The notes under the pieces: model-generated
Told to the model about the DNA's origin: nothing
The model's input: the letters and a program-made list of their open reading frames with translations, nothing else
The model's database searches: none
In this document: positions 1-64,000 of the stretch, one piece after another
Layout: every line of letters starts with the position of its first letter
Numbering within the stretch: position 1 is the first letter of the stretch
Source of the DNA: a virus
Lineage: Duplodnaviria > Caudoviricetes
Strand: one strand, 5' to 3'
Length of the DNA stretch: 64,000 bases
Virus record (IMG/VR): IMGVR_UViG_3300029288_007050
Location: 65,157 to 129,156 of that record
Program-made: the position numbers and the translations under genes

Positions 1-3000
1 ATCGTTTCACTAAGAGCAAGAAGATCTGTTATAGTCAGATACTTAGGCACTAAGATCGAGATGTTTTCATCAAGCAAAAGAGATTCATTCAAAGAACGCT
101 GAAAGATGCTTCTAGAGCTCATTGAATCAACAAAGCTGATGTTCTCAACCTTCTGTTTTGTTGCTTCCTTAGAGAGTGCTTCAGAGAATACTATTAGATC
201 TGCGTTCTGGAGGCTAAATATTCGTTTGATGCCTTCTGATATTTGAATCGTTTCTTGTTTGTTTATTTCTTGTATTTTTATGAAAGATTCTAATATCGTT
301 AATGCTTCAAATCTATTTAAGTTAAGAGATTTTATCAATGCTTCAACAAACGAAATCTGTTCATTTCTAGAAAGAGCAATGTTTTTAATAGAAAGATCAG
401 TTAAACCAAACTCTGTCGACTGACGTGAGTCAAACATTTTGATTATATTTTCTAATAATTCCACACTATCTGTAAAAGATCTCGAAATGACTGAAGTAGT
501 TAAAATGTTTTCAACAATGATTAGACTATCTTTAAGAGGTAATCTCTGGTTCTGCGTTATAGATTCAGCTATTGCAAGAACTTCTGTCAATGTCTTTTTG
601 TATGATGATAACGTATTTAGTATTTCTGCTAAAGTCACAGAATCTGATAAAGAACGCTCGCTGGCAAATGCTCTTGTAAATATATCGATAAACGAGAACG
701 AATCAGATAAAGAAACACCTGTCGTCTTGGAAAGGGTTTCTGTTAGAATCAGAGAACTCGCCAATGCTTTAAACGTTTCGGATCTTGTTGCTTTTACTTC
801 ACTGAGCAGAACGTCGTCTGACAATATCTTGTTAGTTAGCGTTTTATAGACGTCTGCAATGATTAATGAATCGATATTCTTTTTAATGAACTCCTTTTCT
901 AGAGTTTCGCTCATAGATAAACTATCAGATCTAGACGAACCCACCGCACTAGAGTGATTAAGTATCTTAGGCGCACCTTCTTGTGACCATGTAGCTCCAT
1001 ATCGAGTGCCATTATTTCCTTGTCCAGAACTGTCTGCCACTAAATCACCTGAACCAGCATCCATGTTCCATAAACCTCTTAATCCTGTTTCGTTTTGGAA
1101 GATTCCTTGATAATGCTGGAAGATTTCATTCGAAGACAAAGCTCTATTATAAACGCGTACTTCATCTATATTACCAGAGAACAAATCGCCCATCTTCAAC
1201 ACCGTTGCATTTGTGTTTATAGCACCAGATAGTAGAGAAGAATTCTTCAATATGCCATCTATAAAGAGACGTTGGTATGCGCCATCGTATGTTAATACAT
1301 AATGATGCCACTGCAATGGAGTCGCAATTGTCGTAGAGATTTCTACATTATTTATATATCCCTTTAATGAAGTTCCGGTATCAGTCATTTCTAATGAATA
1401 TGCGTCATGTCCTTTGTTGATGATCTGTTTGTTTGCTCCTGGTTCTACATATTCGATAATCAGTTTGGGAGCATAAGTAGAAGAACCATCGTAAGAATAT
1501 CCAGCTCTTCTAGCAGCAACAACGTGATCACTTCTATCATCGAAATCTTCCCAAAATATCATGATGTCATTTCCAGAAACCCAACCTTCTCTATCGACTA
1601 TTTCTTTTATGACAGTTTTTATTTCGGGACTATCGTATTCTAAATTAGTCGTCCACTCTGGAATATCGTCCCAATCAACTCTAGTAAGAGTCCTATTAGC
1701 CCAGCGAGAATCAAACACATCTGCATCGTCTAAGAAAGTATCAGCATCATCAACATTCTCTGCGCTTATTCTAGTTCTAACGACTCCCCCCGCGTATGAT
1801 GCGTAGGCTCTTAAATGTAAATGAGTACCATCAGAAATCGTCGCTCCTTTCGGGATAGTAATGTTCGTAAAGCGCATACCAGATCCATACCTTGAAGCAG
1901 TGCTGTGTGCGCCAGCCCATACGTTAGCAAATATCAAACTAAAGAACCACGGATCAAGTCTTCTATTTGCATCATCAGTACTCTGCCCTACCTGCCAAGT
2001 TGGGTCGATTTTAATCTCTCCTTTAGCTTTTCTAGACAATTTCTCCAACCGTTCTGTAAGTATTCCATTTTTAAGAGTTGTTTCTATTTCATGAGTTCCT
2101 TCTTCATCGAAAGCACGAGTAGCAAAAGGTATTTTCCCAGTGACTTTAAACTTAGCTTCGAATGGAAGATCAGACGAAGAAATAGAATGTCTGAAACTAA
2201 TCTTATTCGTCTCTGGTATTATTTCGAACTCTGAACTATTACTCTCTAGCAATTCAATTGAAGAAATTTCGCCAGTCTTCTTATCTCTAATAGTAGCTTT
2301 GTTGCCATTTCTAGTTAATTCGTATGGTGCTTTAGTAATCTTATTATTCTTCCATGTCAAGTCAATGTCTTTCCACTCTTCATTAGAATTCTTGTAATCG
2401 TCTTTGTAATGAATAGCACCCATACTAGTTTCTAGACGATTCTTATTATTTGCTACTCTGAATGTCTTGCTATTTTCAGTTCTAAGAGACGTCAGTTCAT
2501 TAGTAAACACCGGATCTTTAGCCCATGCTTCGAGAGTGATTGCGTCTGTGATGTCTAAACTTGCAGCATTTCCAGCATCGACATAGTCATCGATGCCATC
2601 AAAAGACAATGAACCACCTAATCTGTTAATCCATGCTGTGTCTGATAGTATTTTGAACGTTGATGACGTTTTGATTATACTTTCAAGAATATCAAGAGCT
2701 TCTGATTTCGATATATTTGCAGTTTTAGTTAAAGATTCTATAAACGATTCTGAATCAAACAGATGTTTTTCTGAACCAGACCATTTCTGTAAAACTTCGA
2801 CAAAAGCAAGTGATTCTGATAATCGAATATCAGAATGTTTAGTAATAATTTCTGTTAAAGACAAAACTTCTGATAAAGTTCTTTCAAAGACAGACACTGG
2901 TGCATAAAATTCGACAAGAGCGAAAGAATCATCTAGTTCTTTTTTAGTTTCTACTATTCTAGAAACTAAATCAACTAAGACGATGCTATCATTTTTAGAC

Positions 3001-6000
3001 AACCCAGTAGATTTTTGAACAGATTCTATTATAGAAAATGATTCGAGGAACTTTCTAGAAGTGCTAGAAGCTGGAACTATCAAATCTACGAAGTTCACAA
3101 AATCATTGAGATGTTCGGAAGATTCTCTTGCTAGAAGATCTATTAAAGATAACTGTACTGGTATATCAAGAAACACGTTTTTCGATGGAGAATCTGTTTG
3201 CAATAGAGTAATGTTTTCGATTAGTTTTTGCAAAATGTTTGACGTGTGTAATTCTGTTATTGTCAAAACTTCAGATTTATAAAAACTGTTAAGCTTGTGC
3301 AAAGATTCAAGGAACGATAAAGTTTCTTCTAAAGATTTTCCAGTAGACTTTGATAATGTTTCTGCAAGAGATACAACTTCAGTTAAATTGCGATCGAAGA
3401 CGTTGACAGATTGTAAAAATTCTGTGATGCTAACAGCATCGGTTATTATTCTTTCAAAAGCAGACGTTCTAGCAATATTGTCTGTCAGATCAATATTTTC
3501 GAATTTTGACCGATTGAACGTTAAAACGTTCGATGCACTTTCAATCAAAGACAAAGTCTCGTCTTTAGATAAACCAAATTCTTTCTTAAATGTCTCAGTC
3601 AACATTAATGTTTCTGCTAAAGATTTAGTAGACTCTCGTTTCAAAAAAGAATCAGACAGAATTTCTAAATCTGAGAACGCTTTGAGAATTTGTTTAACTC
3701 TACTTTCTGTAATTTCAACAGATTCAGATTCTACTTTATCAACTCCTTTAACTGGATTTTCAGTAGTCGCTTCAACCATAAACGTAGATGGATACATTGA
3801 ATAAGGTGAATTCGATGCACTTCTTCTCACGTAATGCATTTCTACACCCGGCACTAATACAGACATCTCGTGAGTATTATAAGCATATTGTAATGACGTG
3901 TTAGCGTTTGTGTTATTACCAGCGTGTCCAATCAATGAAGTTGGAGCAAAAGAATGATCTAAATCTGGTGTAGTCGAAAGGTACCAACTAGATTCGGTTC
4001 CTGTTGTGCTGCTTCCAACAGCTGACTTAACGTTAATACTTGGATGTTGTATTACGAACCAGTTGAAAGTGCCGTGATCTCCACTAGAATAATAAAGCCA
4101 CTTATGGAAATGTAAATTAGTTGGAGACGTAATATACAAACGACCAAAAATAATACCAGGATTAGTGTCGTAGTTCTGCATTCGCTGATTGAAAAGAACA
4201 AATGATTTCGTCGTATCTATGCGATTGATAGTTTCGTCCATATTCTGGACTGAACCTGTCCATTGTTTTTCTCCACTTTGCACATAAGCTCCCTCCCATT
4301 CGACGACGTATACTCGAACAACTGTTTCAGACCCACCGCTACCTCTCATAAGATTAACGTTTGTAGTCGAAGTAAACTTTGCTCCAACTAGACCGCCTAA
4401 AACACCAGTAAATGAAGTTCTCATTGTTATCAAAAGAAACGCTTTAGATAAATCTACTTCAGATACCGACTGGTTGTCTTCAGTGTCAGCTGTTAAAGTT
4501 TTTTCAAACGTTTGTACTGTAAAATTACGACCAGTGATTACTTGCCAGCAATAAATTGCTGTAGTGTCTGTTGTATAAGATCTTCGAATGTATAACTGAG
4601 TATAGTATCCATCAACTTCGTTTTGCAGAGTAGCAGTCGCTAATGTTCTTGATGTTCTATAGTTATCGCTTCTAACAGATACGATTGGAAAGCTTCTTCC
4701 GACTGGCACAGGTGTAGCGAGATCAATAGTTGCAGTAGCCACTCCAGCAGATAAAGTTTGAGTGCCTCTTTGTACGTCGAATTCTTTGGGACTAAGATGT
4801 AACGCATCTATTATCTTCTTAGTCATTCCAGTCTTCCTAAGTTCTGCTAAACTTAGATTGTCAATTTTCTGTTTAGTCGATGCAGATTTAGAAGCTTCTA
4901 GTATTGACGAACTTTCATTTTTCAATATTGTAAATTCAGATCCAGTTTTTTTAGATTCATCCATAGACAAAGAATCAGACGGTGATAATTTCCAACCTGG
5001 TGTATCAAACACCCAACCAGAATTACCCGTGGTGTTGTTAGAATTGACACCTGCATACCAAGTATCTGCTGGTGTAGCAGCTGAATATGATATATCAAGA
5101 TAATCACAAGATATCTGTCCACTACCAGATTTTATTAAATTCCAAGTTCCATCACTTAATAAAGTAATCATGTTTCCAACAGTGCCGACAGCATCAAAAT
5201 TAGTAATAGTTTGTGAGTATCCACTCCAGAACCATAATGTTAAACCTGGTTCTACTTTTAAAGTAGTAATAGAATTCGAATAGAGAATATAAGCATAATC
5301 AGTACCACTAGAATATACCCAGACTGTCGGATAAGTCACTCCAGTACCATTATCATTTAAAAAAACACCAGCAGTGCCTACCAATTTGATTGTCGAAGTC
5401 CCAGTGTCTAAAGTCAAGTTACTCGAAGTTACATACCAATAGCCTAATTGCCACATTCCACTACCCATATGTATTGTGCGCGTAGATGAAGTAACCGACT
5501 GAAAGCCACCCGACAAAGTTAGATCATGATTATTAGCATCAAAAGTGCCTTCTTGATGATCGATACTTATACCGACAAAATCATCAAGTAGTTGAAAAGT
5601 CGCGTCAGAAACCAATGCTAACGTCGACACAGACACTGTGCCACCATTGCATTGAATATATCTAGTCGAACCATCTACAGGATTCATATACAAAGAAGAA
5701 GCAGTAAGATTCACACCAGAACCGAGTATCAAATCTCCAGTTAGTCTTTGTTGACTTGAACTAAAATTTAAAGTAGGCGAATTAGTGACATCAGCACAAT
5801 TCAATTTACAAATCCAAATATATTGATCTGGCATCGTCACAGTTTGACTTCCAGTCGAGAACGAATTAGCATCAAATATTGCCGTATCATGACATATAGG
5901 ATACGTAGCGCCACCACTTCCTCCAGATGAATCTGACCAATGAGCTGTATCATACCAGTATCCCGCGTCTCCAATCCAATATCTGTTAACTGGTGTCGTA

Positions 6001-6989
6001 AAAGTTATTCCCGAATTGTTTCCATTGTTTCCTATAGACGTACCCGTCCAAGTAGCTGATCCAGAACCTATGATATCTCTAAAATCTACATTGCTCATAG
6101 ATACCGAACCATTACATGTTATTGTTCGTTGTGCTCCGCTCCCATATATACTCAAACGATACCTATTCTGAGAATATCCAGAAATAGTTAACGAATTATT
6201 AACAATGATGTCATTACTAAGATACCAAAATCTACCAGATGACGAAGTGATTTGAAAAGTTAAATCATCAAAACTGACACCAGTACCAGTTACACCTCTG
6301 CTATACGCTCCCGAAGATTCTAAAACGACTGTTTTGTAAGCTAAACCACCACTAGCAAATGTAGTACCGTTCGAATTTATCGTCGAAGTACCGACATTGA
6401 AAGTAAGATTAGTAATTGTACCAAAGTTCCAATAATAACAATTAATTGCACTAGAACCTAAAGTAAGAGTTCGAACGTTAGAATTGCTTGACGCAAAATA
6501 AGCACATGTTATAGTTTGATCGTTCGAAATTAAAGTACCGTTGTTTAAAGTGATGTCGCCGCCGCTAAAGCCACTTGTATTGTTCCACTCGTCTTGAATA
6601 GTCCATTCACCACCGACGCCATTAAAATATACGTCGTTTTTCATTACCAAACCATTAAATGTCAAAGTTTTTCCAGATGTCGTCGCCTCTAAATAAATAC
6701 GACCAGCATAAGTTCTAGTCATAGTGCTATCCATCGTCAAAGAACCATAGACGTATAAATATCTAGAACTAGAACCAGCAAAAGTGCCAGTATATCCAGT
6801 GAAATCCAAATCATTACAACTAACATTCACTGTCACAGTACAAATACCGCCACCCGAATTAGCAGTAAAATAAACATTATCCGAAGATGTCGGAACTGAA
6901 AATCCACCACTACCACCGTCTGAGTCTGACCAATTTGTAGTTGTAGAAGCGTCCCAGTTTCCTGTTCCGCCTACCCAATATCGGTCCAT
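1..6989 (-). CDS. Giant (>2300 aa, 3'-truncated) Ser/Thr-rich virion fibre/surface protein with LamG domain and repeats
   Basis: ATG at 6989 gives MDRYWVGGTGNWDASTTTNWSDSDGGSGG. The frame was spot-checked as the same at ~2600 (SLSFDGIDDYV), ~1450 and position 3. LamG motifs include WHHYVLTYDG and GNIDEVRVYNRALS. Probably absent from the ORF track because no stop falls in the window. Confidence 0.85.
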   Translation of the reverse strand, partial: MDRYWVGGTGNWDASTTTNWSDSDGGSGGFSVPTSSDNVYFTANSGGGICTVTVNVSCNDLDFTGYTGTFAGSSSRYLYVYGSLTMDSTMTRTYAGRIYLEATTSGKTLTFNGLVMKNDVYFNGVGGEWTIQDEWNNTSGFSGGDITLNNGTLISNDQTITCAYFASSNSNVRTLTLGSSAINCYYWNFGTITNLTFNVGTSTINSNGTTFASGGLAYKTVVLESSGAYSRGVTGTGVSFDDLTFQITSSSGRFWYLSNDIIVNNSLTISGYSQNRYRLSIYGSGAQRTITCNGSVSMSNVDFRDIIGSGSATWTGTSIGNNGNNSGITFTTPVNRYWIGDAGYWYDTAHWSDSSGGSGGATYPICHDTAIFDANSFSTGSQTVTMPDQYIWICKLNCADVTNSPTLNFSSSQQRLTGDLILGSGVNLTASSLYMNPVDGSTRYIQCNGGTVSVSTLALVSDATFQLLDDFVGISIDHQEGTFDANNHDLTLSGGFQSVTSSTRTIHMGSGMWQLGYWYVTSSNLTLDTGTSTIKLVGTAGVFLNDNGTGVTYPTVWVYSSGTDYAYILYSNSITTLKVEPGLTLWFWSGYSQTITNFDAVGTVGNMITLLSDGTWNLIKSGSGQISCDYLDISYSAATPADTWYAGVNSNNTTGNSGWVFDTPGWKLSPSDSLSMDESKKTGSEFTILKNESSSILEASKSASTKQKIDNLSLAELRKTGMTKKIIDALHLSPKEFDVQRGTQTLSAGVATATIDLATPVPVGRSFPIVSVRSDNYRTSRTLATATLQNEVDGYYTQLYIRRSYTTDTTAIYCWQVITGRNFTVQTFEKTLTADTEDNQSVSEVDLSKAFLLITMRTSFTGVLGGLVGAKFTSTTNVNLMRGSGGSETVVRVYVVEWEGAYVQSGEKQWTGSVQNMDETINRIDTTKSFVLFNQRMQNYDTNPGIIFGRLYITSPTNLHFHKWLYYSSGDHGTFNWFVIQHPSINVKSAVGSSTTGTESSWYLSTTPDLDHSFAPTSLIGHAGNNTNANTSLQYAYNTHEMSVLVPGVEMHYVRRSASNSPYSMYPSTFMVEATTENPVKGVDKVESESVEITESRVKQILKAFSDLEILSDSFLKRESTKSLAETLMLTETFKKEFGLSKDETLSLIESASNVLTFNRSKFENIDLTDNIARTSAFERIITDAVSITEFLQSVNVFDRNLTEVVSLAETLSKSTGKSLEETLSFLESLHKLNSFYKSEVLTITELHTSNILQKLIENITLLQTDSPSKNVFLDIPVQLSLIDLLARESSEHLNDFVNFVDLIVPASSTSRKFLESFSIIESVQKSTGLSKNDSIVLVDLVSRIVETKKELDDSFALVEFYAPVSVFERTLSEVLSLTEIITKHSDIRLSESLAFVEVLQKWSGSEKHLFDSESFIESLTKTANISKSEALDILESIIKTSSTFKILSDTAWINRLGGSLSFDGIDDYVDAGNAASLDITDAITLEAWAKDPVFTNELTSLRTENSKTFRVANNKNRLETSMGAIHYKDDYKNSNEEWKDIDLTWKNNKITKAPYELTRNGNKATIRDKKTGEISSIELLESNSSEFEIIPETNKISFRHSISSSDLPFEAKFKVTGKIPFATRAFDEEGTHEIETTLKNGILTERLEKLSRKAKGEIKIDPTWQVGQSTDDANRRLDPWFFSLIFANVWAGAHSTASRYGSGMRFTNITIPKGATISDGTHLHLRAYASYAGGVVRTRISAENVDDADTFLDDADVFDSRWANRTLTRVDWDDIPEWTTNLEYDSPEIKTVIKEIVDREGWVSGNDIMIFWEDFDDRSDHVVAARRAGYSYDGSSTYAPKLIIEYVEPGANKQIINKGHDAYSLEMTDTGTSLKGYINNVEISTTIATPLQWHHYVLTYDGAYQRLFIDGILKNSSLLSGAINTNATVLKMGDLFSGNIDEVRVYNRALSSNEIFQHYQGIFQNETGLRGLWNMDAGSGDLVADSSGQGNNGTRYGATWSQEGAPKILNHSSAVGSSRSDSLSMSETLEKEFIKKNIDSLIIADVYKTLTNKILSDDVLLSEVKATRSETFKALASSLILTETLSKTTGVSLSDSFSFIDIFTRAFASERSLSDSVTLAEILNTLSSYKKTLTEVLAIAESITQNQRLPLKDSLIIVENILTTSVISRSFTDSVELLENIIKMFDSRQSTEFGLTDLSIKNIALSRNEQISFVEALIKSLNLNRFEALTILESFIKIQEINKQETIQISEGIKRIFSLQNADLIVFSEALSKEATKQKVENISFVDSMSSRSIFQRSLNESLLLDENISILVPKYLTITDLLALSET

Positions 6990-6994
6990 GTTAA

Positions 6995-7609
6995 TTAATT
7001 AAAATTATTTCGAAAAACACTAAGATCTATAGATTTGCAATGTTTACTAATATAATCGAGATGAGTATAAATTTTAAAACCTGCCTTCTTGACTTTTTCT
7101 GAAAAAGCTAAATCTAAACCCTTTATTTCAACACCATATATCTTATCATAAATTCGTTCAAACGGTCTCTCCAAGCGTTCTAGAACAGCTCTTGAACACA
7201 ATATAACTCCTGTTCCAGTTGCGTCTACCTCAATAAGACCAGAATCTTTATTTTTCTCATAATCTACTGGTATTAAATATTCGTCGTTTTTATCATATTT
7301 ATAAATATTCAAAACTAGCTTATGCTGATAAATCCACACTGGACAACTAACTACATCTAAATTCAAATCAACGAGTTTTAATGGATTATGCGCTGGCACA
7401 TTATCACAGTCTATTTGGAGCAAATAATCTGAATCTGATTCTAAAAATCTTTTGACTATGTCATTTCTATTGTTTTCAATGGGTCTTAATTTTGAAGACT
7501 CGAAATAAACAGTATGTCTGTCTCTTACTTCGTCTAACCAACGGGGTAATCTTATAGTAAGTTCGTCAACTACTAGACCTTCATTTAATATTGAAAAATG
7601 AATTTTCAT
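6995..7609 (-). CDS. GT2/GT-A-like glycosyltransferase
   Basis: NRNDIVKRFL...YLLQIDCDN (DxD), EVDATGTGVIL, GLDLAFSEK. Confidence 0.75.
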   Translation of the reverse strand: MKIHFSILNEGLVVDELTIRLPRWLDEVRDRHTVYFESSKLRPIENNRNDIVKRFLESDSDYLLQIDCDNVPAHNPLKLVDLNLDVVSCPVWIYQHKLVLNIYKYDKNDEYLIPVDYEKNKDSGLIEVDATGTGVILCSRAVLERLERPFERIYDKIYGVEIKGLDLAFSEKVKKAGFKIYTHLDYISKHCKSIDLSVFRNNFN

Positions 7610-8316
7610 TCGATTGGTTTGTTTTCCTTAAAGTTTGTTTTTATTTTTTGGATATGCTCTCGCATACCTTTATTCCATTCATTTTTTGCTTCCTCTGAAA
7701 GATGACTTAAATAATATTCTTCAGTGATAACATTTTCGTTTCCTAAATGCCCGATTTTAATGTCTGTATCAATAAATATCTTATAACCTATCTTCCGTGC
7801 ATTTTCACAGAACGTAAGATCACTACTAAATATGTTGTCTCTATAATAATACCAAGGTTTATCTGAAAATTCTTCTTTCAACTTTCTGAAAACTTCAGTC
7901 TTAATTAGATGAGCAGCCATACCCGTCGCATCGACTGAAAGAAGACCAGAAGTATAAGACATCGTCTCATAACATTTTTCTTTTTCATTCCAAGAAAAAA
8001 TGCAAGGATAGTGAGGAGAAGTACGTCTAAACGCAAGAGCGTTTACCATCGGCAGATCATGACTAAAAAGATTTACAAGCAGATCTGGACCAAAAACCAT
8101 ATCTGCGTCTATAAAAAAAACATAGTCCGAGTTCGTGTCTAAAGCATGTTGGACTATGCGGTTTCGAGAAAAAGGTAATTGATAACCCGATACAATATTT
8201 ATGTCTATGTCACTGTTTGCTGGATAACGTAAACTCATCAACGACTGTACAAATTTTCTATGAAAATAATCTGTAGCCGTTGGTATGCCTATTAAAATTT
8301 TAATTCTTTTGTCCAT
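7606..8316 (-). CDS. GT2/GT-A-like glycosyltransferase
   Basis: ILIGIPT, SRNRIV, FFIDADM, DATGMA, SDLTFC; paralog of 23594-24235. Confidence 0.8.
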   Translation of the reverse strand: MDKRIKILIGIPTATDYFHRKFVQSLMSLRYPANSDIDINIVSGYQLPFSRNRIVQHALDTNSDYVFFIDADMVFGPDLLVNLFSHDLPMVNALAFRRTSPHYPCIFSWNEKEKCYETMSYTSGLLSVDATGMAAHLIKTEVFRKLKEEFSDKPWYYYRDNIFSSDLTFCENARKIGYKIFIDTDIKIGHLGNENVITEEYYLSHLSEEAKNEWNKGMREHIQKIKTNFKENKPIE

Positions 8317-8343
8317 AAACTACAAACATTAAACCTGTTTTTA

Positions 8344-8416
8344 CTAACATAGCCTCTCTACCTCAGCTTCAGCATTTTCAGAGAGGCAGTAATGCTCAAA
8401 CTGAGGAGTACGTTAG
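8344..8416 (-). promoter_or_regulatory. Pseudoknot-forming leader RNA element
   Basis: On the minus strand, stem CCTCAGTTTGAGCATT/AATGCTGAAGCTGAGG; loop GCCTCTCT pairs with AGAGAGGC immediately 3'; outer closing stem. Confidence 0.55.
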
Positions 8417-8484
8417 GTAGTTGCTTAGCTGTTCGAACAGCTAAACTACAACATGTGACGTCGTATAGACATCACTCATATAGT

Positions 8485-8964
8485 TTAGCTAGCACCAACC
8501 GTAACAGTCCAAGTGATTGTTAGAGTGTCAGAAGCACCTTTGTTGATGACAGAAAAGGTTGAAGCTGCAAGCATTGTACCAGCGACTGAAGAATTGAAAA
8601 TACCTGCCTCTGTCAATGCTCCAGTAGCATCTCCAGCAGCCCATGTCGCTTTATATACGACATCGTTGTCATCACCACCAGATTGCTGTTCTGGATAACC
8701 TCCAGACAAAGCGTTTCTGTCGATTTCATCCGTCAAAGTCGTGGAAGAAGTAGTGAAAGGAGTATCACCTGAACCTACAGCCATCCAACCCATTGCTGCT
8801 TCAGCTGGTGTTGCTGCTAATTGGTCAGCTACGTGTGCGTCACCGACAGCCATAAAAGTATTTTCTTTTTCAACGATCTGTTTTACGTTTCCGTCTTTGT
8901 CAAAAAGTTCAATCTTGATATAACCCTTCATTAACGTACCATCTTTTGTTTTTGTTTCAATCAT
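8485..8964 (-). CDS. Virion structural protein (tail/collar-like)
   Basis: MAVGSGDT...LTEAGIFNS...INKGASDTLTITWTV pattern typical of phage tail-associated proteins; likely start MIETK at 8964. Confidence 0.65.
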   Translation of the reverse strand: MIETKTKDGTLMKGYIKIELFDKDGNVKQIVEKENTFMAVGDAHVADQLAATPAEAAMGWMAVGSGDTPFTTSSTTLTDEIDRNALSGGYPEQQSGGDDNDVVYKATWAAGDATGALTEAGIFNSSVAGTMLAASTFSVINKGASDTLTITWTVTVGAS

Positions 8965-8968
8965 GTTT

Positions 8969-9172
8969 TTACTTGCTAGCTTCTTTGATCGGCACAAGAG
9001 TGTCTACTTCGATTTCTTTTTTCTCTTTCTTTACAGTATAACCAGGAATAGTGACATTGCCTTTTGCTGCTAAAAGAACTGCAGAAGAAGCATCTATTTC
9101 TAGAGTATCACCAGCTTTGCGCAAAGCACCATTCTTCATCATAGGTGTAATGAATTTAACTTTTACTCTCAT
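8969..9172 (-). CDS. Small hypothetical (possibly virion) protein
   Basis: 67-aa ORF, co-oriented and tightly packed in the operon. Confidence 0.6.
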   Translation of the reverse strand: MRVKVKFITPMMKNGALRKAGDTLEIDASSAVLLAAKGNVTIPGYTVKKEKKEIEVDTLVPIKEASK

Positions 9173-9225
9173 GTTTTTAAGAAGCTATTACTTTTTTTAA
9201 TTATTCACCGGCTAAGTCGACCTCT

Positions 9226-10716
9226 TTAACCGTGCTTTTTTTCTTGATGTTTTTTCAATCGTCTCAAGCTGGTTGTAGTGTAATCACAGTATTTGCATTT
9301 CCTTATTATTTTTCCTTTTTCATTCTTTTTGTTTTCTTCATTTTCTGTCGTTTTTCTAGATTCGTCATTTTCTTTGATTTCTTCTGGTTTCTCTTCTTTT
9401 GTCTCTTCAACGGTTTGTTCTTTTACTTCTTCTTGTGTTTCTTCAGTATTTGTAGTTTCTCCAGTTTCTTCAGTATTTTCTTCTTTCTGTTCCTCTGCGT
9501 CCTGTTCTTTCGTTTCTTCCTCAGTCGTTTCTTCTTTTTCAGAATCTTCAGTCTCGTTTTCTTCTTCAACTTCAGCTTTTTCAGTTTCAGTATCCTGATC
9601 TCCCTGTTCTTCTAATTCATCAAGTTCCTCTACAAAATCGTCTTCAACTTCTACTTTTTCTACGACTAACCTGGGATTGTTTTTAGCCCACTCAGGAACT
9701 TCAGCAAACAATTTGCTTTCACCCTGGATCATGTTTGGGTCTTGTCTGAAGTTGCTTGGTGACGTAACTTTGTACATTGTTTTCATATAGATTGGTTGCT
9801 TTTTAATTTCAACTTTCTCTTCTTTTTGTTTTTCGACTATTTTTTCTCCGAATACTTTTTTGCTCTTCGCGTATACTAGACAGTTTTCTAAGAATTCTTC
9901 AAACGTAGATGAAAAATTCCGAATTTTGTCAAACGCGCTTCGTTCAAAAAACATCGGATACAGAGATTTAGATGCTTTCATGCACCATACCTCGTCATTA
10001 TCTATTTTACTCCATCTTTTGCGATCTGTAAAATAACCGTCGTTATTTTTTCTTTGACCATAAGTATTGTCGATATGATATACACTCAGATCTTCTATTA
10101 TTAAGAATTTTCCGATCCTTTTCGCGTGATCGTAGAGAATAGAATCTATTCCCCATTTCTCAACAGTGTTTTCTAGTTCTTTACCTTCAAGTCTTTTGAA
10201 CGTTCTGAACATTATATTCGGAAACATCATGCAACAGCCATATATAATTGGCGCTTCGACCTTTATAGCATGACCTCCATAGAATTGAATCGGTGCACTA
10301 TATCTATCAACGTTTATTATTCCTTCTGATCTCGGTGTTGCACCGCCTATTTTATCTGGATATTTAAAGTTTTCAATCATTTCAACAAACAAATTGCTGC
10401 TTAGTATTTCTATGTCACTGTCTAACTTTACATAGTAATCATAATCTAAAGGTATGTATTTCAAATTCCAGTAAAAACTCTTATAGATACCCATTCTTTT
10501 ATTGTTTATAAAAAGATTGAAACCATATTTCTTCTTAAGACCGAAAAGCATCTCTTCTGTTTCTTCATCAGAATGATCATCAAAGACAAAATGATCAAAC
10601 TGGCATCCAGCTCTTTTATAAAGACTTTTAAAAGAACGTTCGATATATTCTGGTCGATTAAAAGTCAATGAAATCACACAGACCGTTGGTTGTTTTATTT
10701 CTTCAAATTTTTTCAT
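9226..10716 (-). CDS. GT2 glycosyltransferase with acidic linker and C-terminal C2H2 zinc finger
   Basis: N-terminal TFNRPEY...VFDD...KLDSD; Glu-rich tract; C-terminal CKYC-x12-HQEKKH. Confidence 0.8.
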   Translation of the reverse strand: MKKFEEIKQPTVCVISLTFNRPEYIERSFKSLYKRAGCQFDHFVFDDHSDEETEEMLFGLKKKYGFNLFINNKRMGIYKSFYWNLKYIPLDYDYYVKLDSDIEILSSNLFVEMIENFKYPDKIGGATPRSEGIINVDRYSAPIQFYGGHAIKVEAPIIYGCCMMFPNIMFRTFKRLEGKELENTVEKWGIDSILYDHAKRIGKFLIIEDLSVYHIDNTYGQRKNNDGYFTDRKRWSKIDNDEVWCMKASKSLYPMFFERSAFDKIRNFSSTFEEFLENCLVYAKSKKVFGEKIVEKQKEEKVEIKKQPIYMKTMYKVTSPSNFRQDPNMIQGESKLFAEVPEWAKNNPRLVVEKVEVEDDFVEELDELEEQGDQDTETEKAEVEEENETEDSEKEETTEEETKEQDAEEQKEENTEETGETTNTEETQEEVKEQTVEETKEEKPEEIKENDESRKTTENEENKKNEKGKIIRKCKYCDYTTTSLRRLKKHQEKKHG

Positions 10717-11752
10717 TTTTTAAACTATTTATTATCTCGACTATTTTTTCTGAAGTCTTCCCATCACCGAATGGATTTCGATCGACGTTGACTTCCTTCG
10801 TTGCGAATTCTTTGATTCTATTTACAATATAGTCCTTTTCCATCTTTTCTACAAGAATACCATAACCACTTTCAATAATTTCTTGTCGTTCAGTAGTCTT
10901 TCTCAATACTACGATCTTTTTTCCAAAAGAAGGAGCTTCTTCCTGAACTCCACCAGAATCAGTAATGACATATTCACAATCACGTAAATACCATAAAAAG
11001 TCAACATAATTCATTGGTTTAACTACTTCTAAACCTATCTTCTTAATAGCTTCTTGTACGTTTGGATTCGGGTGTGCTGGTAATATAACTTTTGTTGTTT
11101 TTGAAATTTCTTTAAGAGCTTCAAAAATATTGAGTATATCTGTTCCAAAGCTTTCTCTTCTATGAACAGTTGCTAAAATATATTTTTCTTTGATCGGTCT
11201 TTCCTTTGGAAGACTCGATCTAATCATCGTTAAAGCATCTATAATCGTATTTCCGACTAAATATATTTTCCCTTTAACGTTTTCTTTTTTAAGATTATCA
11301 ACAGCTCTACTTGTTGGAGCAAACATAATATCCGAAAGGCTATCAATGACAGTTCTAAACATTTCTTCAGGAAATGGGTTGTTTCTATCATACGAACGTA
11401 GACCAGCTTCATTATGAACTAGAGGTATCCTATTCATATACGCAACTAAAGCTCCAGCTAAACAAGAAGCAGTATCACCGTGTACCCAAATTCTACTAAA
11501 TTCATTTTCTTTAAAAACTCCATCTAATGCAGTCATGCATTTTGATGTGAATTCGGGTAATGTTTGGTTTTCAGTCATCAGTTTTAAATCTATGTCTGGG
11601 ACGATGTCAAATATTTTATACATCTCGTCTGCTAGTTCTCTATGTTGTCCAGTATGAATGACAAACGCGTCCATCTTTTTGATAAGTGGTGCTAGTTTGA
11701 TAACAGTGGGTCTAGCTCCAAGTATAAAACATTCTTTTTTATTTTTTGTCAT
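10703..11752 (-). CDS. wecB: UDP-N-acetylglucosamine 2-epimerase (non-hydrolysing)
   Basis: GARP..IKLAP, HTGQH, VHGDT, HNEAGLRS, PFPEE, TDSGGVQEEAP. Confidence 0.93.
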   Translation of the reverse strand: MTKNKKECFILGARPTVIKLAPLIKKMDAFVIHTGQHRELADEMYKIFDIVPDIDLKLMTENQTLPEFTSKCMTALDGVFKENEFSRIWVHGDTASCLAGALVAYMNRIPLVHNEAGLRSYDRNNPFPEEMFRTVIDSLSDIMFAPTSRAVDNLKKENVKGKIYLVGNTIIDALTMIRSSLPKERPIKEKYILATVHRRESFGTDILNIFEALKEISKTTKVILPAHPNPNVQEAIKKIGLEVVKPMNYVDFLWYLRDCEYVITDSGGVQEEAPSFGKKIVVLRKTTERQEIIESGYGILVEKMEKDYIVNRIKEFATKEVNVDRNPFGDGKTSEKIVEIINSLKNEKI

Positions 11753-13122
11753 GATAAATGTGTTTTATCATATTTGAAATGCTCGAAAACATTAGAAATA
11801 AAACCTCCTGGTTCAAATCCATGTTTCTTTTTAAAATATTCTCTTCCTATTTTTCTTCTTTCGCCTCTTGAGTCTGGTGCGTTTGGATCAGTCGAAGAAA
11901 TAGACGCAAAATGACGACATAAAACATTATTTGTCCAGCGCCAACTATATCCTTTCATCAACATTCGATAAATAATGTCATTATCTTGTCCACCACCGAC
12001 ACCGAATTCTTCATCAAAATAATCAACTTCTTTCATAACTTTAGCACTGAACATCATGACGCCGCCACCCCACGTATATCGTGAAAAATTGCATACTCCA
12101 CTCGGTTTATCAATAAAACCACCTTCTGTTTTTGGCATTTGTTTGACGTCATATTGATTTCTATCATTCGGTTTTCCAAAAGTATAAGAAGGAACGATGA
12201 AACAAAGATCGTCTATCCAATCATTTAAAAGAACTTCAAATAAGTTTTCTGGTACTAGATAATCAGAATCGAGTTTAACTAAAAATTCGCTTTTACTATT
12301 TTTCATTCCTCTGTTCAAAGAATAAGAGACACCGAATGTTTTTTCATTTCTTAAGTATACGTCTGCTATATTTTCAAAAAACTTCGAACCAACTAACGAA
12401 TTATCGTCAACGATAACCCATTCAGCATTGACTTTGTCGACTGCTTTTCTGATTGAATGAAAACATTTTTCAATAGTGTTAAAAACATTTTCACTTGGGC
12501 ATAACACTGGTGTGACTACTGTTATTCGTCTCTTCTTTTTTGCTAGAAATAAGATATTATTTCCATCATTGATCGTTTTGCTTTCGACAAATGGAAAACC
12601 TGAATCGTAAAACATTTCTTCTAAGTCTTTTTTCTCAAAATACCAAAGATGTGATCTATGTTGAATCTTCACATCATTAGGTACTGTCATAATAATCTGT
12701 CCATCTTCTTTAATCATTTCATATAATTTTTTTACGAAGAGAGCTGGTTTCTCTAAATGTTCTAGTATTTGCATTGCGACTATAGTATCATATTTATCAT
12801 TAGGAAGATTCAAATTTTGACAATCTGCTAATATCCATTCGTATTCTGGAAAAAGATTTTTTGCTTTTTCTATCGCTGCTGGAGAAAAATCTAAACCACT
12901 ATAGCTTTTGAATTCTATTTTATTTTCTAACATGTATTTCAAAAAGTCTCCAAAATTACTTCCTAGATCGAGTATGTTAGAATTTTTAGATACGTGTTTC
13001 AAAACCTCTAAATATCTTGGTAGTCCAGATCTTCTGACGTTAGATTCGTATCCTTTTTTAGTTGTATTATATTCGTCCCAATATTCTGGAGAATTTATAT
13101 TTATTTCGTTAGCTCTTTTCAT
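11749..13122 (-). CDS. Class I SAM methyltransferase-GT2 fusion
   Basis: ILDLGSNFG and ILEHL in the N-half; IVDDNS, KLDSD and GGQDND in the C-half. Confidence 0.85.
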   Translation of the reverse strand: MKRANEININSPEYWDEYNTTKKGYESNVRRSGLPRYLEVLKHVSKNSNILDLGSNFGDFLKYMLENKIEFKSYSGLDFSPAAIEKAKNLFPEYEWILADCQNLNLPNDKYDTIVAMQILEHLEKPALFVKKLYEMIKEDGQIIMTVPNDVKIQHRSHLWYFEKKDLEEMFYDSGFPFVESKTINDGNNILFLAKKKRRITVVTPVLCPSENVFNTIEKCFHSIRKAVDKVNAEWVIVDDNSLVGSKFFENIADVYLRNEKTFGVSYSLNRGMKNSKSEFLVKLDSDYLVPENLFEVLLNDWIDDLCFIVPSYTFGKPNDRNQYDVKQMPKTEGGFIDKPSGVCNFSRYTWGGGVMMFSAKVMKEVDYFDEEFGVGGGQDNDIIYRMLMKGYSWRWTNNVLCRHFASISSTDPNAPDSRGERRKIGREYFKKKHGFEPGGFISNVFEHFKYDKTHLS

Positions 13123-13124
13123 TT

Positions 13125-13733
13125 TTAGAAGTATGTTTTAAAATTAATTATTGCTTTTCCTACTATGTTTCTATTGTTTGAACACGTCAAAAGAACTTGA
13201 ACATTACTGCTTATATTATGCAATAGATCAAATATACTCGATGGTGTAAAAGACCAGACATGTGCATTGTCTTTAATTCTTTCTTCGTTCGGTACTGTTA
13301 ATATAATCATACCATTTTTTCTACATATCCGTTTTGCTTCTTCTAATGCTTTGACTGGAAAATCTATATGTTCCAATATTTCCATCAATAACACTACGTC
13401 GAATGTCTCATTTTCGAAAGGTAGCATATAACAATTAGAAACTATCCACTTTTGTTCTGGAAATCTATTATTTGCTCTTTTGATTAACTTTTCAGAAAAA
13501 TCTACACCAGTAAAAGACTTTACAGAAAAATTGTTTTCTTTAAGAAAATTATAAAAATTACCATTTAGACAACCTATATCAACAATATCTAGATTTTTTG
13601 ATAACATATCTCTTACTGTCGAAAATTTGCATCTGTTTCCGCCTCTTTTCCTATCAGACTCTTGATATGCATCATTTGAAAAGCCATCCCAGTATTCTTT
13701 TGTATTTATGTTTATGTCTTTAATTCTTTTCAT
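13125..13733 (-). CDS. Class I SAM methyltransferase
   Basis: IVDIGCLNG, GVDFS, FDVVLLMEILEH. Confidence 0.85.
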   Translation of the reverse strand: MKRIKDININTKEYWDGFSNDAYQESDRKRGGNRCKFSTVRDMLSKNLDIVDIGCLNGNFYNFLKENNFSVKSFTGVDFSEKLIKRANNRFPEQKWIVSNCYMLPFENETFDVVLLMEILEHIDFPVKALEEAKRICRKNGMIILTVPNEERIKDNAHVWSFTPSSIFDLLHNISSNVQVLLTCSNNRNIVGKAIINFKTYF

Positions 13734-14467
13734 ATTTTTGAATATGTGTTTTCGTCGATGCCAAAATCTTTTAAAATAGTCGAGTGTTCTTCTAATGGAA
13801 CTGTTCGAAAAGTATGTTCTGTGCGCTCAGTATATCTAGATCTATTATTCTGGCCATGAAAAAGAACTATGTATTTGCCGTCTGAAAGAATAACCGAATT
13901 CATAGCAGAGATTACCGTATCATGACCTCCTGTAGACGAACGATATTTCGCAGCACTTTCTAAATCCAAGTAAATGTCGTAAGGATACATAATCGTATGA
14001 AAGGGCGGACAAGGCATTCGATGATGTCTCATCTTCTTATTCACACAATCATAACAAAAACCTTCTTGATATATCAAAGCGCGTCTGGGTGAAAACTCAT
14101 AAGATTGTATTTCTTTTACTGCATCTTTATGAAATAAATCATCAGAATCAATTCTTGTCGCGTAGATATAATCAACTTTTGGTAAGTTATTCGCTATCTT
14201 TTCACGCAAGTCGTTAACGACATCATAATATATTATAAAAGAACGCAAACCAGATCTTTCTAAAATCTTATTTAATTTTGGTAATAAACTTTCTGGAAAA
14301 CATTTTCTAAGATACATCACATAGTAAAAATCTTTGTTAGTCTGGTTTTCTAAGCTTTTCAAAGTGAAGTTTTCTAATATTTTTAGACGATGCTCGAACC
14401 AATCTGTGTCATGTCCGAAAACTTTTCTAGAAAAGTCACTATGAATAATATGGACGAAATTTTTCAT
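13730..14467 (-). CDS. Putative rhamnosyltransferase-like glycosyltransferase
   Basis: WFEHRL..FTLKSLENQT, ATRIDSDD. Confidence 0.7.
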   Translation of the reverse strand: MKNFVHIIHSDFSRKVFGHDTDWFEHRLKILENFTLKSLENQTNKDFYYVMYLRKCFPESLLPKLNKILERSGLRSFIIYYDVVNDLREKIANNLPKVDYIYATRIDSDDLFHKDAVKEIQSYEFSPRRALIYQEGFCYDCVNKKMRHHRMPCPPFHTIMYPYDIYLDLESAAKYRSSTGGHDTVISAMNSVILSDGKYIVLFHGQNNRSRYTERTEHTFRTVPLEEHSTILKDFGIDENTYSKI

Positions 14468-15018
14468 ATTACTTCTGACACGAATTTGAATTTGTTATTA
14501 TTTTTCAAAACGTATTCTTCTAATTCTTTAAGATTCTCATTGAAGTTATGACTCTGCAGATGACCATAATATTGCACGTATTCCTTTAATTCTAACAACC
14601 CTTCACCCTTTTTATAATAAACATAATACTTTTTTTCAATATCTACTGGTATAGTCGAAATAGAAGAAACCCAAAAATCTAATTCTTTGCATGCCTCGAT
14701 CAAACTTTGTGTTATTTTCCAACCTGGAGCTTTGAAACCCTTGACAAAGTTATAATTCTTATGGTATTTCAACAAATATTGTTTTGCTTCTTCTTTAGTC
14801 CAGTTTTTAAAACCACCAGAATGATTTTCACAATGATAAGCTAATTCTGTCCAAGTCTGATCAATCTTTCTTAAAAAAGCTTCAGAACATTGTCCAGGAT
14901 TAACAAAAAACGTAACTTTAAAATTTGGTATTCGTTTCTGGAATTCAACAAAAGTATCCCAATTATCATTGCCTTCCCATAAATCGTCGTAAGAAACAAC
15001 TATATATTTTTCGGACAT
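14464..15018 (-). CDS. Polysaccharide deacetylase-like protein
   Basis: VSYDD, TFFV, ELAYHCENH, GFKAPGW (NodB-like motifs). Confidence 0.7.
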   Translation of the reverse strand: MSEKYIVVSYDDLWEGNDNWDTFVEFQKRIPNFKVTFFVNPGQCSEAFLRKIDQTWTELAYHCENHSGGFKNWTKEEAKQYLLKYHKNYNFVKGFKAPGWKITQSLIEACKELDFWVSSISTIPVDIEKKYYVYYKKGEGLLELKEYVQYYGHLQSHNFNENLKELEEYVLKNNNKFKFVSEVI

Positions 15019-15020
15019 GT

Positions 15021-15890
15021 TTACATCTCGTTTAATTTCTCTTTAATCGTTATATTACTGGGAACCCAATTCAGAAGTTTTTTTGCTTTTGAATTATCTC
15101 CCAGTGTATGCAAAACGTCTCCAAGTCTCGGTGGTAAATATTTTCTTTCACCCCCGATCATTTCTGCTATCTCGTTAATAGAAGTGCCCTTACAGTTTGC
15201 AATATTTATAATTTCGTTATGTATAGAACAATTCATCGCTTTGATACATGCATCAACGACAGAAGAAACATGTGTAAAGTCACGCGTTTGATTACCGTCA
15301 CCAAATATTGTCAACGGCTTTCCTTCTCTTTTCATCTTTAAAAATTTCCCAATAACTAATGAGTACTCAGAATCGTTTCGACAGCGCGAGCCGTATACAT
15401 TAAAAAAACGCAAACTTATGGTTGGTACGTCATACAACTCATCATAGAGTTTCATATATTCTTCACCTATTCGTTTTTGAAGAGAATAAGGAGATTTTGG
15501 ATTAGCTTGCATGTCTTCTTTAAAAGGTAGAAGCTGGTCTCCATAAACAGACGACGACGAAGCGAATATGATTTTTTTAATTTTATTTTTTCTGCAATGT
15601 TCTAATATATTCAATGTACCGTCGACGTTATTGTAATGCGTTTCTTTCGGGTATTCGACAGAATATTGAACTCTGGGAACTGCTGCTAAATGAAAGACAT
15701 ACTCAAAATCAAATTCTGCCATGTCGTCACGTATGTCTTTTTTTAGAAAAAGCATATTCGGATTGACGTTCTCTTCGACACCACTACTTAGATTATCTAT
15801 TCCCGTAACCGTATGTCCAAGTGTCACCAGACCATCAACAAGATGAGAACCAATGAAACCAGCACTACCCGTCACTAATACTTTTGACAT
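15021..15890 (-). CDS. NAD-dependent nucleotide-sugar epimerase/dehydratase
   Basis: VTGSAGFIGS, SSSSVYG, YSLQK (YxxxK), RFFNVYG, QTRDF. Confidence 0.92.
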   Translation of the reverse strand: MSKVLVTGSAGFIGSHLVDGLVTLGHTVTGIDNLSSGVEENVNPNMLFLKKDIRDDMAEFDFEYVFHLAAVPRVQYSVEYPKETHYNNVDGTLNILEHCRKNKIKKIIFASSSSVYGDQLLPFKEDMQANPKSPYSLQKRIGEEYMKLYDELYDVPTISLRFFNVYGSRCRNDSEYSLVIGKFLKMKREGKPLTIFGDGNQTRDFTHVSSVVDACIKAMNCSIHNEIINIANCKGTSINEIAEMIGGERKYLPPRLGDVLHTLGDNSKAKKLLNWVPSNITIKEKLNEM

Positions 15891-15894
15891 TTTT

Positions 15895-16554
15895 TTATTT
15901 CTTCTTTTGAATTATAATACCTAAAGACGTCCGATCTTTATAATTTCGACTATACAAATTTGGTAAACCCGCTTTTACGCTTTGAAGATTCTTTTTACTA
16001 TACAAATCTTCTTCATTGAGATCGATTTCGCCTATTTCATATTCATTTAATATTTCTAAAATTTTCGGTATATCAGCTTTTTTGCAATTTCGTGTGTTAT
16101 CTAAAAATAAATCAAGTGTCATTGCTAAATAACCATTTGGTTTAACAAGATCTTTTATATTACTAATTGCATCAACATAGTTTTCGATATGTTCCAAGAC
16201 ACTAATGCATAACACGACGTCGTACTTGTTATCAGATTTATAATTTGATGCATCCATTTTCAAAAACTCAACGTTCTCTGGCATTGGTTTAAACATGCGT
16301 TCTGAGTAAAGATCACCCACGTAAACCTTTTTTACTCTTTTCGCAATAATCGCGGGAAAGTGACATGTTCCACCACCGACGTCTAATACTATGTCAGATT
16401 CTTTCAATGGAAGATTTCTTAAAATCCAAGGATACTCCCATTGTCTAGACCAGTCATAGAAATATCCAACTTTTTCGTGATACTTCGATATTTCGTAATG
16501 CATACGTTGAAATTCTATGTCTTTCAAATGTCTTAGTTTTGCATACGTTATCAT
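15895..16554 (-). CDS. Class I SAM methyltransferase
   Basis: VLDVGGG, YDVVLCISVLEH. Confidence 0.85.
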   Translation of the reverse strand: MITYAKLRHLKDIEFQRMHYEISKYHEKVGYFYDWSRQWEYPWILRNLPLKESDIVLDVGGGTCHFPAIIAKRVKKVYVGDLYSERMFKPMPENVEFLKMDASNYKSDNKYDVVLCISVLEHIENYVDAISNIKDLVKPNGYLAMTLDLFLDNTRNCKKADIPKILEILNEYEIGEIDLNEEDLYSKKNLQSVKAGLPNLYSRNYKDRTSLGIIIQKKK

Positions 16555-17144
16555 ATCTTTTTAACAATTATAAGCATATTCTTTAAATTCGTACTATATC
16601 TCATAAAAACGATCGGCGCCCATTTTTTAAATACTTCAAAATACTCGATCATATCTTTAAATAAAAATGAGTGTATGTGTTCTTTGCCGCCACTAACTTG
16701 ATTATTGTATGGTGTAGATAGAAACAATATTCCACCTTTTTTTAAAGTCTTATACATTTCTTCAACAAAAAGTAAAGGTTCGTCAAGATGTTCGATAGTT
16801 TCGAAACACACGATATATTCTACATCTGTAAACATTTCTGAAGACTGCATGACATCTTTGACGAAAAAAGCACATTCTGGACATGTCTTTTTTGCGTATT
16901 CAATTGCCTTGACTGAAAAATCTATACCTGATATGCCACATTTATTTTTCTTTGAATGCAAGAATTTGACGAATTCACCAGTTCCGCATCCAACGTCAAG
17001 AACTCTCGCACCATCCGGAATCATATTAGAGACTTTCTCAAATCTTTCTGGCTCAATTCTTATTTTATTTTTTGCAAGCTCTGTCTCGTAGACTTTATTC
17101 CAATGCTCTATAGTGTTGATATTTTCTTTAAATATTCTTGTCAT
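16551..17144 (-). CDS. Class I SAM methyltransferase
   Basis: VLDVGCGTG, GIDFS, ETIEHL. Confidence 0.88.
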   Translation of the reverse strand: MTRIFKENINTIEHWNKVYETELAKNKIRIEPERFEKVSNMIPDGARVLDVGCGTGEFVKFLHSKKNKCGISGIDFSVKAIEYAKKTCPECAFFVKDVMQSSEMFTDVEYIVCFETIEHLDEPLLFVEEMYKTLKKGGILFLSTPYNNQVSGGKEHIHSFLFKDMIEYFEVFKKWAPIVFMRYSTNLKNMLIIVKKI

Positions 17145-17148
17145 TTTT

Positions 17149-17859
17149 TTAATATAATAAATTGATTGATTTAATATATCTTCCCAAAATTTCTTCGGGT
17201 ATGCTCGTTGTCTGAACTATTTTGAAATCTTTATAGTCATCGCCTGGTTGCCAATTTAACCAATATTTTTGGAGCCACTTCTCAGACATGACTGAGTATT
17301 CTCTTGTTTTTATCTTTTCTAACATTTCTTCAGTAGTCTTCTCGAAACTAAAATGATGCATCTCAATTTCATGCGGGAAACAGTCTACTATTTTATCTTT
17401 TGGTGTACGTTTACCAGAAAATCTACTGTTTGATTTCATATAACTAAGACATGAACAATGTTGAAAATAGTATTTCCAAGATTTCCAATAAACTTTATCA
17501 TTTTTATTTCTGCATGTCTTCATCGGATGCTCTTCCACATATTTCATCATTTTGTAAATGTTTTCTTTTGTATAATACTCGTCAGTGTCTATGATAAAGA
17601 CGTGTTTGAATCCTTTCTTTTCTAAATATTCCATTCCAAAATTTCTTTCTTCACCCTCGTTTTGAAAATCTTGATAAATGACTTCTGCTCCCAGTCGTTC
17701 TGCGATTTCTCCAGTCTTATCAAACGAAAGATGAGTGCCTCTCCAAGGTTTGCTAATGATTACTAAATTGTGCAAATCTTCGACACCTTTAATCATACCT
17801 CCTATCATTTTTTCGTCATTATACGCTACAGTACAAGTAGCAAAATCTTTTATGTTCAT
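17149..17859 (-). CDS. GT2-like glycosyltransferase
   Basis: VAYNDEK, ERNFG, IIDTDE. Confidence 0.7.
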   Translation of the reverse strand: MNIKDFATCTVAYNDEKMIGGMIKGVEDLHNLVIISKPWRGTHLSFDKTGEIAERLGAEVIYQDFQNEGEERNFGMEYLEKKGFKHVFIIDTDEYYTKENIYKMMKYVEEHPMKTCRNKNDKVYWKSWKYYFQHCSCLSYMKSNSRFSGKRTPKDKIVDCFPHEIEMHHFSFEKTTEEMLEKIKTREYSVMSEKWLQKYWLNWQPGDDYKDFKIVQTTSIPEEILGRYIKSINLLY

Positions 17860-18533
17860 GATAAAAACCCTCTTTTGTTATTGCCTTTATAATGTCTGAT
17901 CTTTGCCATCGAAAAATCTGTATAATAATTGTTATAAACTTCAGTAGACAATAATTTAACTTTTAAGTCATCCTTTTCGACCACTTGATTCATTTTCGTT
18001 AAATCTATGAACTTACGGACAATATTATTAAAAGAAGACTGGTCAGTAAAACATTTCTTTGTTTCTTCAATCCATGAATCGATGAATTTCATCGTCGCTT
18101 CTGTTTTTCTAAATATTATCACTCCAGTATTGACAGCGCCCATGAATTCATGATTTATGAATCTTTCGACTTCTTCGGGTTTCCGAACAGTAATTGCTAT
18201 GTCGTAATTATTAGTGTCTAACTCATCTATTAAATGAAGAAGTAAAGCATCTGCGTCTAAATAGACGACGATAGAATTGTTCTCGACATGTTCTAAACAA
18301 TCTTTAATCATTGTCGGTTTAAAATGACAACCTAACGGTATTGTATTATTTTCAGTTCGTTCGAAATCGACTGGTTCGACTTCCATCTTTTTACCAATTT
18401 CTAGACCACCTAAATCGTACACTATGGGTTCGTAACCAAATTGTTCTATCTTTTGGATAGACATATTGATCATCTTTTTGAATTTTTCATTACCGCCTGT
18501 AAGTATCTTAAGCATTTTCGTTGAATATAACAC
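17856..18533 (-). CDS. Nucleotide-diphospho-sugar transferase (GT-A)
   Basis: VYDLG, FKP, VYLDADA, NTGVI, TDQ. Confidence 0.75.
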   Translation of the reverse strand: MLYSTKMLKILTGGNEKFKKMINMSIQKIEQFGYEPIVYDLGGLEIGKKMEVEPVDFERTENNTIPLGCHFKPTMIKDCLEHVENNSIVVYLDADALLLHLIDELDTNNYDIAITVRKPEEVERFINHEFMGAVNTGVIIFRKTEATMKFIDSWIEETKKCFTDQSSFNNIVRKFIDLTKMNQVVEKDDLKVKLLSTEVYNNYYTDFSMAKIRHYKGNNKRGFLS

Positions 18534-19236
18534 AAAGAGTCGAAGAATAACTTTTCATCTTTCGTTCTCCGCGCATATATGGGTATCGACCAATTTTAGC
18601 ATGTTCAACCCAGCATTTTTCATCTAGATCTCTAAATTTCTCTACATATTCTTCATCGTCTGTAAAAAAAGTATTTTTAAATGTTTTTTCGACAACTTCT
18701 CTTAAGGGTGAATCTTTGTGATAATCATGCAAAAAAACAGCTTTAGTGTTATTTTTCTTGAGAATCTCTGTCGTTAAACGAATAGCTTCAGTACCCTTTG
18801 GTCCATCAACTAAAACAAAAGTATTTTTATCGTTTTCCAACTTTTGTATTAACGTCTTTTTTGAATCGCCATAAAGTATCTCTAAATTCGGGTATCTTTG
18901 TAGTCTTTTGATTGCTATAATATCGTCTTCTGTTTCAGGCATTATTTCGATACTATGTATTCTAATGTTATAATTTTTAAAAAATTCTGATAGTACCTTT
19001 GTGCTCTGCCCTCTAGCTCTACCACTTTCCCATATTTCTTCTATATCGAACTTTTTTGCTAAAGAAACAAATAACAACATTTCACTATTAAATATGCCTT
19101 TGTCTTCAAATTTTATATTATCGATCGTCCTCAGAAATTCATTCTTAGTCTCTTCACATATTTTGATAATTTCGTTTTTATTCATTTCTCTTAAGACATT
19201 TGAAATAAAACTGTTTTGTCTCGAACTCACTCTCAA
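18508..19236 (-). CDS. Class I methyltransferase-like protein
   Basis: IWESGRARGQST, GDS, VDGPK, FLHD. Confidence 0.6.
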   Translation of the reverse strand: MRVSSRQNSFISNVLREMNKNEIIKICEETKNEFLRTIDNIKFEDKGIFNSEMLLFVSLAKKFDIEEIWESGRARGQSTKVLSEFFKNYNIRIHSIEIMPETEDDIIAIKRLQRYPNLEILYGDSKKTLIQKLENDKNTFVLVDGPKGTEAIRLTTEILKKNNTKAVFLHDYHKDSPLREVVEKTFKNTFFTDDEEYVEKFRDLDEKCWVEHAKIGRYPYMRGERKMKSYSSTLCVIFNENA

Positions 19237-19828
19237 TTTGATCTGGATAAATTCGACATATTTCTGTCACTTTCCAATCTTTTAATAAATCTATGAATTC
19301 TGGTATCGTCCTATAGCAAGCTGCATAATTACTTTTTAACTTTTTTGAATAGGTTCTCACATTCTCTCTTTTGTTTTTTAAAGTTAAAGGATCTCGTATG
19401 TATAAAACATCAGAATTTATTTTTTTCAAAAACTTCTCAATCACCTCGTCTTCGAAAATACAATAAGAAACACCCGTCATTAACGTCACATCAGTCTTTG
19501 GAAGATTCCTTAATGAATAAATGTCATATTCTTTTTTAACTGTGTTGTTCGGGACAAAACGTAACAGATTTTTAGAAATATCGTAAGCATAATATCTTTC
19601 AATCTTTGTCAATTCCATCAAGCATCTAATAAGAGAACCATCTCCGCATCCTAAATCTAATATAGTCTTTGTATTTTTAAGACGTGGTACTAGATAATTC
19701 AATTCATACAGTCTTCTTTCTTTTATAGTACCATATTCTGGATATTTCTTTTGTTTTTTCCAAAATTCTTTAGGTTCCATTTCTAATTTGTCTAGCTGAA
19801 ATTTCAGACGACCTTTTGACAAACTCAT
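19178..19828 (-). CDS. Class I SAM methyltransferase
   Basis: ILDLGCGDG, YDIS; true start probably MEPK at 19780. Confidence 0.8.
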   Translation of the reverse strand: MSLSKGRLKFQLDKLEMEPKEFWKKQKKYPEYGTIKERRLYELNYLVPRLKNTKTILDLGCGDGSLIRCLMELTKIERYYAYDISKNLLRFVPNNTVKKEYDIYSLRNLPKTDVTLMTGVSYCIFEDEVIEKFLKKINSDVLYIRDPLTLKNKRENVRTYSKKLKSNYAACYRTIPEFIDLLKDWKVTEICRIYPDQIESEFETKQFYFKCLKRNE

Positions 19829-20198
19829 GTCTGATTTTCATTTTCTTCGCCCACTTTATAACTTCAAGATTTCCAGACAACAATACGTCAAACTTTGGCA
19901 AACCAGACAAATCTTTCTTTTCGACTAACTTTCCCTTTAGTTCGATTATTTTTATTCCGTATTCTTCTAATTCCATAAGAGTCTTCAGAATAACTTTTTT
20001 TGAGAAAGAATTTTTTGGTCTATCTTCAGTCAAACCAACTATAATATTATATTTTTTAGATAATCTCATTATAGTTAAAAAATGGCCCATGTGAGGAGGA
20101 TTAAACTTTCCAGGAAAGAAACCTATCTTTCTAGAATCGATTTGTTTTTTCAATTTTGAGTATTTAGAAACGTCTACCCATCTAAAAATATTTTCCAT
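19770..20198 (-). CDS. Cytidylyltransferase-like (HxGH) nucleotidyltransferase
   Basis: PGKFNPPHMGH, ISARQIR. Confidence 0.8.
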   Translation of the reverse strand: MENIFRWVDVSKYSKLKKQIDSRKIGFFPGKFNPPHMGHFLTIMRLSKKYNIIVGLTEDRPKNSFSKKVILKTLMELEEYGIKIIELKGKLVEKKDLSGLPKFDVLLSGNLEVIKWAKKMKIRHEFVKRSSEISARQIRNGT

Positions 20199-20785
20199 AA
20201 TTTTTCTTTTGTTTTATATTCACTTCTACCAAAAAAACTTTTGTCGGGTATCCTCCAATTTTCTCCATAGACGTAGTTTAAAAAATCTTCACTTTTCTTT
20301 GGTATATTTACTTCTATATCATAAAAAGAATGTTTAGTTGTTTTCGAAATTAATTCGTCTGGACAATGAAATATGCGCGGAGCACCACCCGCACCAGAAT
20401 ATCTATGTCCGTTTTTACCTTTACATAGAACTTCAAAACAGATTCTAATATTTCTGTCTTTGTAATACATTTGAATTTTGCTTCTTTTACCAAGCATTTC
20501 GTTGCTAACAAGGTTTGCAGATTTTGGATGAGACCAAAAAACGTCAACAAGAGTGACAAAACCTTCTTTTTTAAAAATATCAGCAAATTCTTCTTTCCAA
20601 TCTTCGTACAAAATACCGAAATCCATATCTTTGTCCCACTCTATAAAAGAATTGTTCCTGATACAACCTAAAAGAGTACCGAATAACAGAAAAGAAGTCG
20701 GACAGATAGATTGAATTTTTTGTAAACCTTCTAATGCTAAATCTTTATTCATAGTTTTAGTAAAAAACGCGATGTCAACGCTCAA
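20174..20785 (-). CDS. LicD-family phosphotransferase
   Basis: FGTLLGCIR..FIEWDKDMD, FLNYVYGENWRIP. Confidence 0.85.
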   Translation of the reverse strand: MSVDIAFFTKTMNKDLALEGLQKIQSICPTSFLLFGTLLGCIRNNSFIEWDKDMDFGILYEDWKEEFADIFKKEGFVTLVDVFWSHPKSANLVSNEMLGKRSKIQMYYKDRNIRICFEVLCKGKNGHRYSGAGGAPRIFHCPDELISKTTKHSFYDIEVNIPKKSEDFLNYVYGENWRIPDKSFFGRSEYKTKEKLWKIFLDG

Positions 20786-20914
20786 ATAACTGTATTAACT
20801 AGTTTTTGTAAGTATAGAAGCTCATATATAACATTCTCTAGCGCTCTAGAACGTCATCTAATGCATTTTCTACCAAAACCTGATATAATATACCTTTTGC
20901 GCCTGGTGTTCTTC

Positions 20915-21652
20915 TCAAAATGACGTTATTTTGTGCTTATTATTTTCAAGAATCAGCTTCCAGCCTCTTTTGACGTATTCGTCGAACAATCTGAAACGTT
21001 CTTGATTATGAGATTTGTTTACAATCCATGAAGAAACTGGATCGCAACCATATTTCATTGCTTTTTCTGGATCAGATCCCCAAATTTCTTTATTTGATAC
21101 TGGGTGAGGCGGTACAAAAGTCGGAATTTTTCCAAAAATTTGAGCATTTGCACTAAGTTGAATATCTTCTCCGTTGTTATGCTCGATAATATCATCAAAA
21201 AACATGTATTTTAGATTTTTCTTTTTTAGAAAGATAGCATGACCACCAAAATCGACTTCGATTTCTTCGTTGTTTGGGTTGCTCCACCCTGGTCCATATT
21301 GCCTTTTGTTCACTCTATCTACGATTCTACCGTTAGTGACGCATATACAGTCGTGTTTCGCGATAGTGTTGATGCAATTTTCTGTCCATTTCGGTTGTGG
21401 AATTGTGTCGTCGTCAAAAAATGAAACATATTCTGTATCTGCCAATAACCCAACCACGTATCTCAAATGAAATTTCATATTCGGATTAGCATATACTAAC
21501 TGGACATTATTAGGATAGTTAAAGTCGATTTCTCCTTCGTTATGGACGATGACGATTTTGTCAGATTTGATCGTCTGTTTTGCGATTGCTTCGAGCTGTT
21601 CTTGTAGATACTGTGGTCGACGATATACTTGTAAGATAGTTGTTATTGTCAT
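20915..21652 (-). CDS. GT2 glycosyltransferase
   Basis: YRRPQYL, FFDDDTIP, GEDIQLS. Confidence 0.8.
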   Translation of the reverse strand: MTITTILQVYRRPQYLQEQLEAIAKQTIKSDKIVIVHNEGEIDFNYPNNVQLVYANPNMKFHLRYVVGLLADTEYVSFFDDDTIPQPKWTENCINTIAKHDCICVTNGRIVDRVNKRQYGPGWSNPNNEEIEVDFGGHAIFLKKKNLKYMFFDDIIEHNNGEDIQLSANAQIFGKIPTFVPPHPVSNKEIWGSDPEKAMKYGCDPVSSWIVNKSHNQERFRLFDEYVKRGWKLILENNKHKITSF

Positions 21653-21660
21653 AATTTTAT

Positions 21661-21999
21661 TTAACGATTATCACCGTTTCCTTGAATTTTATTACGTTCT
21701 AATCGAGAGAATAATTTAATTAAATTTTCATTAGCGATATCTTCTAAGTCAAAATCTAACTCTGTTGCTAATTGCGAAAGATACCAAAGCACGTCGCCAA
21801 TTTCTTTCTTCATTGCTTCTCGATCTTCTTCAGTCATTATTCCGTTTTTATCTCTAATCACTTTTTTAGCTTTCTCTGCTATTTCACCAGCTTCACCGCA
21901 CACACCAAGAAATAAATACTCGAGGCTTCTACCAGGTGGAAATATAGCTGTTTTTATAGATTCTTTCTGGTATTCTTTGAACGTTTTTATTTTTTCCAT
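21661..21999 (-). CDS. MazG-like NTP pyrophosphohydrolase
   Basis: GEAGEIAEK, KEIGDVLWY, NLIKL..R. Confidence 0.9.
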   Translation of the reverse strand: MEKIKTFKEYQKESIKTAIFPPGRSLEYLFLGVCGEAGEIAEKAKKVIRDKNGIMTEEDREAMKKEIGDVLWYLSQLATELDFDLEDIANENLIKLFSRLERNKIQGNGDNR

Positions 22000-22295
22000 T
22001 TTTTTAACATTAAATGTTTTTTAAAACCGCATGTGCATTTTTTCACTTTAGTTTTTCCTTTCGAGTCTATCTCATCTTCATAAACGCTTATATATTCTCT
22101 GCATTTTGGGCATCTGGCAAAAGCTATTCTTGTTCTCCCTTCGATGATTTCAATATACTGCCCCTTACATACGATATATTCAGACGTTTCAAACGGTGTC
22201 AAATCAATAAGAGATGCTTCTTCTCGTTGAAGTTTTTCAGTGAAAACTTCGTTTTTCTTATTTATTTCTAATTGTTTTTCAATTGATATAGACAT
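21987..22295 (-). CDS. Zn-ribbon hypothetical protein
   Basis: CPKC...CTC. Confidence 0.6.
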   Translation of the reverse strand: MSISIEKQLEINKKNEVFTEKLQREEASLIDLTPFETSEYIVCKGQYIEIIEGRTRIAFARCPKCREYISVYEDEIDSKGKTKVKKCTCGFKKHLMLKKWKK

Positions 22296-23253
22296 CGTCC
22301 CAAGGATATTTACTTTCTGAATGTTTAGTAATATGCAAAAGATTCTCGACTAAAGGTTTTGCATCGAAATATTTTAATACGAATTCCTGACCGTTTTTCG
22401 CAATCTGTTTTCTCTCATCATCGTGTTTCAAGTAATATTCTATTTTTTCTTCCATTTCTTCAATGTCTTGAAACCAATCTAAATGATAACCTCTTTTGAA
22501 AACCTCATCGATATTACCAAAATCATGACATAGATAGAAAGTGCCGCACGCCATATAATTACCAAGTCTGTCTGAAGACGATTTGACGGTATGATCAAAA
22601 CTATTGACACCGATTCCTATCTTTGCTCCATTGATAGCATACAAATAATCTGGATCGCCTAACCAAGTAGACAAACCAAATACCTTAGCATTAGGATATT
22701 TCAAAAGTCTATCGATAGTTTGATTTCTAAGTATATTATTTCCTACAGATCTTCTACCTGTCCAGAGTATGTCAGTCTTCCATTCTTCTGGTGTGTCTAC
22801 ATGATGATAGAAAGAAGAATCTGTAAAAGCAATTATAGATCCGACTCCCTTCATCGAAGGAAGCAAATGTTTTTTCAAATATTCCCCACCAAAAGTACCA
22901 AAAAACCAATCTACGTATTTGTTGTGTTCAATATCGTGTGTAGTCGGTTCTGTTCTTATGTCTGCAGCCCACTTAATAAAAATAGCGTCAGGGAATACCT
23001 GACGCAAGATAGATAAAGTAATGGGTAATATTCTTTCAGCTTTACCAAACCATACGACGTTTGGTTTTTGTTTCATCTCCATTGCTAGTCTAACAAGATC
23101 ATCGTTTGGATCGCGCACCGCGCGGTAATCAAATCTAACAACTTCGTATCCATTCTCTTCTAAACCTTTTGCGAAAACATTGTCTCCACAATAGGGAGAC
23201 GCTTGATATATTAATGATGGATTAAATACTCCTATATTAAGAGATTTCTTCAT
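22279..23253 (-). CDS. CgeB-like (GT-B) glycosyltransferase
   Basis: AKIGIG, SDRL..YMACG, IEYYLKHDDERKQIAKNG. Confidence 0.8.
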   Translation of the reverse strand: MKKSLNIGVFNPSLIYQASPYCGDNVFAKGLEENGYEVVRFDYRAVRDPNDDLVRLAMEMKQKPNVVWFGKAERILPITLSILRQVFPDAIFIKWAADIRTEPTTHDIEHNKYVDWFFGTFGGEYLKKHLLPSMKGVGSIIAFTDSSFYHHVDTPEEWKTDILWTGRRSVGNNILRNQTIDRLLKYPNAKVFGLSTWLGDPDYLYAINGAKIGIGVNSFDHTVKSSSDRLGNYMACGTFYLCHDFGNIDEVFKRGYHLDWFQDIEEMEEKIEYYLKHDDERKQIAKNGQEFVLKYFDAKPLVENLLHITKHSESKYPWDDVYIN

Positions 23254-23286
23254 AGGACCTGCTTTAAAAGCATTTATTTTTATATT

Positions 23287-23547
23287 CTATTTTATGTAGA
23301 TGTATGCTACAGCACCAGTTCCTGTCAACGTAACGTATATACCAGTGTTAAACATTTCTCCATACATAGAAGATTCAGTCGAATAATCTTTATCTGTCTT
23401 TGCTTCTCCTTTGTCAGTGCCTGATCCGTCTAGACTATCATTGAGAACGATTGTCGCAGCATCACTGTCTGGTACTAAAGTAAAACCTTGAACAGAGGTG
23501 TGACCAGTGAATGCCAGACCTGTAGCTGTCACTCTAATTGATCTCAT
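23287..23547 (-). CDS. Small beta-rich putative virion protein
   Basis: FNTGIYVTLTG-type C-terminus; located in the late operon. Confidence 0.55.
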   Translation of the reverse strand: MRSIRVTATGLAFTGHTSVQGFTLVPDSDAATIVLNDSLDGSGTDKGEAKTDKDYSTESSMYGEMFNTGIYVTLTGTGAVAYIYIK

Positions 23548-23593
23548 AGTATTTTTATTTTTTCTTTTTTAATGTTTCGACCGCTTAAAAATT

Positions 23594-24235
23594 CTATACT
23601 TTTTTATCTTTTTCAACATGATATTTTTGAACTTGTTTCAAAAAGTCAGATTTACCAATGAGCGGAGCTTCTCCTATATGTTTCATCTCAGAATTAGGAT
23701 CGACAAATATTTTAAATCCAGCTTTCTTTGCTTCTTGACAGAATCTGAAATCAACACTCCAATGTACATTGTCTTTATCATAATTTGTATAGAACCAAGG
23801 GTATTTCATTTTTCGCAACACGTCCATCTTTATCAGAATACCACCTGACCCGACGATGTCTACTTCTTGAAATACTTCGGGCAGAATCGGATAATACTTT
23901 TTGTCTTTCTGATCTTGACGATATACACATGGATGATAATCTGGTCTTCGTTTAAAAGCTAACCCGCCAACGATGTCTACATCATGCTCTAAAAGTTTTA
24001 GAGCAAAATCTGTTTCGAACGTCATATCATCATCGATCATCAGAAAATGAGTATAAGTAGAATCTTTCATTGCTTCCTGGACAAGATTATTTCGTGCAGT
24101 GTCTATCATCGTTTTAACCATCCATATCACTCTAGTATCTGGTAGAAGTTGTAAAGCCATCAGGCTGCTAGCAAATCGCCAATCAACCTGACCCATAGTC
24201 GGGATGCCTATAGCTAATTTCGTATTTTCCAACAT
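23594..24235 (-). CDS. GT2/GT-A-like glycosyltransferase
   Basis: AIGIPT, ARNNLV, MIDDDM, VDIVGSG, VDFRFC. Confidence 0.8.
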   Translation of the reverse strand: MLENTKLAIGIPTMGQVDWRFASSLMALQLLPDTRVIWMVKTMIDTARNNLVQEAMKDSTYTHFLMIDDDMTFETDFALKLLEHDVDIVGGLAFKRRPDYHPCVYRQDQKDKKYYPILPEVFQEVDIVGSGGILIKMDVLRKMKYPWFYTNYDKDNVHWSVDFRFCQEAKKAGFKIFVDPNSEMKHIGEAPLIGKSDFLKQVQKYHVEKDKKV

Positions 24236-24250
24236 AAAATGTTTTTAGTA

Positions 24251-24320
24251 TAATCCCTTCCTTTCCACTTGCTCCGGCACTTTGGGAAAGGTTAGTGCCC
24301 GAACAAGATTTAAAGGATTA
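24251..24320 (-). promoter_or_regulatory. Pseudoknot-forming leader RNA element
   Basis: On the minus strand, stem CTTGTTCGGGCACT/AGTGCCGGAGCAAG; loop CCTTTCC pairs with GGAAAGG immediately 3'; outer TAATCC/GGATTA stem. Confidence 0.6.
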
Positions 24321-24395
24321 TCCTCATTGCTTTAGAGAGTTAATTGCACTCCCCAGGGTGTTAACCCTGTATTAAGTTAACTACAAGCTATGGAC

Positions 24396-25334
24396 TTATA
24401 CGATAGAAGCGTATCCTGTTCTCCAATCTCCCCACAAGATTTCTCCTCTCCAGTCTACACCGAAGTATAGTTTCTTTCTTAGGAAAGAAGATTCAGTTCC
24501 AGAAATCAAGCTTGAAAATCTAGGATCTTGTCTTAACTGTAGAATCATTGGTTTAACTACTCTGTTTGTGTCGAATAAATACCAATTGTCAGAGTCTGTT
24601 AAGTAGTCATTAACCAAAAGATCCAAAGAACCTTTCAAGACGTTAGTAGCAAGTTTAACAGTAGTAGTTCCTTCTTCTGGGTAATATTGAGAATTCAGAA
24701 GTTCCTTTGCTTCCCATTCAAGATCGGTAGGAACAACGAGAAGATTAGGTCTGACATGAGCTGGTTTGCCCTTGTCATTCTTAAATTTCTTCATCGCTGT
24801 AATTGCCGCTTGAAGAGCAGTAGCGCTCAGTGCAGAAGAACCACGGTTTGATTGAGTACCAGATGAACCTTCAGTGTGGTTTGTAGCAAAGAATGCTTTG
24901 CCATCGTAACAAGTCAGTGTAACGCCATCATATATCGTTCCAGCAGTACCAGTTGTGCTAGTACCCTGTCCCATCAATGTGTAAGCCAATTCGTCAAAGA
25001 ATCTCACAGCTTCAGTCGCAAGTTCTTTCACTCGGACTTCGATTTGACCGTACTGTTCGTCTTCGATAGCATTTCTATCAACTGAGATAGAAGCTTCAAA
25101 GTCACGGTTCGCAATCGTAAAGTTGTGTTCAAGCATTGCTTGAGGAATTCTTTCATCTCTCCATTCTTGCATTTTAGGAACAGAACCTAACCAAGGATAA
25201 GTTTCAGAACTCTTCGCAGAAGTGATGACGGTTGCAATTTTCAGATAATCTTTCACTGCAACTTCGTATGAACTCATGAAGTTTGTCTTCATGCCAGCTA
25301 GCAATAACTTAGGTATATCACCTTTTGTAAGCAT
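24396..25334 (-). CDS. Major capsid protein, Mu gpT-like
   Basis: ETYPWLGSVPKMQEW, NRDFEASISVDRNAIEDEQYG, CYDGKAFFATNH, WYLFDT..VKP. Confidence 0.92.
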   Translation of the reverse strand: MLTKGDIPKLLLAGMKTNFMSSYEVAVKDYLKIATVITSAKSSETYPWLGSVPKMQEWRDERIPQAMLEHNFTIANRDFEASISVDRNAIEDEQYGQIEVRVKELATEAVRFFDELAYTLMGQGTSTTGTAGTIYDGVTLTCYDGKAFFATNHTEGSSGTQSNRGSSALSATALQAAITAMKKFKNDKGKPAHVRPNLLVVPTDLEWEAKELLNSQYYPEEGTTTVKLATNVLKGSLDLLVNDYLTDSDNWYLFDTNRVVKPMILQLRQDPRFSSLISGTESSFLRKKLYFGVDWRGEILWGDWRTGYASIV

Positions 25335-25342
25335 TTTCGTTA

Positions 25343-25750
25343 TTAGTTAACTGCAGCGTCAATTTGTAGTTTGATAGTAGATCCGTCAACGATGTCAACA
25401 CAATATCCACAGAAATTGGTATTCGTAGAACTTGTACCAACTGTCTGGTCATCGTGTAAATACATCTTCGCACCAAGGTCGCCAGCAACGGCTGAAGCTT
25501 TCGTGTATTGGAAAACACCTTTCTTGTAAACACGAACTCTTACTGCACCGTCTGTAGAACCACCAGTAGCAGCTTCAGCAGCTACACCTATAAAAGTGTA
25601 AGCAGCAACGCCTGAACCTGGTTGGACGTAACCTGTACCAACGTCAACTAGAAGAGCTCCTTTGTAGATAACAGCATTTGCTAGAACTGGATACGATAGA
25701 ATTTCACCGTCTTGTCGTTTTGCTTCGTAGTTAGCAGATAAAGCAGTCAT
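25343..25750 (-). CDS. Capsid decoration/cement protein
   Basis: IYKGALL, FIGVAAEA, DDQTV; lies between the protease and capsid genes. Confidence 0.75.
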   Translation of the reverse strand: MTALSANYEAKRQDGEILSYPVLANAVIYKGALLVDVGTGYVQPGSGVAAYTFIGVAAEAATGGSTDGAVRVRVYKKGVFQYTKASAVAGDLGAKMYLHDDQTVGTSSTNTNFCGYCVDIVDGSTIKLQIDAAVN

Positions 25751-25780
25751 TTATTTAATTGTTAATGTTTCGAATTTTTA

Positions 25781-28474
25781 CTAAATTAAGCTCGACTTTT
25801 CGTCTTCTTCTTCTTTTTTAAGATCTTTCAAATTCTTCCAAGATTTCGCGATGTCTTCATCTTTTGATATACCCATCTTACCAAAGAATTCTTTAGCATC
25901 GGATGGTACATCTCCTAGATCTGCTGTTTCTTCTTTATCTTCTTTCTTTTCTTCGTCGTCATCGATCGGTACTCCTTCTTCTTCAAAGTCGATAGACGTT
26001 TTTTGTGATTCCATGAAAGTTTTTATGAGTTCGGATACGCCGACCTTGTTGTCTCCTAACTCTAAAACTTTACCTGAAACCATGAGTTTTATAAATGCAT
26101 CTTTTTGAGCTGGTACAATTTTGCCAGCCTTCAGATAGCCTTCATAAACTCTTTCAGCATCAGCAAAGTCGAGTTTTTGCTGATCGTTTTTATCGGACTT
26201 GTCCTCGGCTTCTTCACCCGATGTCGCCTCCGATAATTCTTTTTTAACTTCTTGTTTACAAATTTTTGAAGCTTCTGCCATTGTCTTACCTGCTTTCATT
26301 TCTCTTGACATGCAAGAACGAAAATCTTTTTTCATCAGTTCTTTGAGTTCTTCTTTAGTCAATTCTTTGCATACCAATTTTTCTCCGTCTTTTACGTATT
26401 TTCCTTTCTTCTTGTTAATAGTGCATTCGTCTCCAACTTTATGTTCTTTCTTTTTCTTTTCGATTTCTTCTTCAGTTTCTGCGTCTTTGTCTTCTTCAAC
26501 AGCTTCTTCTTCTTTCTTTTCTTCAACTTCTCCGTTTTCTTTTTCAATCTCTACTTCTTCTTTACTCTCTTCAACTTTTTCTTCTTCAACTTCTTCGTCA
26601 ATTTTTTCTGATTCTTCTTCGATTTGTTTTGTTATTCCTATTTCCTTTTTCAGATTAGCGAATTCTTCTGCGAAAACGTCTGAAGTAATAACAGTGTCTT
26701 CAATTTTTTCTAAGCTATCTTTTAAAGCTTTCATTACGGAGAAAAAGTTTGGTTGTTCATCTTCCAATTGAATAACATTTCTTCCTTCAAATCCTTCTGA
26801 TAAAGTAACGAATCCCCCCATACCTTTAATATATGGCTCAGAAACCAATGCTGTGTGTAGAAGAGTAGGACCGACGAATTTGTTTGAAGTCTTGACTCTG
26901 TAGTTCGGATCTAAGCTAGCTGAAACACATTTAATAAGACCCTTTTTGATCTTATCAACAATTGTTTCATCTTTGATTTCGATTACTGCGTCAAGACCAT
27001 CAGATGTTTTCTGCAATTCAACTACCTCACCAGCGTTTTTCGTTGGATCATTAGTATGAGTGACTGGCACATATACGTGTTCGATAACTGATTTCTTGAA
27101 GTTCTTAATTATGTTATCGATCACATCGTTAGTGACATTCAATACACCACCATCGGCGTCCCAGTGGAACCATTTGCCAAGTTTCAGAACCTGTTTTCTG
27201 AATTTGTTTCCATCACTCAATTCAATCGAATCAAGTGATTTATTCAACTGAAATACTGGTCTTGTATCTGATTCGTCAGCTAAATCATATTTATTGCATT
27301 GACCAGGAATTTCTTCTTTCTCTTCTTCGGGTTCGTCAACCTTAAATTTGTTTCTGCTTATCTTGATCATCTCGATTGCGCTGTCAACTACTTCTTTGTC
27401 TTCACCAGAAAGTTTACCAGAAACGACTTGAAGTTTTTCAATAAGATCTCCTTCTTTTTCAAGATCTTTAATAAGTGAATCTAGATCTTTCTTAACTTCT
27501 TCGACGTTTTCTTTGCTGAGAATAATTTTAAGTTTTTCTAATAAGTCTTTCATGTTTGTTTCGTACTTATTTAAAGTTTCTTCGTTATCTTTTTCGATAT
27601 ATTCGAGTGATTTTCCAAATTCTGGTACTTCTTTATCGAACTGTTTGTAGTGTCTAGCAAGATGAGAGTATATTCCTCGTTTAGCAGAATCTGGCACGTC
27701 TACACCACCTCGAGCACCGTTTAGAACTGCCATCGCTGCAGCTACTCCCTTCCAAACTACTTTGAAAGTGCCATCGACGATATCATGATGAGGTAATTTA
27801 TAAGAACCAAAATTTTTCTTATCACCGCTATCGAACCAAGCGAATGCAGTAGCATATTTCGCCCAATCAATTTTTTCTTTATCTCCCGATTTATCGGAAG
27901 AAGCCCATTTTCGAATCTGATTTACAGCTGAAGTCGAGTCCCATTTCATATTTTCATCTGCTTTCGCAGGACTATGTAATGGAACAACTCCCTTTTCTAT
28001 GTCTAATGTCTTAGCTATCCAGTGGCTAATAGTATATGCCTCTTTATTCGCTGGCACAGATACTAGTGAAACTTCAAATAACTCAATTTTATTAATTTGC
28101 AATATTTGATTTTCACCCTCTATTGGGGTTAGATCAAATGCTCGACCTTTGATTGAGAATTTGTTAATTATGCCTTCTTCTATTTTTTTCCAGATTTCGT
28201 CTTCTTCTTTAGATATGACTACTTTAACTAGAAGACCAACATCATCGACATCAGTTTCAATCACCTTACCAATCGGTCTATCGACATCATGATTAAATAA
28301 AACTGTCGAATATGTTAGCAGATCGTTCTTTGCTCCCTCGAGTGCTTGTCTAGTAATTTGAGTATTGTCAGTATCAACATCAAAACTTGAAGCGTAACCA
28401 ACTACAATCCTGTCTCCTGATTTAACAGAATCTAAAGCTTTGACGATATCTAACTTAAATGTAAAATCATTCAT
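25781..28474 (-). CDS. Prohead protease/scaffold with an HK97-type and a Mu gpI-type protease domain
   Basis: N-terminal GYAS..VLFNHD..PIGK..FSI..LFEVSLVSVPAN; central VPVTH..AGEVV..CVSAS..GPTLLHTALVSEPYIKGM; acidic scaffold C-terminus. Confidence 0.85.
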   Translation of the reverse strand: MNDFTFKLDIVKALDSVKSGDRIVVGYASSFDVDTDNTQITRQALEGAKNDLLTYSTVLFNHDVDRPIGKVIETDVDDVGLLVKVVISKEEDEIWKKIEEGIINKFSIKGRAFDLTPIEGENQILQINKIELFEVSLVSVPANKEAYTISHWIAKTLDIEKGVVPLHSPAKADENMKWDSTSAVNQIRKWASSDKSGDKEKIDWAKYATAFAWFDSGDKKNFGSYKLPHHDIVDGTFKVVWKGVAAAMAVLNGARGGVDVPDSAKRGIYSHLARHYKQFDKEVPEFGKSLEYIEKDNEETLNKYETNMKDLLEKLKIILSKENVEEVKKDLDSLIKDLEKEGDLIEKLQVVSGKLSGEDKEVVDSAIEMIKISRNKFKVDEPEEEKEEIPGQCNKYDLADESDTRPVFQLNKSLDSIELSDGNKFRKQVLKLGKWFHWDADGGVLNVTNDVIDNIIKNFKKSVIEHVYVPVTHTNDPTKNAGEVVELQKTSDGLDAVIEIKDETIVDKIKKGLIKCVSASLDPNYRVKTSNKFVGPTLLHTALVSEPYIKGMGGFVTLSEGFEGRNVIQLEDEQPNFFSVMKALKDSLEKIEDTVITSDVFAEEFANLKKEIGITKQIEEESEKIDEEVEEEKVEESKEEVEIEKENGEVEEKKEEEAVEEDKDAETEEEIEKKKKEHKVGDECTINKKKGKYVKDGEKLVCKELTKEELKELMKKDFRSCMSREMKAGKTMAEASKICKQEVKKELSEATSGEEAEDKSDKNDQQKLDFADAERVYEGYLKAGKIVPAQKDAFIKLMVSGKVLELGDNKVGVSELIKTFMESQKTSIDFEEEGVPIDDDEEKKEDKEETADLGDVPSDAKEFFGKMGISKDEDIAKSWKNLKDLKKEEEDEKSSLI

Positions 28475-28483
28475 GTTAATTAC

Positions 28484-28512
28484 ATTATACTAATTGTTTT
28501 TAGAATTGTAAA
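28484..28512 (-). promoter_or_regulatory. sigma70-like promoter for protease/capsid operon
   Basis: TTTACA-17-TATAAT on the minus strand, ~10 nt before ATG 28474. Confidence 0.7.
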
Positions 28513-28566
28513 ATGTCGACCTTTTAGAATGATTCAATGTCTTTTTTCTTTACTCTAAAATCATTT

Positions 28567-29190
28567 TTATTTTTTAAAACTCTCACAGATTTTCTTAGCT
28601 AGAGACTTTGAAGTGCCTTTTTCTTTCTCTTCGATCATACATAATTTATAAGCAAGACCTGGTGCAGGTTTTCCTTGAAAAGCAGTATTTCCACCTGGTT
28701 TCAATAGTTCGGGAATATCGCTTGAAGTCAAATCTTTCTTTACTATTCTTGGATACTTTTTCTTTTTTAAGACTTCAACGATTTTCTTGTAATATTCTGA
28801 AACTTCTTCCTTAGACCAATCGTCAATTACGTTTTTTACTTTCAATATGTTCCAAAGCATTTTTAAGCAGAAAGCGTCTTTGACGAGATCTTCAACTTTT
28901 TCATTTCTAATGTCAAAGTCAATCATTTGTTTTTTAAATAACAACATTTTTGTCTTATCTACAGCTCCTTCGAATTTGCCTTTATGAGAACTGCAATGCG
29001 AAGATGCTCTGTTTCTGCTCCAGACTTTTTTGTCGTACCTATAACTCTGGACTGCAGATTTTCCCGTAGCTTTCAAAATAGCAGAAATAAAAGTCAAACC
29101 TTTAGTCTTTGTGTGCAAAGTACGAAAAGAACCAGACTTGAAAAGGCTTGGATCTTTTACTCTGCATGTGTGAAAATTTGGAAAAGGCAT
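28567..29190 (-). CDS. Head-region hypothetical protein
   Basis: Likely start MPFPNFHTCRV at 29190; lies between portal and protease. Confidence 0.65.
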   Translation of the reverse strand: MPFPNFHTCRVKDPSLFKSGSFRTLHTKTKGLTFISAILKATGKSAVQSYRYDKKVWSRNRASSHCSSHKGKFEGAVDKTKMLLFKKQMIDFDIRNEKVEDLVKDAFCLKMLWNILKVKNVIDDWSKEEVSEYYKKIVEVLKKKKYPRIVKKDLTSSDIPELLKPGGNTAFQGKPAPGLAYKLCMIEEKEKGTSKSLAKKICESFKK

Positions 29191-29194
29191 GTTT

Positions 29195-30676
29195 TTATTT
29201 TTTGTTAATGTTTTCAATAGCAAAGTCTCTTCCCATCGTTTCAAACTTTTCTAAGAAATACTCGTCATCTTTCAATTCTACTGATTTTTTCTTGATTTTG
29301 TCTTTAACAGATTGAGGAGTTTGTTTAGCCGGTTTTTTCTGTTTATCGTATTCTTTTTTCTTTCCAGACTCGAATGCTTTAAGAGCATCCTTTTCAGTCA
29401 TTTCTTTAATTTCAAGTCCAAGTATTTCTGCAACTTCATTACTTAAATTAGTCATGAAAGAAGGAGTAATAACAGTCGGATCTTTTTTAATGATAGATTC
29501 AAATAGTCTAACAAGAATTCTTTCTGTATCTGTCTTCAAAGGCATTAGTTTTATCTTAGGATAGCTTCCGTTTTTGAAGTTCCAATCGATAAGTGGAGCG
29601 ACTGCCCATTCATTTAAAGTGTCTTCCATTGATTTCATTACAGATTGAAGCATCTGGATAATAAACGTTGACTGAGTCGTATATCCACTACCATAAGTAT
29701 AGTTATAAGTAGACTTCGATCCAAGCTGAGTAGCTTGTGTAAGAGTTGAAAGAGCGATTTGAGAATCATGATGTTCGATGAGTTTTAATACATCATATCC
29801 AGCAGAAGCTCTGTCAACTTCAAGCTCAAATCCCGCTGGCAAAGTTATTCGTGAATTTGCTCCGATCGATTCTACTGCTTCTTCTGCTTTTGAAACTTCT
29901 GTTTCTGAAAAAGGCTTGCCGAGTTTTAGAATTTTAAGACCCACTGCATCGATTTCAGCTTTCTTATGCGCTAAATAATAAAGCTTATGTTTTTTATCAT
30001 AATGATACCAAGCTGTTTTCAATATCGATTCTCCATATAAAGGATGTTTCTCTCTTTGAAAAGTAAATAATAAACTTTTTTCTGGAGGTATATCTACATT
30101 AACCGATTTATTTCCAAACGTAGCTGTTTGATGTGCTCCAAGAAAACCTCCATTTCTATCTGCTCTTAAGCGAATTGTGCTAGCGTCTCTCGGTGCTAGT
30201 TTTTTCCAACCGATTAAACCTTTATGTTTTCCTTCCTTTATAATCTGAGGTACTTTTTCATAAAAACGAAAACCTTCGAAAATCGCTCTAGTCATGTCTG
30301 CTATAATAAATGGTAGAGGAGTAGACATGCCACCGCTATATTGTGGACCCAAAAAAACAGATTCAATAAAATCTCTTTCACCGTTGTCATTTTCGCTTGG
30401 CAATATTTTTATAGGTGCAGATTCAATAGGTAGAGAAAAAAGACGCGTAATAGCTCTGACAGTACCGTCATTATCTTGCATTGTCAAATAATTGTCAATA
30501 GTAAGTTTATCTGGTCTTTCTTCATCTTCGTAAGAACCTATTGTCGCAGAAGTTCTAACACCAAGTTCTTCCATCATTTGTCTGACAGATAGAGCGGGTG
30601 CATTTCTATCTTCTCGATGTGTTCTTTTTTTGGGTTGTGCTTTGAGACGATCTGTTATGAATGAATAAAATGCCAT
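29195..30676 (-). CDS. Portal protein (DUF935/Mu gp29-like)
   Basis: FEGFRFYEK, LAPR, HPLYGESIL, IEHHDSQIA, PLIDWNF; position upstream of the protease. Confidence 0.85.
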   Translation of the reverse strand: MAFYSFITDRLKAQPKKRTHREDRNAPALSVRQMMEELGVRTSATIGSYEDEERPDKLTIDNYLTMQDNDGTVRAITRLFSLPIESAPIKILPSENDNGERDFIESVFLGPQYSGGMSTPLPFIIADMTRAIFEGFRFYEKVPQIIKEGKHKGLIGWKKLAPRDASTIRLRADRNGGFLGAHQTATFGNKSVNVDIPPEKSLLFTFQREKHPLYGESILKTAWYHYDKKHKLYYLAHKKAEIDAVGLKILKLGKPFSETEVSKAEEAVESIGANSRITLPAGFELEVDRASAGYDVLKLIEHHDSQIALSTLTQATQLGSKSTYNYTYGSGYTTQSTFIIQMLQSVMKSMEDTLNEWAVAPLIDWNFKNGSYPKIKLMPLKTDTERILVRLFESIIKKDPTVITPSFMTNLSNEVAEILGLEIKEMTEKDALKAFESGKKKEYDKQKKPAKQTPQSVKDKIKKKSVELKDDEYFLEKFETMGRDFAIENINKK

Positions 30677-30745
30677 GTTGTATTTTTTAATTAAAAGAAT
30701 TCACTAAATAAACTTATTGAAGAAAGAGTTTTGCGTTCTTATTTT

Positions 30746-30774
30746 ATTATATACCATAATATGCTCTTTGTAAA
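30746..30774 (-). promoter_or_regulatory. sigma70-like promoter upstream of portal
   Basis: TTTACA-17-TATAAT on the minus strand. Confidence 0.7.
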
Positions 30775-30857
30775 AAACAAAGAAAAATCTATAGACTCTG
30801 ACAAGTTCTTTTTCAAAGTCTAACGTGTTTTTGTCTTGCGAAATAACTTTGCAAAAA

Positions 30858-30900
30858 ACAGACAAAAAGCTCTCCGAGAAAAGAGCTTTTTTGTCTTGTT
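30858..30900 (-). terminator. Intrinsic terminator-like hairpin
   Basis: GACAAAAAGCTCT/AGAGCTTTTTTGTC inverted repeat downstream of 31014-31319. Confidence 0.55.
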
Positions 30901-31013
30901 CTTTTTCGCAATTGTCTTTTTTCTGGTTTTTTTATTCATGATATTTTACTTTTATTTTCTTCGAAACCAGAAAACTCGGTTCTTGTTTTAGCATTCAGAA
31001 AAATAGAGTAGAT

Positions 31014-31319
31014 CTACTCTTCTGCTTCGTCAGAATCTAACTTGTTGAGAATAGCTTTCTTGACGACAGATTTTATCAATACCTGATAAATAACAGTAGC
31101 ACTACCAAAAATAGCGCCGATGACTGCTAAGCTTTCTGGAGGAAGTAAATTGATCAATATACCTATTCCAGCCAAAGCGAACGATATCGCTAACAAGACA
31201 AGCTGTACGCCTAAGTCTCCCCATCTTGGAGATATAGAATCTTTAATCCATTTCTTTAAAAGACCGATCAAGACGACTGCTATGATCGAAGAACCACCAA
31301 TAAATAGTGAAATATCCAT
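31014..31319 (-). CDS. Holin-like membrane protein (3 hydrophobic segments)
   Basis: Three hydrophobic helices and a charged C-terminus. Confidence 0.55.
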   Translation of the reverse strand: MDISLFIGGSSIIAVVLIGLLKKWIKDSISPRWGDLGVQLVLLAISFALAGIGILINLLPPESLAVIGAIFGSATVIYQVLIKSVVKKAILNKLDSDEAEE

Positions 31320-31331
31320 AGTGTTATTTAG

Positions 31332-31571
31332 TTATTTTTTCTGTTCGACCTTTTTGTCTTTAAAAAATCTCACTTGCACATAAGCTGATATAATAGACAA
31401 GGGAATTATCACAAAAATAATAGCCATCCAAAACGGAGTCTTAGTAATTCTTCCGACCTGAAACATAATAGAGTCTTCAAAGACTCCAAATAAAATAAAG
31501 GGTATAGAAGTTGTGATTATTGCCCGTAGCATTTTTAGTTCTCTTATTATACTATTTGGCAGTTCGTCCAT
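31332..31571 (-). CDS. Small membrane protein
   Basis: Two hydrophobic segments. Confidence 0.55.
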   Translation of the reverse strand: MDELPNSIIRELKMLRAIITTSIPFILFGVFEDSIMFQVGRITKTPFWMAIIFVIIPLSIISAYVQVRFFKDKKVEQKK

Positions 31572-31648
31572 AAATTTTAAAAAATATGATTTGAAGAAAA
31601 TAATAGTTTGTTAAAAACAGCAGTCAAAATCTATGTCTCAGTTATTGT

Positions 31649-31987
31649 TTAATTAATTGCTTCTTCTAAAGAAGTCTCAGTTATGTGTTCAGCTTCTTCA
31701 TCAGACACGACTAATTCGTAATCACCGAGAACAAGAGTAGTGATGTGGCTCAAAGTGTCTGCGACTTCGTTGCGAATTAAATCTTTGATCGACTTTTTTT
31801 GCGTACATTCTGGAAAAGATGCATCTATAATCGTTAAAATTCTTCCAGCTAAAAATCTTATTTGAGAAGAAACAGCTTTACCGGAAAGAGATTTTTCGTC
31901 CATTTTCTCAGCAAATTCTCCAGTTGATATTGTTTTTTTGACTATACTTTGACTTTTTTCTCCAACTTTACCAACTTTGTTTGACAT
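31649..31987 (-). CDS. Hypothetical protein enclosed by an inverted-repeat stem
   Basis: 112-aa ORF flanked by arms 31603-31627 and 32011-32035. Confidence 0.7.
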   Translation of the reverse strand: MSNKVGKVGEKSQSIVKKTISTGEFAEKMDEKSLSGKAVSSQIRFLAGRILTIIDASFPECTQKKSIKDLIRNEVADTLSHITTLVLGDYELVVSDEEAEHITETSLEEAIN

Positions 31988-32083
31988 TGACTTATTAACG
32001 TTGACTCGACTTGACTGCTGTTTTCAAAGAACTATGTTTTTACAAATCATTCTCTAAAAGTTGGAGTCAGAATTAGTAGTTGT

Positions 32084-32548
32084 TTATCTTTCGTCTATGT
32101 CTGACGAATTTCTAACGACCTTTACTAATTCGTAAGCAATAATATTGTTTTTGATTCTTTGCCAAGTTCTTTCAGAATAAGAACCATCAGCTAAATCATT
32201 TCCTCTCAACCAGTCTTCACCAGCTCTTGATTTTCTAACAGAAGATGCACAACCAAGATAACCATTATCACCACTTCTCGGCTGCAGCATGTTGTCTGAA
32301 TCTTTAGTGATAGATTCTCCGCTATCAGGCAATTGTGCTCTAAGCGAATAGTAATGTTCTTTTGTGAAGATTTTCAAACGAATTTGTCCTTGTTTATAGT
32401 CAGAAATGAAAATAAAATCTTCAAATTTTCCAAAACGACTAATTTCTTTAAGCCAATTTGTTAAATCCGGAAATTCTTTGAGAATTTCTAAATTCCATTT
32501 TGGCTGATGTTTTCTAGCAACATCGGGCACTTCTAACGGTTTTGACAT
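32084..32548 (-). CDS. Hypothetical protein enclosed by an inverted-repeat stem
   Basis: Likely start MSKPLEV at 32548; arms 32051-32069 and 32569-32587. Confidence 0.7.
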   Translation of the reverse strand: MSKPLEVPDVARKHQPKWNLEILKEFPDLTNWLKEISRFGKFEDFIFISDYKQGQIRLKIFTKEHYYSLRAQLPDSGESITKDSDNMLQPRSGDNGYLGCASSVRKSRAGEDWLRGNDLADGSYSERTWQRIKNNIIAYELVKVVRNSSDIDER

Positions 32549-32604
32549 TGTTTTTTTTATACCGTTCATGACTCCAACTTTTAAAGAACTATTTGAACGA
32601 AATT

Positions 32605-32749
32605 GTTCTCTGAAGCAGAGACACAATAATGCCGAGTCGACGGCAGACTTAATTCATATTGGTTCCGTCTCTGCTGTTGGCGGTTGACTCATAAAGAGTC
32701 GTAAACCCTCTTAAAGAACCTATCTAATTATGTCTCTTCTTCAAAGAAC
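32605..32749 (-). ncRNA. Stem-enclosed structured RNA candidate
   Basis: GTTCTTTGAAGAAGAGAC/GTCTCTGCTTCAGAGAAC closing stem around ~105 nt containing hairpins. Confidence 0.45.
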
Positions 32750-33006
32750 TATTTTTTAGTATTTATATATATTTTTAAATCGACTATAGCTTCTTTAATC
32801 GTTTTGATGTCTCCCCTTACTTCTCTCAGATCTTCACAGAATTTATTATAATGATTATTTAGCTGAAGATTGATTTCAGCTAATTCTTTTTCATAATTAA
32901 CTAAAGCATTGTTGTTTTTTCTTGACTTCATGTAGTCAAAAATCTTCTGAATCGCGAAAAGAACAACGACAGCTAAAGCACCAAGATTTGCATATTGTTC
33001 GACCAT
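32749..33006 (-). CDS. Membrane-anchored coiled-coil protein (holin-like)
   Basis: N-terminal TM segment followed by heptad-rich tail. Confidence 0.6.
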   Translation of the reverse strand: MVEQYANLGALAVVVLFAIQKIFDYMKSRKNNNALVNYEKELAEINLQLNNHYNKFCEDLREVRGDIKTIKEAIVDLKIYINTKK

Positions 33007-33036
33007 ATCAAAATAAGGTTAAGTGTTATTAATTTT

Positions 33037-33065
33037 ATTTTACTACTTTATTTTTCTTTTGTAAA
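33037..33065 (-). promoter_or_regulatory. sigma70-like promoter
   Basis: TTTACA-17-TAAAAT on the minus strand. Confidence 0.5.
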
Positions 33066-34497
33066 ACGCGCACGCTTTTCAAAGAAGATGCCGTCTAGAG
33101 ATTTTTTGAGCCCGCCGCTATTTTTTTGAATAAATTAATTTTTCGCTCTAGAAAAAATTTATCGCGCTGAGATAGAGTTGCTGTCTTTGTCTGGCAGAGA
33201 TTCTCTTTATCTGCTTCAAAGGGTGTTGCCATATCTTACCACCTTTCGAATACACTTTTTTCTACGCAATATAGAAGAGATCCTATGAGGCGTCAAAATG
33301 AGCTAGTTTTTTTATTACGAAACAAATGTGGAGAAAGTAAAGGAATTCCTTTACAAAAAATAGAAGTGTGTTGTAGTAAGCAGGAACTTATTATAAAACA
33401 AATATGGTAAGATGTAAATGTTTACAAATGCCTTGAGATGTTATGAAATAAGCTGAGATATTATTACGATACAAACAAGAAGATACGTAAAGGAATAGAA
33501 TATCAAATAAAAAATATAGATTCTTTAATCTAGAGACGTAAGCACGCTAGCGAAAGAGACGAGCGCAAAAAGTAAATGTGAAGATAGTTTAGCAGAAGTT
33601 TTATTTCGTACTCGCAGAATCTAAGAGAGAAAAAGCTACTGACTTTATTCGTAAAGAATATCTTTAACAAAAATAAAAATCTTTCAAATAATGAGAATCA
33701 AGACTAGCGACGAGTTAGCGAAGGATAAAAGTATTCTCGTGCGATATGCTCGAATAGTCTGGTGAGTCTTCGGAAAAAATCCTGTGAGACTCGCGTGTGT
33801 TGAAAGAATCAAGCGCGATTAACGAGTGCGAGCAGAGTAAATCATAAGAAACTTGCGATTGCTCTAGTGCAAATGCTTTAGATATTATTGATTATTCATT
33901 TATATAGTATATTGTTTGTCTAGCAGCGTTCTAGACACTCGAGCGCATATTGTAGATAGCGTTCAGAGCTTGGTTTCTCATTCAAGCTGATAGTTTATAT
34001 GGTAAAATAAGAAAGACTTTAATACTTATTACATAACATTCTGGCGCAAATGTAAATAGTAAATGTGTGAGAAAACAATTCGAAGCGCCCTTAAAACGCC
34101 CAGCAGAGAGATAAAGTCTCTCTCAGAGCGTTAGAGAGCGTTTAGCTTGCTCTAGCGTACCACGCTCTGCCATATCTAAGCCAAGTAAAGTCTCTTATCC
34201 ATATATTCTATCAGCTCTGCTATCAATATCTAAAAGTCTCTACGAATCAACTTATTACAAAACATTCGTGCGCAAAAGTAAAATATCGCTTGAGAGCTCA
34301 GTCTTTTAAAGAAACTGACATAATATCACTAGAGACTTGCTTTCTCTACAAAGCGTTATATGAACTCTAGCGCCTACTCCAGAATGCCTATCTAAACGCT
34401 TTCTAAGCCTTGAAAAACAAGAGACTTGATGTCTCCTATTACTCAAAAATGAGCTCTCTACAAACGGTGTAGCGCAAAAGTTATTAACAGTTAGACC

Positions 34498-34525
34498 TTT
34501 ACAATATGGTATGATATGGTATTAT
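34498..34525 (+). promoter_or_regulatory. Early promoter driving the cassette array
   Basis: TTTACA-16-TATTAT with TG extension; upstream AAAAGTTATTAACAG shared with the 43260 promoter. Confidence 0.7.
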
Positions 34526-34654
34526 AAAAATAGGAAGAACACGGCTGTTAACAACTCGGGGGACTTCATCCAACCTTGTGAATATCCCTCGCCCCAACTG
34601 AACGAAGGATGGCAAAAACGCATCGCGGTCAATGAGTGTACTTTGTCAACAAGT

Positions 34655-35143
34655 ACTGGAGAGATATTCTGGAACTTGATGAAATGTTATCCCTAAAAAA
34701 TAAAACACTTTTATGGAAAACATTACTCAAGTAGAAAACTTATCGTTCAAAATCATCGACGAAGTTAAAAAAGACATCAAGGAAATCGTTCTCAAAAAGA
34801 ACAACGGGCGATGCGACAAGATAATTTTCGAAATGCCCAAAATATCTCAAGCTCAAATAGATAAAGCTTACAACGGCAAGCCCGGTTGTATGTGCGGGTG
34901 TCTCGGAAAATACTCAGTTCTGAAATCTTCTAAAGAAACTGAAGAACTCGGTGAAACAGTTTCGCCTCGCTCAGTCAATTTCGTTTTAAACAAATTGATT
35001 AAAGAAGCTAAACGCGGAATTGAAGTCATCGGAGACTACATTTACTTGATGGACATAGAAGATAGGCGCTACGCCCTTTATCTAAAAAAATAATCAACTA
35101 ACTAAGATAACATTTGCATTGAGTTTCAAAATATCTCTCCAGT
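34655..35143 (+). repeat. Cassette 1 inverted-repeat stem
   Basis: ACTGGAGAGATATTCTGGAACTTGATGAAATGTTATC / GATAACATTTGCATTGAGTTTCAAAATATCTCTCCAGT. Confidence 0.95.
34713..35093 (+). CDS. Hypothetical protein (cassette 1)
   Basis: 126 aa with a GKPGCMCGCLGKY motif. Confidence 0.75.
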   Translation: MENITQVENLSFKIIDEVKKDIKEIVLKKNNGRCDKIIFEMPKISQAQIDKAYNGKPGCMCGCLGKYSVLKSSKETEELGETVSPRSVNFVLNKLIKEAKRGIEVIGDYIYLMDIEDRRYALYLKK

Positions 35144-35249
35144 CGCTAAGAATATAACGAAGAGTTAGAATAGAACGGGGAGTGTTAGATAATAACACTC
35201 GGTGAGGGGAAAATCTAACAGAGGGGTTATTATTCTTATGCAAATCCAA

Positions 35250-35539
35250 CACCGGAGAGATATTCTGGAACTTGATTGTAAACCTTACTAAAAAATATGT
35301 ACAAAATCCTTCAAATCAGTTTCGTAATTTTAGCACTCGTTGGTTTCATATTCGCGATGAACTTCGGAATCAACAAGACTGAAATAAACGAATGCAACAA
35401 GTGGAACAAAGAAGCTAAAGAATATACTGGTTATTACTTTACGCAAAATCAAATTGACCAGTGCGACGCGCACGAGATTACGTTAACGTTAAAATAAAAT
35501 ATCATTAAAACAATCAAGTTTCAAAATATCTCTCTGGTG
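35250..35539 (+). repeat. Cassette 2 inverted-repeat stem
   Basis: CACCGGAGAGATATTCTGGAACTTGATTGT / ACAATCAAGTTTCAAAATATCTCTCTGGTG. Confidence 0.95.
35297..35497 (+). CDS. Small membrane-anchored/secreted protein (cassette 2)
   Basis: N-terminal hydrophobic segment and two Cys. Confidence 0.75.
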   Translation: MYKILQISFVILALVGFIFAMNFGINKTEINECNKWNKEAKEYTGYYFTQNQIDQCDAHEITLTLK

Positions 35540-35639
35540 AAGAGACACTATCAGACTGCGACTGGTACAATCCCCAGAGCAGCGCACTCGAACTGAAGTG
35601 TAAAGAATGCGAAAGCATCTCTCAAAAATAGAGTGTTTA

Positions 35640-35924
35640 TCTTGGCAAGGCATTCTGGAACTTGAAGTTAGAAACAATAGATATGCCAAAACTATCTGAA
35701 GCAGAACAATTTATAATTGGCCAAGCAATGGCTGAAATCAAAAAAGAAAAAGACGTTTCTATCGTCAGAGAAAAAATCTTAGGCACTGTAGTCGGCGTTA
35801 ACAAAAAAGCAGTCAAAATCTTTGATGAATTAGTCGCATCGAAGAGAAAAGCAGGTTTAATAACCTGACTCAAACAATTTAGAATTAAATATCTAACTTC
35901 GAGTTTCAAAACGCCTTGCTAAGA
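35640..35924 (+). repeat. Cassette 3 inverted-repeat stem
   Basis: TCTTGGCAAGGCATTCTGGAACTTGAAGTTAGA / TCTAACTTCGAGTTTCAAAACGCCTTGCTAAGA. Confidence 0.95.
35683..35868 (+). CDS. Hypothetical protein (cassette 3)
   Basis: ATG at 35683 (MPKLSEAEQ) lies inside the stem. Confidence 0.7.
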   Translation: MPKLSEAEQFIIGQAMAEIKKEKDVSIVREKILGTVVGVNKKAVKIFDELVASKRKAGLIT

Positions 35925-35926
35925 AT

Positions 35927-36350
35927 CTAGAGGGAGAATCTGGAACTTAAGTCTCTGAATGTTCTACAACAATGCAAAAACTCTTAAAATATAGAAAAAA
36001 TAAACGTGACATTACAATCGGTACTTCGTTCGCGAATTTATCTATCAATACAAATCTTGATAGACTCGTCGAACTTCTGGGACAAGTTTCTTTTCTTGGC
36101 TCGGGAGACGACAAAGTTCAATTAGAGTGGGCTTTCTACAAATCTCCAACAAGAGTCTTTACAATTTACGACTACAAAGAAAACAAGCCAATCCACGAAA
36201 TTACTGACTGGCACGTAGGCGCAAAAGGTTTTGATAGAGAAGAGATTGTAGACGAGCTCCTAAAAATCGGTTTTACGAAAGACGAAATCGTCTTAGAGAA
36301 TTAAAATTAAACATCATATTCAGAACTTGAGTTTCAAATTCTCTCTCTAG
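35927..36350 (+). repeat. Cassette 4 inverted-repeat stem
   Basis: CTAGAGGGAGAATCTGGAACTTAAG / CTTGAGTTTCAAATTCTCTCTCTAG. Confidence 0.95.
35972..36304 (+). CDS. Hypothetical protein (cassette 4)
   Basis: 110 aa with DDKVQLEW..FTIYDYK..WHVG. Confidence 0.75.
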   Translation: MQKLLKYRKNKRDITIGTSFANLSINTNLDRLVELLGQVSFLGSGDDKVQLEWAFYKSPTRVFTIYDYKENKPIHEITDWHVGAKGFDREEIVDELLKIGFTKDEIVLEN

Positions 36351-36363
36351 TAAAAACACTTTG

Positions 36364-36755
36364 AGTGCTCGTCGGTGAGACAATCTGGAACTCAATAGAC
36401 TCGTCTGAAATTCTACAAATTTATGGTTCTAAAATTGACTTTAACAAAACCTATCAACGGCTACTGGGACGGCGGACCAAAACAAGTCTTCAATTACTCA
36501 ATTGACGGCGAAGTCCAGAGAGATTCCAAAGGGCAATACGTAAGAGTCGGAAGCTGGGAAGCAAATTCTTGGTTTCACGTCGCTGTCGGTAAAACAGTGA
36601 AACAGACTCTAGCAAACGCGAGACGCCATCTTCTCGCTGGTTTAAACAAGATGGCGAAAAGCCAGCTCATTGGCTACAAATTTGAGTACGTCGAATAATT
36701 ATAATTAAAAAAGACGACGAAGTTGAGTTTCAAATCGTCTCACTGAAAGAGTACT
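36364..36755 (+). repeat. Cassette 5 inverted-repeat stem
   Basis: TCGGTGAGACAATCTGGAACTCAA / TTGAGTTTCAAATCGTCTCACTGA. Confidence 0.95.
36423..36698 (+). CDS. Hypothetical protein (cassette 5)
   Basis: 91-aa ORF filling the loop. Confidence 0.75.
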   Translation: MVLKLTLTKPINGYWDGGPKQVFNYSIDGEVQRDSKGQYVRVGSWEANSWFHVAVGKTVKQTLANARRHLLAGLNKMAKSQLIGYKFEYVE

Positions 36756-37297
36756 AAACTAGAGTGCTAGTAGAAAGTCCAGATAGTCTTCTACAAAAAA
36801 GTGCATTGCAATTATAGCTTCTCAACAAATTTCATCACTTTGCTTTCGCGCTCGTCAATTCTTAACAGAATTGTATGAAGATAGAAAGCAAAAAATGAAG
36901 CAAACCGCAGCCTCTACGACTTTCACGCTAGAAGCGTTCGAGCTCGTTCTCAGAAAAGAACAAATCTTCCGAAATCGCAATTTTGAGCTCTAAAGCGTCC
37001 TGGAGACGAACGCTAAATCAAAAGACAAGGTGTAAGAGAGCCAGAGAGAAGGTTTTAAGAGAGAGATGAAATAAACCTCAGCTAAGAATCAGAGAGATTC
37101 TAGAATGTTTAAAATGAGAATCAGAGTCTTCATCTTACTAATTTTCTTTCTCTTTCTTGAGAGCTATTACTATGATAAGCTTAGAGATGGATAGATGCAA
37201 TACAATTTGCATTTACTTTCGTCCGAGCTCTGTTCAATCTTGCAGGGCATCGTTAGAAGGACAATCTGGAACTCGAACATAAGCTCTAACTACAAAA

Positions 37298-37462
37298 ATG
37301 GAAAAACAAAAAGAAGACATAACAGTTGCTTACAATATCTTTTCAAATGGTAGAATCGTAAGCAGCTTTGAAGTTTCGGGCAAAGACGAAGATGAGTGTC
37401 AAGAGAAAGCCGAACAAGAATACGATGACTTCGTATCTAGTCTCAGTCTAGAAGAAGAGTAA
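37298..37462 (+). CDS. Small acidic protein (cassette 6a; not in ORF track)
   Basis: MEKQKEDITVAYNIF...VSGKDEDECQEKAEQEYDDFVSSLSLEEE*, 54 aa. Confidence 0.7.
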   Translation: MEKQKEDITVAYNIFSNGRIVSSFEVSGKDEDECQEKAEQEYDDFVSSLSLEEE

Positions 37463-37475
37463 AAAACTTACTTCT

Positions 37476-37670
37476 ATGACTACATACCTCGTCCCAAAAA
37501 TACCTGGTGTGCCCATAATTAAAATGGACAAGAAGCGAATAAGAGAATTGAGAAAAATTCTCCGCTCCGGCCAGGAAGTTCATTGTTTAGATATGCCTTC
37601 GTATCTAGCAACTCTCCAACAAGCAATTGAAATCGGAGCAACAAGCAAAATCGTCAAAGACTTCGCATAA
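37476..37670 (+). CDS. Hypothetical protein (cassette 6b)
   Basis: 64-aa ORF. Confidence 0.65.
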   Translation: MTTYLVPKIPGVPIIKMDKKRIRELRKILRSGQEVHCLDMPSYLATLQQAIEIGATSKIVKDFA

Positions 37671-37733
37671 CATTTTATATCATTAACAATTTAGAGTAAA
37701 ATTCGAGTTTCAAATCGTCCTTCTAACTTAAAA

Positions 37734-38018
37734 GCTTAGAAGACAGTTCTGGAACTCAAGAGTACACAAAACGATGCAAATAACAACTATCGTTGTATCT
37801 GACAGCGAATACTTTTCATTCTTTCAATATCCTTCTTACGAAAAAGCGTTTAACAAAGTAAAAGAATACGAAGCGATGGGATACGAAGCAAAAATCGTTA
37901 CGAACTATCCAATCGAAAAATCAAGTCGAGAAGCATATCAAAAATTCGCTCCATCTGGCGAATTTATAGATTAAATTAAAATTAACTTATTCTTGAGTTT
38001 CAAAACCGTCTTCTAAGC
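37734..38018 (+). repeat. Cassette 7 inverted-repeat stem
   Basis: GCTTAGAAGACAGTTCTGGAACTCAAGAGTA / TATTCTTGAGTTTCAAAACCGTCTTCTAAGC. Confidence 0.95.
37774..37974 (+). CDS. Hypothetical protein (cassette 7)
   Basis: 66-aa ORF filling the loop. Confidence 0.7.
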   Translation: MQITTIVVSDSEYFSFFQYPSYEKAFNKVKEYEAMGYEAKIVTNYPIEKSSREAYQKFAPSGEFID

Positions 38019-38043
38019 AGAGGAACTATAATTGCAGTGCACT

Positions 38044-38900
38044 GCAGTTAGAAGAGCATTCTGGAACTCGAGGAGCTCATAATAAAATGAATGAACTTAT
38101 CGAAAAAATTAAAAAACCCGATAACTTCAACTTCTATTATATGCAAAGCATTAGAGGTGAAGACGGGATTGAGCACATTCGAAAAGAAAAGGCGCGCTAT
38201 TTTGTCACACAAGATGGCAGAATAGCTAGATATGCTAGACGATTGCATAAACGTGGTTATGCTATAGATGATTTGAGCAGAATCATAGTTGAAGACAAGA
38301 AAAGAATTAAGACTCCAGAACAAAAATGGAACGAAAGCTGGTTTAAAGTTTCAAAGAGGTTAGAAAAATCTGGCCTCTATGAAGACTTGTTAAAGAACGT
38401 ACATCTTGGTTTAGAGATTGGATATGAAAAAATCCAATTAGCTTACAATTTGTACTGGGAAGATGATAAGAATCTCAGCTACGTCGAAAATCAGAAACGA
38501 AGAGACGAGGAAATCAAAAATCTTGATGAAAGACTTTTGATAGACAGCCATCCGAATACTGAAATCATCTGGTATATGAAATATCCTGCCAAAGTTAAAA
38601 AAATGAATTTTGGCAAACCGAGATGGGATGACGGTTCGACTAACAAAGAAAAACTTCAGCTCATCGCAAAAGCGCTCAAAGAGAAAAAAGAAGTATCAGT
38701 CGGTGGTCGAAATGGTTACGATATTTCATTCTCGTACAATCCAAAAATAAACAAAGCGTGGTATTCTGAAGAATACAGAGGATGCGGAAACGGCCATTAC
38801 TATCTTGCATTAGATGCAACTCACGCTTTATTTTACGAGGATGATTAAAGATTATTAACTAACGAGCAACCTTCGAGTTTCAAAACGCTCTTCTAACTGC
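38044..38900 (+). repeat. Cassette 8 inverted-repeat stem
   Basis: GCAGTTAGAAGAGCATTCTGGAACTCGAGG / CTTCGAGTTTCAAAACGCTCTTCTAACTGC. Confidence 0.95.
38087..38848 (+). CDS. Hypothetical protein (cassette 8)
   Basis: 253 aa; C-terminal AWYSEEYRGCGNGHYYL. Confidence 0.8.
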   Translation: MNELIEKIKKPDNFNFYYMQSIRGEDGIEHIRKEKARYFVTQDGRIARYARRLHKRGYAIDDLSRIIVEDKKRIKTPEQKWNESWFKVSKRLEKSGLYEDLLKNVHLGLEIGYEKIQLAYNLYWEDDKNLSYVENQKRRDEEIKNLDERLLIDSHPNTEIIWYMKYPAKVKKMNFGKPRWDDGSTNKEKLQLIAKALKEKKEVSVGGRNGYDISFSYNPKINKAWYSEEYRGCGNGHYYLALDATHALFYEDD

Positions 38901-40396
38901 GTCGGAAGAGTATTCTGGAACTTGAAAAAGCTACAAACAATCTATGAATTGGTTCGAAGTATCAAAAGAAGGATTGAAACAGCTTCAGTTAGGAAAACCT
39001 AAGCATTACGTTGCTAGAGAGCTAGTACAGAATGCTTGGGATGAAAACATCAAAGTCTGCAAATTCGTGTCTCTCTGGGCAAACGGCGTAGCATCTATCT
39101 CAGTAGAAGATGATAGTCCCGAAGGCTTCCGAAATCTCCGCGATGCTTTCACATTGTTTGCGCCTACTTACAAACGAGCAAATCCTGAGAAAAGAGGACG
39201 TTTCAATTTAGGAGAAAAACAAGCTCTCGCAATTTGCGACAAAGCTAAATTAGAAACAACAAAAGGAACTGTTCTGTTTGAGAAGACGAGCCGAACACAA
39301 AGCTCCAAGAAAAGAGATGCTGGAAGCAAAATATCTGTAGAACTGAAAATGTCTAAAACTGAATATGAGGAAATGCTGGAGATAGTTAAAAACTATCTCG
39401 TACCAGAAAACATAGAGTTCTTAGTAAACGGAGAAAAGATGAAGTTTTCAAAACCTTTCAAATCAATTAGGGTTTCTTTACCCACTGAAATTGAAGAGAA
39501 TGGTGTTCTAAAGAAAACTCTCAGAATGGCTGATGTCAATATCATCAAATCAAACGGGAAAACTTTTCTTTATGAGATGGGAATACCCGTCGTAGAGATT
39601 GAATGTCAATTTGGAATTGATGTTCAACAAAAAGTACCCCTTTCGATTGATAGAGACAGCGTTCCACATTCCTACATATCTATTCTCTATGCTGAAGTTC
39701 TCAATGCTACATACGAAGAAGTAGATGAAGAAAATTCATCTCAAGTTTGGGTCAGAGAAGCAACAGGACACAAAAGAATTATTCCAGAAGCTGTGAAATC
39801 TATCGTCAATAAAAGATACGGTGACAAAGTAGTCGTTGCGAATCCATTCGACCGAAATTCAATTGATGACGCAATTTCAGCTGGTTATAAAGTTATCACT
39901 GGAAACGAATTATCAAAAGAAGAATGGTCGAACATCAGAGAATCAGAAGCAATTAAATCTTCTTCTGATTTGTTTGGTTCTGGTACAACTTCTTCAACAC
40001 CGTATGAAGCTGACGAGAATATGAAAGCAGTTGCAAAATTAGCAAAGAAGATAGCAAAAAGATGTCTCAAAATCGACATCGCTGTCCAATTTGCTAAATG
40101 GAGTGGAGTTAGTGCACAATATGGTAGCAGAACTCTTACTTTCAACGTTCAATCGTTGGGAAAAGGATTCTTCAAACCGGCGTTGTCAGCCAACACTTTA
40201 GATTTGATTATCCACGAAATCGCTCACGAACACGGACAACACACAGAAAAAAGCTATCAAGAAGCAATCACAAGAATTGCTGGAGAATTAGTTATCATCG
40301 CGTTAGAAGAGCCAAAGTTTTTCGATTGCACTTAGTCGACGCAATCAAATTTATCATTAACTTAGCTTCTTTCAAGTTTCAAAGCGCTCTTCTGAC
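38901..40396 (+). repeat. Cassette 9 inverted-repeat stem
   Basis: GTCGGAAGAGTATTCTGGAACTTGAAA / TTTCAAGTTTCAAAGCGCTCTTCTGAC, ~1.43 kb apart. Confidence 0.93.
38944..40335 (+). CDS. GHKL (HATPase) ATPase fused to an HEXXH zincin-like domain
   Basis: RELVQNAWD, VEDD..GF, RGRFNLGEK; C-terminal IIHEIAHEHGQH. Confidence 0.8.
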   Translation: MNWFEVSKEGLKQLQLGKPKHYVARELVQNAWDENIKVCKFVSLWANGVASISVEDDSPEGFRNLRDAFTLFAPTYKRANPEKRGRFNLGEKQALAICDKAKLETTKGTVLFEKTSRTQSSKKRDAGSKISVELKMSKTEYEEMLEIVKNYLVPENIEFLVNGEKMKFSKPFKSIRVSLPTEIEENGVLKKTLRMADVNIIKSNGKTFLYEMGIPVVEIECQFGIDVQQKVPLSIDRDSVPHSYISILYAEVLNATYEEVDEENSSQVWVREATGHKRIIPEAVKSIVNKRYGDKVVVANPFDRNSIDDAISAGYKVITGNELSKEEWSNIRESEAIKSSSDLFGSGTTSSTPYEADENMKAVAKLAKKIAKRCLKIDIAVQFAKWSGVSAQYGSRTLTFNVQSLGKGFFKPALSANTLDLIIHEIAHEHGQHTEKSYQEAITRIAGELVIIALEEPKFFDCT

Positions 40397-40398
40397 TA

Positions 40399-41275
40399 AA
40401 TTCGGAGAAGTATTCTGGAACTTAAAAGCAGGACAAAACAAATGAAGAAAAAGTATCAATTAGCATTGAGTCATACGACTGACTTAGAAGCGAAAAACGA
40501 ACAAGAAGCAGTGAAGAAGTATTTTGAGTCAATTGCGCAAAACAATATGGACTTAGAAAACTTCATAACGTCAAATCTTAAAATTGATAGAGCTTTTTTA
40601 GCTAGTCAACTTTCAGGTAAAGCGTTAGATAAAGTTCTCGAAGATAATTACGGTATCAATATTGAAGATGACTTCGGTTCAGTCAGAGATAGAGACGAAG
40701 CTCCATTCTTAGATATTGAAGCATTCGGTCTAGAAATCAACGAGAATCAGATGTCTTGGAATCTTGATTATCCAAACAGACAACTCTTCTTTACGTTTCC
40801 CCACGATGGTTCTGGAAGCAGACAGATAGGAATTTGTATCACGAACAAAAACAAACTAGTGAAAAAGCTTCAAAAAGATTTGAAACTACCAGAAAGAATT
40901 GCGAAAGCAATGAGAAACGAAGACATCTCTTTGAATTTCAGAACACAGTATTTCGGGGGAGGGGATGGAAGAACATACTTCGAGTTTTCTGACAACACTG
41001 AAAAAGGAATCCTTGGTGTCACAAGAGTTGATGGAATCAAGAACGTAAAACTAATCTATCTCGAAGAAAAACTTCAAGAATGGTTCGACGAAAATATCGT
41101 GAATCGTTTATTGAAGACATTTCAAGCAACCTATGATTATCTTACGTCGAAAGATGCAATCATAGAAACGTTAGACGCTAACGAGTTTATGTTTACGAAA
41201 GACGGTCATCGTCTGTAGACAAACATTATCAATTTAACTTCCTCGCTTTTAAGTTTCAAAATGCTTCTCTAAATT
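40399..41275 (+). repeat. Cassette 10 inverted-repeat stem
   Basis: AATTCGGAGAAGTATTCTGGAACTTAAAAGC / GCTTTTAAGTTTCAAAATGCTTCTCTAAATT. Confidence 0.95.
40442..41218 (+). CDS. Hypothetical protein (cassette 10)
   Basis: 258 aa; C-terminal YDYLTSKDAIIETLDANEFMFTKDG. Confidence 0.8.
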   Translation: MKKKYQLALSHTTDLEAKNEQEAVKKYFESIAQNNMDLENFITSNLKIDRAFLASQLSGKALDKVLEDNYGINIEDDFGSVRDRDEAPFLDIEAFGLEINENQMSWNLDYPNRQLFFTFPHDGSGSRQIGICITNKNKLVKKLQKDLKLPERIAKAMRNEDISLNFRTQYFGGGDGRTYFEFSDNTEKGILGVTRVDGIKNVKLIYLEEKLQEWFDENIVNRLLKTFQATYDYLTSKDAIIETLDANEFMFTKDGHRL

Positions 41276-41717
41276 GATTGAGTAGACATTCTGGAACTTG
41301 ATGTACAGAAAGCAAAAAACAAATCCTATGAAGTTATTAACAAAAGAAATCATCAAAAGATTTGCTGAAGTCGGAAGTCAAGAAAACGAGAAAGACCCGA
41401 TTGTCATTGCAAAGTTCTTCAACCCGACGGGAGCAGGAACTTGGTATGCTACAGAATACGACCCGAAAGAAAAAATCTTTTTCGGATACGTTTCAATTTT
41501 CGGCGACCACAATGACGAATGGGGTTCTTTCTCATTAGAGGAATTAGAAAACGTCGAATGCAAAGCTGGTTTAAGTATTGAACGTGACTTACATTGCGGA
41601 GAGCAAAAGATAAGCGAGTTTAATATCCCATCATTGCGTTCATAAAAAATAAAAATCTAACGCTTTTTCTATCTAGTCGGATAGAAGTACTTCAAGTTTC
41701 AAAACGTCTGCTCAATC
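41276..41717 (+). repeat. Cassette 11 inverted-repeat stem
   Basis: GATTGAGTAGACATTCTGGAACTTGATGTAC / GTACTTCAAGTTTCAAAACGTCTGCTCAATC. Confidence 0.95.
41328..41645 (+). CDS. DUF2958-like protein (cassette 11)
   Basis: MKLLTKEI, KFFNPTGAGTWYATEYD, EWGSFSLEEL, IERDLH. Confidence 0.8.
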   Translation: MKLLTKEIIKRFAEVGSQENEKDPIVIAKFFNPTGAGTWYATEYDPKEKIFFGYVSIFGDHNDEWGSFSLEELENVECKAGLSIERDLHCGEQKISEFNIPSLRS

Positions 41718-41718
41718 G

Positions 41719-42352
41719 TTGAGTAGACAATCCGGGACTTAAATGAGAAAACAAATGCTTATCCAACTTTATCACGGCACTAACAACAATAACGCAAAAC
41801 GAATTCTAAAAGAAGGTTTCAAAGATAGAATCGAAAGCAAAGAGAAAAACTGGAAAGACGAAATAGCAAGCCAACCTGGTTTCGTCTATCTGACTCGTGC
41901 TTATCCATTTTTCTACGCGATGAATGCTGCTAACTCAGAAGATGAAGCAACAGTATTATTAGTTGAAGTCGACTCAGATGACTTATATCCAGATGAAGAC
42001 TTTCTTAGAGAAGTTCGCATTAAAGACAAAGATAAGAAAATCGACATCAGAGAGTTCAAAGAATACGGTTCGTTATCTCTTGAAAAACTTGGAAATGTAG
42101 CAATCCAGCCTTCGAAAATCAAACGCGTAATTGGCAGTAAATCTTTTAAGACGAGTGATATGATATGGTATAGCGACCCAGCAATGTCTATCTATAACTA
42201 TATGTTTCTGGGAAACTATTACCGAGAACTGACAGACACGTGGTGGAAAGGCGGAGACTGGAAAAAAATAAATCAAACAGAATCATTATTAAAATCGATG
42301 AAAAGGTCGAAGAAATCTTAACGCTCATTTGAGTTCCGAATTGTCTACTCAA
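41719..42352 (+). repeat. Cassette 12 inverted-repeat stem (compensatory core changes)
   Basis: TTGAGTAGACAATCCGGGACTTAAATGAG / CTCATTTGAGTTCCGAATTGTCTACTCAA. Confidence 0.95.
41755..42321 (+). CDS. ADP-ribosyltransferase-fold protein (cassette 12)
   Basis: LYHGT...ILKEG...GFVYLT...YA...VLLVEVD..DLYPDED. Confidence 0.6.
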   Translation: MLIQLYHGTNNNNAKRILKEGFKDRIESKEKNWKDEIASQPGFVYLTRAYPFFYAMNAANSEDEATVLLVEVDSDDLYPDEDFLREVRIKDKDKKIDIREFKEYGSLSLEKLGNVAIQPSKIKRVIGSKSFKTSDMIWYSDPAMSIYNYMFLGNYYRELTDTWWKGGDWKKINQTESLLKSMKRSKKS

Positions 42353-42395
42353 AGTAAGACGGTTATCCTGGAACTTAAGAACAGTATTAAAATCT

Positions 42396-42614
42396 ATGAA
42401 TGATATCATTCAAATTCCAATTGCTCATCCAAAATGTCATTTGGATGAATTGCGTAAAAAATTCAACGTGCCTGAAAAATACACTGACGAAGTGTTGCTA
42501 CAGGCGCTCGTAGGCATCGTCATTGATGACTATATGAATGTAGAAAAAATCGAGGCCGACAATCTTCAAGAAGTATTAACAGACGGCAAAATCGCCGACA
42601 GATATTTATGTTAG
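42396..42614 (+). CDS. Hypothetical protein (cassette 13a)
   Basis: 72-aa ORF. Confidence 0.7.
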   Translation: MNDIIQIPIAHPKCHLDELRKKFNVPEKYTDEVLLQALVGIVIDDYMNVEKIEADNLQEVLTDGKIADRYLC

Positions 42615-42745
42615 AAAAAACAATTGACGAAGTAATAAGCGACTTGATTCAATCATTCGATGACGAATTGCAAAATCTGACAAATGAAGAACTTGAAGAG
42701 AAGTACGAAGAAAGAATGGGAGAGGAAGTAAAAATCATCGCTTAA
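42608..42745 (+). CDS. Small acidic protein (cassette 13b; not in ORF track)
   Basis: MLEKTIDEVISDLIQSFDDELQNLTNEELEEKYEERMGEEVKIIA*. Confidence 0.65.
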   Translation: MLEKTIDEVISDLIQSFDDELQNLTNEELEEKYEERMGEEVKIIA

Positions 42746-42913
42746 TCAAAAAATAATTCTTAACGTCTGTTTCTTAAGTTCCGAGACAGCCGTCTTACGT
42801 AGAAGAGTCAAAAAGCTAGATAGATGAAATAATACAGAGACTGCAAGAAACAAGCGCTCTAGAACGCTATCAGAGCCAAGAGAAATCAAAGAGCTGAGTA
42901 TTATATCATAGCT

Positions 42914-43204
42914 TCTGAACTACTTTCTGGGACTTTTAATTCTGGTTAAGAAAAATGAAAAGAAAACTATTACATCTTAAATCTATCAAGACTCTAAAGT
43001 CATTAGAAAAAAATCTCAAGCAAAGATACGATGGTGTCGAGAAAAACATCAAGAAACTAGAAATCAAAAAAATAAAAATCTGGCAAGACATTAAAAACGT
43101 CGAAAATGTTATTGCTAAAAAAGAAGAATGAGATATTTTTAGTCGTCTATCTCAAAACATTATCAACTAATCACCAGAATTTGAGTCTCGCAAAGTAGTC
43201 CAGA
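42914..43204 (+). repeat. Cassette 14 inverted-repeat stem (degenerate)
   Basis: TCTGAACTACTTTCTGGGACTTTTAATTCTGG / CCAGAATTTGAGTCTCGCAAAGTAGTCCAGA. Confidence 0.75.
42955..43131 (+). CDS. Small basic coiled-coil protein (cassette 14; not in ORF track)
   Basis: MKRKLLHLKSIKTLKSLEKNLKQRY...AKKEE*, 58 aa. Confidence 0.6.
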   Translation: MKRKLLHLKSIKTLKSLEKNLKQRYDGVEKNIKKLEIKKIKIWQDIKNVENVIAKKEE

Positions 43205-43259
43205 CGAAATGATAAAATACATATTCTGAACGCTAAAAAGTTATTAACAGCTCAACCTA

Positions 43260-43287
43260 TTTACAAGGTGGTTGGATATGGTATAAT
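43260..43287 (+). promoter_or_regulatory. Early promoter
   Basis: TTTACA-16-TATAAT with TG extension. Confidence 0.8.
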
Positions 43288-43319
43288 ATAAATAGGATAA
43301 AGATAACGCACATTTCAAA

Positions 43320-43459
43320 GATAGGTTCTTGCTTCAATCTCCCTCGACAGAGTTTCAGATTCAAGAGTTTAAAGTTTTATACTCTCAGTTGGCTATCATC
43401 GTACTGTATAAATAACTCTTGTCTAAATAGCCCGGTGGAGATTAAAAGAGGAACATATC
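43320..43459 (+). ncRNA. Stem-enclosed ncRNA candidate A
   Basis: GATAGGTTCTTGCTTCAATCTCC / GGAGATTAAAAGAGGAACATATC closing stem; no ORF. Confidence 0.55.
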
Positions 43460-43464
43460 CTCTA

Positions 43465-43739
43465 GTAGTTCTCTAAAATCTGGTGTAGCATAATAACCCT
43501 AGACGGGTAATGCATATAGTGGACAACGTCATTACGATAGAATATGACGTAATCATATTCTTGAGAGTTAGGCGATAAGGAGTTGCAAATCCAAACTCAC
43601 ACGAACAATATGAATTAAAAACCTGCCACTATAATTAAGAGCTAAGAACTCGGTCTAATAAACTACTCAAGGGCACAAGGCAGAAGCTACGGTCATTCCA
43701 GCATCTGTCTCAAGGCCCCACCAGATTTTAGGGAATTAC
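43465..43739 (+). ncRNA. Stem-enclosed multibranch ncRNA candidate B (~275 nt)
   Basis: GTAGTTCTCTAAAATCTGGTG / CACCAGATTTTAGGGAATTAC; internal helices TATAGTGG/CCACTATA and ACGTCAT/ATGACGT. Confidence 0.6.
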
Positions 43740-43753
43740 GAAATAGCATTAAA

Positions 43754-43843
43754 TGATGTTCTCTTCAATTAAAGTATTTGTCCCAGGCTAAGTCATATAA
43801 TAATTGCTGGTGAGAACAAATACTTTAACTAAAGAGAATGTCA
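43754..43843 (+). ncRNA. Long hairpin / processing-stem candidate C
   Basis: TGATGTTCTCTTCAATTAAAGTATTTGT / ACAAATACTTTAACTAAAGAGAATGTCA. Confidence 0.55.
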
Positions 43844-43856
43844 AATCAACAAACGT

Positions 43857-44054
43857 ATGAAAACAATAATGAAAATAAGTTCTGGTAGAGAATATGTTGA
43901 AGTCGTGAAAGTTGATAGAAATTATATTCTTCAGACTCAACGTGGCTCTGTCCTTGTGAAGCGAGGCGAATTTGACGAAGAAGGCGTTCGTTTAATGGCA
44001 GAAACAATAAATGAATTGACTGAAGATTATGGTTGGAAAGAAATAAATCTCTAA
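43857..44054 (+). CDS. Hypothetical protein
   Basis: 65-aa ORF in the early operon. Confidence 0.6.
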   Translation: MKTIMKISSGREYVEVVKVDRNYILQTQRGSVLVKRGEFDEEGVRLMAETINELTEDYGWKEINL

Positions 44055-44064
44055 ATCTTCTGTT

Positions 44065-44352
44065 ATGATTAAAATTAAAATCACAAAAGAAATACCAGTC
44101 GAAAAGAAACACGGTGTAAAGATTGGAAGAGTATTCGACGCAATTATCAATCCGACAGAAATCAAGAAGTCAAAAGAATTATACATAAAAGACTATAATC
44201 AATTTGGAAGACCAATTTATGCACACATAGAAAACATTGACGCTTATGAATGGTTTTACAAAGGAAAAAATTATTTCTGGATACAAGGAGATACTGGAGA
44301 AGCAGTAAAAATCTGGGGAAACGAATGCAAAATAATTAAAGAAAATGAATAA
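44065..44352 (+). CDS. Hypothetical protein
   Basis: 95-aa ORF. Confidence 0.65.
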   Translation: MIKIKITKEIPVEKKHGVKIGRVFDAIINPTEIKKSKELYIKDYNQFGRPIYAHIENIDAYEWFYKGKNYFWIQGDTGEAVKIWGNECKIIKENE

Positions 44353-44803
44353 ATACCAAAGATTAAGAACACAGACATTAGAACGCTCGTGGTTGACAAT
44401 TGCTCGTGAAAATGGATTCGTCGAAAATGAAAACATAAACTACGTGACGGGTTTCATATCGCCTTCGGGAGTAGTTATACAAATACCAGAAAGAGAACAT
44501 CAGACATACGTTCGAGAATTTGAAGAAACAATCAAACTTAAAGAAAGAGCGTACTTTAAACAATATGGTGCAATCAGAATACGACCGGGCAGAGTATTTA
44601 TGTTCTTAGATATACCTTGGGATTCTCTGAACGTGGAGATATGGAAAAAACCGACGCTTAAACAAGTAGAAACGTTAAGCAAGATAACATCTAAAGTTTT
44701 CTATGATTTTTGGGGGGACAAACTCTGTAATTGTCCGAAAGATGGAGTTTCAGCAAATCAATTTATGTTAGATTTGAAAACTTATTGGGAAATAAAAAGA
44801 TAG
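44345..44803 (+). CDS. Hypothetical protein
   Basis: 152 aa; GFISPSG..H..GAIRI. Confidence 0.7.
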   Translation: MNKYQRLRTQTLERSWLTIARENGFVENENINYVTGFISPSGVVIQIPEREHQTYVREFEETIKLKERAYFKQYGAIRIRPGRVFMFLDIPWDSLNVEIWKKPTLKQVETLSKITSKVFYDFWGDKLCNCPKDGVSANQFMLDLKTYWEIKR

Positions 44804-44818
44804 AGACGTTTACAGCTA

Positions 44819-44847
44819 TTTACAAAGACTGTAATATATGGTATAAT
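44819..44847 (+). promoter_or_regulatory. Early promoter
   Basis: TTTACA-17-TATAAT with TG extension. Confidence 0.8.
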
Positions 44848-44862
44848 AGAAATATAATCATT

Positions 44863-44974
44863 AGTTCTTTTCAAACAGTAGGTCAGAGCGTCAGCCTCTC
44901 GCCCAAGTAGTAGGGTAGACGAAATGAGTATTAGACTGATGGCAACACTACTCGCCTACTGTTTAAAAAGAATT
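44863..44974 (+). ncRNA. Stem-enclosed leader RNA candidate
   Basis: AGTTCTTTTCAAACAGTAGG / CCTACTGTTTAAAAAGAATT with a C-A mismatch. Confidence 0.55.
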
Positions 44975-44975
44975 A

Positions 44976-45407
44976 TTGACAAATATGAAATATCCGCACA
45001 TACCCAAAAAACTACAGAGAAATCAAAGAATTCTTACAGATGAACAAATCAAAGAAGCTAAAGAAATGCTTAAAGACGGTAATAGTCAAAGATGGGTTGC
45101 AAAACATTTTAAAGTTTCCAGAAGTTGTATTGTTAGACATTGCGTTCCTGGAATGAAAGAATACTTTCAAAGGAAATCAAGAGAGTGGGACATAGAACAT
45201 CCCAATGAAGCTGCAAAAAGAAGAGCAACACAAGCATTGCGTACTTATCATCTTTTAAGCAAGCTGTATCCAAAGAAGATGAAACAGATAAGAAAAGAAA
45301 GCAAAGAAAAAACAGGTAAAGAGTATTTCAGACTTAAACAAAAAGAATTCAGAAAAAGACATCCAAAATACTGGAAGAAATTCTATAAACTAAAAAAGAC
45401 GATATAA
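44976..45407 (+). CDS. HTH DNA-binding protein
   Basis: LTDEQIKE...GNSQRWVAKHFKVSRSCI. Confidence 0.7.
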   Translation: MTNMKYPHIPKKLQRNQRILTDEQIKEAKEMLKDGNSQRWVAKHFKVSRSCIVRHCVPGMKEYFQRKSREWDIEHPNEAAKRRATQALRTYHLLSKLYPKKMKQIRKESKEKTGKEYFRLKQKEFRKRHPKYWKKFYKLKKTI

Positions 45408-45414
45408 TAATTCT

Positions 45415-45573
45415 ATGAAAACATACAATGTCACACTAGACGTATTCTTGATGGAACATATATCAGTTGAAGCAAAAAACAAAAAAGAAGCAATCGAAAA
45501 AGCAATTGAAAAGAGTGCTTATAATGATGGCGCTTCAGAGTTTAAAGTATTTGAAGTAGAAGAAGACGAATGA
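45415..45573 (+). CDS. DpnD/PcfM-like small protein (not in ORF track)
   Basis: MKTYNVTL...VEAKNKKEAIEKA. Confidence 0.6.
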   Translation: MKTYNVTLDVFLMEHISVEAKNKKEAIEKAIEKSAYNDGASEFKVFEVEEDE

Positions 45574-45613
45574 CTATATTTAAAAAGGTCGAGATAAACG
45601 TTAAAATAAATCT

Positions 45614-45913
45614 ATGAAGAAAACAAATACATACAAAGTTATAGTATCTGAAGTATTAGAAAAAGAAATTGAAGTATCAGCTACAAACGAAAACGAAGCA
45701 ATTGAGATGGCTAAAGCTAGATACAAAGACTTAAAAATAGTATTAGACTTAAGCAATCATTCTAAAACTAATTTCATTGTATCTGGTTGGGATGAAATCA
45801 ATAAGCACGGTTGCTGGAGATGCAAAGGTGATTCTATTCTTCATTTCTCGAAAAACGGTTCAGAAGAAATTCTTGAAAGCGAAACTTGTGAAAAATGTGG
45901 AGATTTAAGATAG
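45614..45913 (+). CDS. DpnD/PcfM-like protein with C-terminal Zn ribbon
   Basis: YKVIVSEVLEKEIEVSATNENEAIEMA; CWRC..CEKC. Confidence 0.65.
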   Translation: MKKTNTYKVIVSEVLEKEIEVSATNENEAIEMAKARYKDLKIVLDLSNHSKTNFIVSGWDEINKHGCWRCKGDSILHFSKNGSEEILESETCEKCGDLR

Positions 45914-45919
45914 TCGATT

Positions 45920-46105
45920 ATGTTTTATTATATCCGAAAGAAAAAATATACTATAGAATTGACTGAAGCACAGATACTCTGGTTATATGATATATTCTTC
46001 AAGATGTTTGATGGTTATTTCGAAAATAATAGACGAGAAAGAAGACATTGCGACAACGTCGGTGAAAAAATCATAAAAGCGTTAGAAAGCGAACAAGCTG
46101 ACTAA
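45920..46105 (+). CDS. Hypothetical protein
   Basis: 61-aa ORF. Confidence 0.55.
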   Translation: MFYYIRKKKYTIELTEAQILWLYDIFFKMFDGYFENNRRERRHCDNVGEKIIKALESEQAD

Positions 46106-46110
46106 AGGGA

Positions 46111-46139
46111 TTTACAAATATACCAGGATGTGGTATAAT
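46111..46139 (+). promoter_or_regulatory. Early promoter
   Basis: TTTACA-17-TATAAT with TG extension. Confidence 0.8.
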
Positions 46140-46188
46140 ATAAACAATAGGATAATAAATAACAAAAACAGCGTTAACGTTCACGAAT

Positions 46189-46365
46189 ATGAACAAATCA
46201 TTGTATCCAGAAAATAGAATAAAAGTTGCAGAATCTATCAGGAAAAACTTAAAAGAAGCCCTTGGTGAGAACTTCTTGCAAGCAAATATCTCTACAGACA
46301 ATGGAGAGCTGATTCTGACATACAAGAGTAAAAACTTTACTGTCAGAGTCAGTATTGAACATTGA
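46189..46365 (+). CDS. Hypothetical protein (not in ORF track)
   Basis: MNKSLYPENRIKVAES...VSIEH*, 58 aa, directly after a promoter. Confidence 0.55.
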   Translation: MNKSLYPENRIKVAESIRKNLKEALGENFLQANISTDNGELILTYKSKNFTVRVSIEH

Positions 46366-46407
46366 TAACAAAGGTCGAAAAAATAAACATTAAAAATAAC
46401 AACGAAA

Positions 46408-46596
46408 ATGACAACTGAAAAAATCGAGAAGATAACAGAAGAAGTAAAAGCGTCTTTCGCTGAGTATGAGGAAAAGAAAAACCTCACTGCTAGAACGAAA
46501 GTTAGGAAAGCTCTTCAAGCTCTCAAAATCGCTGCTCAAGAAATGAGACTTTGGGTGATTGAAGACTACAACGAAAACAGCAAAAAGACAGAGTAA
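46408..46596 (+). CDS. Histone H1-like (Hc1-type) small DNA-binding protein
   Basis: KNLTARTKVRKALQALKIAAQEMR resembles the NxxAxTRxRK motif of bacterial Hc1-like proteins. Confidence 0.55.
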   Translation: MTTEKIEKITEEVKASFAEYEEKKNLTARTKVRKALQALKIAAQEMRLWVIEDYNENSKKTE

Positions 46597-46705
46597 GAGA
46601 CTCTTGACTTTGTCTTTCTTCATCACTGAAAGGAAGACAAAGATGAGGAGTTTCGGCACTAAATTATTATTCTGAGCCGTCTAAAATTCCTCAACTTCAT
46701 AGAAT

Positions 46706-46816
46706 TGTTAAACTGGAGAGAAGGATTAGTCAGGTTGAGACTTAACCTATTTTGCAACTGACTAGACGAACATTATCCAAACTTGTCCGTTTTTCATTCC
46801 TCTCTCTGGTTTAACA
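46706..46816 (+). ncRNA. Stem-enclosed leader RNA candidate
   Basis: TGTTAAACTGGAGAGAAGGA / TCCTCTCTCTGGTTTAACA. Confidence 0.5.
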
Positions 46817-46841
46817 GATTTAATCGAATTATTTAATAAAT

Positions 46842-47678
46842 ATGATAACAATCAAAGACTACAAAACGTTATACGAATATATGAGTGCATTCGGTGATAA
46901 GAAAATAAATCTACTTATCGTCGTTAGTAGAGGAGGTCTTGGTAAAACATTCATCACCGAAGAAGCTCTTATCCAGCACGGCCCAGTCATATTTACCGGT
47001 CACGTGACACCATTAGGAATGTACAGAGAGTTGCTTCAGAGAAATAGAGAAGAACGAGACTTCATTGCTATATTTGATGATGTCGATACTCTAATGTTAA
47101 ACAAAACGAATGTAGCATTATTGAAACAGTTATGTGATACTCGAGAAGACAAAACAATCAGATACGTTACGACTTCTCCAATCTTACGAGGTTTGCAGCC
47201 AGAATTCGAAACTTCCTGCAAAGTATTGATGCTAATGAACGATATGAAAACTGAAGATAAAAATCTGAATGCTCTTTTAACTCGTGCTCATCTTATTAAC
47301 TTCAATCCGCCCGATACAGAAGTCATTCGACAAATGAAAACATTCGCAGACGACAAAGAAATCTTAAAGTTCATTGAGACATACGCTCCATTTTCAAAAA
47401 CCCTGAACTTCAGAACATACAAACGTGCAATAGAGTTAAAATCAGTCAAATTAGACTGGAAACAAGAAGTTATTAACGAACTGAATGTTGACCAAAGATT
47501 GTTTGAAATCGAAACTCTACTCAGAAAATATAAAACTGACCAAGATAGAGAAAAACATTTCAGCGATTCTCGTGCAACTTACTACAGATACAAGAAAATC
47601 TTCCTTTCAAAGAACGCTGACTTTGAAGACAAGATTAGCATTAAAAAGAGTGCAAGTAGCGTTATAGAAGTACACTAG
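46842..47678 (+). CDS. P-loop (AAA-like) ATPase with C-terminal HTH-like end
   Basis: SRGGLGKT, IFDDVD, SRATYYRYK. Confidence 0.75.
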   Translation: MITIKDYKTLYEYMSAFGDKKINLLIVVSRGGLGKTFITEEALIQHGPVIFTGHVTPLGMYRELLQRNREERDFIAIFDDVDTLMLNKTNVALLKQLCDTREDKTIRYVTTSPILRGLQPEFETSCKVLMLMNDMKTEDKNLNALLTRAHLINFNPPDTEVIRQMKTFADDKEILKFIETYAPFSKTLNFRTYKRAIELKSVKLDWKQEVINELNVDQRLFEIETLLRKYKTDQDREKHFSDSRATYYRYKKIFLSKNADFEDKISIKKSASSVIEVH

Positions 47679-47773
47679 AGCTTGGTTTGCTAGAAAACTT
47701 GATATATTCCTCATCTTTACGTTATTATACCATAAAAAACGTAAAAAGTATATAGAACATAAATAAAAATAAA

Positions 47774-48004
47774 ATGAAAAAGTTAAACAAGACTGTAGCA
47801 AAGTTCAGATATCGCGGGAAAAAGTATGAAATCGACTGGCTTACAGACGCCGACTTCGCTGATGGTTATAAAGAATATGATATTTTCGAAGGGAGTGGCA
47901 CTGAAGCAAACGTAGTTGGTCATATAAGTTCGAAGACTAATGTTAAACAAATTCTAATAACATTAGCCAAAATAGAAATAAGAGAAAACGACAATGAACT
48001 CTAA
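47774..48004 (+). CDS. Hypothetical protein
   Basis: 76-aa ORF. Confidence 0.6.
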   Translation: MKKLNKTVAKFRYRGKKYEIDWLTDADFADGYKEYDIFEGSGTEANVVGHISSKTNVKQILITLAKIEIRENDNEL

Positions 48005-48293
48005 TCTCAAATGTCCAAAATGTAAAAGCGAACTTGTCGTATCTGGTATGTCAAGACATCAAGATTTGGTTGAACACGTGACAAAACCAAATGGTATACC
48101 AGCACTAAAAGAAGAATATCGTTGCAAAAACAAATGTTATCCTCATAGAGTTTTCTGGGATTATTACGGTGACGTCTATATTTCACCAAGTTGGTTAGAA
48201 AGACTATGCTGGAAGTTAAATATATACAGTTTTCCGAAAAGATTAGAAGTACCACAAGCAATAAAAGACGAAAAAAATAAAGCAATAATATGA
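47994..48293 (+). CDS. Zn-finger hypothetical protein
   Basis: CPKC...CKNKC. Confidence 0.6.
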   Translation: MNSNLKCPKCKSELVVSGMSRHQDLVEHVTKPNGIPALKEEYRCKNKCYPHRVFWDYYGDVYISPSWLERLCWKLNIYSFPKRLEVPQAIKDEKNKAII

Positions 48294-48514
48294 AAGAAAT
48301 CAAAGATGAAACTTTAATAGAATTGCTAGAAGTATTGATTGAATATCGGAAAACGTTAAGAGAAGATGACAAAGTTATTCATTTGGGTATTAAGACACAA
48401 GCTGGTTCTTCTATCAAATATGTCGATGATGAAGACGATGCTCAAAGCACAATCAGAAGTTTAAAATCTTTATTGAATAATGGAATCAATACAAATGAAT
48501 CAAGGTCATTCTAA
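48290..48514 (+). CDS. Hypothetical protein
   Basis: 74-aa ORF with overlapping start/stop. Confidence 0.55.
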   Translation: MKEIKDETLIELLEVLIEYRKTLREDDKVIHLGIKTQAGSSIKYVDDEDDAQSTIRSLKSLLNNGINTNESRSF

Positions 48515-48734
48515 AATGTCTCAAAAAAATAACAAAAACAAGTCTAAAAAACTTAAACCCCGATATTTGTGGATTATCAAACGCAAAGATTCTAATGACA
48601 TCTATATGCTTGATTCATTCTATTGGTGTGAAGCAGATGCTCTTCGAAGACTAAAAGAATCTATGAATGGAGCATTTCGATACGTTCCAGAAGATAAGTT
48701 TGAAATCATTAAAGTTAGAATCACTCAAGTCTAA
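48480..48734 (+). CDS. Hypothetical protein
   Basis: 84-aa ORF. Confidence 0.55.
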   Translation: MESIQMNQGHSKMSQKNNKNKSKKLKPRYLWIIKRKDSNDIYMLDSFYWCEADALRRLKESMNGAFRYVPEDKFEIIKVRITQV

Positions 48735-48735
48735 A

Positions 48736-49050
48736 ATGAAAATATCATTGTCACCTCGTCGAAGTGGTAAAACAACAAAGATGTTGAAGTGGTTGCAAAA
48801 AGACCGCAACAGAATCTTACTAACATTCAGTGTTCAAGAAGCAGATAGATTAAAACATCTATATCCAGAATTAGCGAATAGTATATTTTACTGGGAAATC
48901 TGGCTTAGAGACCAATATGGCACGGGACAAGAAAAAGAAATTGGTATTGACAACGCAGATTATATTTTGCAGAACTATCTTAAACACCCGATAGAAAAAA
49001 TGACTCTTACTAAAGACGAAAATAATAAAAATAAAAAGACAAAAATATGA
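48736..49050 (+). CDS. Short P-loop protein
   Basis: SPRRSGKTT and IGIDNAD; likely start MKISLS. Confidence 0.6.
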   Translation: MKISLSPRRSGKTTKMLKWLQKDRNRILLTFSVQEADRLKHLYPELANSIFYWEIWLRDQYGTGQEKEIGIDNADYILQNYLKHPIEKMTLTKDENNKNKKTKI

Positions 49051-49712
49051 AAATAAAAAAAGGCACTCTAGTTCAAGTAAATCATTCTCGTTCTGGTAAT
49101 TGGAAAGCATTAGCTACAAAAGATTTTGATACTAAAAAAGACGAATGGTACCCATTGCAATTAGTCGACGAAGAAGTCAATGGTATGTCGACATCTTGGA
49201 TTAAGGGAGATGAGATGCCAGCAAGACGAGGTCATTGTACAATTGAAATAGTAAGCGACATAAAAAAGGGAGCGTCAGAATCTAAAATGATTGACATCTC
49301 ACAATTCGGAAAAGACCACTGGAGTTTGTTAGCATATTGCGAATATCGAGCCGTAAATGATAAAGGGCGCTTAGACTTAAAACATCTTCGTTGTAAAAAT
49401 CTCAATGTCGCTACTACTTCACTCGGGCAAAACTTTTGGAAACCAGAATATGGAACTAGACTGAAAGGTTATTTTTCGAATCCAATAAAATATAAAGGAA
49501 AGAAAGTTAAAGTCACCAACAGTAGATATTTACTAAAGAACCACGACGACTTTGATTGTCTAAATGATTTAGACCACGCTGGCTTGATTGAAAACCTTGG
49601 GACAATGTTAAACCCATTTGTCAAACTAACTGAGAAAGGACAGCGCGTAGCAGCGCTATTGTCAGTGCATAAACAGAATGGCGGCCATTTCACCGACTTC
49701 GTGTTTGAATAA
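49047..49712 (+). CDS. Hypothetical protein
   Basis: 221 aa; FGKDHWSLLAY, HDDFDCLNDL. Confidence 0.7.
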   Translation: MKIKKGTLVQVNHSRSGNWKALATKDFDTKKDEWYPLQLVDEEVNGMSTSWIKGDEMPARRGHCTIEIVSDIKKGASESKMIDISQFGKDHWSLLAYCEYRAVNDKGRLDLKHLRCKNLNVATTSLGQNFWKPEYGTRLKGYFSNPIKYKGKKVKVTNSRYLLKNHDDFDCLNDLDHAGLIENLGTMLNPFVKLTEKGQRVAALLSVHKQNGGHFTDFVFE

Positions 49713-49716
49713 TAAT

Positions 49717-49947
49717 ATGATGATAACTTGTCCAATCTGCAAAAAGAAGTTTTTAAGACATTCGGTCAAACTGCATATCATCAATGCAGCAAAAGGTGAA
49801 GCATATCGAGGAATGGTGAACCTTCTAAGAATAGCAAAAAACAAACCTTATCATTTCAGTCCAGCAGTTATGTTAAGACAAATGCCTCACCTTGCTTTCA
49901 TTCGGAGAAATATGAGAACGAAACAGTTTTTCAAAATAGACTTCTAA
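49717..49947 (+). CDS. Zn-finger hypothetical protein
   Basis: CPICKK...HI. Confidence 0.55.
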   Translation: MMITCPICKKKFLRHSVKLHIINAAKGEAYRGMVNLLRIAKNKPYHFSPAVMLRQMPHLAFIRRNMRTKQFFKIDF

Positions 49948-49951
49948 GGTA

Positions 49952-49980
49952 TTTACAAATATTGTATAATATGGTATAAT
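49952..49980 (+). promoter_or_regulatory. Early promoter (leaderless start follows)
   Basis: TTTACA-17-TATAAT; ATG 6 nt downstream. Confidence 0.8.
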
Positions 49981-49986
49981 ATAAAT

Positions 49987-50355
49987 ATGGATAAACTAAA
50001 AAACAAAAAAATAAGGAAAGAAAGATGTCTATTATGCGGAAGACTGACAACTAAATTCTGGGTAGTTGGTGGAGACTATGACCATTTGAAACCCTATCAT
50101 CAGAAATGTAGAAACAAATTAGTTTCAGTTATTTTGAAAAACGCTGGATTATTAGATGCGAGTAAAAAGAGCAAAACGACTGAAGCTGAAAATTCTAAAA
50201 TAATGAAAGAACAAAAAGACTTCAGAGACGAAATGAAAATGAGAAGGAAGCCCTATCAATGGAAGACAAAGACAGAGCTAATCGATAAGATTCTAGAACT
50301 CGAAACAAAAGTAAAAGACTTAGACATATTAGTCAATCATTACAAATTAAATTAA
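49987..50355 (+). CDS. Zn-finger/coiled-coil hypothetical protein
   Basis: CLLC..HQKC. Confidence 0.6.
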   Translation: MDKLKNKKIRKERCLLCGRLTTKFWVVGGDYDHLKPYHQKCRNKLVSVILKNAGLLDASKKSKTTEAENSKIMKEQKDFRDEMKMRRKPYQWKTKTELIDKILELETKVKDLDILVNHYKLN

Positions 50356-50362
50356 AACAATT

Positions 50363-50530
50363 ATGTTTTACTGTGAAAAATGTAGAATAAAAAAGAACTG
50401 GCCTGAAAGTATCTCAAAATCATACGGTCGCTGTGAAATTTGCAAAAAGACAGAAGAATGCAATGACGTTCCTAGCAAAAGACTACCTAAACAAGCCAAT
50501 AGAAAAGAAATCGAAATAAGAACAGTATGA
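50363..50530 (+). CDS. Small Cys-rich protein (not in ORF track)
   Basis: MFYCEKCRIKKNWPESISKSYGRCEICKK. Confidence 0.6.
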   Translation: MFYCEKCRIKKNWPESISKSYGRCEICKKTEECNDVPSKRLPKQANRKEIEIRTV

Positions 50531-50979
50531 AAAAAGTTTTAATCGATAATGTTGAATACATTCCAGCTAGTTCTAAAAAAGAGTTGATTGAAAAGCTAAA
50601 AAAATTAGTCAACTTTAAAACTGGCGACGGCCACGGCTATCCGATTACTTCAAAAGATTTAAGACAGAACGAAAAAGATTATGGTAGAATAGAAGATGGA
50701 TTGCCCTTTTTCTGTGAGTCTACTCTATATACTCTGATGGGAAAAGAAGATGCTAGAACACTATTAGGTGCTCTACATTTTCTTACTAAAGTTTGTGGAG
50801 TCGAATTAGATGATTTATACATAACAGATGAGAAATACATCAAAGAACTTCAAAAAGAATTCGACGAACTTACTAAGAAAATAAAAAAGACAGAAATAGA
50901 TGATTCTGAATATAGATATATGCTTGACAGACGCAACGATATAAAGAGAGAAATAGAAAGACTCAAACGAAATCTATGA
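50527..50979 (+). CDS. Hypothetical protein
   Basis: 150-aa ORF. Confidence 0.7.
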   Translation: MKKVLIDNVEYIPASSKKELIEKLKKLVNFKTGDGHGYPITSKDLRQNEKDYGRIEDGLPFFCESTLYTLMGKEDARTLLGALHFLTKVCGVELDDLYITDEKYIKELQKEFDELTKKIKKTEIDDSEYRYMLDRRNDIKREIERLKRNL

Positions 50980-51239
50980 ATAAAGAACTTATAAGAAAAT
51001 GTGAGCATTGCGGAAGATATTATTATGCCACAATGCCTCATTTTATGAAAGCTGGCAATCATTGTGATGGGCTAGAAAAAATAGAGAACGACTTCAGAAC
51101 TCTAAATAACATTCCGACTTGGGAAGTCTGGCACTTGTCGATTAGTACAATAGACTATATGATTAGTTTTGATTATGACCAAGAAGCAAGTGTTAGAAAC
51201 TTTATGCGTTTGGTCGGAAAGAAATTAGAGTTAATATGA
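50976..51239 (+). CDS. Hypothetical protein
   Basis: 87 aa with CEHC. Confidence 0.6.
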   Translation: MNKELIRKCEHCGRYYYATMPHFMKAGNHCDGLEKIENDFRTLNNIPTWEVWHLSISTIDYMISFDYDQEASVRNFMRLVGKKLELI

Positions 51240-51427
51240 AAAAAATAATTAAGATTTTAGGAATAATTCTAGTCTTTGCGACTTTCTTCACTTATACTAA
51301 CAGATGGTTCTATCCAGACGAAGTCTCTTCATTGTGGATATTATTTTCTTTCTGGAAGTGGATATTCTTCAGTGGAATCATTTTAATACTTATCTCTGGA
51401 AGCATTCAAAGATATGAAAAAGTATAA
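51236..51427 (+). CDS. Small 2-TM membrane protein
   Basis: Two hydrophobic segments. Confidence 0.6.
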   Translation: MKKIIKILGIILVFATFFTYTNRWFYPDEVSSLWILFSFWKWIFFSGIILILISGSIQRYEKV

Positions 51428-51581
51428 AATCACTTACCAATCGATGACAGCTTTCTATGAGCTTGGTTATGTATATGCTAATACTAAAGACGAAGCAGAA
51501 AGAATAGCTAGAGCAAAAGCTACTGCTTTTTCACAAGCTGAAAAATGTCTAATCAAAGCATCTGAAGTAAATGAAAAATAA
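51414..51581 (+). CDS. Small protein (not in ORF track)
   Basis: MKKYKITY...VYANTKDEAERIA, 55 aa. Confidence 0.55.
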   Translation: MKKYKITYQSMTAFYELGYVYANTKDEAERIARAKATAFSQAEKCLIKASEVNEK

Positions 51582-51825
51582 AATATGGGAAAAACCAAAA
51601 AATGAGAGAGAATTAGTCGCTTGGTATCTTATAGCTATACATCACCGAGCTGAAGAAGAAGCTAGTGGTGAGTTAGGTTTCAAAAACGATAGTGCTGTGA
51701 ATACTTTAAATTGTCTTTCGACTCATTCCATCTTTAAAATAATTAGACTAGTACTCACTGAAATCAAAAACAAAGAAAGAGTTCTTTATGAAGAAGAGAA
51801 AAATAAAGTCTCTGTCAAAGACTGA
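51571..51825 (+). CDS. Hypothetical protein
   Basis: 84-aa ORF. Confidence 0.6.
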   Translation: MKNKIWEKPKNERELVAWYLIAIHHRAEEEASGELGFKNDSAVNTLNCLSTHSIFKIIRLVLTEIKNKERVLYEEEKNKVSVKD

Positions 51826-51841
51826 AATGCTTTTATAGGTA

Positions 51842-51870
51842 TTTACAAATACAGAGATATATGGTATAAT
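51842..51870 (+). promoter_or_regulatory. Early promoter
   Basis: TTTACA-17-TATAAT with TG extension. Confidence 0.8.
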
Positions 51871-51916
51871 ATAAAATGTAAAGGTCGATAACCTAAACAA
51901 TTCTTAAAACACCTTT

Positions 51917-52501
51917 ATGAAAAAAACAGAAAATATAGCAATCGAAGATACTATCAACAAAGAAACAAAACCAGTTTCTTTGATGGTGTCAAAAGCAGAC
52001 AAGTTAGTTTTAGTAAAAACTGACGACGATGTCGTTAAAGCAACTGAGTTTCTTGTTCAAGTCAAATCTAAAATAGATTCATTAGAAGAAGAAAGGCAAA
52101 GTTATACTAAGCCAATCAATGAATCTCTCAGAAGACTTAATGCTAGATTCAAAGAACTCACTGAACCTTTGAAGAAAGCAGAAAAAGCAGTAAAAGAAGC
52201 AATTCTTTCTTATCGAGCGATAAGAGAAGAAGAAAGACTCAAAGAACAAGCAAGGCTCCAAAAGAAAAATGGAAACAAAGATATAGCTTTAACAGACGCT
52301 CTGCCTGACATTGTCGAAAGTAAATCTGGTGAATCAAGAACTTCAAAACGTTGGGTGTTTGAAATCGTAGATGAGAAAAAAATACCGAGAGAATACTTAA
52401 AAGTCGACGAAGTAAAAGTCACTGATGCAATAAGCAAAGGTGAAAGAAAGATAGCTGGTTTGAAAATCTTCCAAAAAGAAACACTGTCTATCTATAAGTA
52501 A
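51917..52501 (+). CDS. Phage coiled-coil protein (gp157/Gam-like C-terminus)
   Basis: Coiled coil followed by WVFEIVDEKKIPREYLKVDE..I..G..IAGLKI. Confidence 0.6.
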   Translation: MKKTENIAIEDTINKETKPVSLMVSKADKLVLVKTDDDVVKATEFLVQVKSKIDSLEEERQSYTKPINESLRRLNARFKELTEPLKKAEKAVKEAILSYRAIREEERLKEQARLQKKNGNKDIALTDALPDIVESKSGESRTSKRWVFEIVDEKKIPREYLKVDEVKVTDAISKGERKIAGLKIFQKETLSIYK

Positions 52502-52534
52502 ATCTTATTGCTACTTATCATTAAGTCTTAACGT

Positions 52535-52861
52535 ATGAAAAGAATCAAACTATTACCTTTTATCGTCTTGTTTATTCTTATTTCAGTTGGGATATTCTTT
52601 CTTGCTACTAACGTCAAGAAGACGAGCCAGCAAGATAACGAACAAATATTGCAATCTGTAAATGAGAAAAAATTAGAAGAAATTCGTAGTAGAGAGAGCA
52701 TTAAGCGACAACAGGAACTTATCGTTCAAGAGACTTTCTTAATAGAAGAAAAAGATAGAATCAAGAACGAGAAAGAAGAAGCAATAAAACAATTCGATGC
52801 TCAAACGGAAGACATCGAAAAACAACTAGAAGCAGTCAGAGAAGAACAAATAACTTTTTAG
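52535..52861 (+). CDS. Signal-anchor coiled-coil protein (N-part of a probable frameshift fusion)
   Basis: N-terminal TM; ends ACT TTT TAG. Confidence 0.75.
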   Translation: MKRIKLLPFIVLFILISVGIFFLATNVKKTSQQDNEQILQSVNEKKLEEIRSRESIKRQQELIVQETFLIEEKDRIKNEKEEAIKQFDAQTEDIEKQLEAVREEQITF

Positions 52862-53220
52862 TATCCCCGGAGGCTAAGCTAATCGCTGAAGCGATAAAGC
52901 AAACAGAATCTGAGGGAGGGGTTCTGTGCGGAAGGGGAAAATCAGGCGAACTTGGGTGTTATCAGTTTTTACCTGGTACTTGGGAACTATTCTCTAAAGA
53001 AGTCATTGGTTATCTCGCTCCTTTAACACCCGCAAACGAAGAATACGTCGCAGCAATCAAAATCGAAAAATGGTTGCGTGACGGTCATTCTATAAAACAG
53101 ATTGCTTTGCTATGGAATCAAGGACATCTCTCAAGTTGTAAATCTGGTGTAAACGAATATGGTGTAGAATTCGATTCCTGTGAATATGTCGATGAAGTAT
53201 TAAAAAATCTTAATAACTAA
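52855..53220 (+). CDS. Lytic transglycosylase (lysozyme-fold) domain in the -1 frame, with no start codon of its own
   Basis: AIKQTESEG..GELGCYQFLPGTW..IALLWNQG..YVDEV; no ATG/GTG/TTG between the in-frame TAG at 52756 and the catalytic ES motif. Confidence 0.75.
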   Translation, partial: FLVSPEAKLIAEAIKQTESEGGVLCGRGKSGELGCYQFLPGTWELFSKEVIGYLAPLTPANEEYVAAIKIEKWLRDGHSIKQIALLWNQGHLSSCKSGVNEYGVEFDSCEYVDEVLKNLNN

Positions 53221-53221
53221 T

Positions 53222-53347
53222 ATGCCTAAAAAATCAGAAGCAACAAGACAGTGTGAGATGGCGTGGAAAAGAGGTTTACAATGCGGCCTGACCATAGGTA
53301 TCATTGGAACTCTGATTGTAGCAGGAATCATTAAACTATTTTTCTAA
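53222..53347 (+). CDS. Small membrane protein (not in ORF track)
   Basis: 41 aa with a C-terminal hydrophobic helix. Confidence 0.5.
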   Translation: MPKKSEATRQCEMAWKRGLQCGLTIGIIGTLIVAGIIKLFF

Positions 53348-53351
53348 ATAT

Positions 53352-54113
53352 ATGAACTCTTATGATTTTCCAGTCGAGTTAGCACCAATCAAAGCTAACA
53401 ATATAGTCATACCAAAAAAAGTCGCAGTAATTCGAACAGACACTAATAAACCCGTAGGTGTCGTCTCAAATGTTTATGGTTTGTTAAAACATAAAGACGT
53501 CGTTGACAGTTTTAGAGAAGCATTGAGCAATCAGAAATATGAAGAAAAGATAGAACTCATCAAAGAAGGAGCGCATTTGTTTGCAACCTATAAACTTCCA
53601 GAAATACAATACGAAGTTAAAAAAGGAGATTTTGTCGCAATGCAGTTCGTAGCAAAGAACTCATACGACGGGACGAAGTCTTTCTCATTGATGCTTGGCG
53701 CTCTACGACTCGTCTGTTTGAATGGAATGGTTATCGGCAAAGAATTCTTCAGCTATTCTCAAAGGCATATCTCTGCTGGCATAACTTTCGTAGACACTGG
53801 CAACTTAAAAGATAGAATCACTGAACTAGTATCTCATTTCAAAGACTCAATACCACTGATGACGAAGATGACAAATACGAAAATCAACTTTTCAGATGAA
53901 AGTTTGTTTGATGATAAAAAGCTTCAGATTCCAAAATATCTTCTTACTTCTGCAAAAGAAATCTTTGAAAAAAGAGCAGACGATAGTATATGGGAATACT
54001 ATAACTCATTGACTTACGCAATCACTCACGACCTCAAGAAAGATAGACCTCAAACTAGAATCGATTATACGAAACGTGCTTGGGTCGTCGCTTCAGAGTT
54101 ATTGAACGTTTAA
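53352..54113 (+). CDS. DUF932-like protein
   Basis: AVIRTDT..VGVVS..Y, NSYDGTKSF, RLVCLNGM, SQRH. Confidence 0.8.
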   Translation: MNSYDFPVELAPIKANNIVIPKKVAVIRTDTNKPVGVVSNVYGLLKHKDVVDSFREALSNQKYEEKIELIKEGAHLFATYKLPEIQYEVKKGDFVAMQFVAKNSYDGTKSFSLMLGALRLVCLNGMVIGKEFFSYSQRHISAGITFVDTGNLKDRITELVSHFKDSIPLMTKMTNTKINFSDESLFDDKKLQIPKYLLTSAKEIFEKRADDSIWEYYNSLTYAITHDLKKDRPQTRIDYTKRAWVVASELLNV

Positions 54114-54120
54114 AAATGAA

Positions 54121-54273
54121 GATAGGTTCGTTGATGCCACGCCAGACCGCTACTGGCTAGTGTGCCACCAGAAGATAAAATCGCGGAGCAGGAACAATAC
54201 CTGAGTAGTGATTTTATCTTCCGACACGAAAGGAAGGGGAGTAGCTCTCCCCGTGTGGCACCAGCGAATCTAT
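54121..54273 (+). ncRNA. Stem-enclosed multibranch ncRNA candidate
   Basis: GATAGGTTCGTTGATGCCAC / GTGGCACCAGCGAATCTATC; internal GAAGATAAAATCGC/GTGATTTTATCTTC and GGGGAG/CTCCCC. Confidence 0.6.
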
Positions 54274-54498
54274 CTCAAATACTTTCATCTAGAACGATGA
54301 ATAGTAAACAAAAGGTATAAAACATCAAGGCTCGGGTACAAAACTCTCTGAAGAGGTCTAGCTGCCCTTCCTGTATATCTTAGATGGACAGTCTGGTAGT
54401 AAAAAATCTTGATGTCTCCGATAACAGCAAACGAGACTGATATAAAACATCAATATCGCAGAGAAAATCATTCTAGAACGGTTCTACAAAACTAAAAT

Positions 54499-54530
54499 AG
54501 GTATAGAGAAAGCATCTCTCTATACCTTTT
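54499..54530. terminator. Intrinsic terminator between convergent units
   Basis: AGGTATAGAGA/TCTCTATACCT followed by a T run. Confidence 0.65.
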
Positions 54531-54575
54531 TAGATTATTAAAAGTATCAAAGTATCACTAAAATATAGTATGAGT

Positions 54576-56069
54576 TTACCAACCTTTAGGAATAGAAGAA
54601 CCTTCGTTGAATATCGATTTTTCGCCAGTAGATATTTTCCTTCTGACTTTTCCTTCTTGTTCGTCGTCATAAAAACCTACTAAATCTTTTACGCAATTTA
54701 TTGCTAGAACAATTGACCAAAAAGAATCACCGTGGCCCCATTTCGATTCGATTGCTTGCAAATCATTCGTCAAACAACATATCTGGTCGATAAGTCTTTC
54801 GTCATTGATTATTTCCATTTGCGAGCGTTCAACTAATTTATCGAAAGCTGCTGCACCAGCCGTTCTGAATTTATTCGTAAATACCATAGGTATCATTTCT
54901 TTTGGAAGCAAACCTTGTTCTGCGAACGATTCAAATTCTCCACGAGTGTTGTCATATCTGAGTTCTTTGATTTTGAAATTTTTAATAATCATCTTGAGAT
55001 ATTCTAGTTGAGTCGGGTGAGCTTCAAAAAACGTTTTGCCATTTGAATACGACCAGCCATCCATCCATTTTTGAAATATCATTATGAGTCTATTATTTCG
55101 GCACTCGAATACAGATAGATGCGACGGATGCGTTTTCTTTCCGATGTCGAATCCAGCGATGACGTCTGTTTCTGGTAGATAAGGCATTGTCGGTTTCCAC
55201 ATCGACAAATTTTTGTTAACTATTTTACTCATTATCTTTTCTTTCGAGAAGAAACTTTTTGTCGAATACACCGGAGTACACATATATTCTTTGCTGAAGA
55301 TTCTTTCAGTTCTTTCTTCTCGTTTCTTATACAGTTCTTCTAGACTCATCCATTCTGGCCAAAGAGCTCTTTCTTCTCCAGTGTCTGGGTCTTTTGATAT
55401 TGCTGGAAGTATCGATGTTTTAAAACGAGCAGTCACTGTTTTGTCAAAGAAAAAGTCTTCGTTAGTCTGAGGCGTACCGCATACGTGAAGTTCTCCATCT
55501 GGTTCTTTCGGCATATCCAAGATGTTTGATTTGAAGATTTCGTTAATTTTATAAATTATTAACGGGTTTAAGTCGTTCTCAGGGTCTTGAAAAGGGTCGT
55601 CGACAAAAATCAAATCACCGTGAATGCCTCTTTTGAACTGAACAAGACCGTGGGGTGATATAGTAGTAAAGTTTTTATTGTCCCAACTATATTTTAAAAC
55701 TGTTTCAGCAGTAGGTTTGTAATCTTTTAAATCTGCGAAATACGGATTTGCTTCGATACATTGTTTAATTTTATTGATGTGATACCCAGCTAATTCAGAG
55801 TTGTATGAAAAATAATGAGCTTCTATATTTGAAACAGAACCTTCGTACATCAATTTCCACATGAAGTAAGCGTAGAAAGAAAAAGATTTGAAATGATGTC
55901 TAGCACTAACACGAATAGTTCTTTTGCTCTGAGATAAAAAACGCGCCGTATTGTCGACGTGTTCTCCTTTAACGAAATGCTTGACGCTCAGACAAAAGAT
56001 ATTATTTACGAAAAAAGCAAAATCGTTAGATGCTTGAGATACTATTTTTATTTGTTCTGGTGTGAACAT
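54576..56069 (-). CDS. Terminase large subunit
   Basis: ARHHFKS Walker A, RGIHGDLIFVDDP, GTPQ, LWPEW, AGFDIG, HGDSFWS. Confidence 0.9.
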   Translation of the reverse strand: MFTPEQIKIVSQASNDFAFFVNNIFCLSVKHFVKGEHVDNTARFLSQSKRTIRVSARHHFKSFSFYAYFMWKLMYEGSVSNIEAHYFSYNSELAGYHINKIKQCIEANPYFADLKDYKPTAETVLKYSWDNKNFTTISPHGLVQFKRGIHGDLIFVDDPFQDPENDLNPLIIYKINEIFKSNILDMPKEPDGELHVCGTPQTNEDFFFDKTVTARFKTSILPAISKDPDTGEERALWPEWMSLEELYKKREERTERIFSKEYMCTPVYSTKSFFSKEKIMSKIVNKNLSMWKPTMPYLPETDVIAGFDIGKKTHPSHLSVFECRNNRLIMIFQKWMDGWSYSNGKTFFEAHPTQLEYLKMIIKNFKIKELRYDNTRGEFESFAEQGLLPKEMIPMVFTNKFRTAGAAAFDKLVERSQMEIINDERLIDQICCLTNDLQAIESKWGHGDSFWSIVLAINCVKDLVGFYDDEQEGKVRRKISTGEKSIFNEGSSIPKGW

Positions 56070-56225
56070 ACGTTTGCGTAGAATTTAGAGAAGAAGAATA
56101 CTGGTTAACTTCTTTCTTAGAGTATTTATAAAAAGATTTTCACAGCGACTCGCTCGCTTACACACATTCTTCGGAGTTCCACTCCGAGTTAGTTTATTGT
56201 TATAGAGTTTATATCTATTATATAT

Positions 56226-56320
56226 AGTTAATAAATGATAACATTTCGAACGCTGACCGCAGTTAATAAATGATAACATTGCCGTTAATAAATGATAAGT
56301 TTTGTTATCATTTATTAACT
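56226..56320. repeat. Iteron-like repeats (3 direct + 1 inverted)
   Basis: GTTAATAAATGATAA at 56227, 56262 and 56284; inverted copy within 56302-56320. Confidence 0.85.
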
Positions 56321-56991
56321 GCTCCTTCTGATGACTGAACGTATTCTAGTTCTTTATTATCATATCCGTTTTGAAAACTTCTTGCTACTCTAATGAGGCG
56401 TCTTTCTTTGTCTCTTTCTAATTCTTTTCTTTGAAATAATTCTCTTAACTGTCTACTAAGATTTGATGGCAGAATATTTAAGTCTTTAGCCATCTTCGTT
56501 TGATTTATTTTCGACCAGCCTTTTTCTTTGAAACGACCATAAAAATAGACAGCATGACAAATAGCATATTCTAAAAGAGACAAATCTAAGTCTTTGTCTA
56601 AACCATTCCAGTATTTAGTATATCTTAAATCTAGACTTTCAGTCGAACCTTCATAATCATACTCATATTTAGAAATAACTCTGTTCCATTTGTCAGTCGT
56701 TATGAGACCAGGTTTTTCATCATTTTCTCCGACACCAGTGTCGATGTTATCTCCAACGATAATCAGCTTTTTTCTTAAAACAGACAATACTACTCTTACT
56801 TGTTCAATCGAAATTCCCAGTTGTTCTGAGATGTATTCTCTCTTGAAGACGATTTTTCTCGTCCCTTCTTTGCAAAGTCTCCAGATTATATACGCAATAA
56901 GATATTGTTGAATAGTGAGTTTCAATTCTGCTTTAGCTCCGTGCCAAATCATACAATATCTCGGTATTTTGTTTTTCTCTTTTTTTGTCAT
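56308..56991 (-). CDS. Tandem winged-HTH protein, replication initiator-like
   Basis: Two HTH-like segments (REYISEQLGISIEQVR; QTKMAKDLNILPSNLSR); repeats at its 3' end. Confidence 0.6.
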   Translation of the reverse strand: MTKKEKNKIPRYCMIWHGAKAELKLTIQQYLIAYIIWRLCKEGTRKIVFKREYISEQLGISIEQVRVVLSVLRKKLIIVGDNIDTGVGENDEKPGLITTDKWNRVISKYEYDYEGSTESLDLRYTKYWNGLDKDLDLSLLEYAICHAVYFYGRFKEKGWSKINQTKMAKDLNILPSNLSRQLRELFQRKELERDKERRLIRVARSFQNGYDNKELEYVQSSEGAVNK

Positions 56992-57050
56992 TTCTGTTTA
57001 AATTCTTTTTCTAATAAAAATGCTAGTAATTCTTATCTAGCAGCAAACTA

Positions 57051-57079
57051 TTTACAAACATACTAGAATATGGTATAAT
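57051..57079 (+). promoter_or_regulatory. Early-type promoter firing antisense through 57096-57635
   Basis: TTTACA-17-TATAAT with TG extension. Confidence 0.75.
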
Positions 57080-57095
57080 ATGATAATGGATAGGT

Positions 57096-57635
57096 TTATT
57101 CTGTAGGTTCTTTCGTCTCTTCTATTTCTTCTGGTTTCTCGGCGACGATGGGTTTGGTAGTAGTAGCAACCGGTGCAGATTCAGTTTTCTTTCCAGCAGA
57201 TGCTTCTTGAATAAGTTTGAGAACTTGTCCAGTAGAAAGTTTAGAATCGTCTTCGTTTCCTTCTTCATAGATTTCTTGAAGTCTGAAAAGAGTCTTTTCA
57301 TCTTCTCTGATTTCTTTCATAAGAGAAACAATGAAGACATTATCTCGATATCTTTTCTTTTCTGTTTCACGTGCATATAGTTCTTTGCTTTTTTTCAATC
57401 TAACAGTGATTGCGTCAATAGCACCTTTAATCAAGTATTTTGAAGGAATCTTCAATTTATTGTCAATTACCCAGTGTATCGCACTCGAGACTTTGACTCT
57501 ACTGCAATTATGGTATCGACAAATGTCTACCCAGTCCCAACAAAGAACAAAATATTCGTGATAAATTTGAAGATATTCTTCTTGAGCGGCAGACAAAGAA
57601 AACTTTTCAATTGTTTGTGTAGATTCTTTTGCCAT
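57096..57635 (-). CDS. Putative terminase small subunit
   Basis: HTH-like N-terminus, helical core, same unit as terL. Confidence 0.5.
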   Translation of the reverse strand: MAKESTQTIEKFSLSAAQEEYLQIYHEYFVLCWDWVDICRYHNCSRVKVSSAIHWVIDNKLKIPSKYLIKGAIDAITVRLKKSKELYARETEKKRYRDNVFIVSLMKEIREDEKTLFRLQEIYEEGNEDDSKLSTGQVLKLIQEASAGKKTESAPVATTTKPIVAEKPEEIEETKEPTE

Positions 57636-57645
57636 GTTATTTACA

Positions 57646-57674
57646 ATTATACCACAGAAATAGAAACGAGTAAA
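57646..57674 (-). promoter_or_regulatory. Promoter of the terminase island
   Basis: TTTACT-17-TATAAT with TG extension on the minus strand. Confidence 0.65.
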
Positions 57675-57711
57675 ATATTATATGTAAAGATCAATAAAAT
57701 TAAACAAATCT

Positions 57712-58464
57712 ATGAAAATATTTGAAGAACCTTTAGACGAAAGTAGAGAACAAATGACTAATTTAGTATATTGGTTTCCTATTCTAGAAAGAATAGGTAT
57801 GAGAGTTCCGAGAACGACTATTGTTTACTCTGGTGATGTCCAACTTGGAAGACTTACTAGCAACGAAAAACCAGCAAATCTAAAAACATTTTTAGACAGA
57901 ATGGATTTAGCTTTAAAAGATTTTAAGTTTCCAGTCTTTCTTAGAACTGGTATGATGAGCGACAAACATGGTTGGAAAAATACTTGTTTTCTTAAAGACA
58001 GAAAAGATTTATTGCAACACGTCGGGACGATCGTTGAAACTAGTTATATTGCGAACATTGCTGGCCGACCTTTTGCATTTGATTTTTGGGCAATCAGAGA
58101 AATGATCGAAACAAAACCGATATTCAATTTTTTCTCTGGTGAAATGCCGATAACGAAGGAGTTTAGATTTTTTATAAAAAATGGAAAGGTACAATGTTTT
58201 CACCCATACTGGCCAGACGAAGCATTCAGAGGTCATTTGGACAAAGAACAAAAGAAAAAACTGAAAGAAATTCAAAAACTAAATAAAGCTGAAGAAAAAG
58301 AACTAATGTTAATGGCAACATATATAGCTCATTTCTTTAAAGATTATTGGTCTGTAGATTTTTTAAAAGCTAAAAACGGTGATTGGTATTGTATTGATAT
58401 GGCAGTGGGTGAGCGATCATATCATTGGCCAACATGCAAATATGCAAAAAACAAAAACGAATAA
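57712..58464 (+). CDS. ATP-grasp-like protein
   Basis: PVFLRTG..SDKH, IREMI, KEFRFFI, WSVDFL, WYCIDM. Confidence 0.7.
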   Translation: MKIFEEPLDESREQMTNLVYWFPILERIGMRVPRTTIVYSGDVQLGRLTSNEKPANLKTFLDRMDLALKDFKFPVFLRTGMMSDKHGWKNTCFLKDRKDLLQHVGTIVETSYIANIAGRPFAFDFWAIREMIETKPIFNFFSGEMPITKEFRFFIKNGKVQCFHPYWPDEAFRGHLDKEQKKKLKEIQKLNKAEEKELMLMATYIAHFFKDYWSVDFLKAKNGDWYCIDMAVGERSYHWPTCKYAKNKNE

Positions 58465-58864
58465 AATAGCTATCGCTTTCGGTTTCGGAAGAGAATCATA
58501 TCTGATGTACCAGAAACTGAAAAAACAAAAACCGACATTAATCACTTGTCTTGGCGAAGAAGACGATATTGACGAAAACGTAGTGAAACTGTTTGCTAGA
58601 AGTTTGGGTTTAAAAGTGTATGTAATTAAGAATAAAGAAGGTTTTAACGAAACTTGGGATTGGTATGAAGACGAGTATCCTCATCGCTGGCATTACAACA
58701 ATTCTATATTAAAGTATTTTAAGTCTAAAAAACCGTTTGATGTTCTTTATGTTGGAAGGAGAAAAATTGATTTACTCAAACGTTCTGATCTTACAAAAAA
58801 ACAAGTCGATTCAATCGAAATAGATAAAATTAAAAACGTTAGGTTCCCATGCTGGAACATATAA
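58442..58864 (+). CDS. Hypothetical protein with degenerate PP-loop (adenine nucleotide alpha hydrolase-like)
   Basis: IAIAFGFGRES resembles SGGxDS; LYVGRRKID. Confidence 0.45.
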   Translation: MQKTKTNKIAIAFGFGRESYLMYQKLKKQKPTLITCLGEEDDIDENVVKLFARSLGLKVYVIKNKEGFNETWDWYEDEYPHRWHYNNSILKYFKSKKPFDVLYVGRRKIDLLKRSDLTKKQVDSIEIDKIKNVRFPCWNI

Positions 58865-58868
58865 ATAT

Positions 58869-59162
58869 ATGGGAATGTTTGCAACATTAAAAGGCGAAGA
58901 ATTTACTAAATGTCCGAAATGCGGTCGTAGAGCGACGTGGCAATCAAAAGGTCTTTGGCTTACATATAAAGGTCGAGAATTCTGGATAGGGGATTACGGA
59001 AATATTGAATTGGACGAAAATATGAACGGTCATATAGTTGCTTGGGTTTTTCCGAAAGAAATGAAATTTCGAGACGGGACGACAGGATGCGGACATATTA
59101 CGTATTATAAAATAATAAAAGGGAAACTTATAGAATCAACAGAAGAAGAATACAACAATTAA
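58869..59162 (+). CDS. Zn-ribbon hypothetical protein
   Basis: MGMF..CPKCG..WQSK. Confidence 0.6.
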   Translation: MGMFATLKGEEFTKCPKCGRRATWQSKGLWLTYKGREFWIGDYGNIELDENMNGHIVAWVFPKEMKFRDGTTGCGHITYYKIIKGKLIESTEEEYNN

Positions 59163-59168
59163 AAAAAA

Positions 59169-59420
59169 ATGAAAACATTAATCATAAAAGGCAAACATAA
59201 AAACAAAGAAGTAGAAGTGAATCAATGGGGTTTTGATTGGTTTACTGTTAATAGTGGTGATTTCAAGATAGACGGTTATCCTTTTACACCGACTTCTTTG
59301 TCTTTCACTAAAAGCGGTATCGAGGAAATTCAGTCTAAACCAAATTATTTATTAGACGAATTCGAAGTAAAAGAAATAAAAACAAAATCAGAATACAAAT
59401 ATACTTTTAAAAAGAAATAG
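59169..59420 (+). CDS. Hypothetical protein
   Basis: 83-aa ORF. Confidence 0.6.
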   Translation: MKTLIIKGKHKNKEVEVNQWGFDWFTVNSGDFKIDGYPFTPTSLSFTKSGIEEIQSKPNYLLDEFEVKEIKTKSEYKYTFKKK

Positions 59421-59429
59421 ATTTATCGC

Positions 59430-61088
59430 ATGCAAATAACAAAAACTGGAGAAAATCTAATCATTAAATTCGACTATAATCCTGCTTTGATAGAAGTAGT
59501 CAAACAGTTTGACAGTCGCAAGTTTAATCCAGACACGAAAGAATGGATTGTTCCAGCAATTCATGTCAAAAAAGTTTTAGAAACACTGATACCTCTTGGT
59601 TTTTCAGCTAGTCAGACAGTTAGAGATGATTTCGACAGTGTCATAAAATACAAACAAAAAATCGAAAGAATCTTAGCTGGAGAGTTTAAAGAATCAGAAA
59701 AAGAAGCACTTCACAACACCGACTTGCCATTGTTTGATTTTCAAAAAATCGGAACGGGTTTTCTTTGTGCAACGAAGTCTTCTTTGCTTGGCGACGAACC
59801 GGGTCTTGGAAAATCTATACAAGCGTTAGCAACTACTGTGATTGGAGAAGCAAAAAGAGTTTTAGTTATCTGCCCGTCAACTTTAAAATTAAATTGGAGA
59901 GACGAAATATCTAAATGGATGAAAGATAAAAAAGTAATTGTTATTACTGGTGAAAAGAAAAAACGAAACGAACTATGGGCTGAAGAAGCTAATTATCATA
60001 TAGCTAATTATGAAATTTTGCTTCGAGATATTGATGAAATCAAGAAAAAAGACTGGGATTATATTATTGCAGACGAAGCAACAAGAATATCAAATCCAAA
60101 AGCAAAACAATCAAAGTTGATAAAGACAATTCCAGCGAAACATAGAATTGCTTTAACTGGTACTCCTTTAAATAATGCTGTGCAAGACATCTGGAATATT
60201 TTAGATTTTTGTCAACCAAACATACTTGGTTCATTTTGGCAGTTCACTTCGAAATATTGTGAAAAGGACAGATTCGGTGGCATTGTTAGCTATAAAAATT
60301 TGAACGATCTAAAACTATGTGTTGCCGACAATATGTTAAGAAGAAAAAAGAACGAAGTCTTGCGAGAACTACCAGATAAACTGTATGAAACTATATATGT
60401 TGAATTTGATGAAGAAGAAAAAAAGATATACGAAGCAGTTAAAAATGAGATTGTTAACGAGTTAAGAGAATATGCTATAAATAGAGTTTTAGACGATAAA
60501 TATTTGTCAAACGCTTTAGTTAAAATGATTAGACTAAAACAAGTGACTGGTAGTTTAGAATTAGTCAGTGAGCATAGATACTCGTCAAAAATAAACGCTC
60601 TTAAAGAACTTTTAGAAGACATCATTCATAATGGTTCGAAAGCTCTTGTATTTACTCAATTTTCTGAAATGGCCGATATTTTAGTAAGAGAATTAGACAA
60701 ATACAAACCTCTTCTTATTTCTGGTAAAGTTGAAAACGAAGATAGAAAACTTAACGTAGACAAGTTCCAGAATAATGAAGAAAACAGAGTGCTTATAAGT
60801 ACTGAAGCAGGTGGTTATGGTTTAAACCTTTTTAGAGCACAATATGTGATTCATTATGATCTACCTTGGAGCATATCTAAAATGGAGCAGAGAGAAGGTC
60901 GAGCGCATCGTATAGGGCAAAAGAATAACCTTACTGTGTTTAGACTGATCGTTGAAAAGACAGTTGATGAATATGTAATGAAAGTTCTCCATAAGAAACA
61001 AAAGATGTCTGAAGAAGTTCTTGGAGACAAAGAAAGAATAAAAAAGATTAAGCTCTCGAAAAACGATATAATGAAAATGTTAGAATAA
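59430..61088 (+). CDS. SNF2-family helicase with HARP-like N-terminus
   Basis: GDEPGLGKS, IADEA, LTGTP, VFTQF, EAGGYGLN, EQREGRAHRIGQ. Confidence 0.92.
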   Translation: MQITKTGENLIIKFDYNPALIEVVKQFDSRKFNPDTKEWIVPAIHVKKVLETLIPLGFSASQTVRDDFDSVIKYKQKIERILAGEFKESEKEALHNTDLPLFDFQKIGTGFLCATKSSLLGDEPGLGKSIQALATTVIGEAKRVLVICPSTLKLNWRDEISKWMKDKKVIVITGEKKKRNELWAEEANYHIANYEILLRDIDEIKKKDWDYIIADEATRISNPKAKQSKLIKTIPAKHRIALTGTPLNNAVQDIWNILDFCQPNILGSFWQFTSKYCEKDRFGGIVSYKNLNDLKLCVADNMLRRKKNEVLRELPDKLYETIYVEFDEEEKKIYEAVKNEIVNELREYAINRVLDDKYLSNALVKMIRLKQVTGSLELVSEHRYSSKINALKELLEDIIHNGSKALVFTQFSEMADILVRELDKYKPLLISGKVENEDRKLNVDKFQNNEENRVLISTEAGGYGLNLFRAQYVIHYDLPWSISKMEQREGRAHRIGQKNNLTVFRLIVEKTVDEYVMKVLHKKQKMSEEVLGDKERIKKIKLSKNDIMKMLE

Positions 61089-61095
61089 TGATATT

Positions 61096-61124
61096 TTTAC
61101 AAAGATGGCTAAATATGGTAGTAT
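61096..61124 (+). promoter_or_regulatory. Promoter (leaderless start follows)
   Basis: TTTACA-17-TAGTAT with TG extension; ATG at 61131. Confidence 0.65.
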
Positions 61125-61130
61125 CTAAAT

Positions 61131-61463
61131 ATGGTAGACGAAAATGATCAAAAAACATCTGAAGAAAGATGTAAAATATGCGGTAGGCTACTTAGTGAAT
61201 ATGACCCAAGTTGGAGTTGTAAGAAGAATCATCATTGGAGAAAAGATTGGGCGAAAGACAAAACTACAAAAAAATACAAACGATATTTAGAAAAAAGAAA
61301 TAAATCAATGAAGGAAGCTTGGAGGAGATCGCTAGACAAACTGAATAAAAAAACACCTCCAGAATATGCTTCTCGTCGAGGAGGCAAAGTTCTAGAGGAA
61401 TTAAAAAAGATGACAAAAAAGAGAAGGTATCTTAATGTCATTGAAAGAGATATAAAAATATAA
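61131..61463 (+). CDS. Basic Zn-finger hypothetical protein
   Basis: CKICG..C..H. Confidence 0.6.
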   Translation: MVDENDQKTSEERCKICGRLLSEYDPSWSCKKNHHWRKDWAKDKTTKKYKRYLEKRNKSMKEAWRRSLDKLNKKTPPEYASRRGGKVLEELKKMTKKRRYLNVIERDIKI

Positions 61464-61464
61464 T

Positions 61465-61689
61465 ATGGAAAACGAAAAGAAACTATTATCGGTCCATGAA
61501 ATCTGGAAAAGTAAAAAGATTTATTGGATCGTTACGTACAAAACTCTTTTGAAATATATCTCGAAGGATTATGTAGACATTTTTAAACCTATCGTCAAAG
61601 GAAGCAGAAGTGGAAAGAGATATTTCGTGACAGAAGACAATCTACAAGAGTTTATACGAAAGTTCGAAGGAAATGAACTAGCTAACTAA
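61465..61689 (+). CDS. Small DNA-binding (excisionase-like wHTH) protein
   Basis: LLSVHEI..GKRYFVTEDNLQEFI. Confidence 0.5.
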   Translation: MENEKKLLSVHEIWKSKKIYWIVTYKTLLKYISKDYVDIFKPIVKGSRSGKRYFVTEDNLQEFIRKFEGNELAN

Positions 61690-61705
61690 AAATATCACTG
61701 AGTAT

Positions 61706-61814
61706 TAATCGGTTTTTGTGTGCTTGATTGTTTGTCTGAACATCTTTAATTAACAATCCGATTGTTAATCCGGGGATTTTCTGCAACGGCAATCCAGCAC
61801 TCAGAAACCGATTA
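61706..61814 (+). promoter_or_regulatory. Long hairpin in the RNA ligase leader
   Basis: TAATCGGTTTTTGTGTGCTTGATTG / CAATCCAGCACTCAGAAACCGATTA. Confidence 0.55.
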
Positions 61815-61828
61815 TACAAAAAATTCTC

Positions 61829-62899
61829 ATGAACGACGTAAATCTTGAAAAACTAAAAAATTATATTGATCTTGGTTTGGTTTCAGAAAACGAACATCCA
61901 GAAAAAACAGAAATCAAAATCTATAATTACACTGCAAAATGTCAATTCGACAGGAAATGGGACGAAATAACTACAGTATGCAGAGGATTAGTAATTGACA
62001 CTAAAACTGGTGAAATATTAGCAAAACCCTTCGAAAAGTTTTTTAACTTACAAGAACATCTTGAAGTTTTTAAACTTCCATTACCCAACGAAGAACCAGT
62101 CATCACGCAAAAATACGATGGGTCGTTGGGGATTTTATATTGGTTGAATGACGAACCGTGGATAACAACGAGAGGTAGCTTTACGTCTGATCAAGCGCTA
62201 TGGGCGACTGCTTGGTTTAGGAAGAATGTAGATTATTCGAATCTTCCTAAAGACATAACTCTACTTTTCGAAATCATATATCCAGAAAACCGAATTGTAG
62301 TTAACTATGATTTCGAAGGTTTAGTATTTCTAGCGTCGATCGATAAAAAGACGGGAAGACAACTTGGTTATCGGCCAGATGGTGTCAGATCTGTAGAAAA
62401 AATCGAAAATACAGATATTCTCAAACTAGCAGAATTAAATGAAAAGAACAAAGAAGGTTTTGTTGTTTTTTATCCCAAAGCAAATCTTCGTTTGAAAATA
62501 AAATTTCCAGAATATGTCAGATTGCATAAGATTCTGACGGGATTGTCTATAAAAGGAATCTGGGAATATTTTGCAGAGCACGGAGTAGATGCAGATATAA
62601 GAAAAATAGCAACTAATGCACCAGATGAGTTTTACAAATGGATAGATTCTGTTGCTAAAAATTTCAAAGAAAAATATAAAGGAATAGAATATGAATGCGT
62701 GACGAATTTCAATTTGATTTCGTACGATCTGATTAAACTACCAGAAAAAACTAGAAAAGATTGGGCGATTAGAATAACAAAAACTAGATTTCCGAGCATA
62801 TTGTTCGCAATGTTAGACGGTAAAGACTATAAAAAGATAATATGGAGAATTCTTAGACCGACTGGTTTAAAAACTTTTAAAGATGACATCGACATATAA
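61829..62899 (+). CDS. RNA ligase, T4 Rnl1-like
   Basis: IYNY, CRGLV, PFEKFFN, KYDGSLG (motif I), TRGSF, FEIIYPENRIVV, EGFVV, RLKIK. Confidence 0.9.
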   Translation: MNDVNLEKLKNYIDLGLVSENEHPEKTEIKIYNYTAKCQFDRKWDEITTVCRGLVIDTKTGEILAKPFEKFFNLQEHLEVFKLPLPNEEPVITQKYDGSLGILYWLNDEPWITTRGSFTSDQALWATAWFRKNVDYSNLPKDITLLFEIIYPENRIVVNYDFEGLVFLASIDKKTGRQLGYRPDGVRSVEKIENTDILKLAELNEKNKEGFVVFYPKANLRLKIKFPEYVRLHKILTGLSIKGIWEYFAEHGVDADIRKIATNAPDEFYKWIDSVAKNFKEKYKGIEYECVTNFNLISYDLIKLPEKTRKDWAIRITKTRFPSILFAMLDGKDYKKIIWRILRPTGLKTFKDDIDI

Positions 62900-62901
62900 A
62901 T

Positions 62902-62984
62902 GCCGGGGTGTCGTAATGGCAGCCGAGGTAGGCTTAAAACCTGCTGAGCATTTGCTCGTGAGGGTTCGACTCCCTCTCCCGGCA
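62902..62984 (+). tRNA. tRNA-Leu(UAA)
   Basis: GCCGGGG acceptor stem; anticodon arm GTAGG-CTTAAAA-CCTGC; long variable arm; GGTTCGACTCC T-arm; CCA not encoded. Confidence 0.92.
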
Positions 62985-62992
62985 CAAATATT

Positions 62993-63460
62993 ATGAAAAT
63001 ATATTTTGATGGTTCTATTCGACAAAAAAATCCAGGTGGTATAGCTGGCTATGGTTGGATAATCAAAACTAACGAAGGCATAGCTTTGAAGTCTGGACAT
63101 GCAATTATTGGTTCTGGAAAAAACATGACAAACAATATAGCTGAATACACTGGTCTTTTAAGTGCTTTGACGTGGTTCGTTTCTTCTAAATATTTTGACC
63201 AGAATGAAAAACTATACATACACGGAGATTCTGCTTTAGTATGCAATATGGTTTCCAAAAAATGGGGTTGGGAAAAAGACGAAAAAGGTGTTAGAACTGG
63301 TCGATGGACGCCTCATAAAGACTTTCCTCTGTTAAAAGAACTTCTTAATAAAATTCTAGAAATCTTAAAAAATAAAAATGTGAAATATGTCGTCGAATGG
63401 ATACCAAGAGAAGAAAATGAAGATGCTGACAGAATATCTGATTCTTCTTTTGTTAAATGA
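62993..63460 (+). CDS. Ribonuclease HI-like protein
   Basis: YFDGS..NPG, TNNIAEY, HGDSALV, WIPREENEDAD. Confidence 0.9.
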   Translation: MKIYFDGSIRQKNPGGIAGYGWIIKTNEGIALKSGHAIIGSGKNMTNNIAEYTGLLSALTWFVSSKYFDQNEKLYIHGDSALVCNMVSKKWGWEKDEKGVRTGRWTPHKDFPLLKELLNKILEILKNKNVKYVVEWIPREENEDADRISDSSFVK

Positions 63461-63476
63461 TAATAGTCTAAGGATA

Positions 63477-63505
63477 TTTACAAATATATCAGAATATGGT
63501 ATAAT
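63477..63505 (+). promoter_or_regulatory. Early promoter
   Basis: TTTACA-17-TATAAT with TG extension. Confidence 0.8.
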
Positions 63506-63535
63506 ATAAATACAATCATTAATAAACTAAAAAAC

Positions 63536-64000
63536 ATGATCAAAATCAAAATACATTCTTTCGTAGACGTTATCACTAATTCTTCGACTACCATTTATTG
63601 TCAGTGCACAGACAAGACAATTTTAGCTGCAAAAGAACTCATTAACTTTTTTCTGAAAGAATCTGGAAGCAAAAAGACAGCTGACGATCTATTTGAGTTT
63701 AAATTGGTATTGAGCGAAAGAGCAATTGAAAATCTCGCTGGAATGATCGACGAAGGAGATCTTGATGATTATCTTAAAGAAAATAAATACAGAAAAGGAA
63801 ATAGCACGAAGTTGGCAGAAAAAATCTTAACAGACATCGAAAAAGGCAAAGTATACGAACCAGACGTTGATTACAAGACTAATGGAGATGGAATGAATGA
63901 AGAAGAGTTATTGATAATTCCAAAAAGCGACAAAGCAAACGTCATCAATTTAGCGAATAAAATAAACGATATATTTGAAATTGATGCATATCATGACTAA
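63536..64000 (+). CDS. Hypothetical phage protein
   Basis: SFVDVITNSSTTIY N-terminal motif. Confidence 0.7.
   Translation: MIKIKIHSFVDVITNSSTTIYCQCTDKTILAAKELINFFLKESGSKKTADDLFEFKLVLSERAIENLAGMIDEGDLDDYLKENKYRKGNSTKLAEKILTDIEKGKVYEPDVDYKTNGDGMNEEELLIIPKSDKANVINLANKINDIFEIDAYHD

Follow-up and report, generated by a model that had tools for sequence, protein, structure and literature searches.

Known boxA elements shield non-coding transcripts from Rho, as in rrn operons and CRISPR arrays. In the tether model of rRNA synthesis, NusB binds boxA and thereby keeps the leader at the polymerase until the trailer has been made (PMC10250234). Long-range pairing of the two ends of a message has been described for the Bacillus subtilis hbs mRNA, whose 5′- and 3′-UTRs pair over 14 bp and thereby affect nuclease access (PMC5737220), and the PeSL cassettes of T4-type phages consist of direct repeats with an early promoter and a terminator hairpin (PMC2839356; PMC4122927). 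Here we describe three consecutive phage units, called A, B and C below, which resemble each of these systems in part. They lie in a 64-kb window (the whole stretch of 64,000 nt that was analyzed), which is the second half of an IMG/VR record of 129,156 bp with 34% G+C. The reading that we favor, and to which we give about an even chance of being correct, is that the units are portable rRNA-like modules, in which a boxA would recruit the host Nus complex and a closing helix would be the stem for processing and end protection by host RNase III.

The structural genes of the phage, including those for the major head protein, the portal (29195-30676, minus strand) and a giant protein with a lectin domain, are read on the minus strand, starting near 33.0 kb and ending at base 3. 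A divergent non-coding region of 1.6 kb (33010-34650) separates them from a plus-strand block; its largest ORF is no longer than 46 aa, it contains a 33-nt repeat in three copies (33386, 34024 and 34250) and further short repeats, and it may hold regulatory sites, an origin or non-coding RNAs. A palindromic hairpin that is terminator-like on both strands (30864-30891), a perfect stem of 10-12 bp flanked by A and T runs, lies between the cassettes and the portal gene, and relatives have other hairpins at the same position (L124 4483-4550 and L127 5536-5629).

We found no close cultured phage, megablast of the 28-46 kb region against cultured phages giving no match. The phage DNA is present in landfill and groundwater metagenomes, and no RNA run among the public runs contains it. 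The bins that contain relatives identified by their portal genes are labeled Bacteroidetes, Saccharibacteria, Nanoarchaeia, Woesearchaeota and Gammaproteobacteria; these labels are mutually inconsistent, and the relatives in them are most likely mis-binned phage contigs. Only 7 of 119 start codons have a Shine-Dalgarno sequence, and A at positions -3 and -6 is Bacteroidota-like, while the Bacteroidota promoter motif TAnnTTTG (the -7 motif) is not enriched in the phage (180 vs 171). The host signals thus conflict, with translation signals that are Bacteroidota-like and canonical -35/-10 promoters that point elsewhere.

A strong promoter consensus occurs in 17 copies genome-wide, all of them on the plus strand. 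It consists of TATTTACAAA, about 13 nt and ATATGGTATAAT, and so contains a canonical -35 (TTTACA) and an extended -10 (TGGTATAAT); examples are at 43250-43287, 44810-44847, 49940-49980, 51830-51870 and 63465-63505. For the leftward operon, a consensus scan predicts a sigma70-type promoter at 33037-33065 on the minus strand (-35 TTTACA, a 17-nt spacer and -10 TAAAAT). It is some 30 nt upstream of the first leftward ORF, and is weaker than the 17-copy consensus and of the same type. No T7-type polymerase gene was found in the phage, and together with the 17 predicted sigma70 promoters this indicates that host polymerase transcribes it. The phage genome likewise has no RNase III gene, so any cutting by that activity would be done by the host enzyme, and it has no tRNA-splicing endonuclease gene. 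It does encode an RtcB RNA ligase (G000:32670-33806, L139; E = 4e-113). A cut-and-ligate scheme that yields circular RNA is very unlikely, since RtcB does not accept the ends that RNase III leaves.

Units A, B and C and their closing helices

An earlier note on this DNA had described three consecutive minus-strand units, each enclosed by inverted arms, and all three are present where it placed them, with arms slightly longer than it gave. They extend from 32754 to 32600 (A), 32595 to 32043 (B) and 32041 to 31597 (C), do not overlap and have one product each, and their arms are 26-31 nt long. Between 31000 and 33500 three stems score at least 17, compared with a mean of 0.08 in 300 dinucleotide shuffles.

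Unit A follows directly on the first leftward ORF, which encodes 85 aa (32749-33006, minus strand). The boxA-like motif of the unit (32751-32740, minus strand, within the 5′ arm) opens with the TAG stop codon of that ORF (32749-32751), so that a terminating ribosome would sit on the motif; in the related contig L124 the TAG stop of the homologous ORF likewise opens the unit A motif (3425-3427). The arms (32754-32727 with 32627-32600, minus strand) are 28 nt long with 24 Watson-Crick and 2 G·U pairs, and the 3′ arm (32600-32627) is kept in L124. They enclose a non-coding insert of about 100 nt without an ORF (32628-32726, minus strand), which has a fold z-score of -6.1 and no Rfam match. The insert carries a second boxA-like copy near 32719 as well as an inner copy of the arm, AGCAGAGAC, which is an alternative pairing partner for the 3′ arm.

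The arms of unit B (32595-32569 with 32069-32043, minus strand; 27 nt, 24 Watson-Crick and 2 G·U pairs) enclose an ORF of 161 aa (32569-32084, minus strand). The boxA-like motif is at 32591-32580 on the same strand, and the 5′ arm ends on the A of the ATG. The protein matches no family. Its homolog in L125 is also enclosed by arms, with compensatory change, and the flanking stems are absent from L001-L003, which encode distant homologs. Unit C has arms of 31 nt (32041-32011 with 31627-31597, minus strand; 26 Watson-Crick pairs and 1 G·U pair) around an ORF of 112 aa (31987-31649, minus strand), and its motif, with core GTTCTTTGAAAAC, lies in the 5′ arm at 32034-32023 (minus strand). Rfam searches at gathering and E-value thresholds returned one tRNA and chance matches, and nothing else.

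Two other roles were considered for the arms and rejected. They are not terminators, being 100-500 nt apart with no U-run after them, and translational masking fails as a general role, since only the arm of unit B touches a start codon.

Relatives were collected by means of their portal proteins (54-86% identity). Upstream of the portal gene and on its strand, L124 has units A and C, L125 has unit B, and L126 and L130 have unit C. When the four orthologous unit C cassettes were aligned, RNAalifold recovered the closing helix unaided; 94.6% of the cells of this alignment pair, compared with 35-54% when the partners are slid, five pairs have changed on both sides, and the covariation score was reached by none of 500 shuffles. 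Across 12 units of the clade the helix spans -4 to +22 relative to the G of the motif, and helix positions 12-17 are paired in all 12, with three to four pair types each. In being long-range, 21-28 bp in most units (about 20 bp or more being expected) and subject to compensatory change, the helix is of the leader-trailer type. In metagenome DNA contigs of close relatives, the arms of units A-C are unchanged, so that these strains add no covariation at the population level.

The two strands of the helix are constrained differently. All 12 units have GTTCT(T/C)T on the 5′ strand, and the bases that pair with it vary by wobble, G being matched by C or T and U by A or G; constraint thus acts on the sequence of the 5′ strand, and on the 3′ strand only as its partner. 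On the minus (sense) strand there are five G·U and one A·C in units A-C, as the earlier note had said of the wobble pairs, and its further observation that the asymmetry flips with the direction of transcription agrees with the plus-strand array described below, which is biased on the plus strand outside its conserved mismatches. When 25 units were scored without favoring G·U, 39 G·U and 21 A·C were counted on the sense strand (p = 0.027). This asymmetry is a real but moderate sign that the transcript pairs. The RNA-level role proposed in the earlier note is therefore upheld by covariation among orthologs, by the bias of wobble toward the sense strand and by conservation of the motif on the 5′ strand alone, and the closing RNA helix very probably exists.

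The boxA-like motif

All three 5′ arms were said to begin with one motif, and TAGTTCTTTRAA indeed occurs exactly three times in the 64 kb, each time at the outer end of one of these 5′ arms. Units A and C carry its core, GTTCTTTGA, unchanged, and unit B differs by one base (GTTCTTTAA). We compared the core with 16S loci of Bacteroidota, taken from genomes of the phylum to which a MAG titled 'uncultured Bacteroidetes bacterium' belongs. There GTTCTTTGA is found 85-220 nt upstream of 16S in 10 of the 12 loci listed (two pairs of which are apparent duplicates) and again in the 16S-23S spacer, shortly before 23S. In several of the sampled 16S operons it forms the outermost 5′ part of the helix between leader and trailer; L149, L150 and L158 have it paired with the trailer, and in L146/L147 it is looped out between two helices. 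Among leaders of Patescibacteria, the phylum of the Saccharibacteria MAG, G(T/C)TCTTT(G/A)A is present in 4 of 16, and a Mollicutes 16S-23S spacer primer that is used in several papers starts with the same 12 bases as the phage motif. The earlier assignment of the motif to the boxA of rRNA leaders and spacers thus finds matches in sampled Bacteroidota, in some Patescibacteria and in Mollicutes spacer primers, and the expected likeness of the arms to rRNA leader stems was found, in sequence and in placement, in sampled Bacteroidota, which may not be the group of the host.

The phage motif has the boxA core, is in the sense orientation and lies downstream of a predicted sigma70-type promoter. 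Judged by sequence comparison, it is boxA-like both in sequence and in placement. The arms do not stand out in a scan with a weight matrix built from rRNA boxA sites, whose flanks are GC-rich. The motif itself is a short, T-rich one, and coding sequence rich in Lys and Glu often contains its reverse complement. The 16S leader of L161 (G001:C422, 1100-1510), from a Bacteroidetes MAG that has a related phage contig, carries two promoters of the TAnnTTTG type and a variant boxA, GTTCATAGA, and the phage contigs L181 and L188 have a similar sequence, GTTCATTA, in their arms.

Other units, cassette families and exchange

A genome-wide stem search gave further boxA-type units, in which the motif again lies at the outer end of a sense-strand 5′ arm. 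On the plus strand, arms at 43465-43485 and 43719-43739 enclose a 233-nt non-coding insert (unit 43465-43739), a unit at 43754-43843 has 28-nt arms and a 34-nt loop, and a unit at 44858-44979 has 26-nt arms around a 70-nt non-coding insert (44884-44953). The last of these starts about 10 nt after a consensus promoter whose -10 ends at 44847. In the other half of the genome, a unit at genome positions 5225/6148 encloses an ORF of 266 aa. Four of the seven boxA-type units enclose non-coding RNA, which in rrn operons and CRISPR arrays is what boxA shields from Rho.

The non-coding inserts at 43486-43718, 44884-44953 and genome 6882-6924 (L168 2383-2425) are closed by long stems, with fold z-scores of -5.7 to -6.8, and none of the three has an Rfam match. 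The words CAATATGAATTAA...CTGCC are common to the 233-nt insert and the insert of unit A, and the element at genome 6854-6952 has a hairpin with a UUCG cap.

In a second and much larger set of units, the plus-strand array at 34655-43204, genes are enclosed by stems in the same way, and the core, TTCTGGAAC, is an unrelated one that sits at the inner end of each helix, so that boxA is not needed for the design as such. The array has a C·A mismatch and a G·U pair at fixed positions of the core, most of its units also keep an A·C mismatch 3 nt further out, and outside the fixed positions G·U far outnumbers A·C on the plus strand. A scan of IMG/VR with 14-mers of this core gave only single chance matches.

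The unit C gene allowed a wider comparison. A search with an alignment of its protein gave 16 more contigs with a usable homolog, and in all 17 (different IMG/VR contigs, 22-77% protein identity) the gene lies inside a helix. This helix is 14-28 bp long and close to the ORF, 8-25 nt upstream of the ATG and 8-22 nt downstream of the stop codon. Its middle differs in nearly every one of the 17 contigs with complementarity kept, and in about five of them the boxA-like motif is degenerate and the helix retained.

The presence of the helix in all 17 cassettes and of the motif in only about 12, the closeness of the helix to the ORF and the use of another core in the plus-strand array would all fit a helix that does nothing more than join the untranslated 5′ and 3′ ends, for which hbs is a precedent (PMC5737220). 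Such a helix would govern nuclease access, stability or translation with Nus factors uninvolved, and the motif would be just the outer portion of that helix, or else be bound by another, possibly phage-encoded, protein. We consider this rather unlikely. It does not account for a core identical to that of rRNA boxA in two units of three and one base off in the third, for a placement of the motif relative to the helix as in the sampled 16S operons, or for conservation of the motif on the 5′ strand only. It also leaves aside the enrichment of the motif directly downstream of promoters, where it is found within 45 nt of 4 of the 17 strong promoters against 0.9 expected.

The unit C protein has a conserved core, G-K/R-x-L-T-I-I-D-A-S ... 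Q-x-K-A-x-K-D-L-I (31649-31987 and L169-L189), and has no relative in Pfam, PHROG or PDB. Its AlphaFold model is a two-helix hairpin (pLDDT 66) whose tails at both termini are of low confidence. Its N-terminal region is rich in lysine, and a conserved leader of the AGTCAAGT type lies between the 5′ arm and the ATG of unit C-type genes. Together with the fact that gene and helix are inseparable in the 17 contigs, these last two features are what one might expect of an operator confined to type C units, in which the encoded helical protein binds its own closed RNA or the leader and either regulates its own synthesis or serves as an antiterminator of the phage in the manner of lambda N. The N gene of lambda lies behind nutL. 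We give this explanation very little credence, as the protein resembles no RNA-binding or antitermination protein that is known, its predicted fold is a simple helical hairpin at modest confidence, and the same type of helix closes units A and B and the non-coding units, none of which has the unit C gene. The protein family may nonetheless be tied to the RNA element.

No such units are present upstream of the portal gene in L127, L128 and L134; they are thus cassette-linked and not essential for the late operon. How cassettes come and go can be seen in part from the relatives. Metagenome contigs of close relatives lack entire plus-strand units, and the joints fall precisely at the arms (37727 joins 38020, and 38898 joins 40402, the second joint being seen in two studies). 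Mosaic breakpoints adjoin units A and C (31572-31575, 31674 and 32772), and in L126 the arms around a unit C-type gene are similar to the unit B arms. With the PeSL papers as precedent (PMC2839356; PMC4122927), these observations would fit an explanation at the level of DNA, in which the arms are repeats for cassette exchange and RNA pairing is a by-product. Such exchange needs similarity between cassettes, whereas the middles of the helices differ between cassettes and stay complementary by double changes; moreover, the wobble bias tracks the sense strand, and the arms are inverted and not direct repeats and come without a promoter. As the main explanation for the arms, we find it improbable. 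It can, as a secondary effect, be compatible with a role in RNA: the shared cores probably act as recombination points also, by analogy with PeSLs, which would still leave the covariation within units unexplained.

A possible mechanism and comparison with known systems

Under the reading that we favor, of rRNA-like modules served by host Nus factors and RNase III, host RNA polymerase would start at the sigma70-type promoter near 33.04 kb and run leftward, and the nascent RNA would expose a boxA-type motif, UAGUUCUUURAA, at the start of each cassette. Host NusB-S10 would bind the motif and, with NusA and NusG, form an antitermination complex of the rrn type, which would resist Rho on RNA that is untranslated or poorly translated. 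The same complex would keep the 5′ arm near the RNA exit channel until the 3′ arm emerges 100-500 nt later, when the arms would pair and a helix of about 26 bp, the part of this scheme that covariation shows, would close the cassette. Host RNase III might then cut the helix and release a non-coding RNA or a single-gene mRNA with paired, nuclease-protected ends. Such a cut would sever the boxA tether, which would explain why every cassette has a boxA of its own, and the arrangement would parallel the second boxA before 23S in rRNA operons. The modules would move with their accessory genes and be gained or lost as blocks at the arms. Counting against this reading is that boxA is itself base-paired once the helix has formed.

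We would extend the proposal to a general rule only tentatively, with distinctly less than even confidence. The rule would be that phages carry accessory genes and small RNAs in self-contained mini-rRNA cassettes, every one of which has its own boxA and its own leader-trailer helix. If so, and with the same reserve, Nus loading might let the insert be transcribed without polarity and the helix might provide excision and end protection. Equally tentative is the corollary that such cassettes could be inserted anywhere in an operon and exchanged at their arms. The rule appears to be undescribed, and our literature search found no paper that describes a boxA-plus-stem cassette design in phages.

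If the proposed mechanism is true, phages reuse the cell's machinery for rRNA transcription and maturation (Nus factors and RNase III) for ordinary genes, cassette by cassette. This would explain how long operons can take up accessory genes with no polar effect, how polycistronic RNAs give rise to single messages and why cassette borders coincide with the arms. A boxA plus a co-varying long-range helix would then be a simple sequence rule for finding processed phage RNAs, and the modules would be portable insulator parts for synthetic operons.

Each of the known systems shares some features with these units. As with PeSLs, short conserved motifs stand on both sides of accessory genes, and the insertions and deletions that distinguish close relatives have their borders there. 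The units differ from the direct repeats of PeSLs in that their flanks are inverted, co-vary within a unit and lack a promoter. With hbs they share the long-range pairing of both untranslated ends of an mRNA; hbs is a single cellular gene without boxA, whereas the phage helices are about 26 bp, repeated and portable, with a conserved 5′ motif.

The RNase III sites of T7 and T3 are also duplexes between the cistrons of a polycistronic phage RNA and are also served by the host enzyme. Those of T7 are local hairpins, while in the units described here the strands are 100-500 nt apart, enclose a cistron and have a boxA at the 5′ side; the plus-strand units at 43754 and 44858 are nearer to the T7 kind. 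The nut sites of lambdoid phages resemble the units in being boxA-type phage signals placed early in an operon of host polymerase. They differ in that no short boxB hairpin is present here, the motif running straight into the long-range helix, and in that the neighboring ORFs include no match to the N-like protein family.

The leader of the rRNA operon is alike in having the core GTTCTTTGA at the 5′ outer limit of a long-range helix around the product, in having one boxA per enclosed product, and in a helix long enough for RNase III. It differs in that the phage products are small genes or RNAs of 70-230 nt and not rRNA, in that the phage helices are shorter and simpler, with no boxB or boxC identified, and in that the phage has several tandem units that are gained and lost as cassettes. 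By analogy, then, the phage design may be regarded as a variant of the rrn boxA with its leader-trailer helix and of phage RNase III sites.

Follow-up and report, generated by a model that had tools for sequence, protein, structure and literature searches.

In an uncultured phage of 129 kb, the first operon contains 14 genes or gene pairs, each of which lies between two mutually complementary flanks. We propose that these flanks form processing stems like those of rRNA operons, putatively cut by the host RNase III, and put the probability of this reading at about 60%. Judged from the sequence, a single early transcript would probably be cut into single messages with clamped ends; we found no published description of such a gene-in-stem layout.

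Results

In the window (the whole stretch of 64,000 nt that was analyzed), the array spans positions 34655-43220 on the plus strand. Each of its 14 cassettes is composed of a 5′ arm (core TCTGGAACT), a gene or gene pair, and the cognate 3′ arm (core AGTTTCAAA). The 14 arm pairs have 29 to 59 aligned columns, of which at least 72% are Watson-Crick pairs and at least 78% are paired if G·U is counted, and they enclose loops of 219 to 1,429 nt. Cassette 1 (34655-35143; arms 34655-34691 and 35106-35143) carries an ORF at 34713-35093 (126 aa); its duplex has an energy of −46.1 kcal/mol, and 32 of 34 arm nucleotides pair with the cognate arm in the segment MFE fold. Cassette 2 (35250-35539; arms 35250-35279 and 35510-35539) has an ORF of 66 aa (35297-35497), cassette 3 (35640-35924; arms 35640-35672 and 35892-35924) one of 61 aa (35683-35868), cassette 4 (35927-36350; arms 35927-35962 and 36316-36350) one of 110 aa (35972-36304), and cassette 5 (36361-36758; arms 36361-36395 and 36723-36758) one of 91 aa (36423-36698). 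Two ORFs, 37298-37462 (54 aa) and 37476-37670 (64 aa), are found in cassette 6 (37252-37727; arms 37252-37289 and 37691-37727), and one, 37774-37974 (66 aa), in cassette 7 (37734-38018; arms 37734-37764 and 37988-38018). Both of these cassettes and a 430-nt gap region are in turn enclosed by a higher-order stem (36800-38043, plus strand), formed by 36800-36823 with 38020-38043 (21 of 24 Watson-Crick pairs; 23 of 24 nt paired in the segment MFE fold); nested stems of this kind also occur in the relatives L178 and L165.

Further downstream lie cassettes 8 (38044-38900; arms 38044-38073 and 38871-38900; ORF 38087-38848, 253 aa), 9 (38901-40400; arms 38901-38933 and 40363-40400; ORF 38944-40335, 463 aa), 10 (40405-41269; arms 40405-40433 and 41240-41269; ORF 40442-41218, 258 aa), 11 (41276-41717; arms 41276-41306 and 41687-41717; ORF 41298/41301-41645, DUF2958), 12 (41719-42352; arms 41719-41747 and 42324-42352; ORF 41743-42321, 192 aa), and 13 (42354-42798; arms 42354-42397 and 42753-42798; ORFs 42396-42614, 72 aa, and 42608-42745, 45 aa). 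A weaker extension of the cassette 9 arms runs into the neighboring arms, and the arms of cassette 10 are extendable to 40388 and 41286. Core variants are present in cassettes 12 (TCCGGGACT / AGTTCCGAA), 13 (CCTGGAACT / AGTTCCGAG), and 14 (42898-43220; arms 42898-42946 and 43173-43220; ORF 42955-43131, 58 aa; TCTGGGACT / AGTCTCGCA), the last of which keeps the mismatched position, as C·C. An earlier note on this DNA had described 14 arm-clamped cassettes, the contiguity of cassettes 8 to 13, and compensatory core changes in cassettes 12 and 13; all arm pairs were found where it had placed them, the coordinates show abutting or overlap from cassette 8 to 13, and the core changes were confirmed, with a further one in cassette 14.

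The arms pair with their own partners better than with those of other cassettes. Cognate duplexes have energies of −41.7 to −49.9 kcal/mol (RNAduplex), compared to a mean of −23.0 kcal/mol for the 182 non-cognate pairs, and the best partner in the matrix was the cognate arm in 14/14 rows and 14/14 columns. With the core masked, 16.3 of 20 flank positions are paired in cognate and 11.5 of 20 in non-cognate combinations, and the cognate sum was reached by none of 100,000 permutations. An unbiased scan of the complete window for inverted repeats that are 100 to 2,000 nt apart and have at least 20 of 24 Watson-Crick pairs returned 18 matches, 13 of which are cognate pairs of the array, compared to 1 to 3 in shuffled 66-kb sequence. 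Furthermore, MFE folds of multi-cassette segments of 1.7 to 3.3 kb favored long-range cognate pairing over hairpins at cassette junctions, all 14 cassettes being paired cognately over 26 to 32 of 34 arm nucleotides.

Altogether, related uncultured phages, more than 10 in number, yielded 67 such cassettes; the contigs of these phages fall in MAG bins of inconsistent taxa. Covariation across stems and relatives, which the earlier note had proposed to examine, was evident when 30 cassettes drawn from 11 contigs were aligned: paired cells make up 88.6% versus 69% in shuffles (0 of 500 as high), both sides have changed in 27 of 30 pairs, and slid registers are only 30 to 50% paired, although the cross-cassette counts are not independent, because the cassettes have common ancestry. 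In 12 pairs of homologous genes from different phages, 86 compensatory double changes stand against 31 paired/unpaired switches. Arms are compensated in the orthologs of cassette 2 in L147 and of cassette 10 in L078, and the arm sequences of cassette 4 homologues in L129, L145, and L147 differ yet pair.

The helix runs from −14 to +15, its geometry is conserved and symmetric around a pseudo-dyad, and its core has three conserved non-Watson-Crick positions, A·C at −1, C·A at +2 (53 of 67 cassettes), and G·U at +5 (48 of 67). Host RNase III normally needs no conserved core of ~10 nt, and the conservation seen here could be a product of descent and recombination, or of a different factor. A sister family on the opposite strand (31603-32754) has a boxA-like 5′ arm, GTTCTTT(A/G)A, which matches the boxA consensus GYTCTTTAANA (PMC5725501). 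The core might instead mark the site of a specialized factor distinct from host RNase III; candidates are an antitermination-type complex that stays on the 5′ arm until the 3′ arm emerges, an early protein of the phage, or a message-circularizing endonuclease-ligase pair. This reading is consistent with the boxA-like arm, with an Rnl1-like RNA ligase encoded by the phage, and with the retention of the ~12-nt core and its non-Watson-Crick positions among phages whose portal proteins are only ~65 to 85% identical, while the flanks turn over. We consider such a factor very unlikely: no candidate protein was identified, the core of the array family is not boxA-like, and the ligase is encoded far from the array and is of a type usually associated with tRNA repair. 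Moreover, some relatives have gene-enclosing stems of other sequence families without a shared core, which argues that the layout does not need the core sequence.

In all 67 cassettes, every ORF lies on the sense strand, co-oriented with the arms; the ATG is typically 17 to 36 nt (about 20 to 25 nt) downstream of the core, the stop is typically 15 to 35 nt upstream of the 3′ core, and the arms are intergenic. A predicted sigma-70-like promoter (34498-34525, plus strand; TTTACA, 16-nt spacer, TATTAT, TG extension) lies ~120 nt upstream of the first 5′ arm, and the stem-bearing unit ends at the next strong one (43260-43287, plus strand; TG extension, 11 of 12 matches); in the whole-window scan, no gene-enclosing stems surrounded ORFs past this second promoter. 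On the plus strand, 34498 and 43260 are the only promoter-like sites with at least 10 of 12 matches and a TG extension, and within the array there is no comparable promoter, just 9-of-12 matches of chance quality. Nor was a convincing terminator found within the array, where two plus-strand terminator-like matches sit inside ORFs.

Outside positions −1, +2, and +5, sense-strand G·U exceeds A·C by 104 to 39 across the relatives, and 11 of 13 loci agree in direction; the window itself gives 20 to 6. Sense-strand wobbles also prevail (48 versus 8) where relatives have stems unrelated in sequence, and those of the sister family favor its own sense strand. The strand signal is not uniform, because the core A·C at −1 and C·A at +2 would be wobbles of the antisense strand; with all positions counted, the totals are nearly equal (120 versus 108), and the claim that mismatches are mostly sense-strand G-U holds outside the three core positions but not over the whole helix. 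The cumulative GC skew has its minimum at the divergent region, so that the sense strand may double as the lagging-strand template on both sides, which confounds the wobble bias. All the same, the arms most likely act in the sense-strand transcript: the earlier proposal that a folded single strand is under selection, most likely in the form of the transcript, is upheld for the sense strand by covariation, sense wobbles, co-orientation and spacing of the ORFs, the single promoter-bounded unit, and the cognate MFE folds.

Everything that points to a folded sense-strand RNA would fit equally well if the stems stayed uncut and each helix made its own gene a separate folding domain, which could insulate cistrons, stand in the way of scanning or exonucleolytic RNases, or place the stop near the start for re-initiation on the same cistron (closed-loop message). 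In line with this, stop and start codons lie within ~15 to 35 nt of the common helix base, the array genes are mostly without an obvious Shine-Dalgarno sequence, and an RNase III gene was not found in the phage record (83% complete). However, a helix of ~30 bp is a standard substrate of RNase III, an enzyme of nearly all bacteria, and would hardly escape cutting; furthermore, a purely structural clamp would give the conserved pseudo-dyad geometry of the core no evident function. Uncut stems are a tenable but unlikely reading.

Discussion

Related phages differ in both the order and the content of their cassettes, a comparison that the earlier note had suggested. One metagenome contig lacks the whole of cassette 7 (joint 37727 to 38020) and one the whole of cassette 9 (joint 38898 to 40402); in these and further contigs, all from other landfill samples, loops are swapped between cores (35664 to 35900 and 38068 to 38876), and the 5′ arm of one cassette is joined to the gene of another (38926 to 38087). 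These data, together with the possibility that the sense strand is the template of the lagging strand to either side of the divergent region, fit the alternative that the arms are single-stranded DNA or cruciform sites for cassette capture, excision, or shuffling (integron-like or PeSL-like) and that the RNA fold is incidental. Cassettes are indeed absent or swapped with joints at the arms, but none of the 67 is inverted, no strand-changing joints occur among those listed from four metagenome runs, and no integrase, resolvase, tyrosine or serine recombinase, or Y1 (HUH) transposase was found in the 129-kb record. Target-site duplications are absent beside cassettes 2 and 7, with loops of up to 1.4 kb the cassettes do not resemble known hairpin recombination sites, and the fixed core-to-start spacing and the confinement to a single transcription unit are left unexplained at the DNA level. 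Ordinary homologous recombination or slippage is sufficient for the deletions, because they fall between similar direct repeats, the neighboring 3′ arms.

Integron attC sites, which need the IntI integrase, are local hairpins of 57 to 141 nt, one at the 3′ end of every cassette. Like integrons, the array has promoterless cassettes behind one promoter, and like attC, each cassette has an inverted repeat that pairs imperfectly, in which the cores are conserved, the flanks vary but remain self-complementary, and certain unpaired bases are conserved; unlike these, the arms of the array flank the gene on either side, an integrase is missing, and the cores, read directly, do not match the attC R″/R′ consensus (RYYYAAC / GTTRRRY). 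PeSLs of T4-type phages are direct repeats that comprise an early promoter and a local stem-loop (PMC2839356, PMC4122927). They share with the array repeated motifs beside small early ORFs of unknown function and strain-specific indels or replacements that break in the motifs, whereas the array is without internal promoters and its repeats are inverted, cassette specific, and covarying. A role of the arms purely as DNA sites appears distinctly unlikely. The repeated cores can also take part in homologous exchange, and this accounts for whole cassettes being gained and lost from strain to strain.

Processing by RNase III has precedents of several kinds. At the T7 early-region sites R0.3 to R1.3, the host enzyme cuts a polycistronic early transcript between genes. 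Those sites likewise have a conserved shape with non-Watson-Crick elements and lie in an early phage transcript (putative here), but they are local intergenic hairpins, whereas the partners in the array are on opposite sides of a gene. Long-range RNase III duplexes with strands more than 100 nt apart are described for mRNAs of B. subtilis (PMC11780869), and in the icaR mRNA of S. aureus, the 5′ and 3′ untranslated regions pair and RNase III acts on the duplex (PMC3868564). Here, too, duplexes span hundreds of nucleotides, and in icaR the untranslated ends of one gene pair; however, these sites are single, unrelated in sequence, and mostly repress or destabilize, whereas the array is serial and covarying, has a common core, encloses every cistron of the operon, and leaves the ribosome-binding region outside the stem. 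In bacterial rrn operons, leader-trailer helices around 16S and 23S rRNA are cut by RNase III, and boxA antitermination elements are present (PMC10250234, PMC6582327). As in these operons, the flanks of each unit pair over long range within a putative polycistronic transcript, helices have at least 20 bp, units are serial with a nested higher-order stem, and the sister family has a boxA-like motif in its 5′ arms. The array differs in that it encloses protein-coding genes, 14 in series and in a phage, that cleavage is putative, and that all helices repeat a common core with conserved C·A and G·U geometry.

In our model of rRNA-like processing, the promoter at 34498-34525 would give rise to a single early RNA of ~8.7 kb. 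During transcription, each 3′ arm would pair with its own 5′ arm to a helix of ~30 bp, and the variable flanks on either side of the common core would act as a private address for each cassette, so that 14 helices could form without cross-pairing. The helix size would suit one dimer of host RNase III, with ~17 bp outside and ~11 bp inside the core pseudo-dyad, and a staggered cut in the core would free every gene as its own mRNA. After cutting, an inner stem of ~10 to 15 bp would hold the 5′ and 3′ ends together, with the start codon free ~6 to 16 nt past the stem; the paired ends may then protect each early message from exonucleases and uncouple its fate from that of its neighbors. If this is true, the logic of the leader-trailer helices of 16S and 23S rRNA would be extended to protein-coding genes.

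Cognate arm pairing in the cassette array

On the plus strand between positions 34655 and 43220, 14 units follow one another. In each, an open reading frame (ORF) or ORF pair lies between a 5′ arm and a 3′ arm, whose cores are TCTGGAACT and AGTTTCAAA, respectively, or variants of these. An earlier note made from the sequence had given the coordinates, arm lengths, and loop sizes correctly; the abutment of cassettes 8 to 13 was also confirmed, as were compensatory core variants, found in cassettes 12 to 14. The cassette helices cover 29 to 59 aligned columns, and in all 14 cassettes the long-range helix is long enough for RNase III processing of the leader-trailer type (at least 20 to 22 bp, about two turns or more).

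The claim that each arm matches its own partner held against shuffled arm pairing. Cognate arm duplexes had energies of −41.7 to −49.9 kcal/mol versus an average of −23.0 kcal/mol for the 182 non-cognate combinations, and the best partner of every 5′ arm and of every 3′ arm was the cognate one. Cognate pairing persisted with the core masked: cognate flanks were paired at 16.3 of 20 positions versus 11.5 of 20 in non-cognate flanks, and none of 100,000 permutations reached the observed sum. When the window was scanned without any motif for inverted repeats 100 to 2,000 nt apart with 20 or more Watson-Crick pairs in 24, 18 matches emerged; 13 were cognate array pairs, one joined an arm of cassette 1 to an arm of cassette 2, and four lay elsewhere. 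The same scan gave one to three matches in a shuffled 66-kb sequence and two in the other half of the genome. In minimum free energy (MFE) folds of four overlapping multi-cassette segments (1.7 to 3.3 kb), every cassette was predicted to choose its own partner, with 26 to 32 of 34 arm nucleotides. In every case a 3′ arm paired less strongly with the 5′ arm that follows it than with its cognate arm, and these folds did not choose such junction pairing. RNase III sites of the T7 type are local hairpins in the intergenic spacer, whereas in the array long-range cognate pairing wins. A search of positions 31000 to 44200 against Rfam, at gathering or E-value thresholds, returned no family and only a chance microRNA match.

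From the locus and its relatives, 67 non-redundant core-family cassettes were collected. The longest loop ORF lies on the sense strand, co-oriented with the arms, in all 67 and occupies a median of 83% of its length. Start codons typically follow the core by 17 to 36 nt (mostly 20 to 25), a few nucleotides past the point where the helix ends on its inner side; stop codons typically precede the 3′ core by 15 to 35 nt.

Covariation and the strand that folds

As the earlier note had proposed, the helix covaries across cassettes and relatives. Thirty short cassettes, drawn from 11 contigs, were aligned, and their 30-bp helix was 88.6% paired, versus 69% with partners shuffled and 30 to 50% with the register slid; changes on both sides occurred at 27 of 30 pairs, and none of 500 shuffles reached any observed measure, although the cassettes share ancestry and cross-cassette counts are not independent. 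Furthermore, 12 between-phage cassette pairs hold homologous genes (27 to 58% protein identity), and the arms within these pairs are separated by 86 compensatory double changes plus 29 pair-keeping single changes, versus 31 single changes between the paired and unpaired states. In these alignments compensatory change keeps the helix, which argues for selection on structure.

With numbering from the first T of TTCTGGAACT, the 67-cassette profile gives a helix from about −14 to +15, conserved in the middle and variable at its outer ends. Positions +6 to +9 covary freely (GACT/AGTC, AGCT/AGCT, AATT/AATT). A non-Watson-Crick C.A at +2 is conserved in 53 of 67 cassettes and a G.U at +5 in 48 of 67, the remainder having G-C; at −1, A.C is found in 26 of 67 compared to A-U in 28. 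Each core strand is near-palindromic, and therefore the duplex has a pseudo-dyad between +3 and +4, about which the C.A and G.U pairs are symmetric. Outside the dyad there are about 17 bp and inside it about 11 bp, which matches the length that a single RNase III dimer would be expected to cover. From this helix model we infer a candidate cut site at the core pseudo-dyad. A dedicated factor that recognizes the core would likewise fit a conserved helix middle; we consider it very improbable. A MITE or terminal-inverted-repeat transposon was rejected, since the conserved part lies in mid-helix, the outer ends are variable, and the transposase search, which covered the Y1 family, found none.

The statement that mismatches are mostly G-U on the sense strand was right in part. 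Over all stem positions, it did not hold: the raw count gives 120 sense-type versus 108 antisense-type wobbles and thus no strand signal. The conserved A.C and C.A positions would be wobbles on the opposite strand, and with the three conserved positions (−1, +2, and +5) set aside, the statement stands, with 104 sense G.U versus 39 A.C. The excess has the same direction in 11 of 13 loci, with 45 cassettes leaning toward the sense strand and 9 the opposite way. Core-less stems of unrelated sequence, present in more distant relatives and in some contigs that also carry the core family, give 48 sense versus 8. The sense strand of the array is purine-rich, a bias that would if anything favor A.C, and therefore composition does not explain the G.U excess. 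The cumulative GC skew of the window has its minimum at the divergent promoter region; to either side of it, the lagging-strand template may thus coincide with the sense strand. We put the probability that the selected entity is the folded sense-strand RNA at roughly 80%.

The phage and its relatives

The IMG/VR virus record comprises 129,156 bp, of which the window is the right half, and encodes tailed phage genes: a portal protein (29195 to 30676, minus strand), a major head protein, terminase, helicase, and an Rnl1-like RNA ligase. When a 10-kb region was compared by megablast with 50,697 phage records, nothing matched, and among cultured relatives no portal protein exceeded about 30% identity, so that no close isolate phage was found. 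Viral contigs searched with the cassette 9 and 10 proteins as seeds yielded nothing; relatives were collected by portal-seeded searches of IMG/VR and metagenomes. Many of these uncultured contigs come from landfill, groundwater, and digester-type samples, and the sequencing runs listed as containing the phage are all DNA runs, from landfill and groundwater. The metagenome-assembled genome bins of related contigs are labelled Bacteroidetes, Nanoarchaeia, Saccharibacteria, Woesearchaeota, and Gammaproteobacteria, and with five unrelated phyla any host call looks unreliable. The "provirus" label of IMG/VR is doubtful, since no integrase was found in 129 kb.

Arrays of the same design are present in the related contigs L078, L129, L131, L133, L137, L145, L147, L165, L178, and others, at the same location: they lie upstream of the portal module and point away from it. 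In four more distant relatives, L180 (12800 to 15260 in array-sense orientation, the reverse complement of the locus), L154, L175, and L193, with portal identities of about 48 to 67%, early genes also lie inside long-range stems, whose arm sequences are unrelated and share no common core. By this comparison, the gene-in-stem layout seems to predate the TCTGGAACT family.

Apart from DUF2958 in cassette 11, Pfam and PHROG searches with the cassette proteins returned nothing beyond weak matches to families whose function is not known. The 463-amino-acid protein of cassette 9 (38944 to 40335) had no match in either database; its nearest ESM Atlas clusters are viral, and HATPase_c_3 (GHKL ATPase) occurs in 16 to 33% of their members, a weak lead toward a possible GHKL ATPase.

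Cassette turnover and the DNA-level alternative

Cassette content and order both differ among the related phages, a comparison suggested earlier, and homologous genes carry different arm sets. In contigs from four other landfill runs, cassette 7 is exactly absent from one contig (joint 37727 to 38020) and cassette 9 from one contig (joint 38898 to 40402). In other contigs the loop between the cores is replaced (cassettes 3 and 8), or the 5′ arm of cassette 9 is joined to the cassette 8 gene. The cassettes are therefore evolutionary modules.

The alternative that the arms are DNA recombination sites, for which excised or inverted junctions had been predicted, gains from the whole cassettes missing at the arms; no inversion was seen, and none of the joints listed for the four landfill runs changes strand. 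The deletion end points lie in the 3′ arms of neighboring cassettes, which are similar direct repeats, and therefore homologous exchange or slippage suffices. No tyrosine recombinase (PF00589) matched in the 129-kb record, where controls were positive; nor did the record contain a serine recombinase/resolvase, a Y1 transposase, or a gene for RNase III, and every one of these searches had controls that scored positive. No target-site duplications were seen flanking cassettes 2 and 7. We consider a DNA recombination function improbable and read the turnover as a consequence of each core being directly repeated 13 to 14 times over 8.5 kb and not as the selected function.

Integron attC sites are local hairpins 3′ of an ORF, with the R″/R′ cores RYYYAAC/GTTRRRY, and are used by an IntI-type tyrosine recombinase. 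In contrast, the arms of the array flank both sides of the ORF, the loops measure 0.2 to 1.4 kb, PF00589 has no match, and the cores TCTGGAACT and AGTTTCAAA do not fit the attC consensus. Inversion switches of the Hin/Gin or shufflon type were rejected as well, given the lack of a resolvase or integrase, the co-orientation of 67 of 67 ORFs, and the lack of a strand-changing joint among those listed. In the PeSL system of T4-type phages, cassettes also behave as modules (PMC2839356, PMC4122927), and population indels at repeats are common to PeSL and the array. However, the PeSL repeat combines an early promoter with a local stem-loop and forms direct repeats between ORFs, whereas the repeats of the array are inverted, enclose genes, and have no sites of promoter quality in their arms. 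In the literature searched, we found neither published arrays of gene-enclosing stems in phages nor a description of a serial, core-sharing, gene-by-gene stem arrangement in a phage.

A putative transcription unit

In a promoter consensus scan, promoter-like plus-strand sites with at least 10 of 12 matches and a TG extension occurred only at 34498 to 34525 and 43260 to 43287. Within the array, promoter matches reached only 9 of 12, which is chance quality, and no site of promoter quality lies in the arms; per-cassette promoters were rejected on this ground. A consensus scan found two plus-strand terminator-like matches in the array, both within ORFs, and intrinsic terminators were rejected because no T-run follows the 3′ arms. 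Beyond the second promoter-like site (43260 to 43287) there are no ORF-enclosing stems.

Upstream, about 1.6 kb at positions 33000 to 34650 make up a divergent control region that has no long ORFs and contains several repeated leftward promoter-like units, e.g., TTTGCGC..GAATGTT.TGTAATAAG and TTTACA/TATAAT at 33418 to 33390; the minimum of the GC skew mentioned above falls in this region. Downstream of the second strong promoter, about 550 nt (43300 to 43860) are non-coding and include an inverted repeat (43461 to 43484 with 43720 to 43743) around about 235 nt and a local hairpin (43754 to 43843), with no Rfam family; this stretch may be a leader or a non-coding RNA.

Sister family, nested stems, and spacers

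On the minus strand, a sister family comprises three stems of the gene-enclosing type (31603/32035, 32043/32595, and 32600/32754), the last of which encloses about 100 nt of non-coding RNA. Its wobbles lie on its own (minus) sense strand. The 5′ arms contain a boxA-like (A)GTTCTTT(A/G)A; the boxA consensus of the Nus antitermination system, the NusB/NusE site, is GYTCTTTAANA (PMC5725501) and is fitted only by 32579 to 32589, while the relaxed form GYTCTTTRANA is found in two 5′ arms out of three (32022 and 32579, minus strand). Eight related contigs, with portal identities as low as about 50%, keep the motif in their sister-type 5′ arms. By consensus match, the sister-family arms fit a putative boxA motif; the core TCTGGAACT of the array has no boxA match.

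A higher-order stem, in which 36800 to 36823 would pair with 38020 to 38043 through 21 Watson-Crick pairs out of 24, surrounds a 430-nt gap region together with cassettes 6 and 7 and forms in the MFE fold. Nested stems around two cassettes also occur in L178 (6004/7731) and L165 (13593/14895); for both, coordinates follow the array-sense orientation and so refer to the locus as its reverse complement. The boxA-like sister family and the nested stem strengthen the parallel with rRNA operons.

Cassettes 5 and 6 are separated by about 490 nt (36759 to 37251); this gap has no enclosing stem of the core family and no Rfam match, and includes possible small ORFs at 36895 to 36993 (32 amino acids) and 37105 to 37194 (29 amino acids, hydrophobic). 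The 109 nt that separate cassette 1 from cassette 2 (35144 to 35252) form a spacer that has a stem-closed fold of its own (−25.7 kcal/mol, z = −4.4) and, as judged from this predicted fold, may be a small RNA freed by processing; the remaining inter-cassette spacers fold no better than shuffles. Outside the window, a boxA-like long-range stem at 5225 to 6148 of the whole record (G000:C1) pairs AATGTTCTTTTAAAATTGAAGTCA with TGACTTCAATTTTTAGAGAACATT around about 900 nt and ends just ahead of a tRNA-start-like sequence, GGGCGCGTAGCTCAG.

A model for early transcript processing

In our model, one early transcript would fold co-transcriptionally into 14 private long-range helices, with the variable flanks barring cross-pairing and the order of synthesis favoring cognate partners. 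RNase III cuts both strands in a staggered way and leaves 2-nt 3′ overhangs. The host enzyme would cut each helix and yield monocistronic messages, whose ends would stay paired via the inner 10 to 15 bp while the ribosome-binding region would be free. In rRNA operons, leader-trailer helices surround 16S and 23S rRNA and boxA loads the antitermination complex (PMC10250234), whereas the genes enclosed here are protein-coding. Long-range RNase III duplexes are documented in Bacillus subtilis mRNAs (PMC11780869), and the 5′ and 3′ untranslated regions of icaR pair in Staphylococcus aureus (PMC3868564). We favor processing of the helices by RNase III specifically, at somewhat better than even odds. 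Helices that are left uncut and act as a structural clamp would be compatible with the covariation; we regard the uncut clamp as unlikely. These readings and those of a DNA function or a core-specific factor are not mutually exclusive, and the RNA-based ones fall within the probability given for a folded sense-strand RNA.

An extension, which we hold to be possible but doubtful, is that the early operons copy the whole logic of rRNA operons: a factor-binding 5′ arm (boxA and Nus proteins in the sister family, and a factor that would bind the conserved core in the 14-cassette family) would be held at the polymerase until the 3′ arm is made, so that genes are delivered co-transcriptionally into their own helices and excised as end-clamped or ligated circular mRNA. 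If true, this would be an undescribed mode of bacterial mRNA maturation.

Under the proposed mechanism, the 67 natural arm pairs, each orthogonal to the others, would offer parts for building processed multi-gene transcripts in bacteria, and the repeated cores may account for the clean gain and loss of whole genes in the early modules of these phages. If the stems work as proposed, one transcript would form many private helices, each gene being released with paired ends, a new organization of operon expression that would provide per-gene stability and end protection without terminators. The address-like flanks around a common core would furthermore give a testable rule for the number of long helices that fold correctly per RNA. 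This phage clade would then mature its early messages as cells mature ribosomal RNA.

Follow-up and report, generated by a model that had tools for sequence, protein, structure and literature searches.

An uncultured landfill phage (Caudoviricetes) carries 13 early genes or gene pairs, each surrounded by its own RNA stem, on the + strand at positions 34655-42798 of the window (the 64,000-nucleotide stretch of DNA analysed here). Each duplex comprises about 24 universally paired positions; its outer half varies and its inner half, CUGGAACU/AGUUUCAA, is conserved. The interpretation that we favour, with slightly better than even confidence, is that the array yields a single early polycistronic transcript in which each cassette has a long-range duplex of its own that loops out its accessory gene or gene pair, and that these duplexes would be substrates for host RNase III, cut at their mismatch-marked centre so that each gene is released as a monocistronic mRNA.

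Stem positions are counted from two anchors, the C of CTGGAACT in the 5′ arm (position 0) and the last A of AGTTTCAA in the 3′ arm, with negative numbers on the outer side; the array bounds correspond to position -14 of stem 1 and position -14 of stem 13. The stems measure 24-26 bp (25-31 bp when each helix is followed to its own limits), and their arms lie 253-1466 nt apart. When each 5′ arm was compared with all thirteen 3′ arms, the cognate arm was the best partner in 13 cases out of 13, in both directions, the mean pairing energy being -35.5 kcal/mol for cognate versus -17.7 kcal/mol for non-cognate combinations. Since the cognate arms always pair best, the stems are not the product of chance. 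Minimum free energy folds of 2.8-kb and 4.8-kb pieces formed all 12 of the stems tested, over 23-25 of 26 positions. A search for local inverted repeats within 120 nt found none, and the enclosed segments, which are ORFs of 54-463 amino acids, gave no Rfam match.

The analysis was extended to 73 distinct stems, from the window and from seven related metagenomic phage lineages with the same arrays; these are related by descent and recombination and are therefore not independent. In this set, outer positions -13 to -4 are 98.9% paired, a figure that falls to 71.4 ± 1.1% when the partners are shuffled and to about 44% in slid registers, and 59 distinct outer arms occur among the 73 stems. Pairing of at least 95% extends from -13 to +10, a zone of 24 positions with its centre at -1.5, between the two mismatches described below. 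The pairs at -1 and -2 are nearly always A/U, and at +2 and +5 to +7 the stems are invariant, 71-73 of the 73 agreeing. At variable positions G·U pairs outnumber A·C pairs by 109 to 12, which identifies the sense RNA as the folding strand. A search for two-fold symmetry over 276 window pairings gave as best match +8..+10 against the flipped -11..-13 (overlap 0.89), an element also centred on -1.5 and carrying U·G wobbles. Sequence symmetry about this centre is otherwise unremarkable, only the distal 3 bp being symmetric.

All array genes lie on the same strand as a candidate promoter at 34498, which shows 84% identity over 38 nt with a second promoter at 43260 (family D13). These two were the only strong promoters found, and no strong + strand terminator was found inside the array. 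Most likely, judging from this arrangement, the promoter at 34498 drives the whole array. Apart from a DUF2958 label on the ORF of cassette 11, no family matches were found for the cassette proteins. The ORF of cassette 10 (family A) is present in every related array.

Table 1. The cassette array and its candidate promoter. Positions are those of the window; paired residues are given as 5′ arm/3′ arm.
Feature	Position	Strand	ORF(s)	C·A at 0	Pair at -3	Remarks
Promoter	34498..34525	+				Candidate sigma-70-type, extended -10: TTTACA, 16 nt, TATTAT; 10/12 matches, TG before -10
Cassette 1	34655..35143	+	34713-35093 (126 aa)	34669/35129	A-U	Arms 34655-34680 / 35118-35143
Cassette 2	35251..35538	+	35297-35497 (66 aa)	35265/35524	A-U	
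Cassette 3	35641..35923	+	35683-35868 (61 aa)	35655/35909	A·C 35652/35912	Predicted cuts 35654/35655 (between these residues) and 35911/35912 (likewise)
Cassette 4	35926..36351	+	35972-36304 (110 aa)	35940/36337	A-U	
Cassette 5	36371..36747	+	36423-36698 (91 aa)	36385/36733	A·C 36382/36736	
Cassette 6	37252..37727	+	37298-37462, 37476-37670	37266/37713	A·C 37263/37716	
Cassette 7	37735..38017	+	37774-37974 (66 aa)	37749/38003		A·C at -4 (37745/38007), 3 bp out
Cassette 8	38047..38897	+	38087-38848 (253 aa)	38061/38883	A·C 38058/38886	
Cassette 9	38901..40396	+	38944-40335 (463 aa)	38915/40382	A·C 38912/40385	
Cassette 10	40401..41273	+	40442-41218 (258 aa, family A)	40415/41259	A-U	
Cassette 11	41277..41716	+	41301-41645 (DUF2958)	41291/41702	A·C 41288/41705	
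Cassette 12	41718..42353	+	41743-42321 (192 aa)	41732/42339	A-U	Variant core CCGGGACT/AGTTCCGA
Cassette 13	42354..42798	+	42396-42614, 42608-42745	42368/42784	A·C 42365/42787	
Variant cassette 14	42901..43217	+	42955-43131			Beyond 34655-42798; core CTGGGACT/AGTCTCGC, C·C at homologous position 0 (42927/43191)

The initial annotation had pointed to a C-A mismatch at one core position in every well-formed stem, maintained even where neighbouring pairs had changed. Both observations held: the mismatch occupies position 0 in 13 of 13 stems, and it is kept in stem 12, whose core changes are compensatory (U-A to C-G at +1), and in stem 13, where the -1 pair has gone from U-A to C-G. The same is true of the reciprocal A·C placed exactly 2 bp further out, at -3, in stems 3, 5, 6, 8, 9, 11 and 13; stems 1, 2, 4, 10 and 12 have A-U there, and in stem 7 the A·C lies one step outward. 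In the wider set C·A is found in 71 of 73 stems. One-step repairs are nearly absent (A to G in 2 of 73, C to U in none), whereas flanking core positions show the same kind of transition in 13-28 of the 73 stems (about 18-40%), which argues that the mismatch itself is under selection. The A·C at -3, present in 28 of the 73, is facultative, and this position flips between A-U and A·C among orthologous cassettes in nearly every cassette family; that of cassette 10, for instance, is A-U here and A·C in the orthologues of lineages L206 and L256. Thus, while the geometry and the weak-pair precedents discussed below lend partial support to the proposal that a mismatch / 2 bp / mismatch unit marks the scissile region, the two-mismatch unit is not a requirement. 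A recognition role for GAACT/AGTTT, also proposed initially, is plausible in view of the invariance of +5 to +7.

Several features of the stems fit RNase III. The enzyme calls for a helix of about two turns (at least about 22 bp), a size that the stems reach in the sense transcript, and the published RNase III motif spans 24 positions, 12 on each side (PMC6212723). The enzyme cuts long-range mRNA duplexes of 10-36 bp, with arms up to 505 nt apart and a 2-bp stagger (PMC11780869); distal boxes carry U·G wobbles (PMC11780869, PMC1540722). Both the paired zone and the symmetric element centre on -1.5, the place at which the 2-nt staggered cut of a dimeric RNase III would be expected. Weak pairs have been described next to cuts: T7 R1.1 has U·C at proximal-box position 4, beside the scissile bond (PMC1540722), and Aquifex pre-16S rRNA has an A-C pair adjoining a cut (PMC3074117). 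The same phage has other stem families, with different cores, which enclose units on both phage strands and fold more stably as sense strand, a pattern that fits a generic double-stranded RNA enzyme. A search of the phage record for an RNase III or dsRBD gene found none, which is why the host enzyme is proposed. A search for RNA runs containing the sequence likewise found none.

According to this model, the RNase III dimer would bind the duplex symmetrically, with cleavage at the soft centre. In the 5′ arm the cut would fall between -1 and 0, immediately before the mismatched C; in the 3′ arm it would lie 2 bp away, between A0+2 and A0+3 (A0 being the mismatched A). The product would be a monocistronic mRNA with its 5′-phosphate and 3′ ends clamped in a helix of 11-19 bp with a 2-nt 3′ overhang, close to the residual stem of about 12-20 bp envisaged at the outset; such ends may stabilise or insulate the message. 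The invariant C·A would provide a weak pair beside the scissile bond and fix the register; at the symmetric position, -3, A·C would be tolerated as a nearly neutral alternative to A-U.

Some features speak against this register. It would place the invariant G-C at +2 in the proximal box, at position 2, and a G-C pair there reduces binding or cleavage by the E. coli and Aquifex enzymes about 10-fold (PMC1540722, PMC3074117). By the rules for these enzymes, which may not be those of the host, the inner half of the proposed site has a favourable C·A at proximal-box position 4 but an unfavourable G-C at position 2 (71 of 73 stems), and the outer half has A-U at position 2 in 46 stems and G-C in 18. 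Furthermore, pairing beside the cuts exceeds 90% at the sites mapped in vivo in E. coli and B. subtilis (PMC6212723, PMC11780869), a norm from which the array departs in the proposed register, 97% of the stems having C·A at position 0 and 42% being unpaired at -3. RNase III might then cut one strand only, as at T7 R1.1, or in a different register, the mismatch being a positional marker or an antideterminant. Where a target site contains mismatches, loops or bulges, engagement of a catalytic site is reportedly restricted to one strand (PMC3867540), and one cut per stem would suffice to separate neighbouring genes. In about half of the stems, moreover, the helix reaches inward to +14 or further, an extension that often shifts the centre of the individual stem to about -1 to 0. 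With the register moved inward, however, many stems would have less than 11 bp left on their inner side, and -1.5 is the centre of both the paired zone and the symmetric distal elements. We regard these variants as unlikely.

It is likewise doubtful that a protein other than RNase III, either a dedicated phage product (many of the genes are ORFans) or a host nuclease or RNA-binding protein, reads the inner half together with the C·A. Conservation of the inner half goes far beyond the usual needs of RNase III, and within the 129-kb record the core is confined to this array. The phage also encodes an RNA-repair set, consisting of RtcB, Ro60 and an RNA ligase of the nick-sealing type (OB-fold plus PF09414), which amounts to an investment in RNA end chemistry. 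Yet no candidate protein was identified, the cassette proteins lacking family matches, and the other stems of the phage have different cores. Strong conservation is not peculiar to this array, as the RNase III sites of T7 and SP82 (the latter cited in PMC4838370) are strongly conserved among themselves, and recombination between slots can also maintain a common core.

A third possibility is that the stems are not cut at all but act as clamps or insulators, or bind RNase III or another double-stranded RNA-binding protein without cleavage, the mismatches being catalytic antideterminants. Their role could then be to keep the folding and translation of each gene separate, to shield the transcript, or to link termination with re-initiation. 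Binding without cleavage does occur with E. coli RNase III, certain pairs or motifs uncoupling the two activities (PMC1540722), and in a minimal Aquifex substrate an A-C pair inhibited or blocked cutting (PMC3074117). The start codons of cassettes 11 and 12 fall inside the helix (that of cassette 12 pairs with the stop-codon region), suggesting translational control. Against this, the known catalytic antideterminants are strong G-C pairs beside the scissile bond, and a weak C·A is the reverse of that (PMC1540722); moreover, one would expect almost any bacterium to cut an unprocessed 8.7-kb early transcript with 13 duplexes of perfect length for RNase III. We consider the uncut alternative improbable.

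Cassette indels between strains show that the repeats also shape how the accessory gene pool of the phage evolves, a pool that probably serves host takeover or anti-defence. Two cassettes are each wholly missing in a landfill strain, cassette 7 (joint 37727 to 38020) and cassette 9 (joint 38898 to 40402), with breakpoints exactly at the outer stem edges. Natural strains also show cargo replacements between cores (38068 to 38876; 35664 to 35900) and differ in cassette order, and across phages one stem slot holds different cargos and one cargo sits in different slots. That the inverted repeats are mainly DNA-level recombination scaffolds of integron-like or PeSL-like type, with RNA pairing as a by-product, would account for these breakpoints at stem edges and cores and for the swapping of cargos, but it is very improbable, given that the G·U excess reflects selection on one transcribed strand, that the arms are 250-1470 nt apart, that recombination needs no compensatory upkeep of 59 private outer arms and is an expected side effect of any conserved repeat, and that the record has no tyrosine recombinase and the array no attC-type local palindrome or GTTRRRY core.

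If the cuts map as predicted, this phage clade uses a natural plug-and-play expression cassette, in which any gene inserted between the two conserved cores would be cut out as a standard mRNA clamped at both ends, irrespective of the genes around it. Synthetic biologists have constructed equivalent designs by means of RNase III, Csy4 or ribozyme insulators. The 73 stems would constitute a natural substrate series, with one invariant mismatch in many covarying contexts, suited to probing how a weak scissile-adjacent pair sets the register and rate of RNase III and how end-paired mRNAs resist exonucleases. In a much more speculative extension, to which we attach very little probability, the paired ends left by cleavage would be joined to give closed or end-sealed mRNAs, either by the phage RNA ligase acting on the 5′-phosphate and 3′-OH left by RNase III, or by RtcB acting on ends made by a dedicated nuclease. 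End-sealing would be a bacterial-virus counterpart of the bulge-helix-bulge/RtcB circularisation of archaeal rRNA precursors. The archaeal motif itself (two 3-nt bulges, 4-bp helix) was rejected as a match, the stems having 1x1 mismatches 2 bp apart, the second of them facultative.

Among known systems, integron arrays resemble the present one in having one promoter, promoterless swappable single-gene cassettes, and imperfect inverted repeats with unpaired bases. Unlike attC, however, the pairing spans the gene, there are no R′/R″ core sites, and the strand asymmetry points to RNA. An attC identity was rejected, the cores CTGGAACT/AGTTTCAA not fitting RYYYAAC/GTTRRRY; a search for an integron integrase or tyrosine recombinase (PF00589) gave no match in the record, which is 83% complete. 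The hyperplastic early regions of T4-type phages likewise contain ORFans flanked by short conserved motifs, the PeSL cassettes, and through these motifs modules are gained, lost and replaced (PMC2839356, PMC4122927). PeSLs are units of promoter plus stem-loop terminator, whereas the array cassettes have neither and their flanks pair across the gene; this identity was rejected on the basis of the promoter and terminator searches.

As in the early transcripts of T7/T3 (R0.3-R1.3) and SP82, repeated homologous sites separate genes in an early polycistronic RNA. In those phages the processed ends stabilise the mRNAs. Each of their sites is a local hairpin between genes, with an internal loop, and cleavage usually affects a single strand; T7 R1.1 shares with the array a non-canonical pair beside the scissile bond, here a proposed one (PMC1540722). 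In the array the arms flank the gene, so that both mRNA ends would stay paired. The long-range RNase III duplexes of B. subtilis and E. coli similarly have arms hundreds of nucleotides apart and distal-box U·G pairs (PMC11780869, PMC6212723), but these cellular sites are sporadic, not arrayed, and well paired beside the cuts. There is also a likeness with the leader-trailer stalks of bacterial rrn operons, whose RNase III sites flank 16S and 23S rRNA and in which sequences up to 1.5 kb apart pair around a functional RNA in a polycistronic precursor to form a duplex of RNase III size, with A-C beside a cut in the case of Aquifex pre-16S (PMC3074117). Rather than rRNA, the phage array encloses 13-14 tandem protein-coding cassettes, which share a conserved core and the C·A while each keeps a private covarying outer helix. 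What is new here is the invariant mismatch, together with the slot-and-cargo behaviour of the cassettes.

Eleven exact copies of TCTGGAACT occur on the plus strand, and the partner sequence AGTTTCAAA clusters in the same stretch (Table). Pairing joins every 5′ core to a 3′ core lying 253-1466 nt further downstream, with one or two small ORFs enclosed between them. Positions are numbered from the C of CTGGAACT, taken as 0, with negative values pointing outward; the array begins exactly at the outer edge (-14) of stem 1 and ends at that of stem 13. The cognate is the best partner for every 5′ arm among the thirteen 3′ arms, and vice versa (-35.5 versus -17.7 kcal/mol). Stems formed in 12 of 12 cases tested in minimum free energy folds of 2.8-kb and 4.8-kb pieces. 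A local hairpin joining the 3′ arm of one cassette to the 5′ arm of the next was rejected: although the cores are able to pair, every outer arm fits its own cognate alone. Searching Rfam identified no credible family.

Features of the array and its surroundings (window positions unless stated otherwise)
Feature	Coordinates	Strand	Remark
Array, stems 1 to 13	34655-42798	+	
Exact core copies	34668-41290	+	partner core in same stretch
Promoter	34498		strong, sigma-70 type, extended -10
Second promoter	43260		near-copy of the first
Spacer, cassettes 1/2	35144-35250		folding z -4.4
Spacer, cassettes 2/3	35540-35640		folding z -2.7
Spacer, cassettes 5/6	36748-37251		folding z -2.5
Inverted repeat, 24 nt	36800-36823 / 38020-38043		would enclose cassettes 6 and 7 jointly
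Cassette 7 deletion	joint 37727 to 38020		landfill strains
Cassette 9 deletion	joint 38898 to 40402		landfill strains
Cargo swaps	38068 to 38876; 35664 to 35900		landfill strains
Altered order	38926/38087		landfill strains
Slot downstream of 258-aa gene	41277-41716		
Cassette 12, core to core	41732-42339	+	start codon 41743; stop-codon region 42319-42321
Cassette 14, variant	42901-43217		C·C at core position
Units with other core	31603-32749	-	three units
ORF-free region, 520 nt	43320-43843		past second promoter; folds into long closed stems
tRNA-Leu (TAA)	62902-62985		sole tRNA in window
RNA-repair-like gene set	G000:C1:29866-41655 (whole record)		outside window

Related metagenomic contigs were reached through homologues of the 258-aa protein of cassette 10 (family A), and one more, L206, through a pattern scan. 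The same kind of array was present in all related contigs found. After cleaning, the set comprised 73 distinct stems from 8 lineages, with 59 different outer arms. Pairing at the outer positions -13 to -4 reaches 98.9%; shuffling the partners lowers it to 71.4 ± 1.1%, and sliding the register to about 44%. Variable positions contain 109 G·U but 12 A·C pairs, indicating that the sense strand is the folding strand. L206 was the one true relative from exact-pattern scans of viral contigs (a 14-mer and a two-core pattern), nearly all other hits being single chance matches; scans guided by the 463-aa protein of cassette 9 (viral contigs) or by family A (genome and viral contigs) yielded nothing new. 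LR745208.1, a 485-kb uncultured phage, encodes a homologue of the 463-aa protein (35% identical) but lacks such stems. PHROGs and Pfam searches assigned no function to the cassette proteins, except for one DUF2958.

The C·A mismatch at position 0, described in the initial annotation, is present in all 13 array stems and is kept despite compensatory change nearby (+1 or -1, stems 12 and 13). The reciprocal A·C at -3, two pairs from the C·A, was likewise found in stems 3, 5, 6, 8, 9, 11 and 13; stem 7 has an A·C at -4. In the larger set, 71 of 73 stems carry C·A at position 0. Repair by a single transition is scarce (A to G in 2 of 73, C to U in none) but like transitions are common at neighbouring positions (+1 in 17 stems, +3 in 13, +4 in 18 and 12 for the 5′ and 3′ arms, -3 in about 30). 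The C·A is therefore maintained by selection and is more than an inherited feature. At -3, 31 stems have A-U, 28 have A·C and 6 have G-C, and nearly all families of same-gene cassettes include both the A-U and the A·C state; pairing is therefore dispensable there. Within -13 to +10, only 0 and -3 are free of the need for pairing, and the two pairs between them are almost always A/U. The earlier proposal that mismatch, two base-pairs and mismatch together form the RNase III scissile region stands in part. The reciprocal A·C is not required and the two-mismatch unit is not obligatory; RNase III-type excision at a centre marked by the mismatch is the best explanation, a reading somewhat likelier right than wrong.

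The zone paired in at least 95% of the 73 stems extends from -13 to +10, making 24 positions centred on -1.5. The published RNase III motif, with 12 positions on each side, has the same span (PMC6212723). When each 3-bp window was compared with each flipped 3-bp window (276 pairings), the top two-fold symmetric pairing was +8..+10 with -11..-13 (overlap 0.89, centre -1.5). This distal element has a pyrimidine-purine pair (U·G in about one third of stems) followed by a purine-pyrimidine pair and an A-U; distal-box U·G pairs are known from RNase III sites (PMC1540722, PMC11780869). The symmetry is confined to the distal 3-bp elements: a score over all positions was unremarkable and did not single out -1.5. 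On the inner side, many stems extend further. A dimer centred on -1.5 would cut the 5′ arm between -1 and 0 and the 3′ arm between A0+2 and A0+3 (A0 being the 3′-arm A of the core mismatch); these are the bonds we infer to be cut. Each cut would fall 5′ of a pyrimidine, that of the C·A or of the U-A pair; the products would have a 2-nt 3′ overhang, and the gene would retain a closing helix of 11-19 bp. As no RNase III or dsRBD gene was found in the 129-kb phage record, the enzyme would be that of the host.

Several published observations speak against such cleavage. In sites mapped in vivo, pairing close to the cuts exceeds 90% (PMC6212723, PMC11780869), and an A-C pair blocked cleavage of a minimal substrate in Aquifex (PMC3074117). 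Both the E. coli and the Aquifex enzyme are inhibited when proximal-box position 2 is G-C (PMC1540722, PMC3074117); the invariant +2 would fall on that position in the proposed register, although the rules come from these two enzymes and the host enzyme may differ. Finally, mismatches can restrict RNase III to one strand (PMC3867540), and cleavage of a single strand is a possible outcome here. Binding without cleavage is also possible, as is the action of a dedicated factor on the stems.

DNA contigs of related landfill strains lack cassette 7 or cassette 9 exactly, carry other cargo between conserved cores, or differ in cassette and gene order. Breakpoints of the whole-cassette deletions coincide with the outer stem edges. 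The slot downstream of the 258-aa gene has a constant outer arm, TTGAGTAGAC, in six phages (the window, L206, L249, L253, L256 and L260) and holds five unrelated cargos; the same cargo is also found in different stems across phages. Judged from these comparisons, the stems behave as fixed slots and the genes as exchangeable cargo, and the indels, swaps, order changes and shared slots show that the repeated cores also serve as points of recombination. Recombination as the purpose of the stems is at odds with the strand asymmetry (109 G·U to 12 A·C), the private covarying outer arms and the failure to find a tyrosine recombinase in the phage record, and we regard it as something that follows from the design.

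The window makes up the second half of an IMG/VR record 129 kb long, which derives from landfill and groundwater metagenomes. The portal protein is less than 31% identical to that of any deposited phage, and a search of 50,697 phage records with the array by megablast gave no match; by these two comparisons the phage has no close cultured relative. Its genes include a family-B DNA polymerase, a primase-helicase, a chaperonin, an RNA ligase, RtcB and a Ro60-like protein. The RNA-repair-like set combines an RNA ligase with an N-terminal OB fold (PF21189 + PF09414), LemA, a TPM phosphatase, RtcB and a Ro60/TROVE-vWA protein. In the whole record, GGAG precedes 2 of 160 genes; Shine-Dalgarno motifs are essentially absent before genes and the phage does not use them. 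Gene leaders are A-rich, and the strongest promoters are of canonical sigma-70 type with an extended -10 despite the scarcity of Shine-Dalgarno motifs. The array occupies the transcript stretch between two such promoters, with no plus-strand terminators in between.

Three spacers lack a convincing ORF, and their folds are more stable than those of shuffled sequences (Table). They may be small RNAs freed by the same processing. The start codon of cassette 12 lies within the inner helix, paired with the stop-codon region, and cassette 11 has an ATG at +10; start codons so placed suggest possible translational control by the clamp. Elsewhere, the minus-strand units are enclosed by stems with another core (GUUCUUUGAA/UUCAGAGAAC), with the sense (minus) strand giving the more stable fold in every case; one stem consists of 11 bp, an A·G mismatch and 11 bp. 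Units with a different core, again folding better on the sense strand, also follow the second promoter. Such units would fit a generic dsRNA enzyme.

A literature search found no published description of phage genes flanked by RNase III stems. Published work on the enzyme also speaks in favour of the reading. RNase III cuts mRNA duplexes of 10-36 bp that form over long range, their arms as much as 505 nt apart, with a 2-bp stagger (PMC11780869), and its ideal substrate has 22 bp with the dyad between the cuts (PMC3867540). Catalysis is suppressed by a G-C pair adjoining the scissile bond, where the efficient T7 R1.1 site has a U·C (PMC1540722), and in the Aquifex pre-16S stalk an A-C pair adjoins a cut (PMC3074117).
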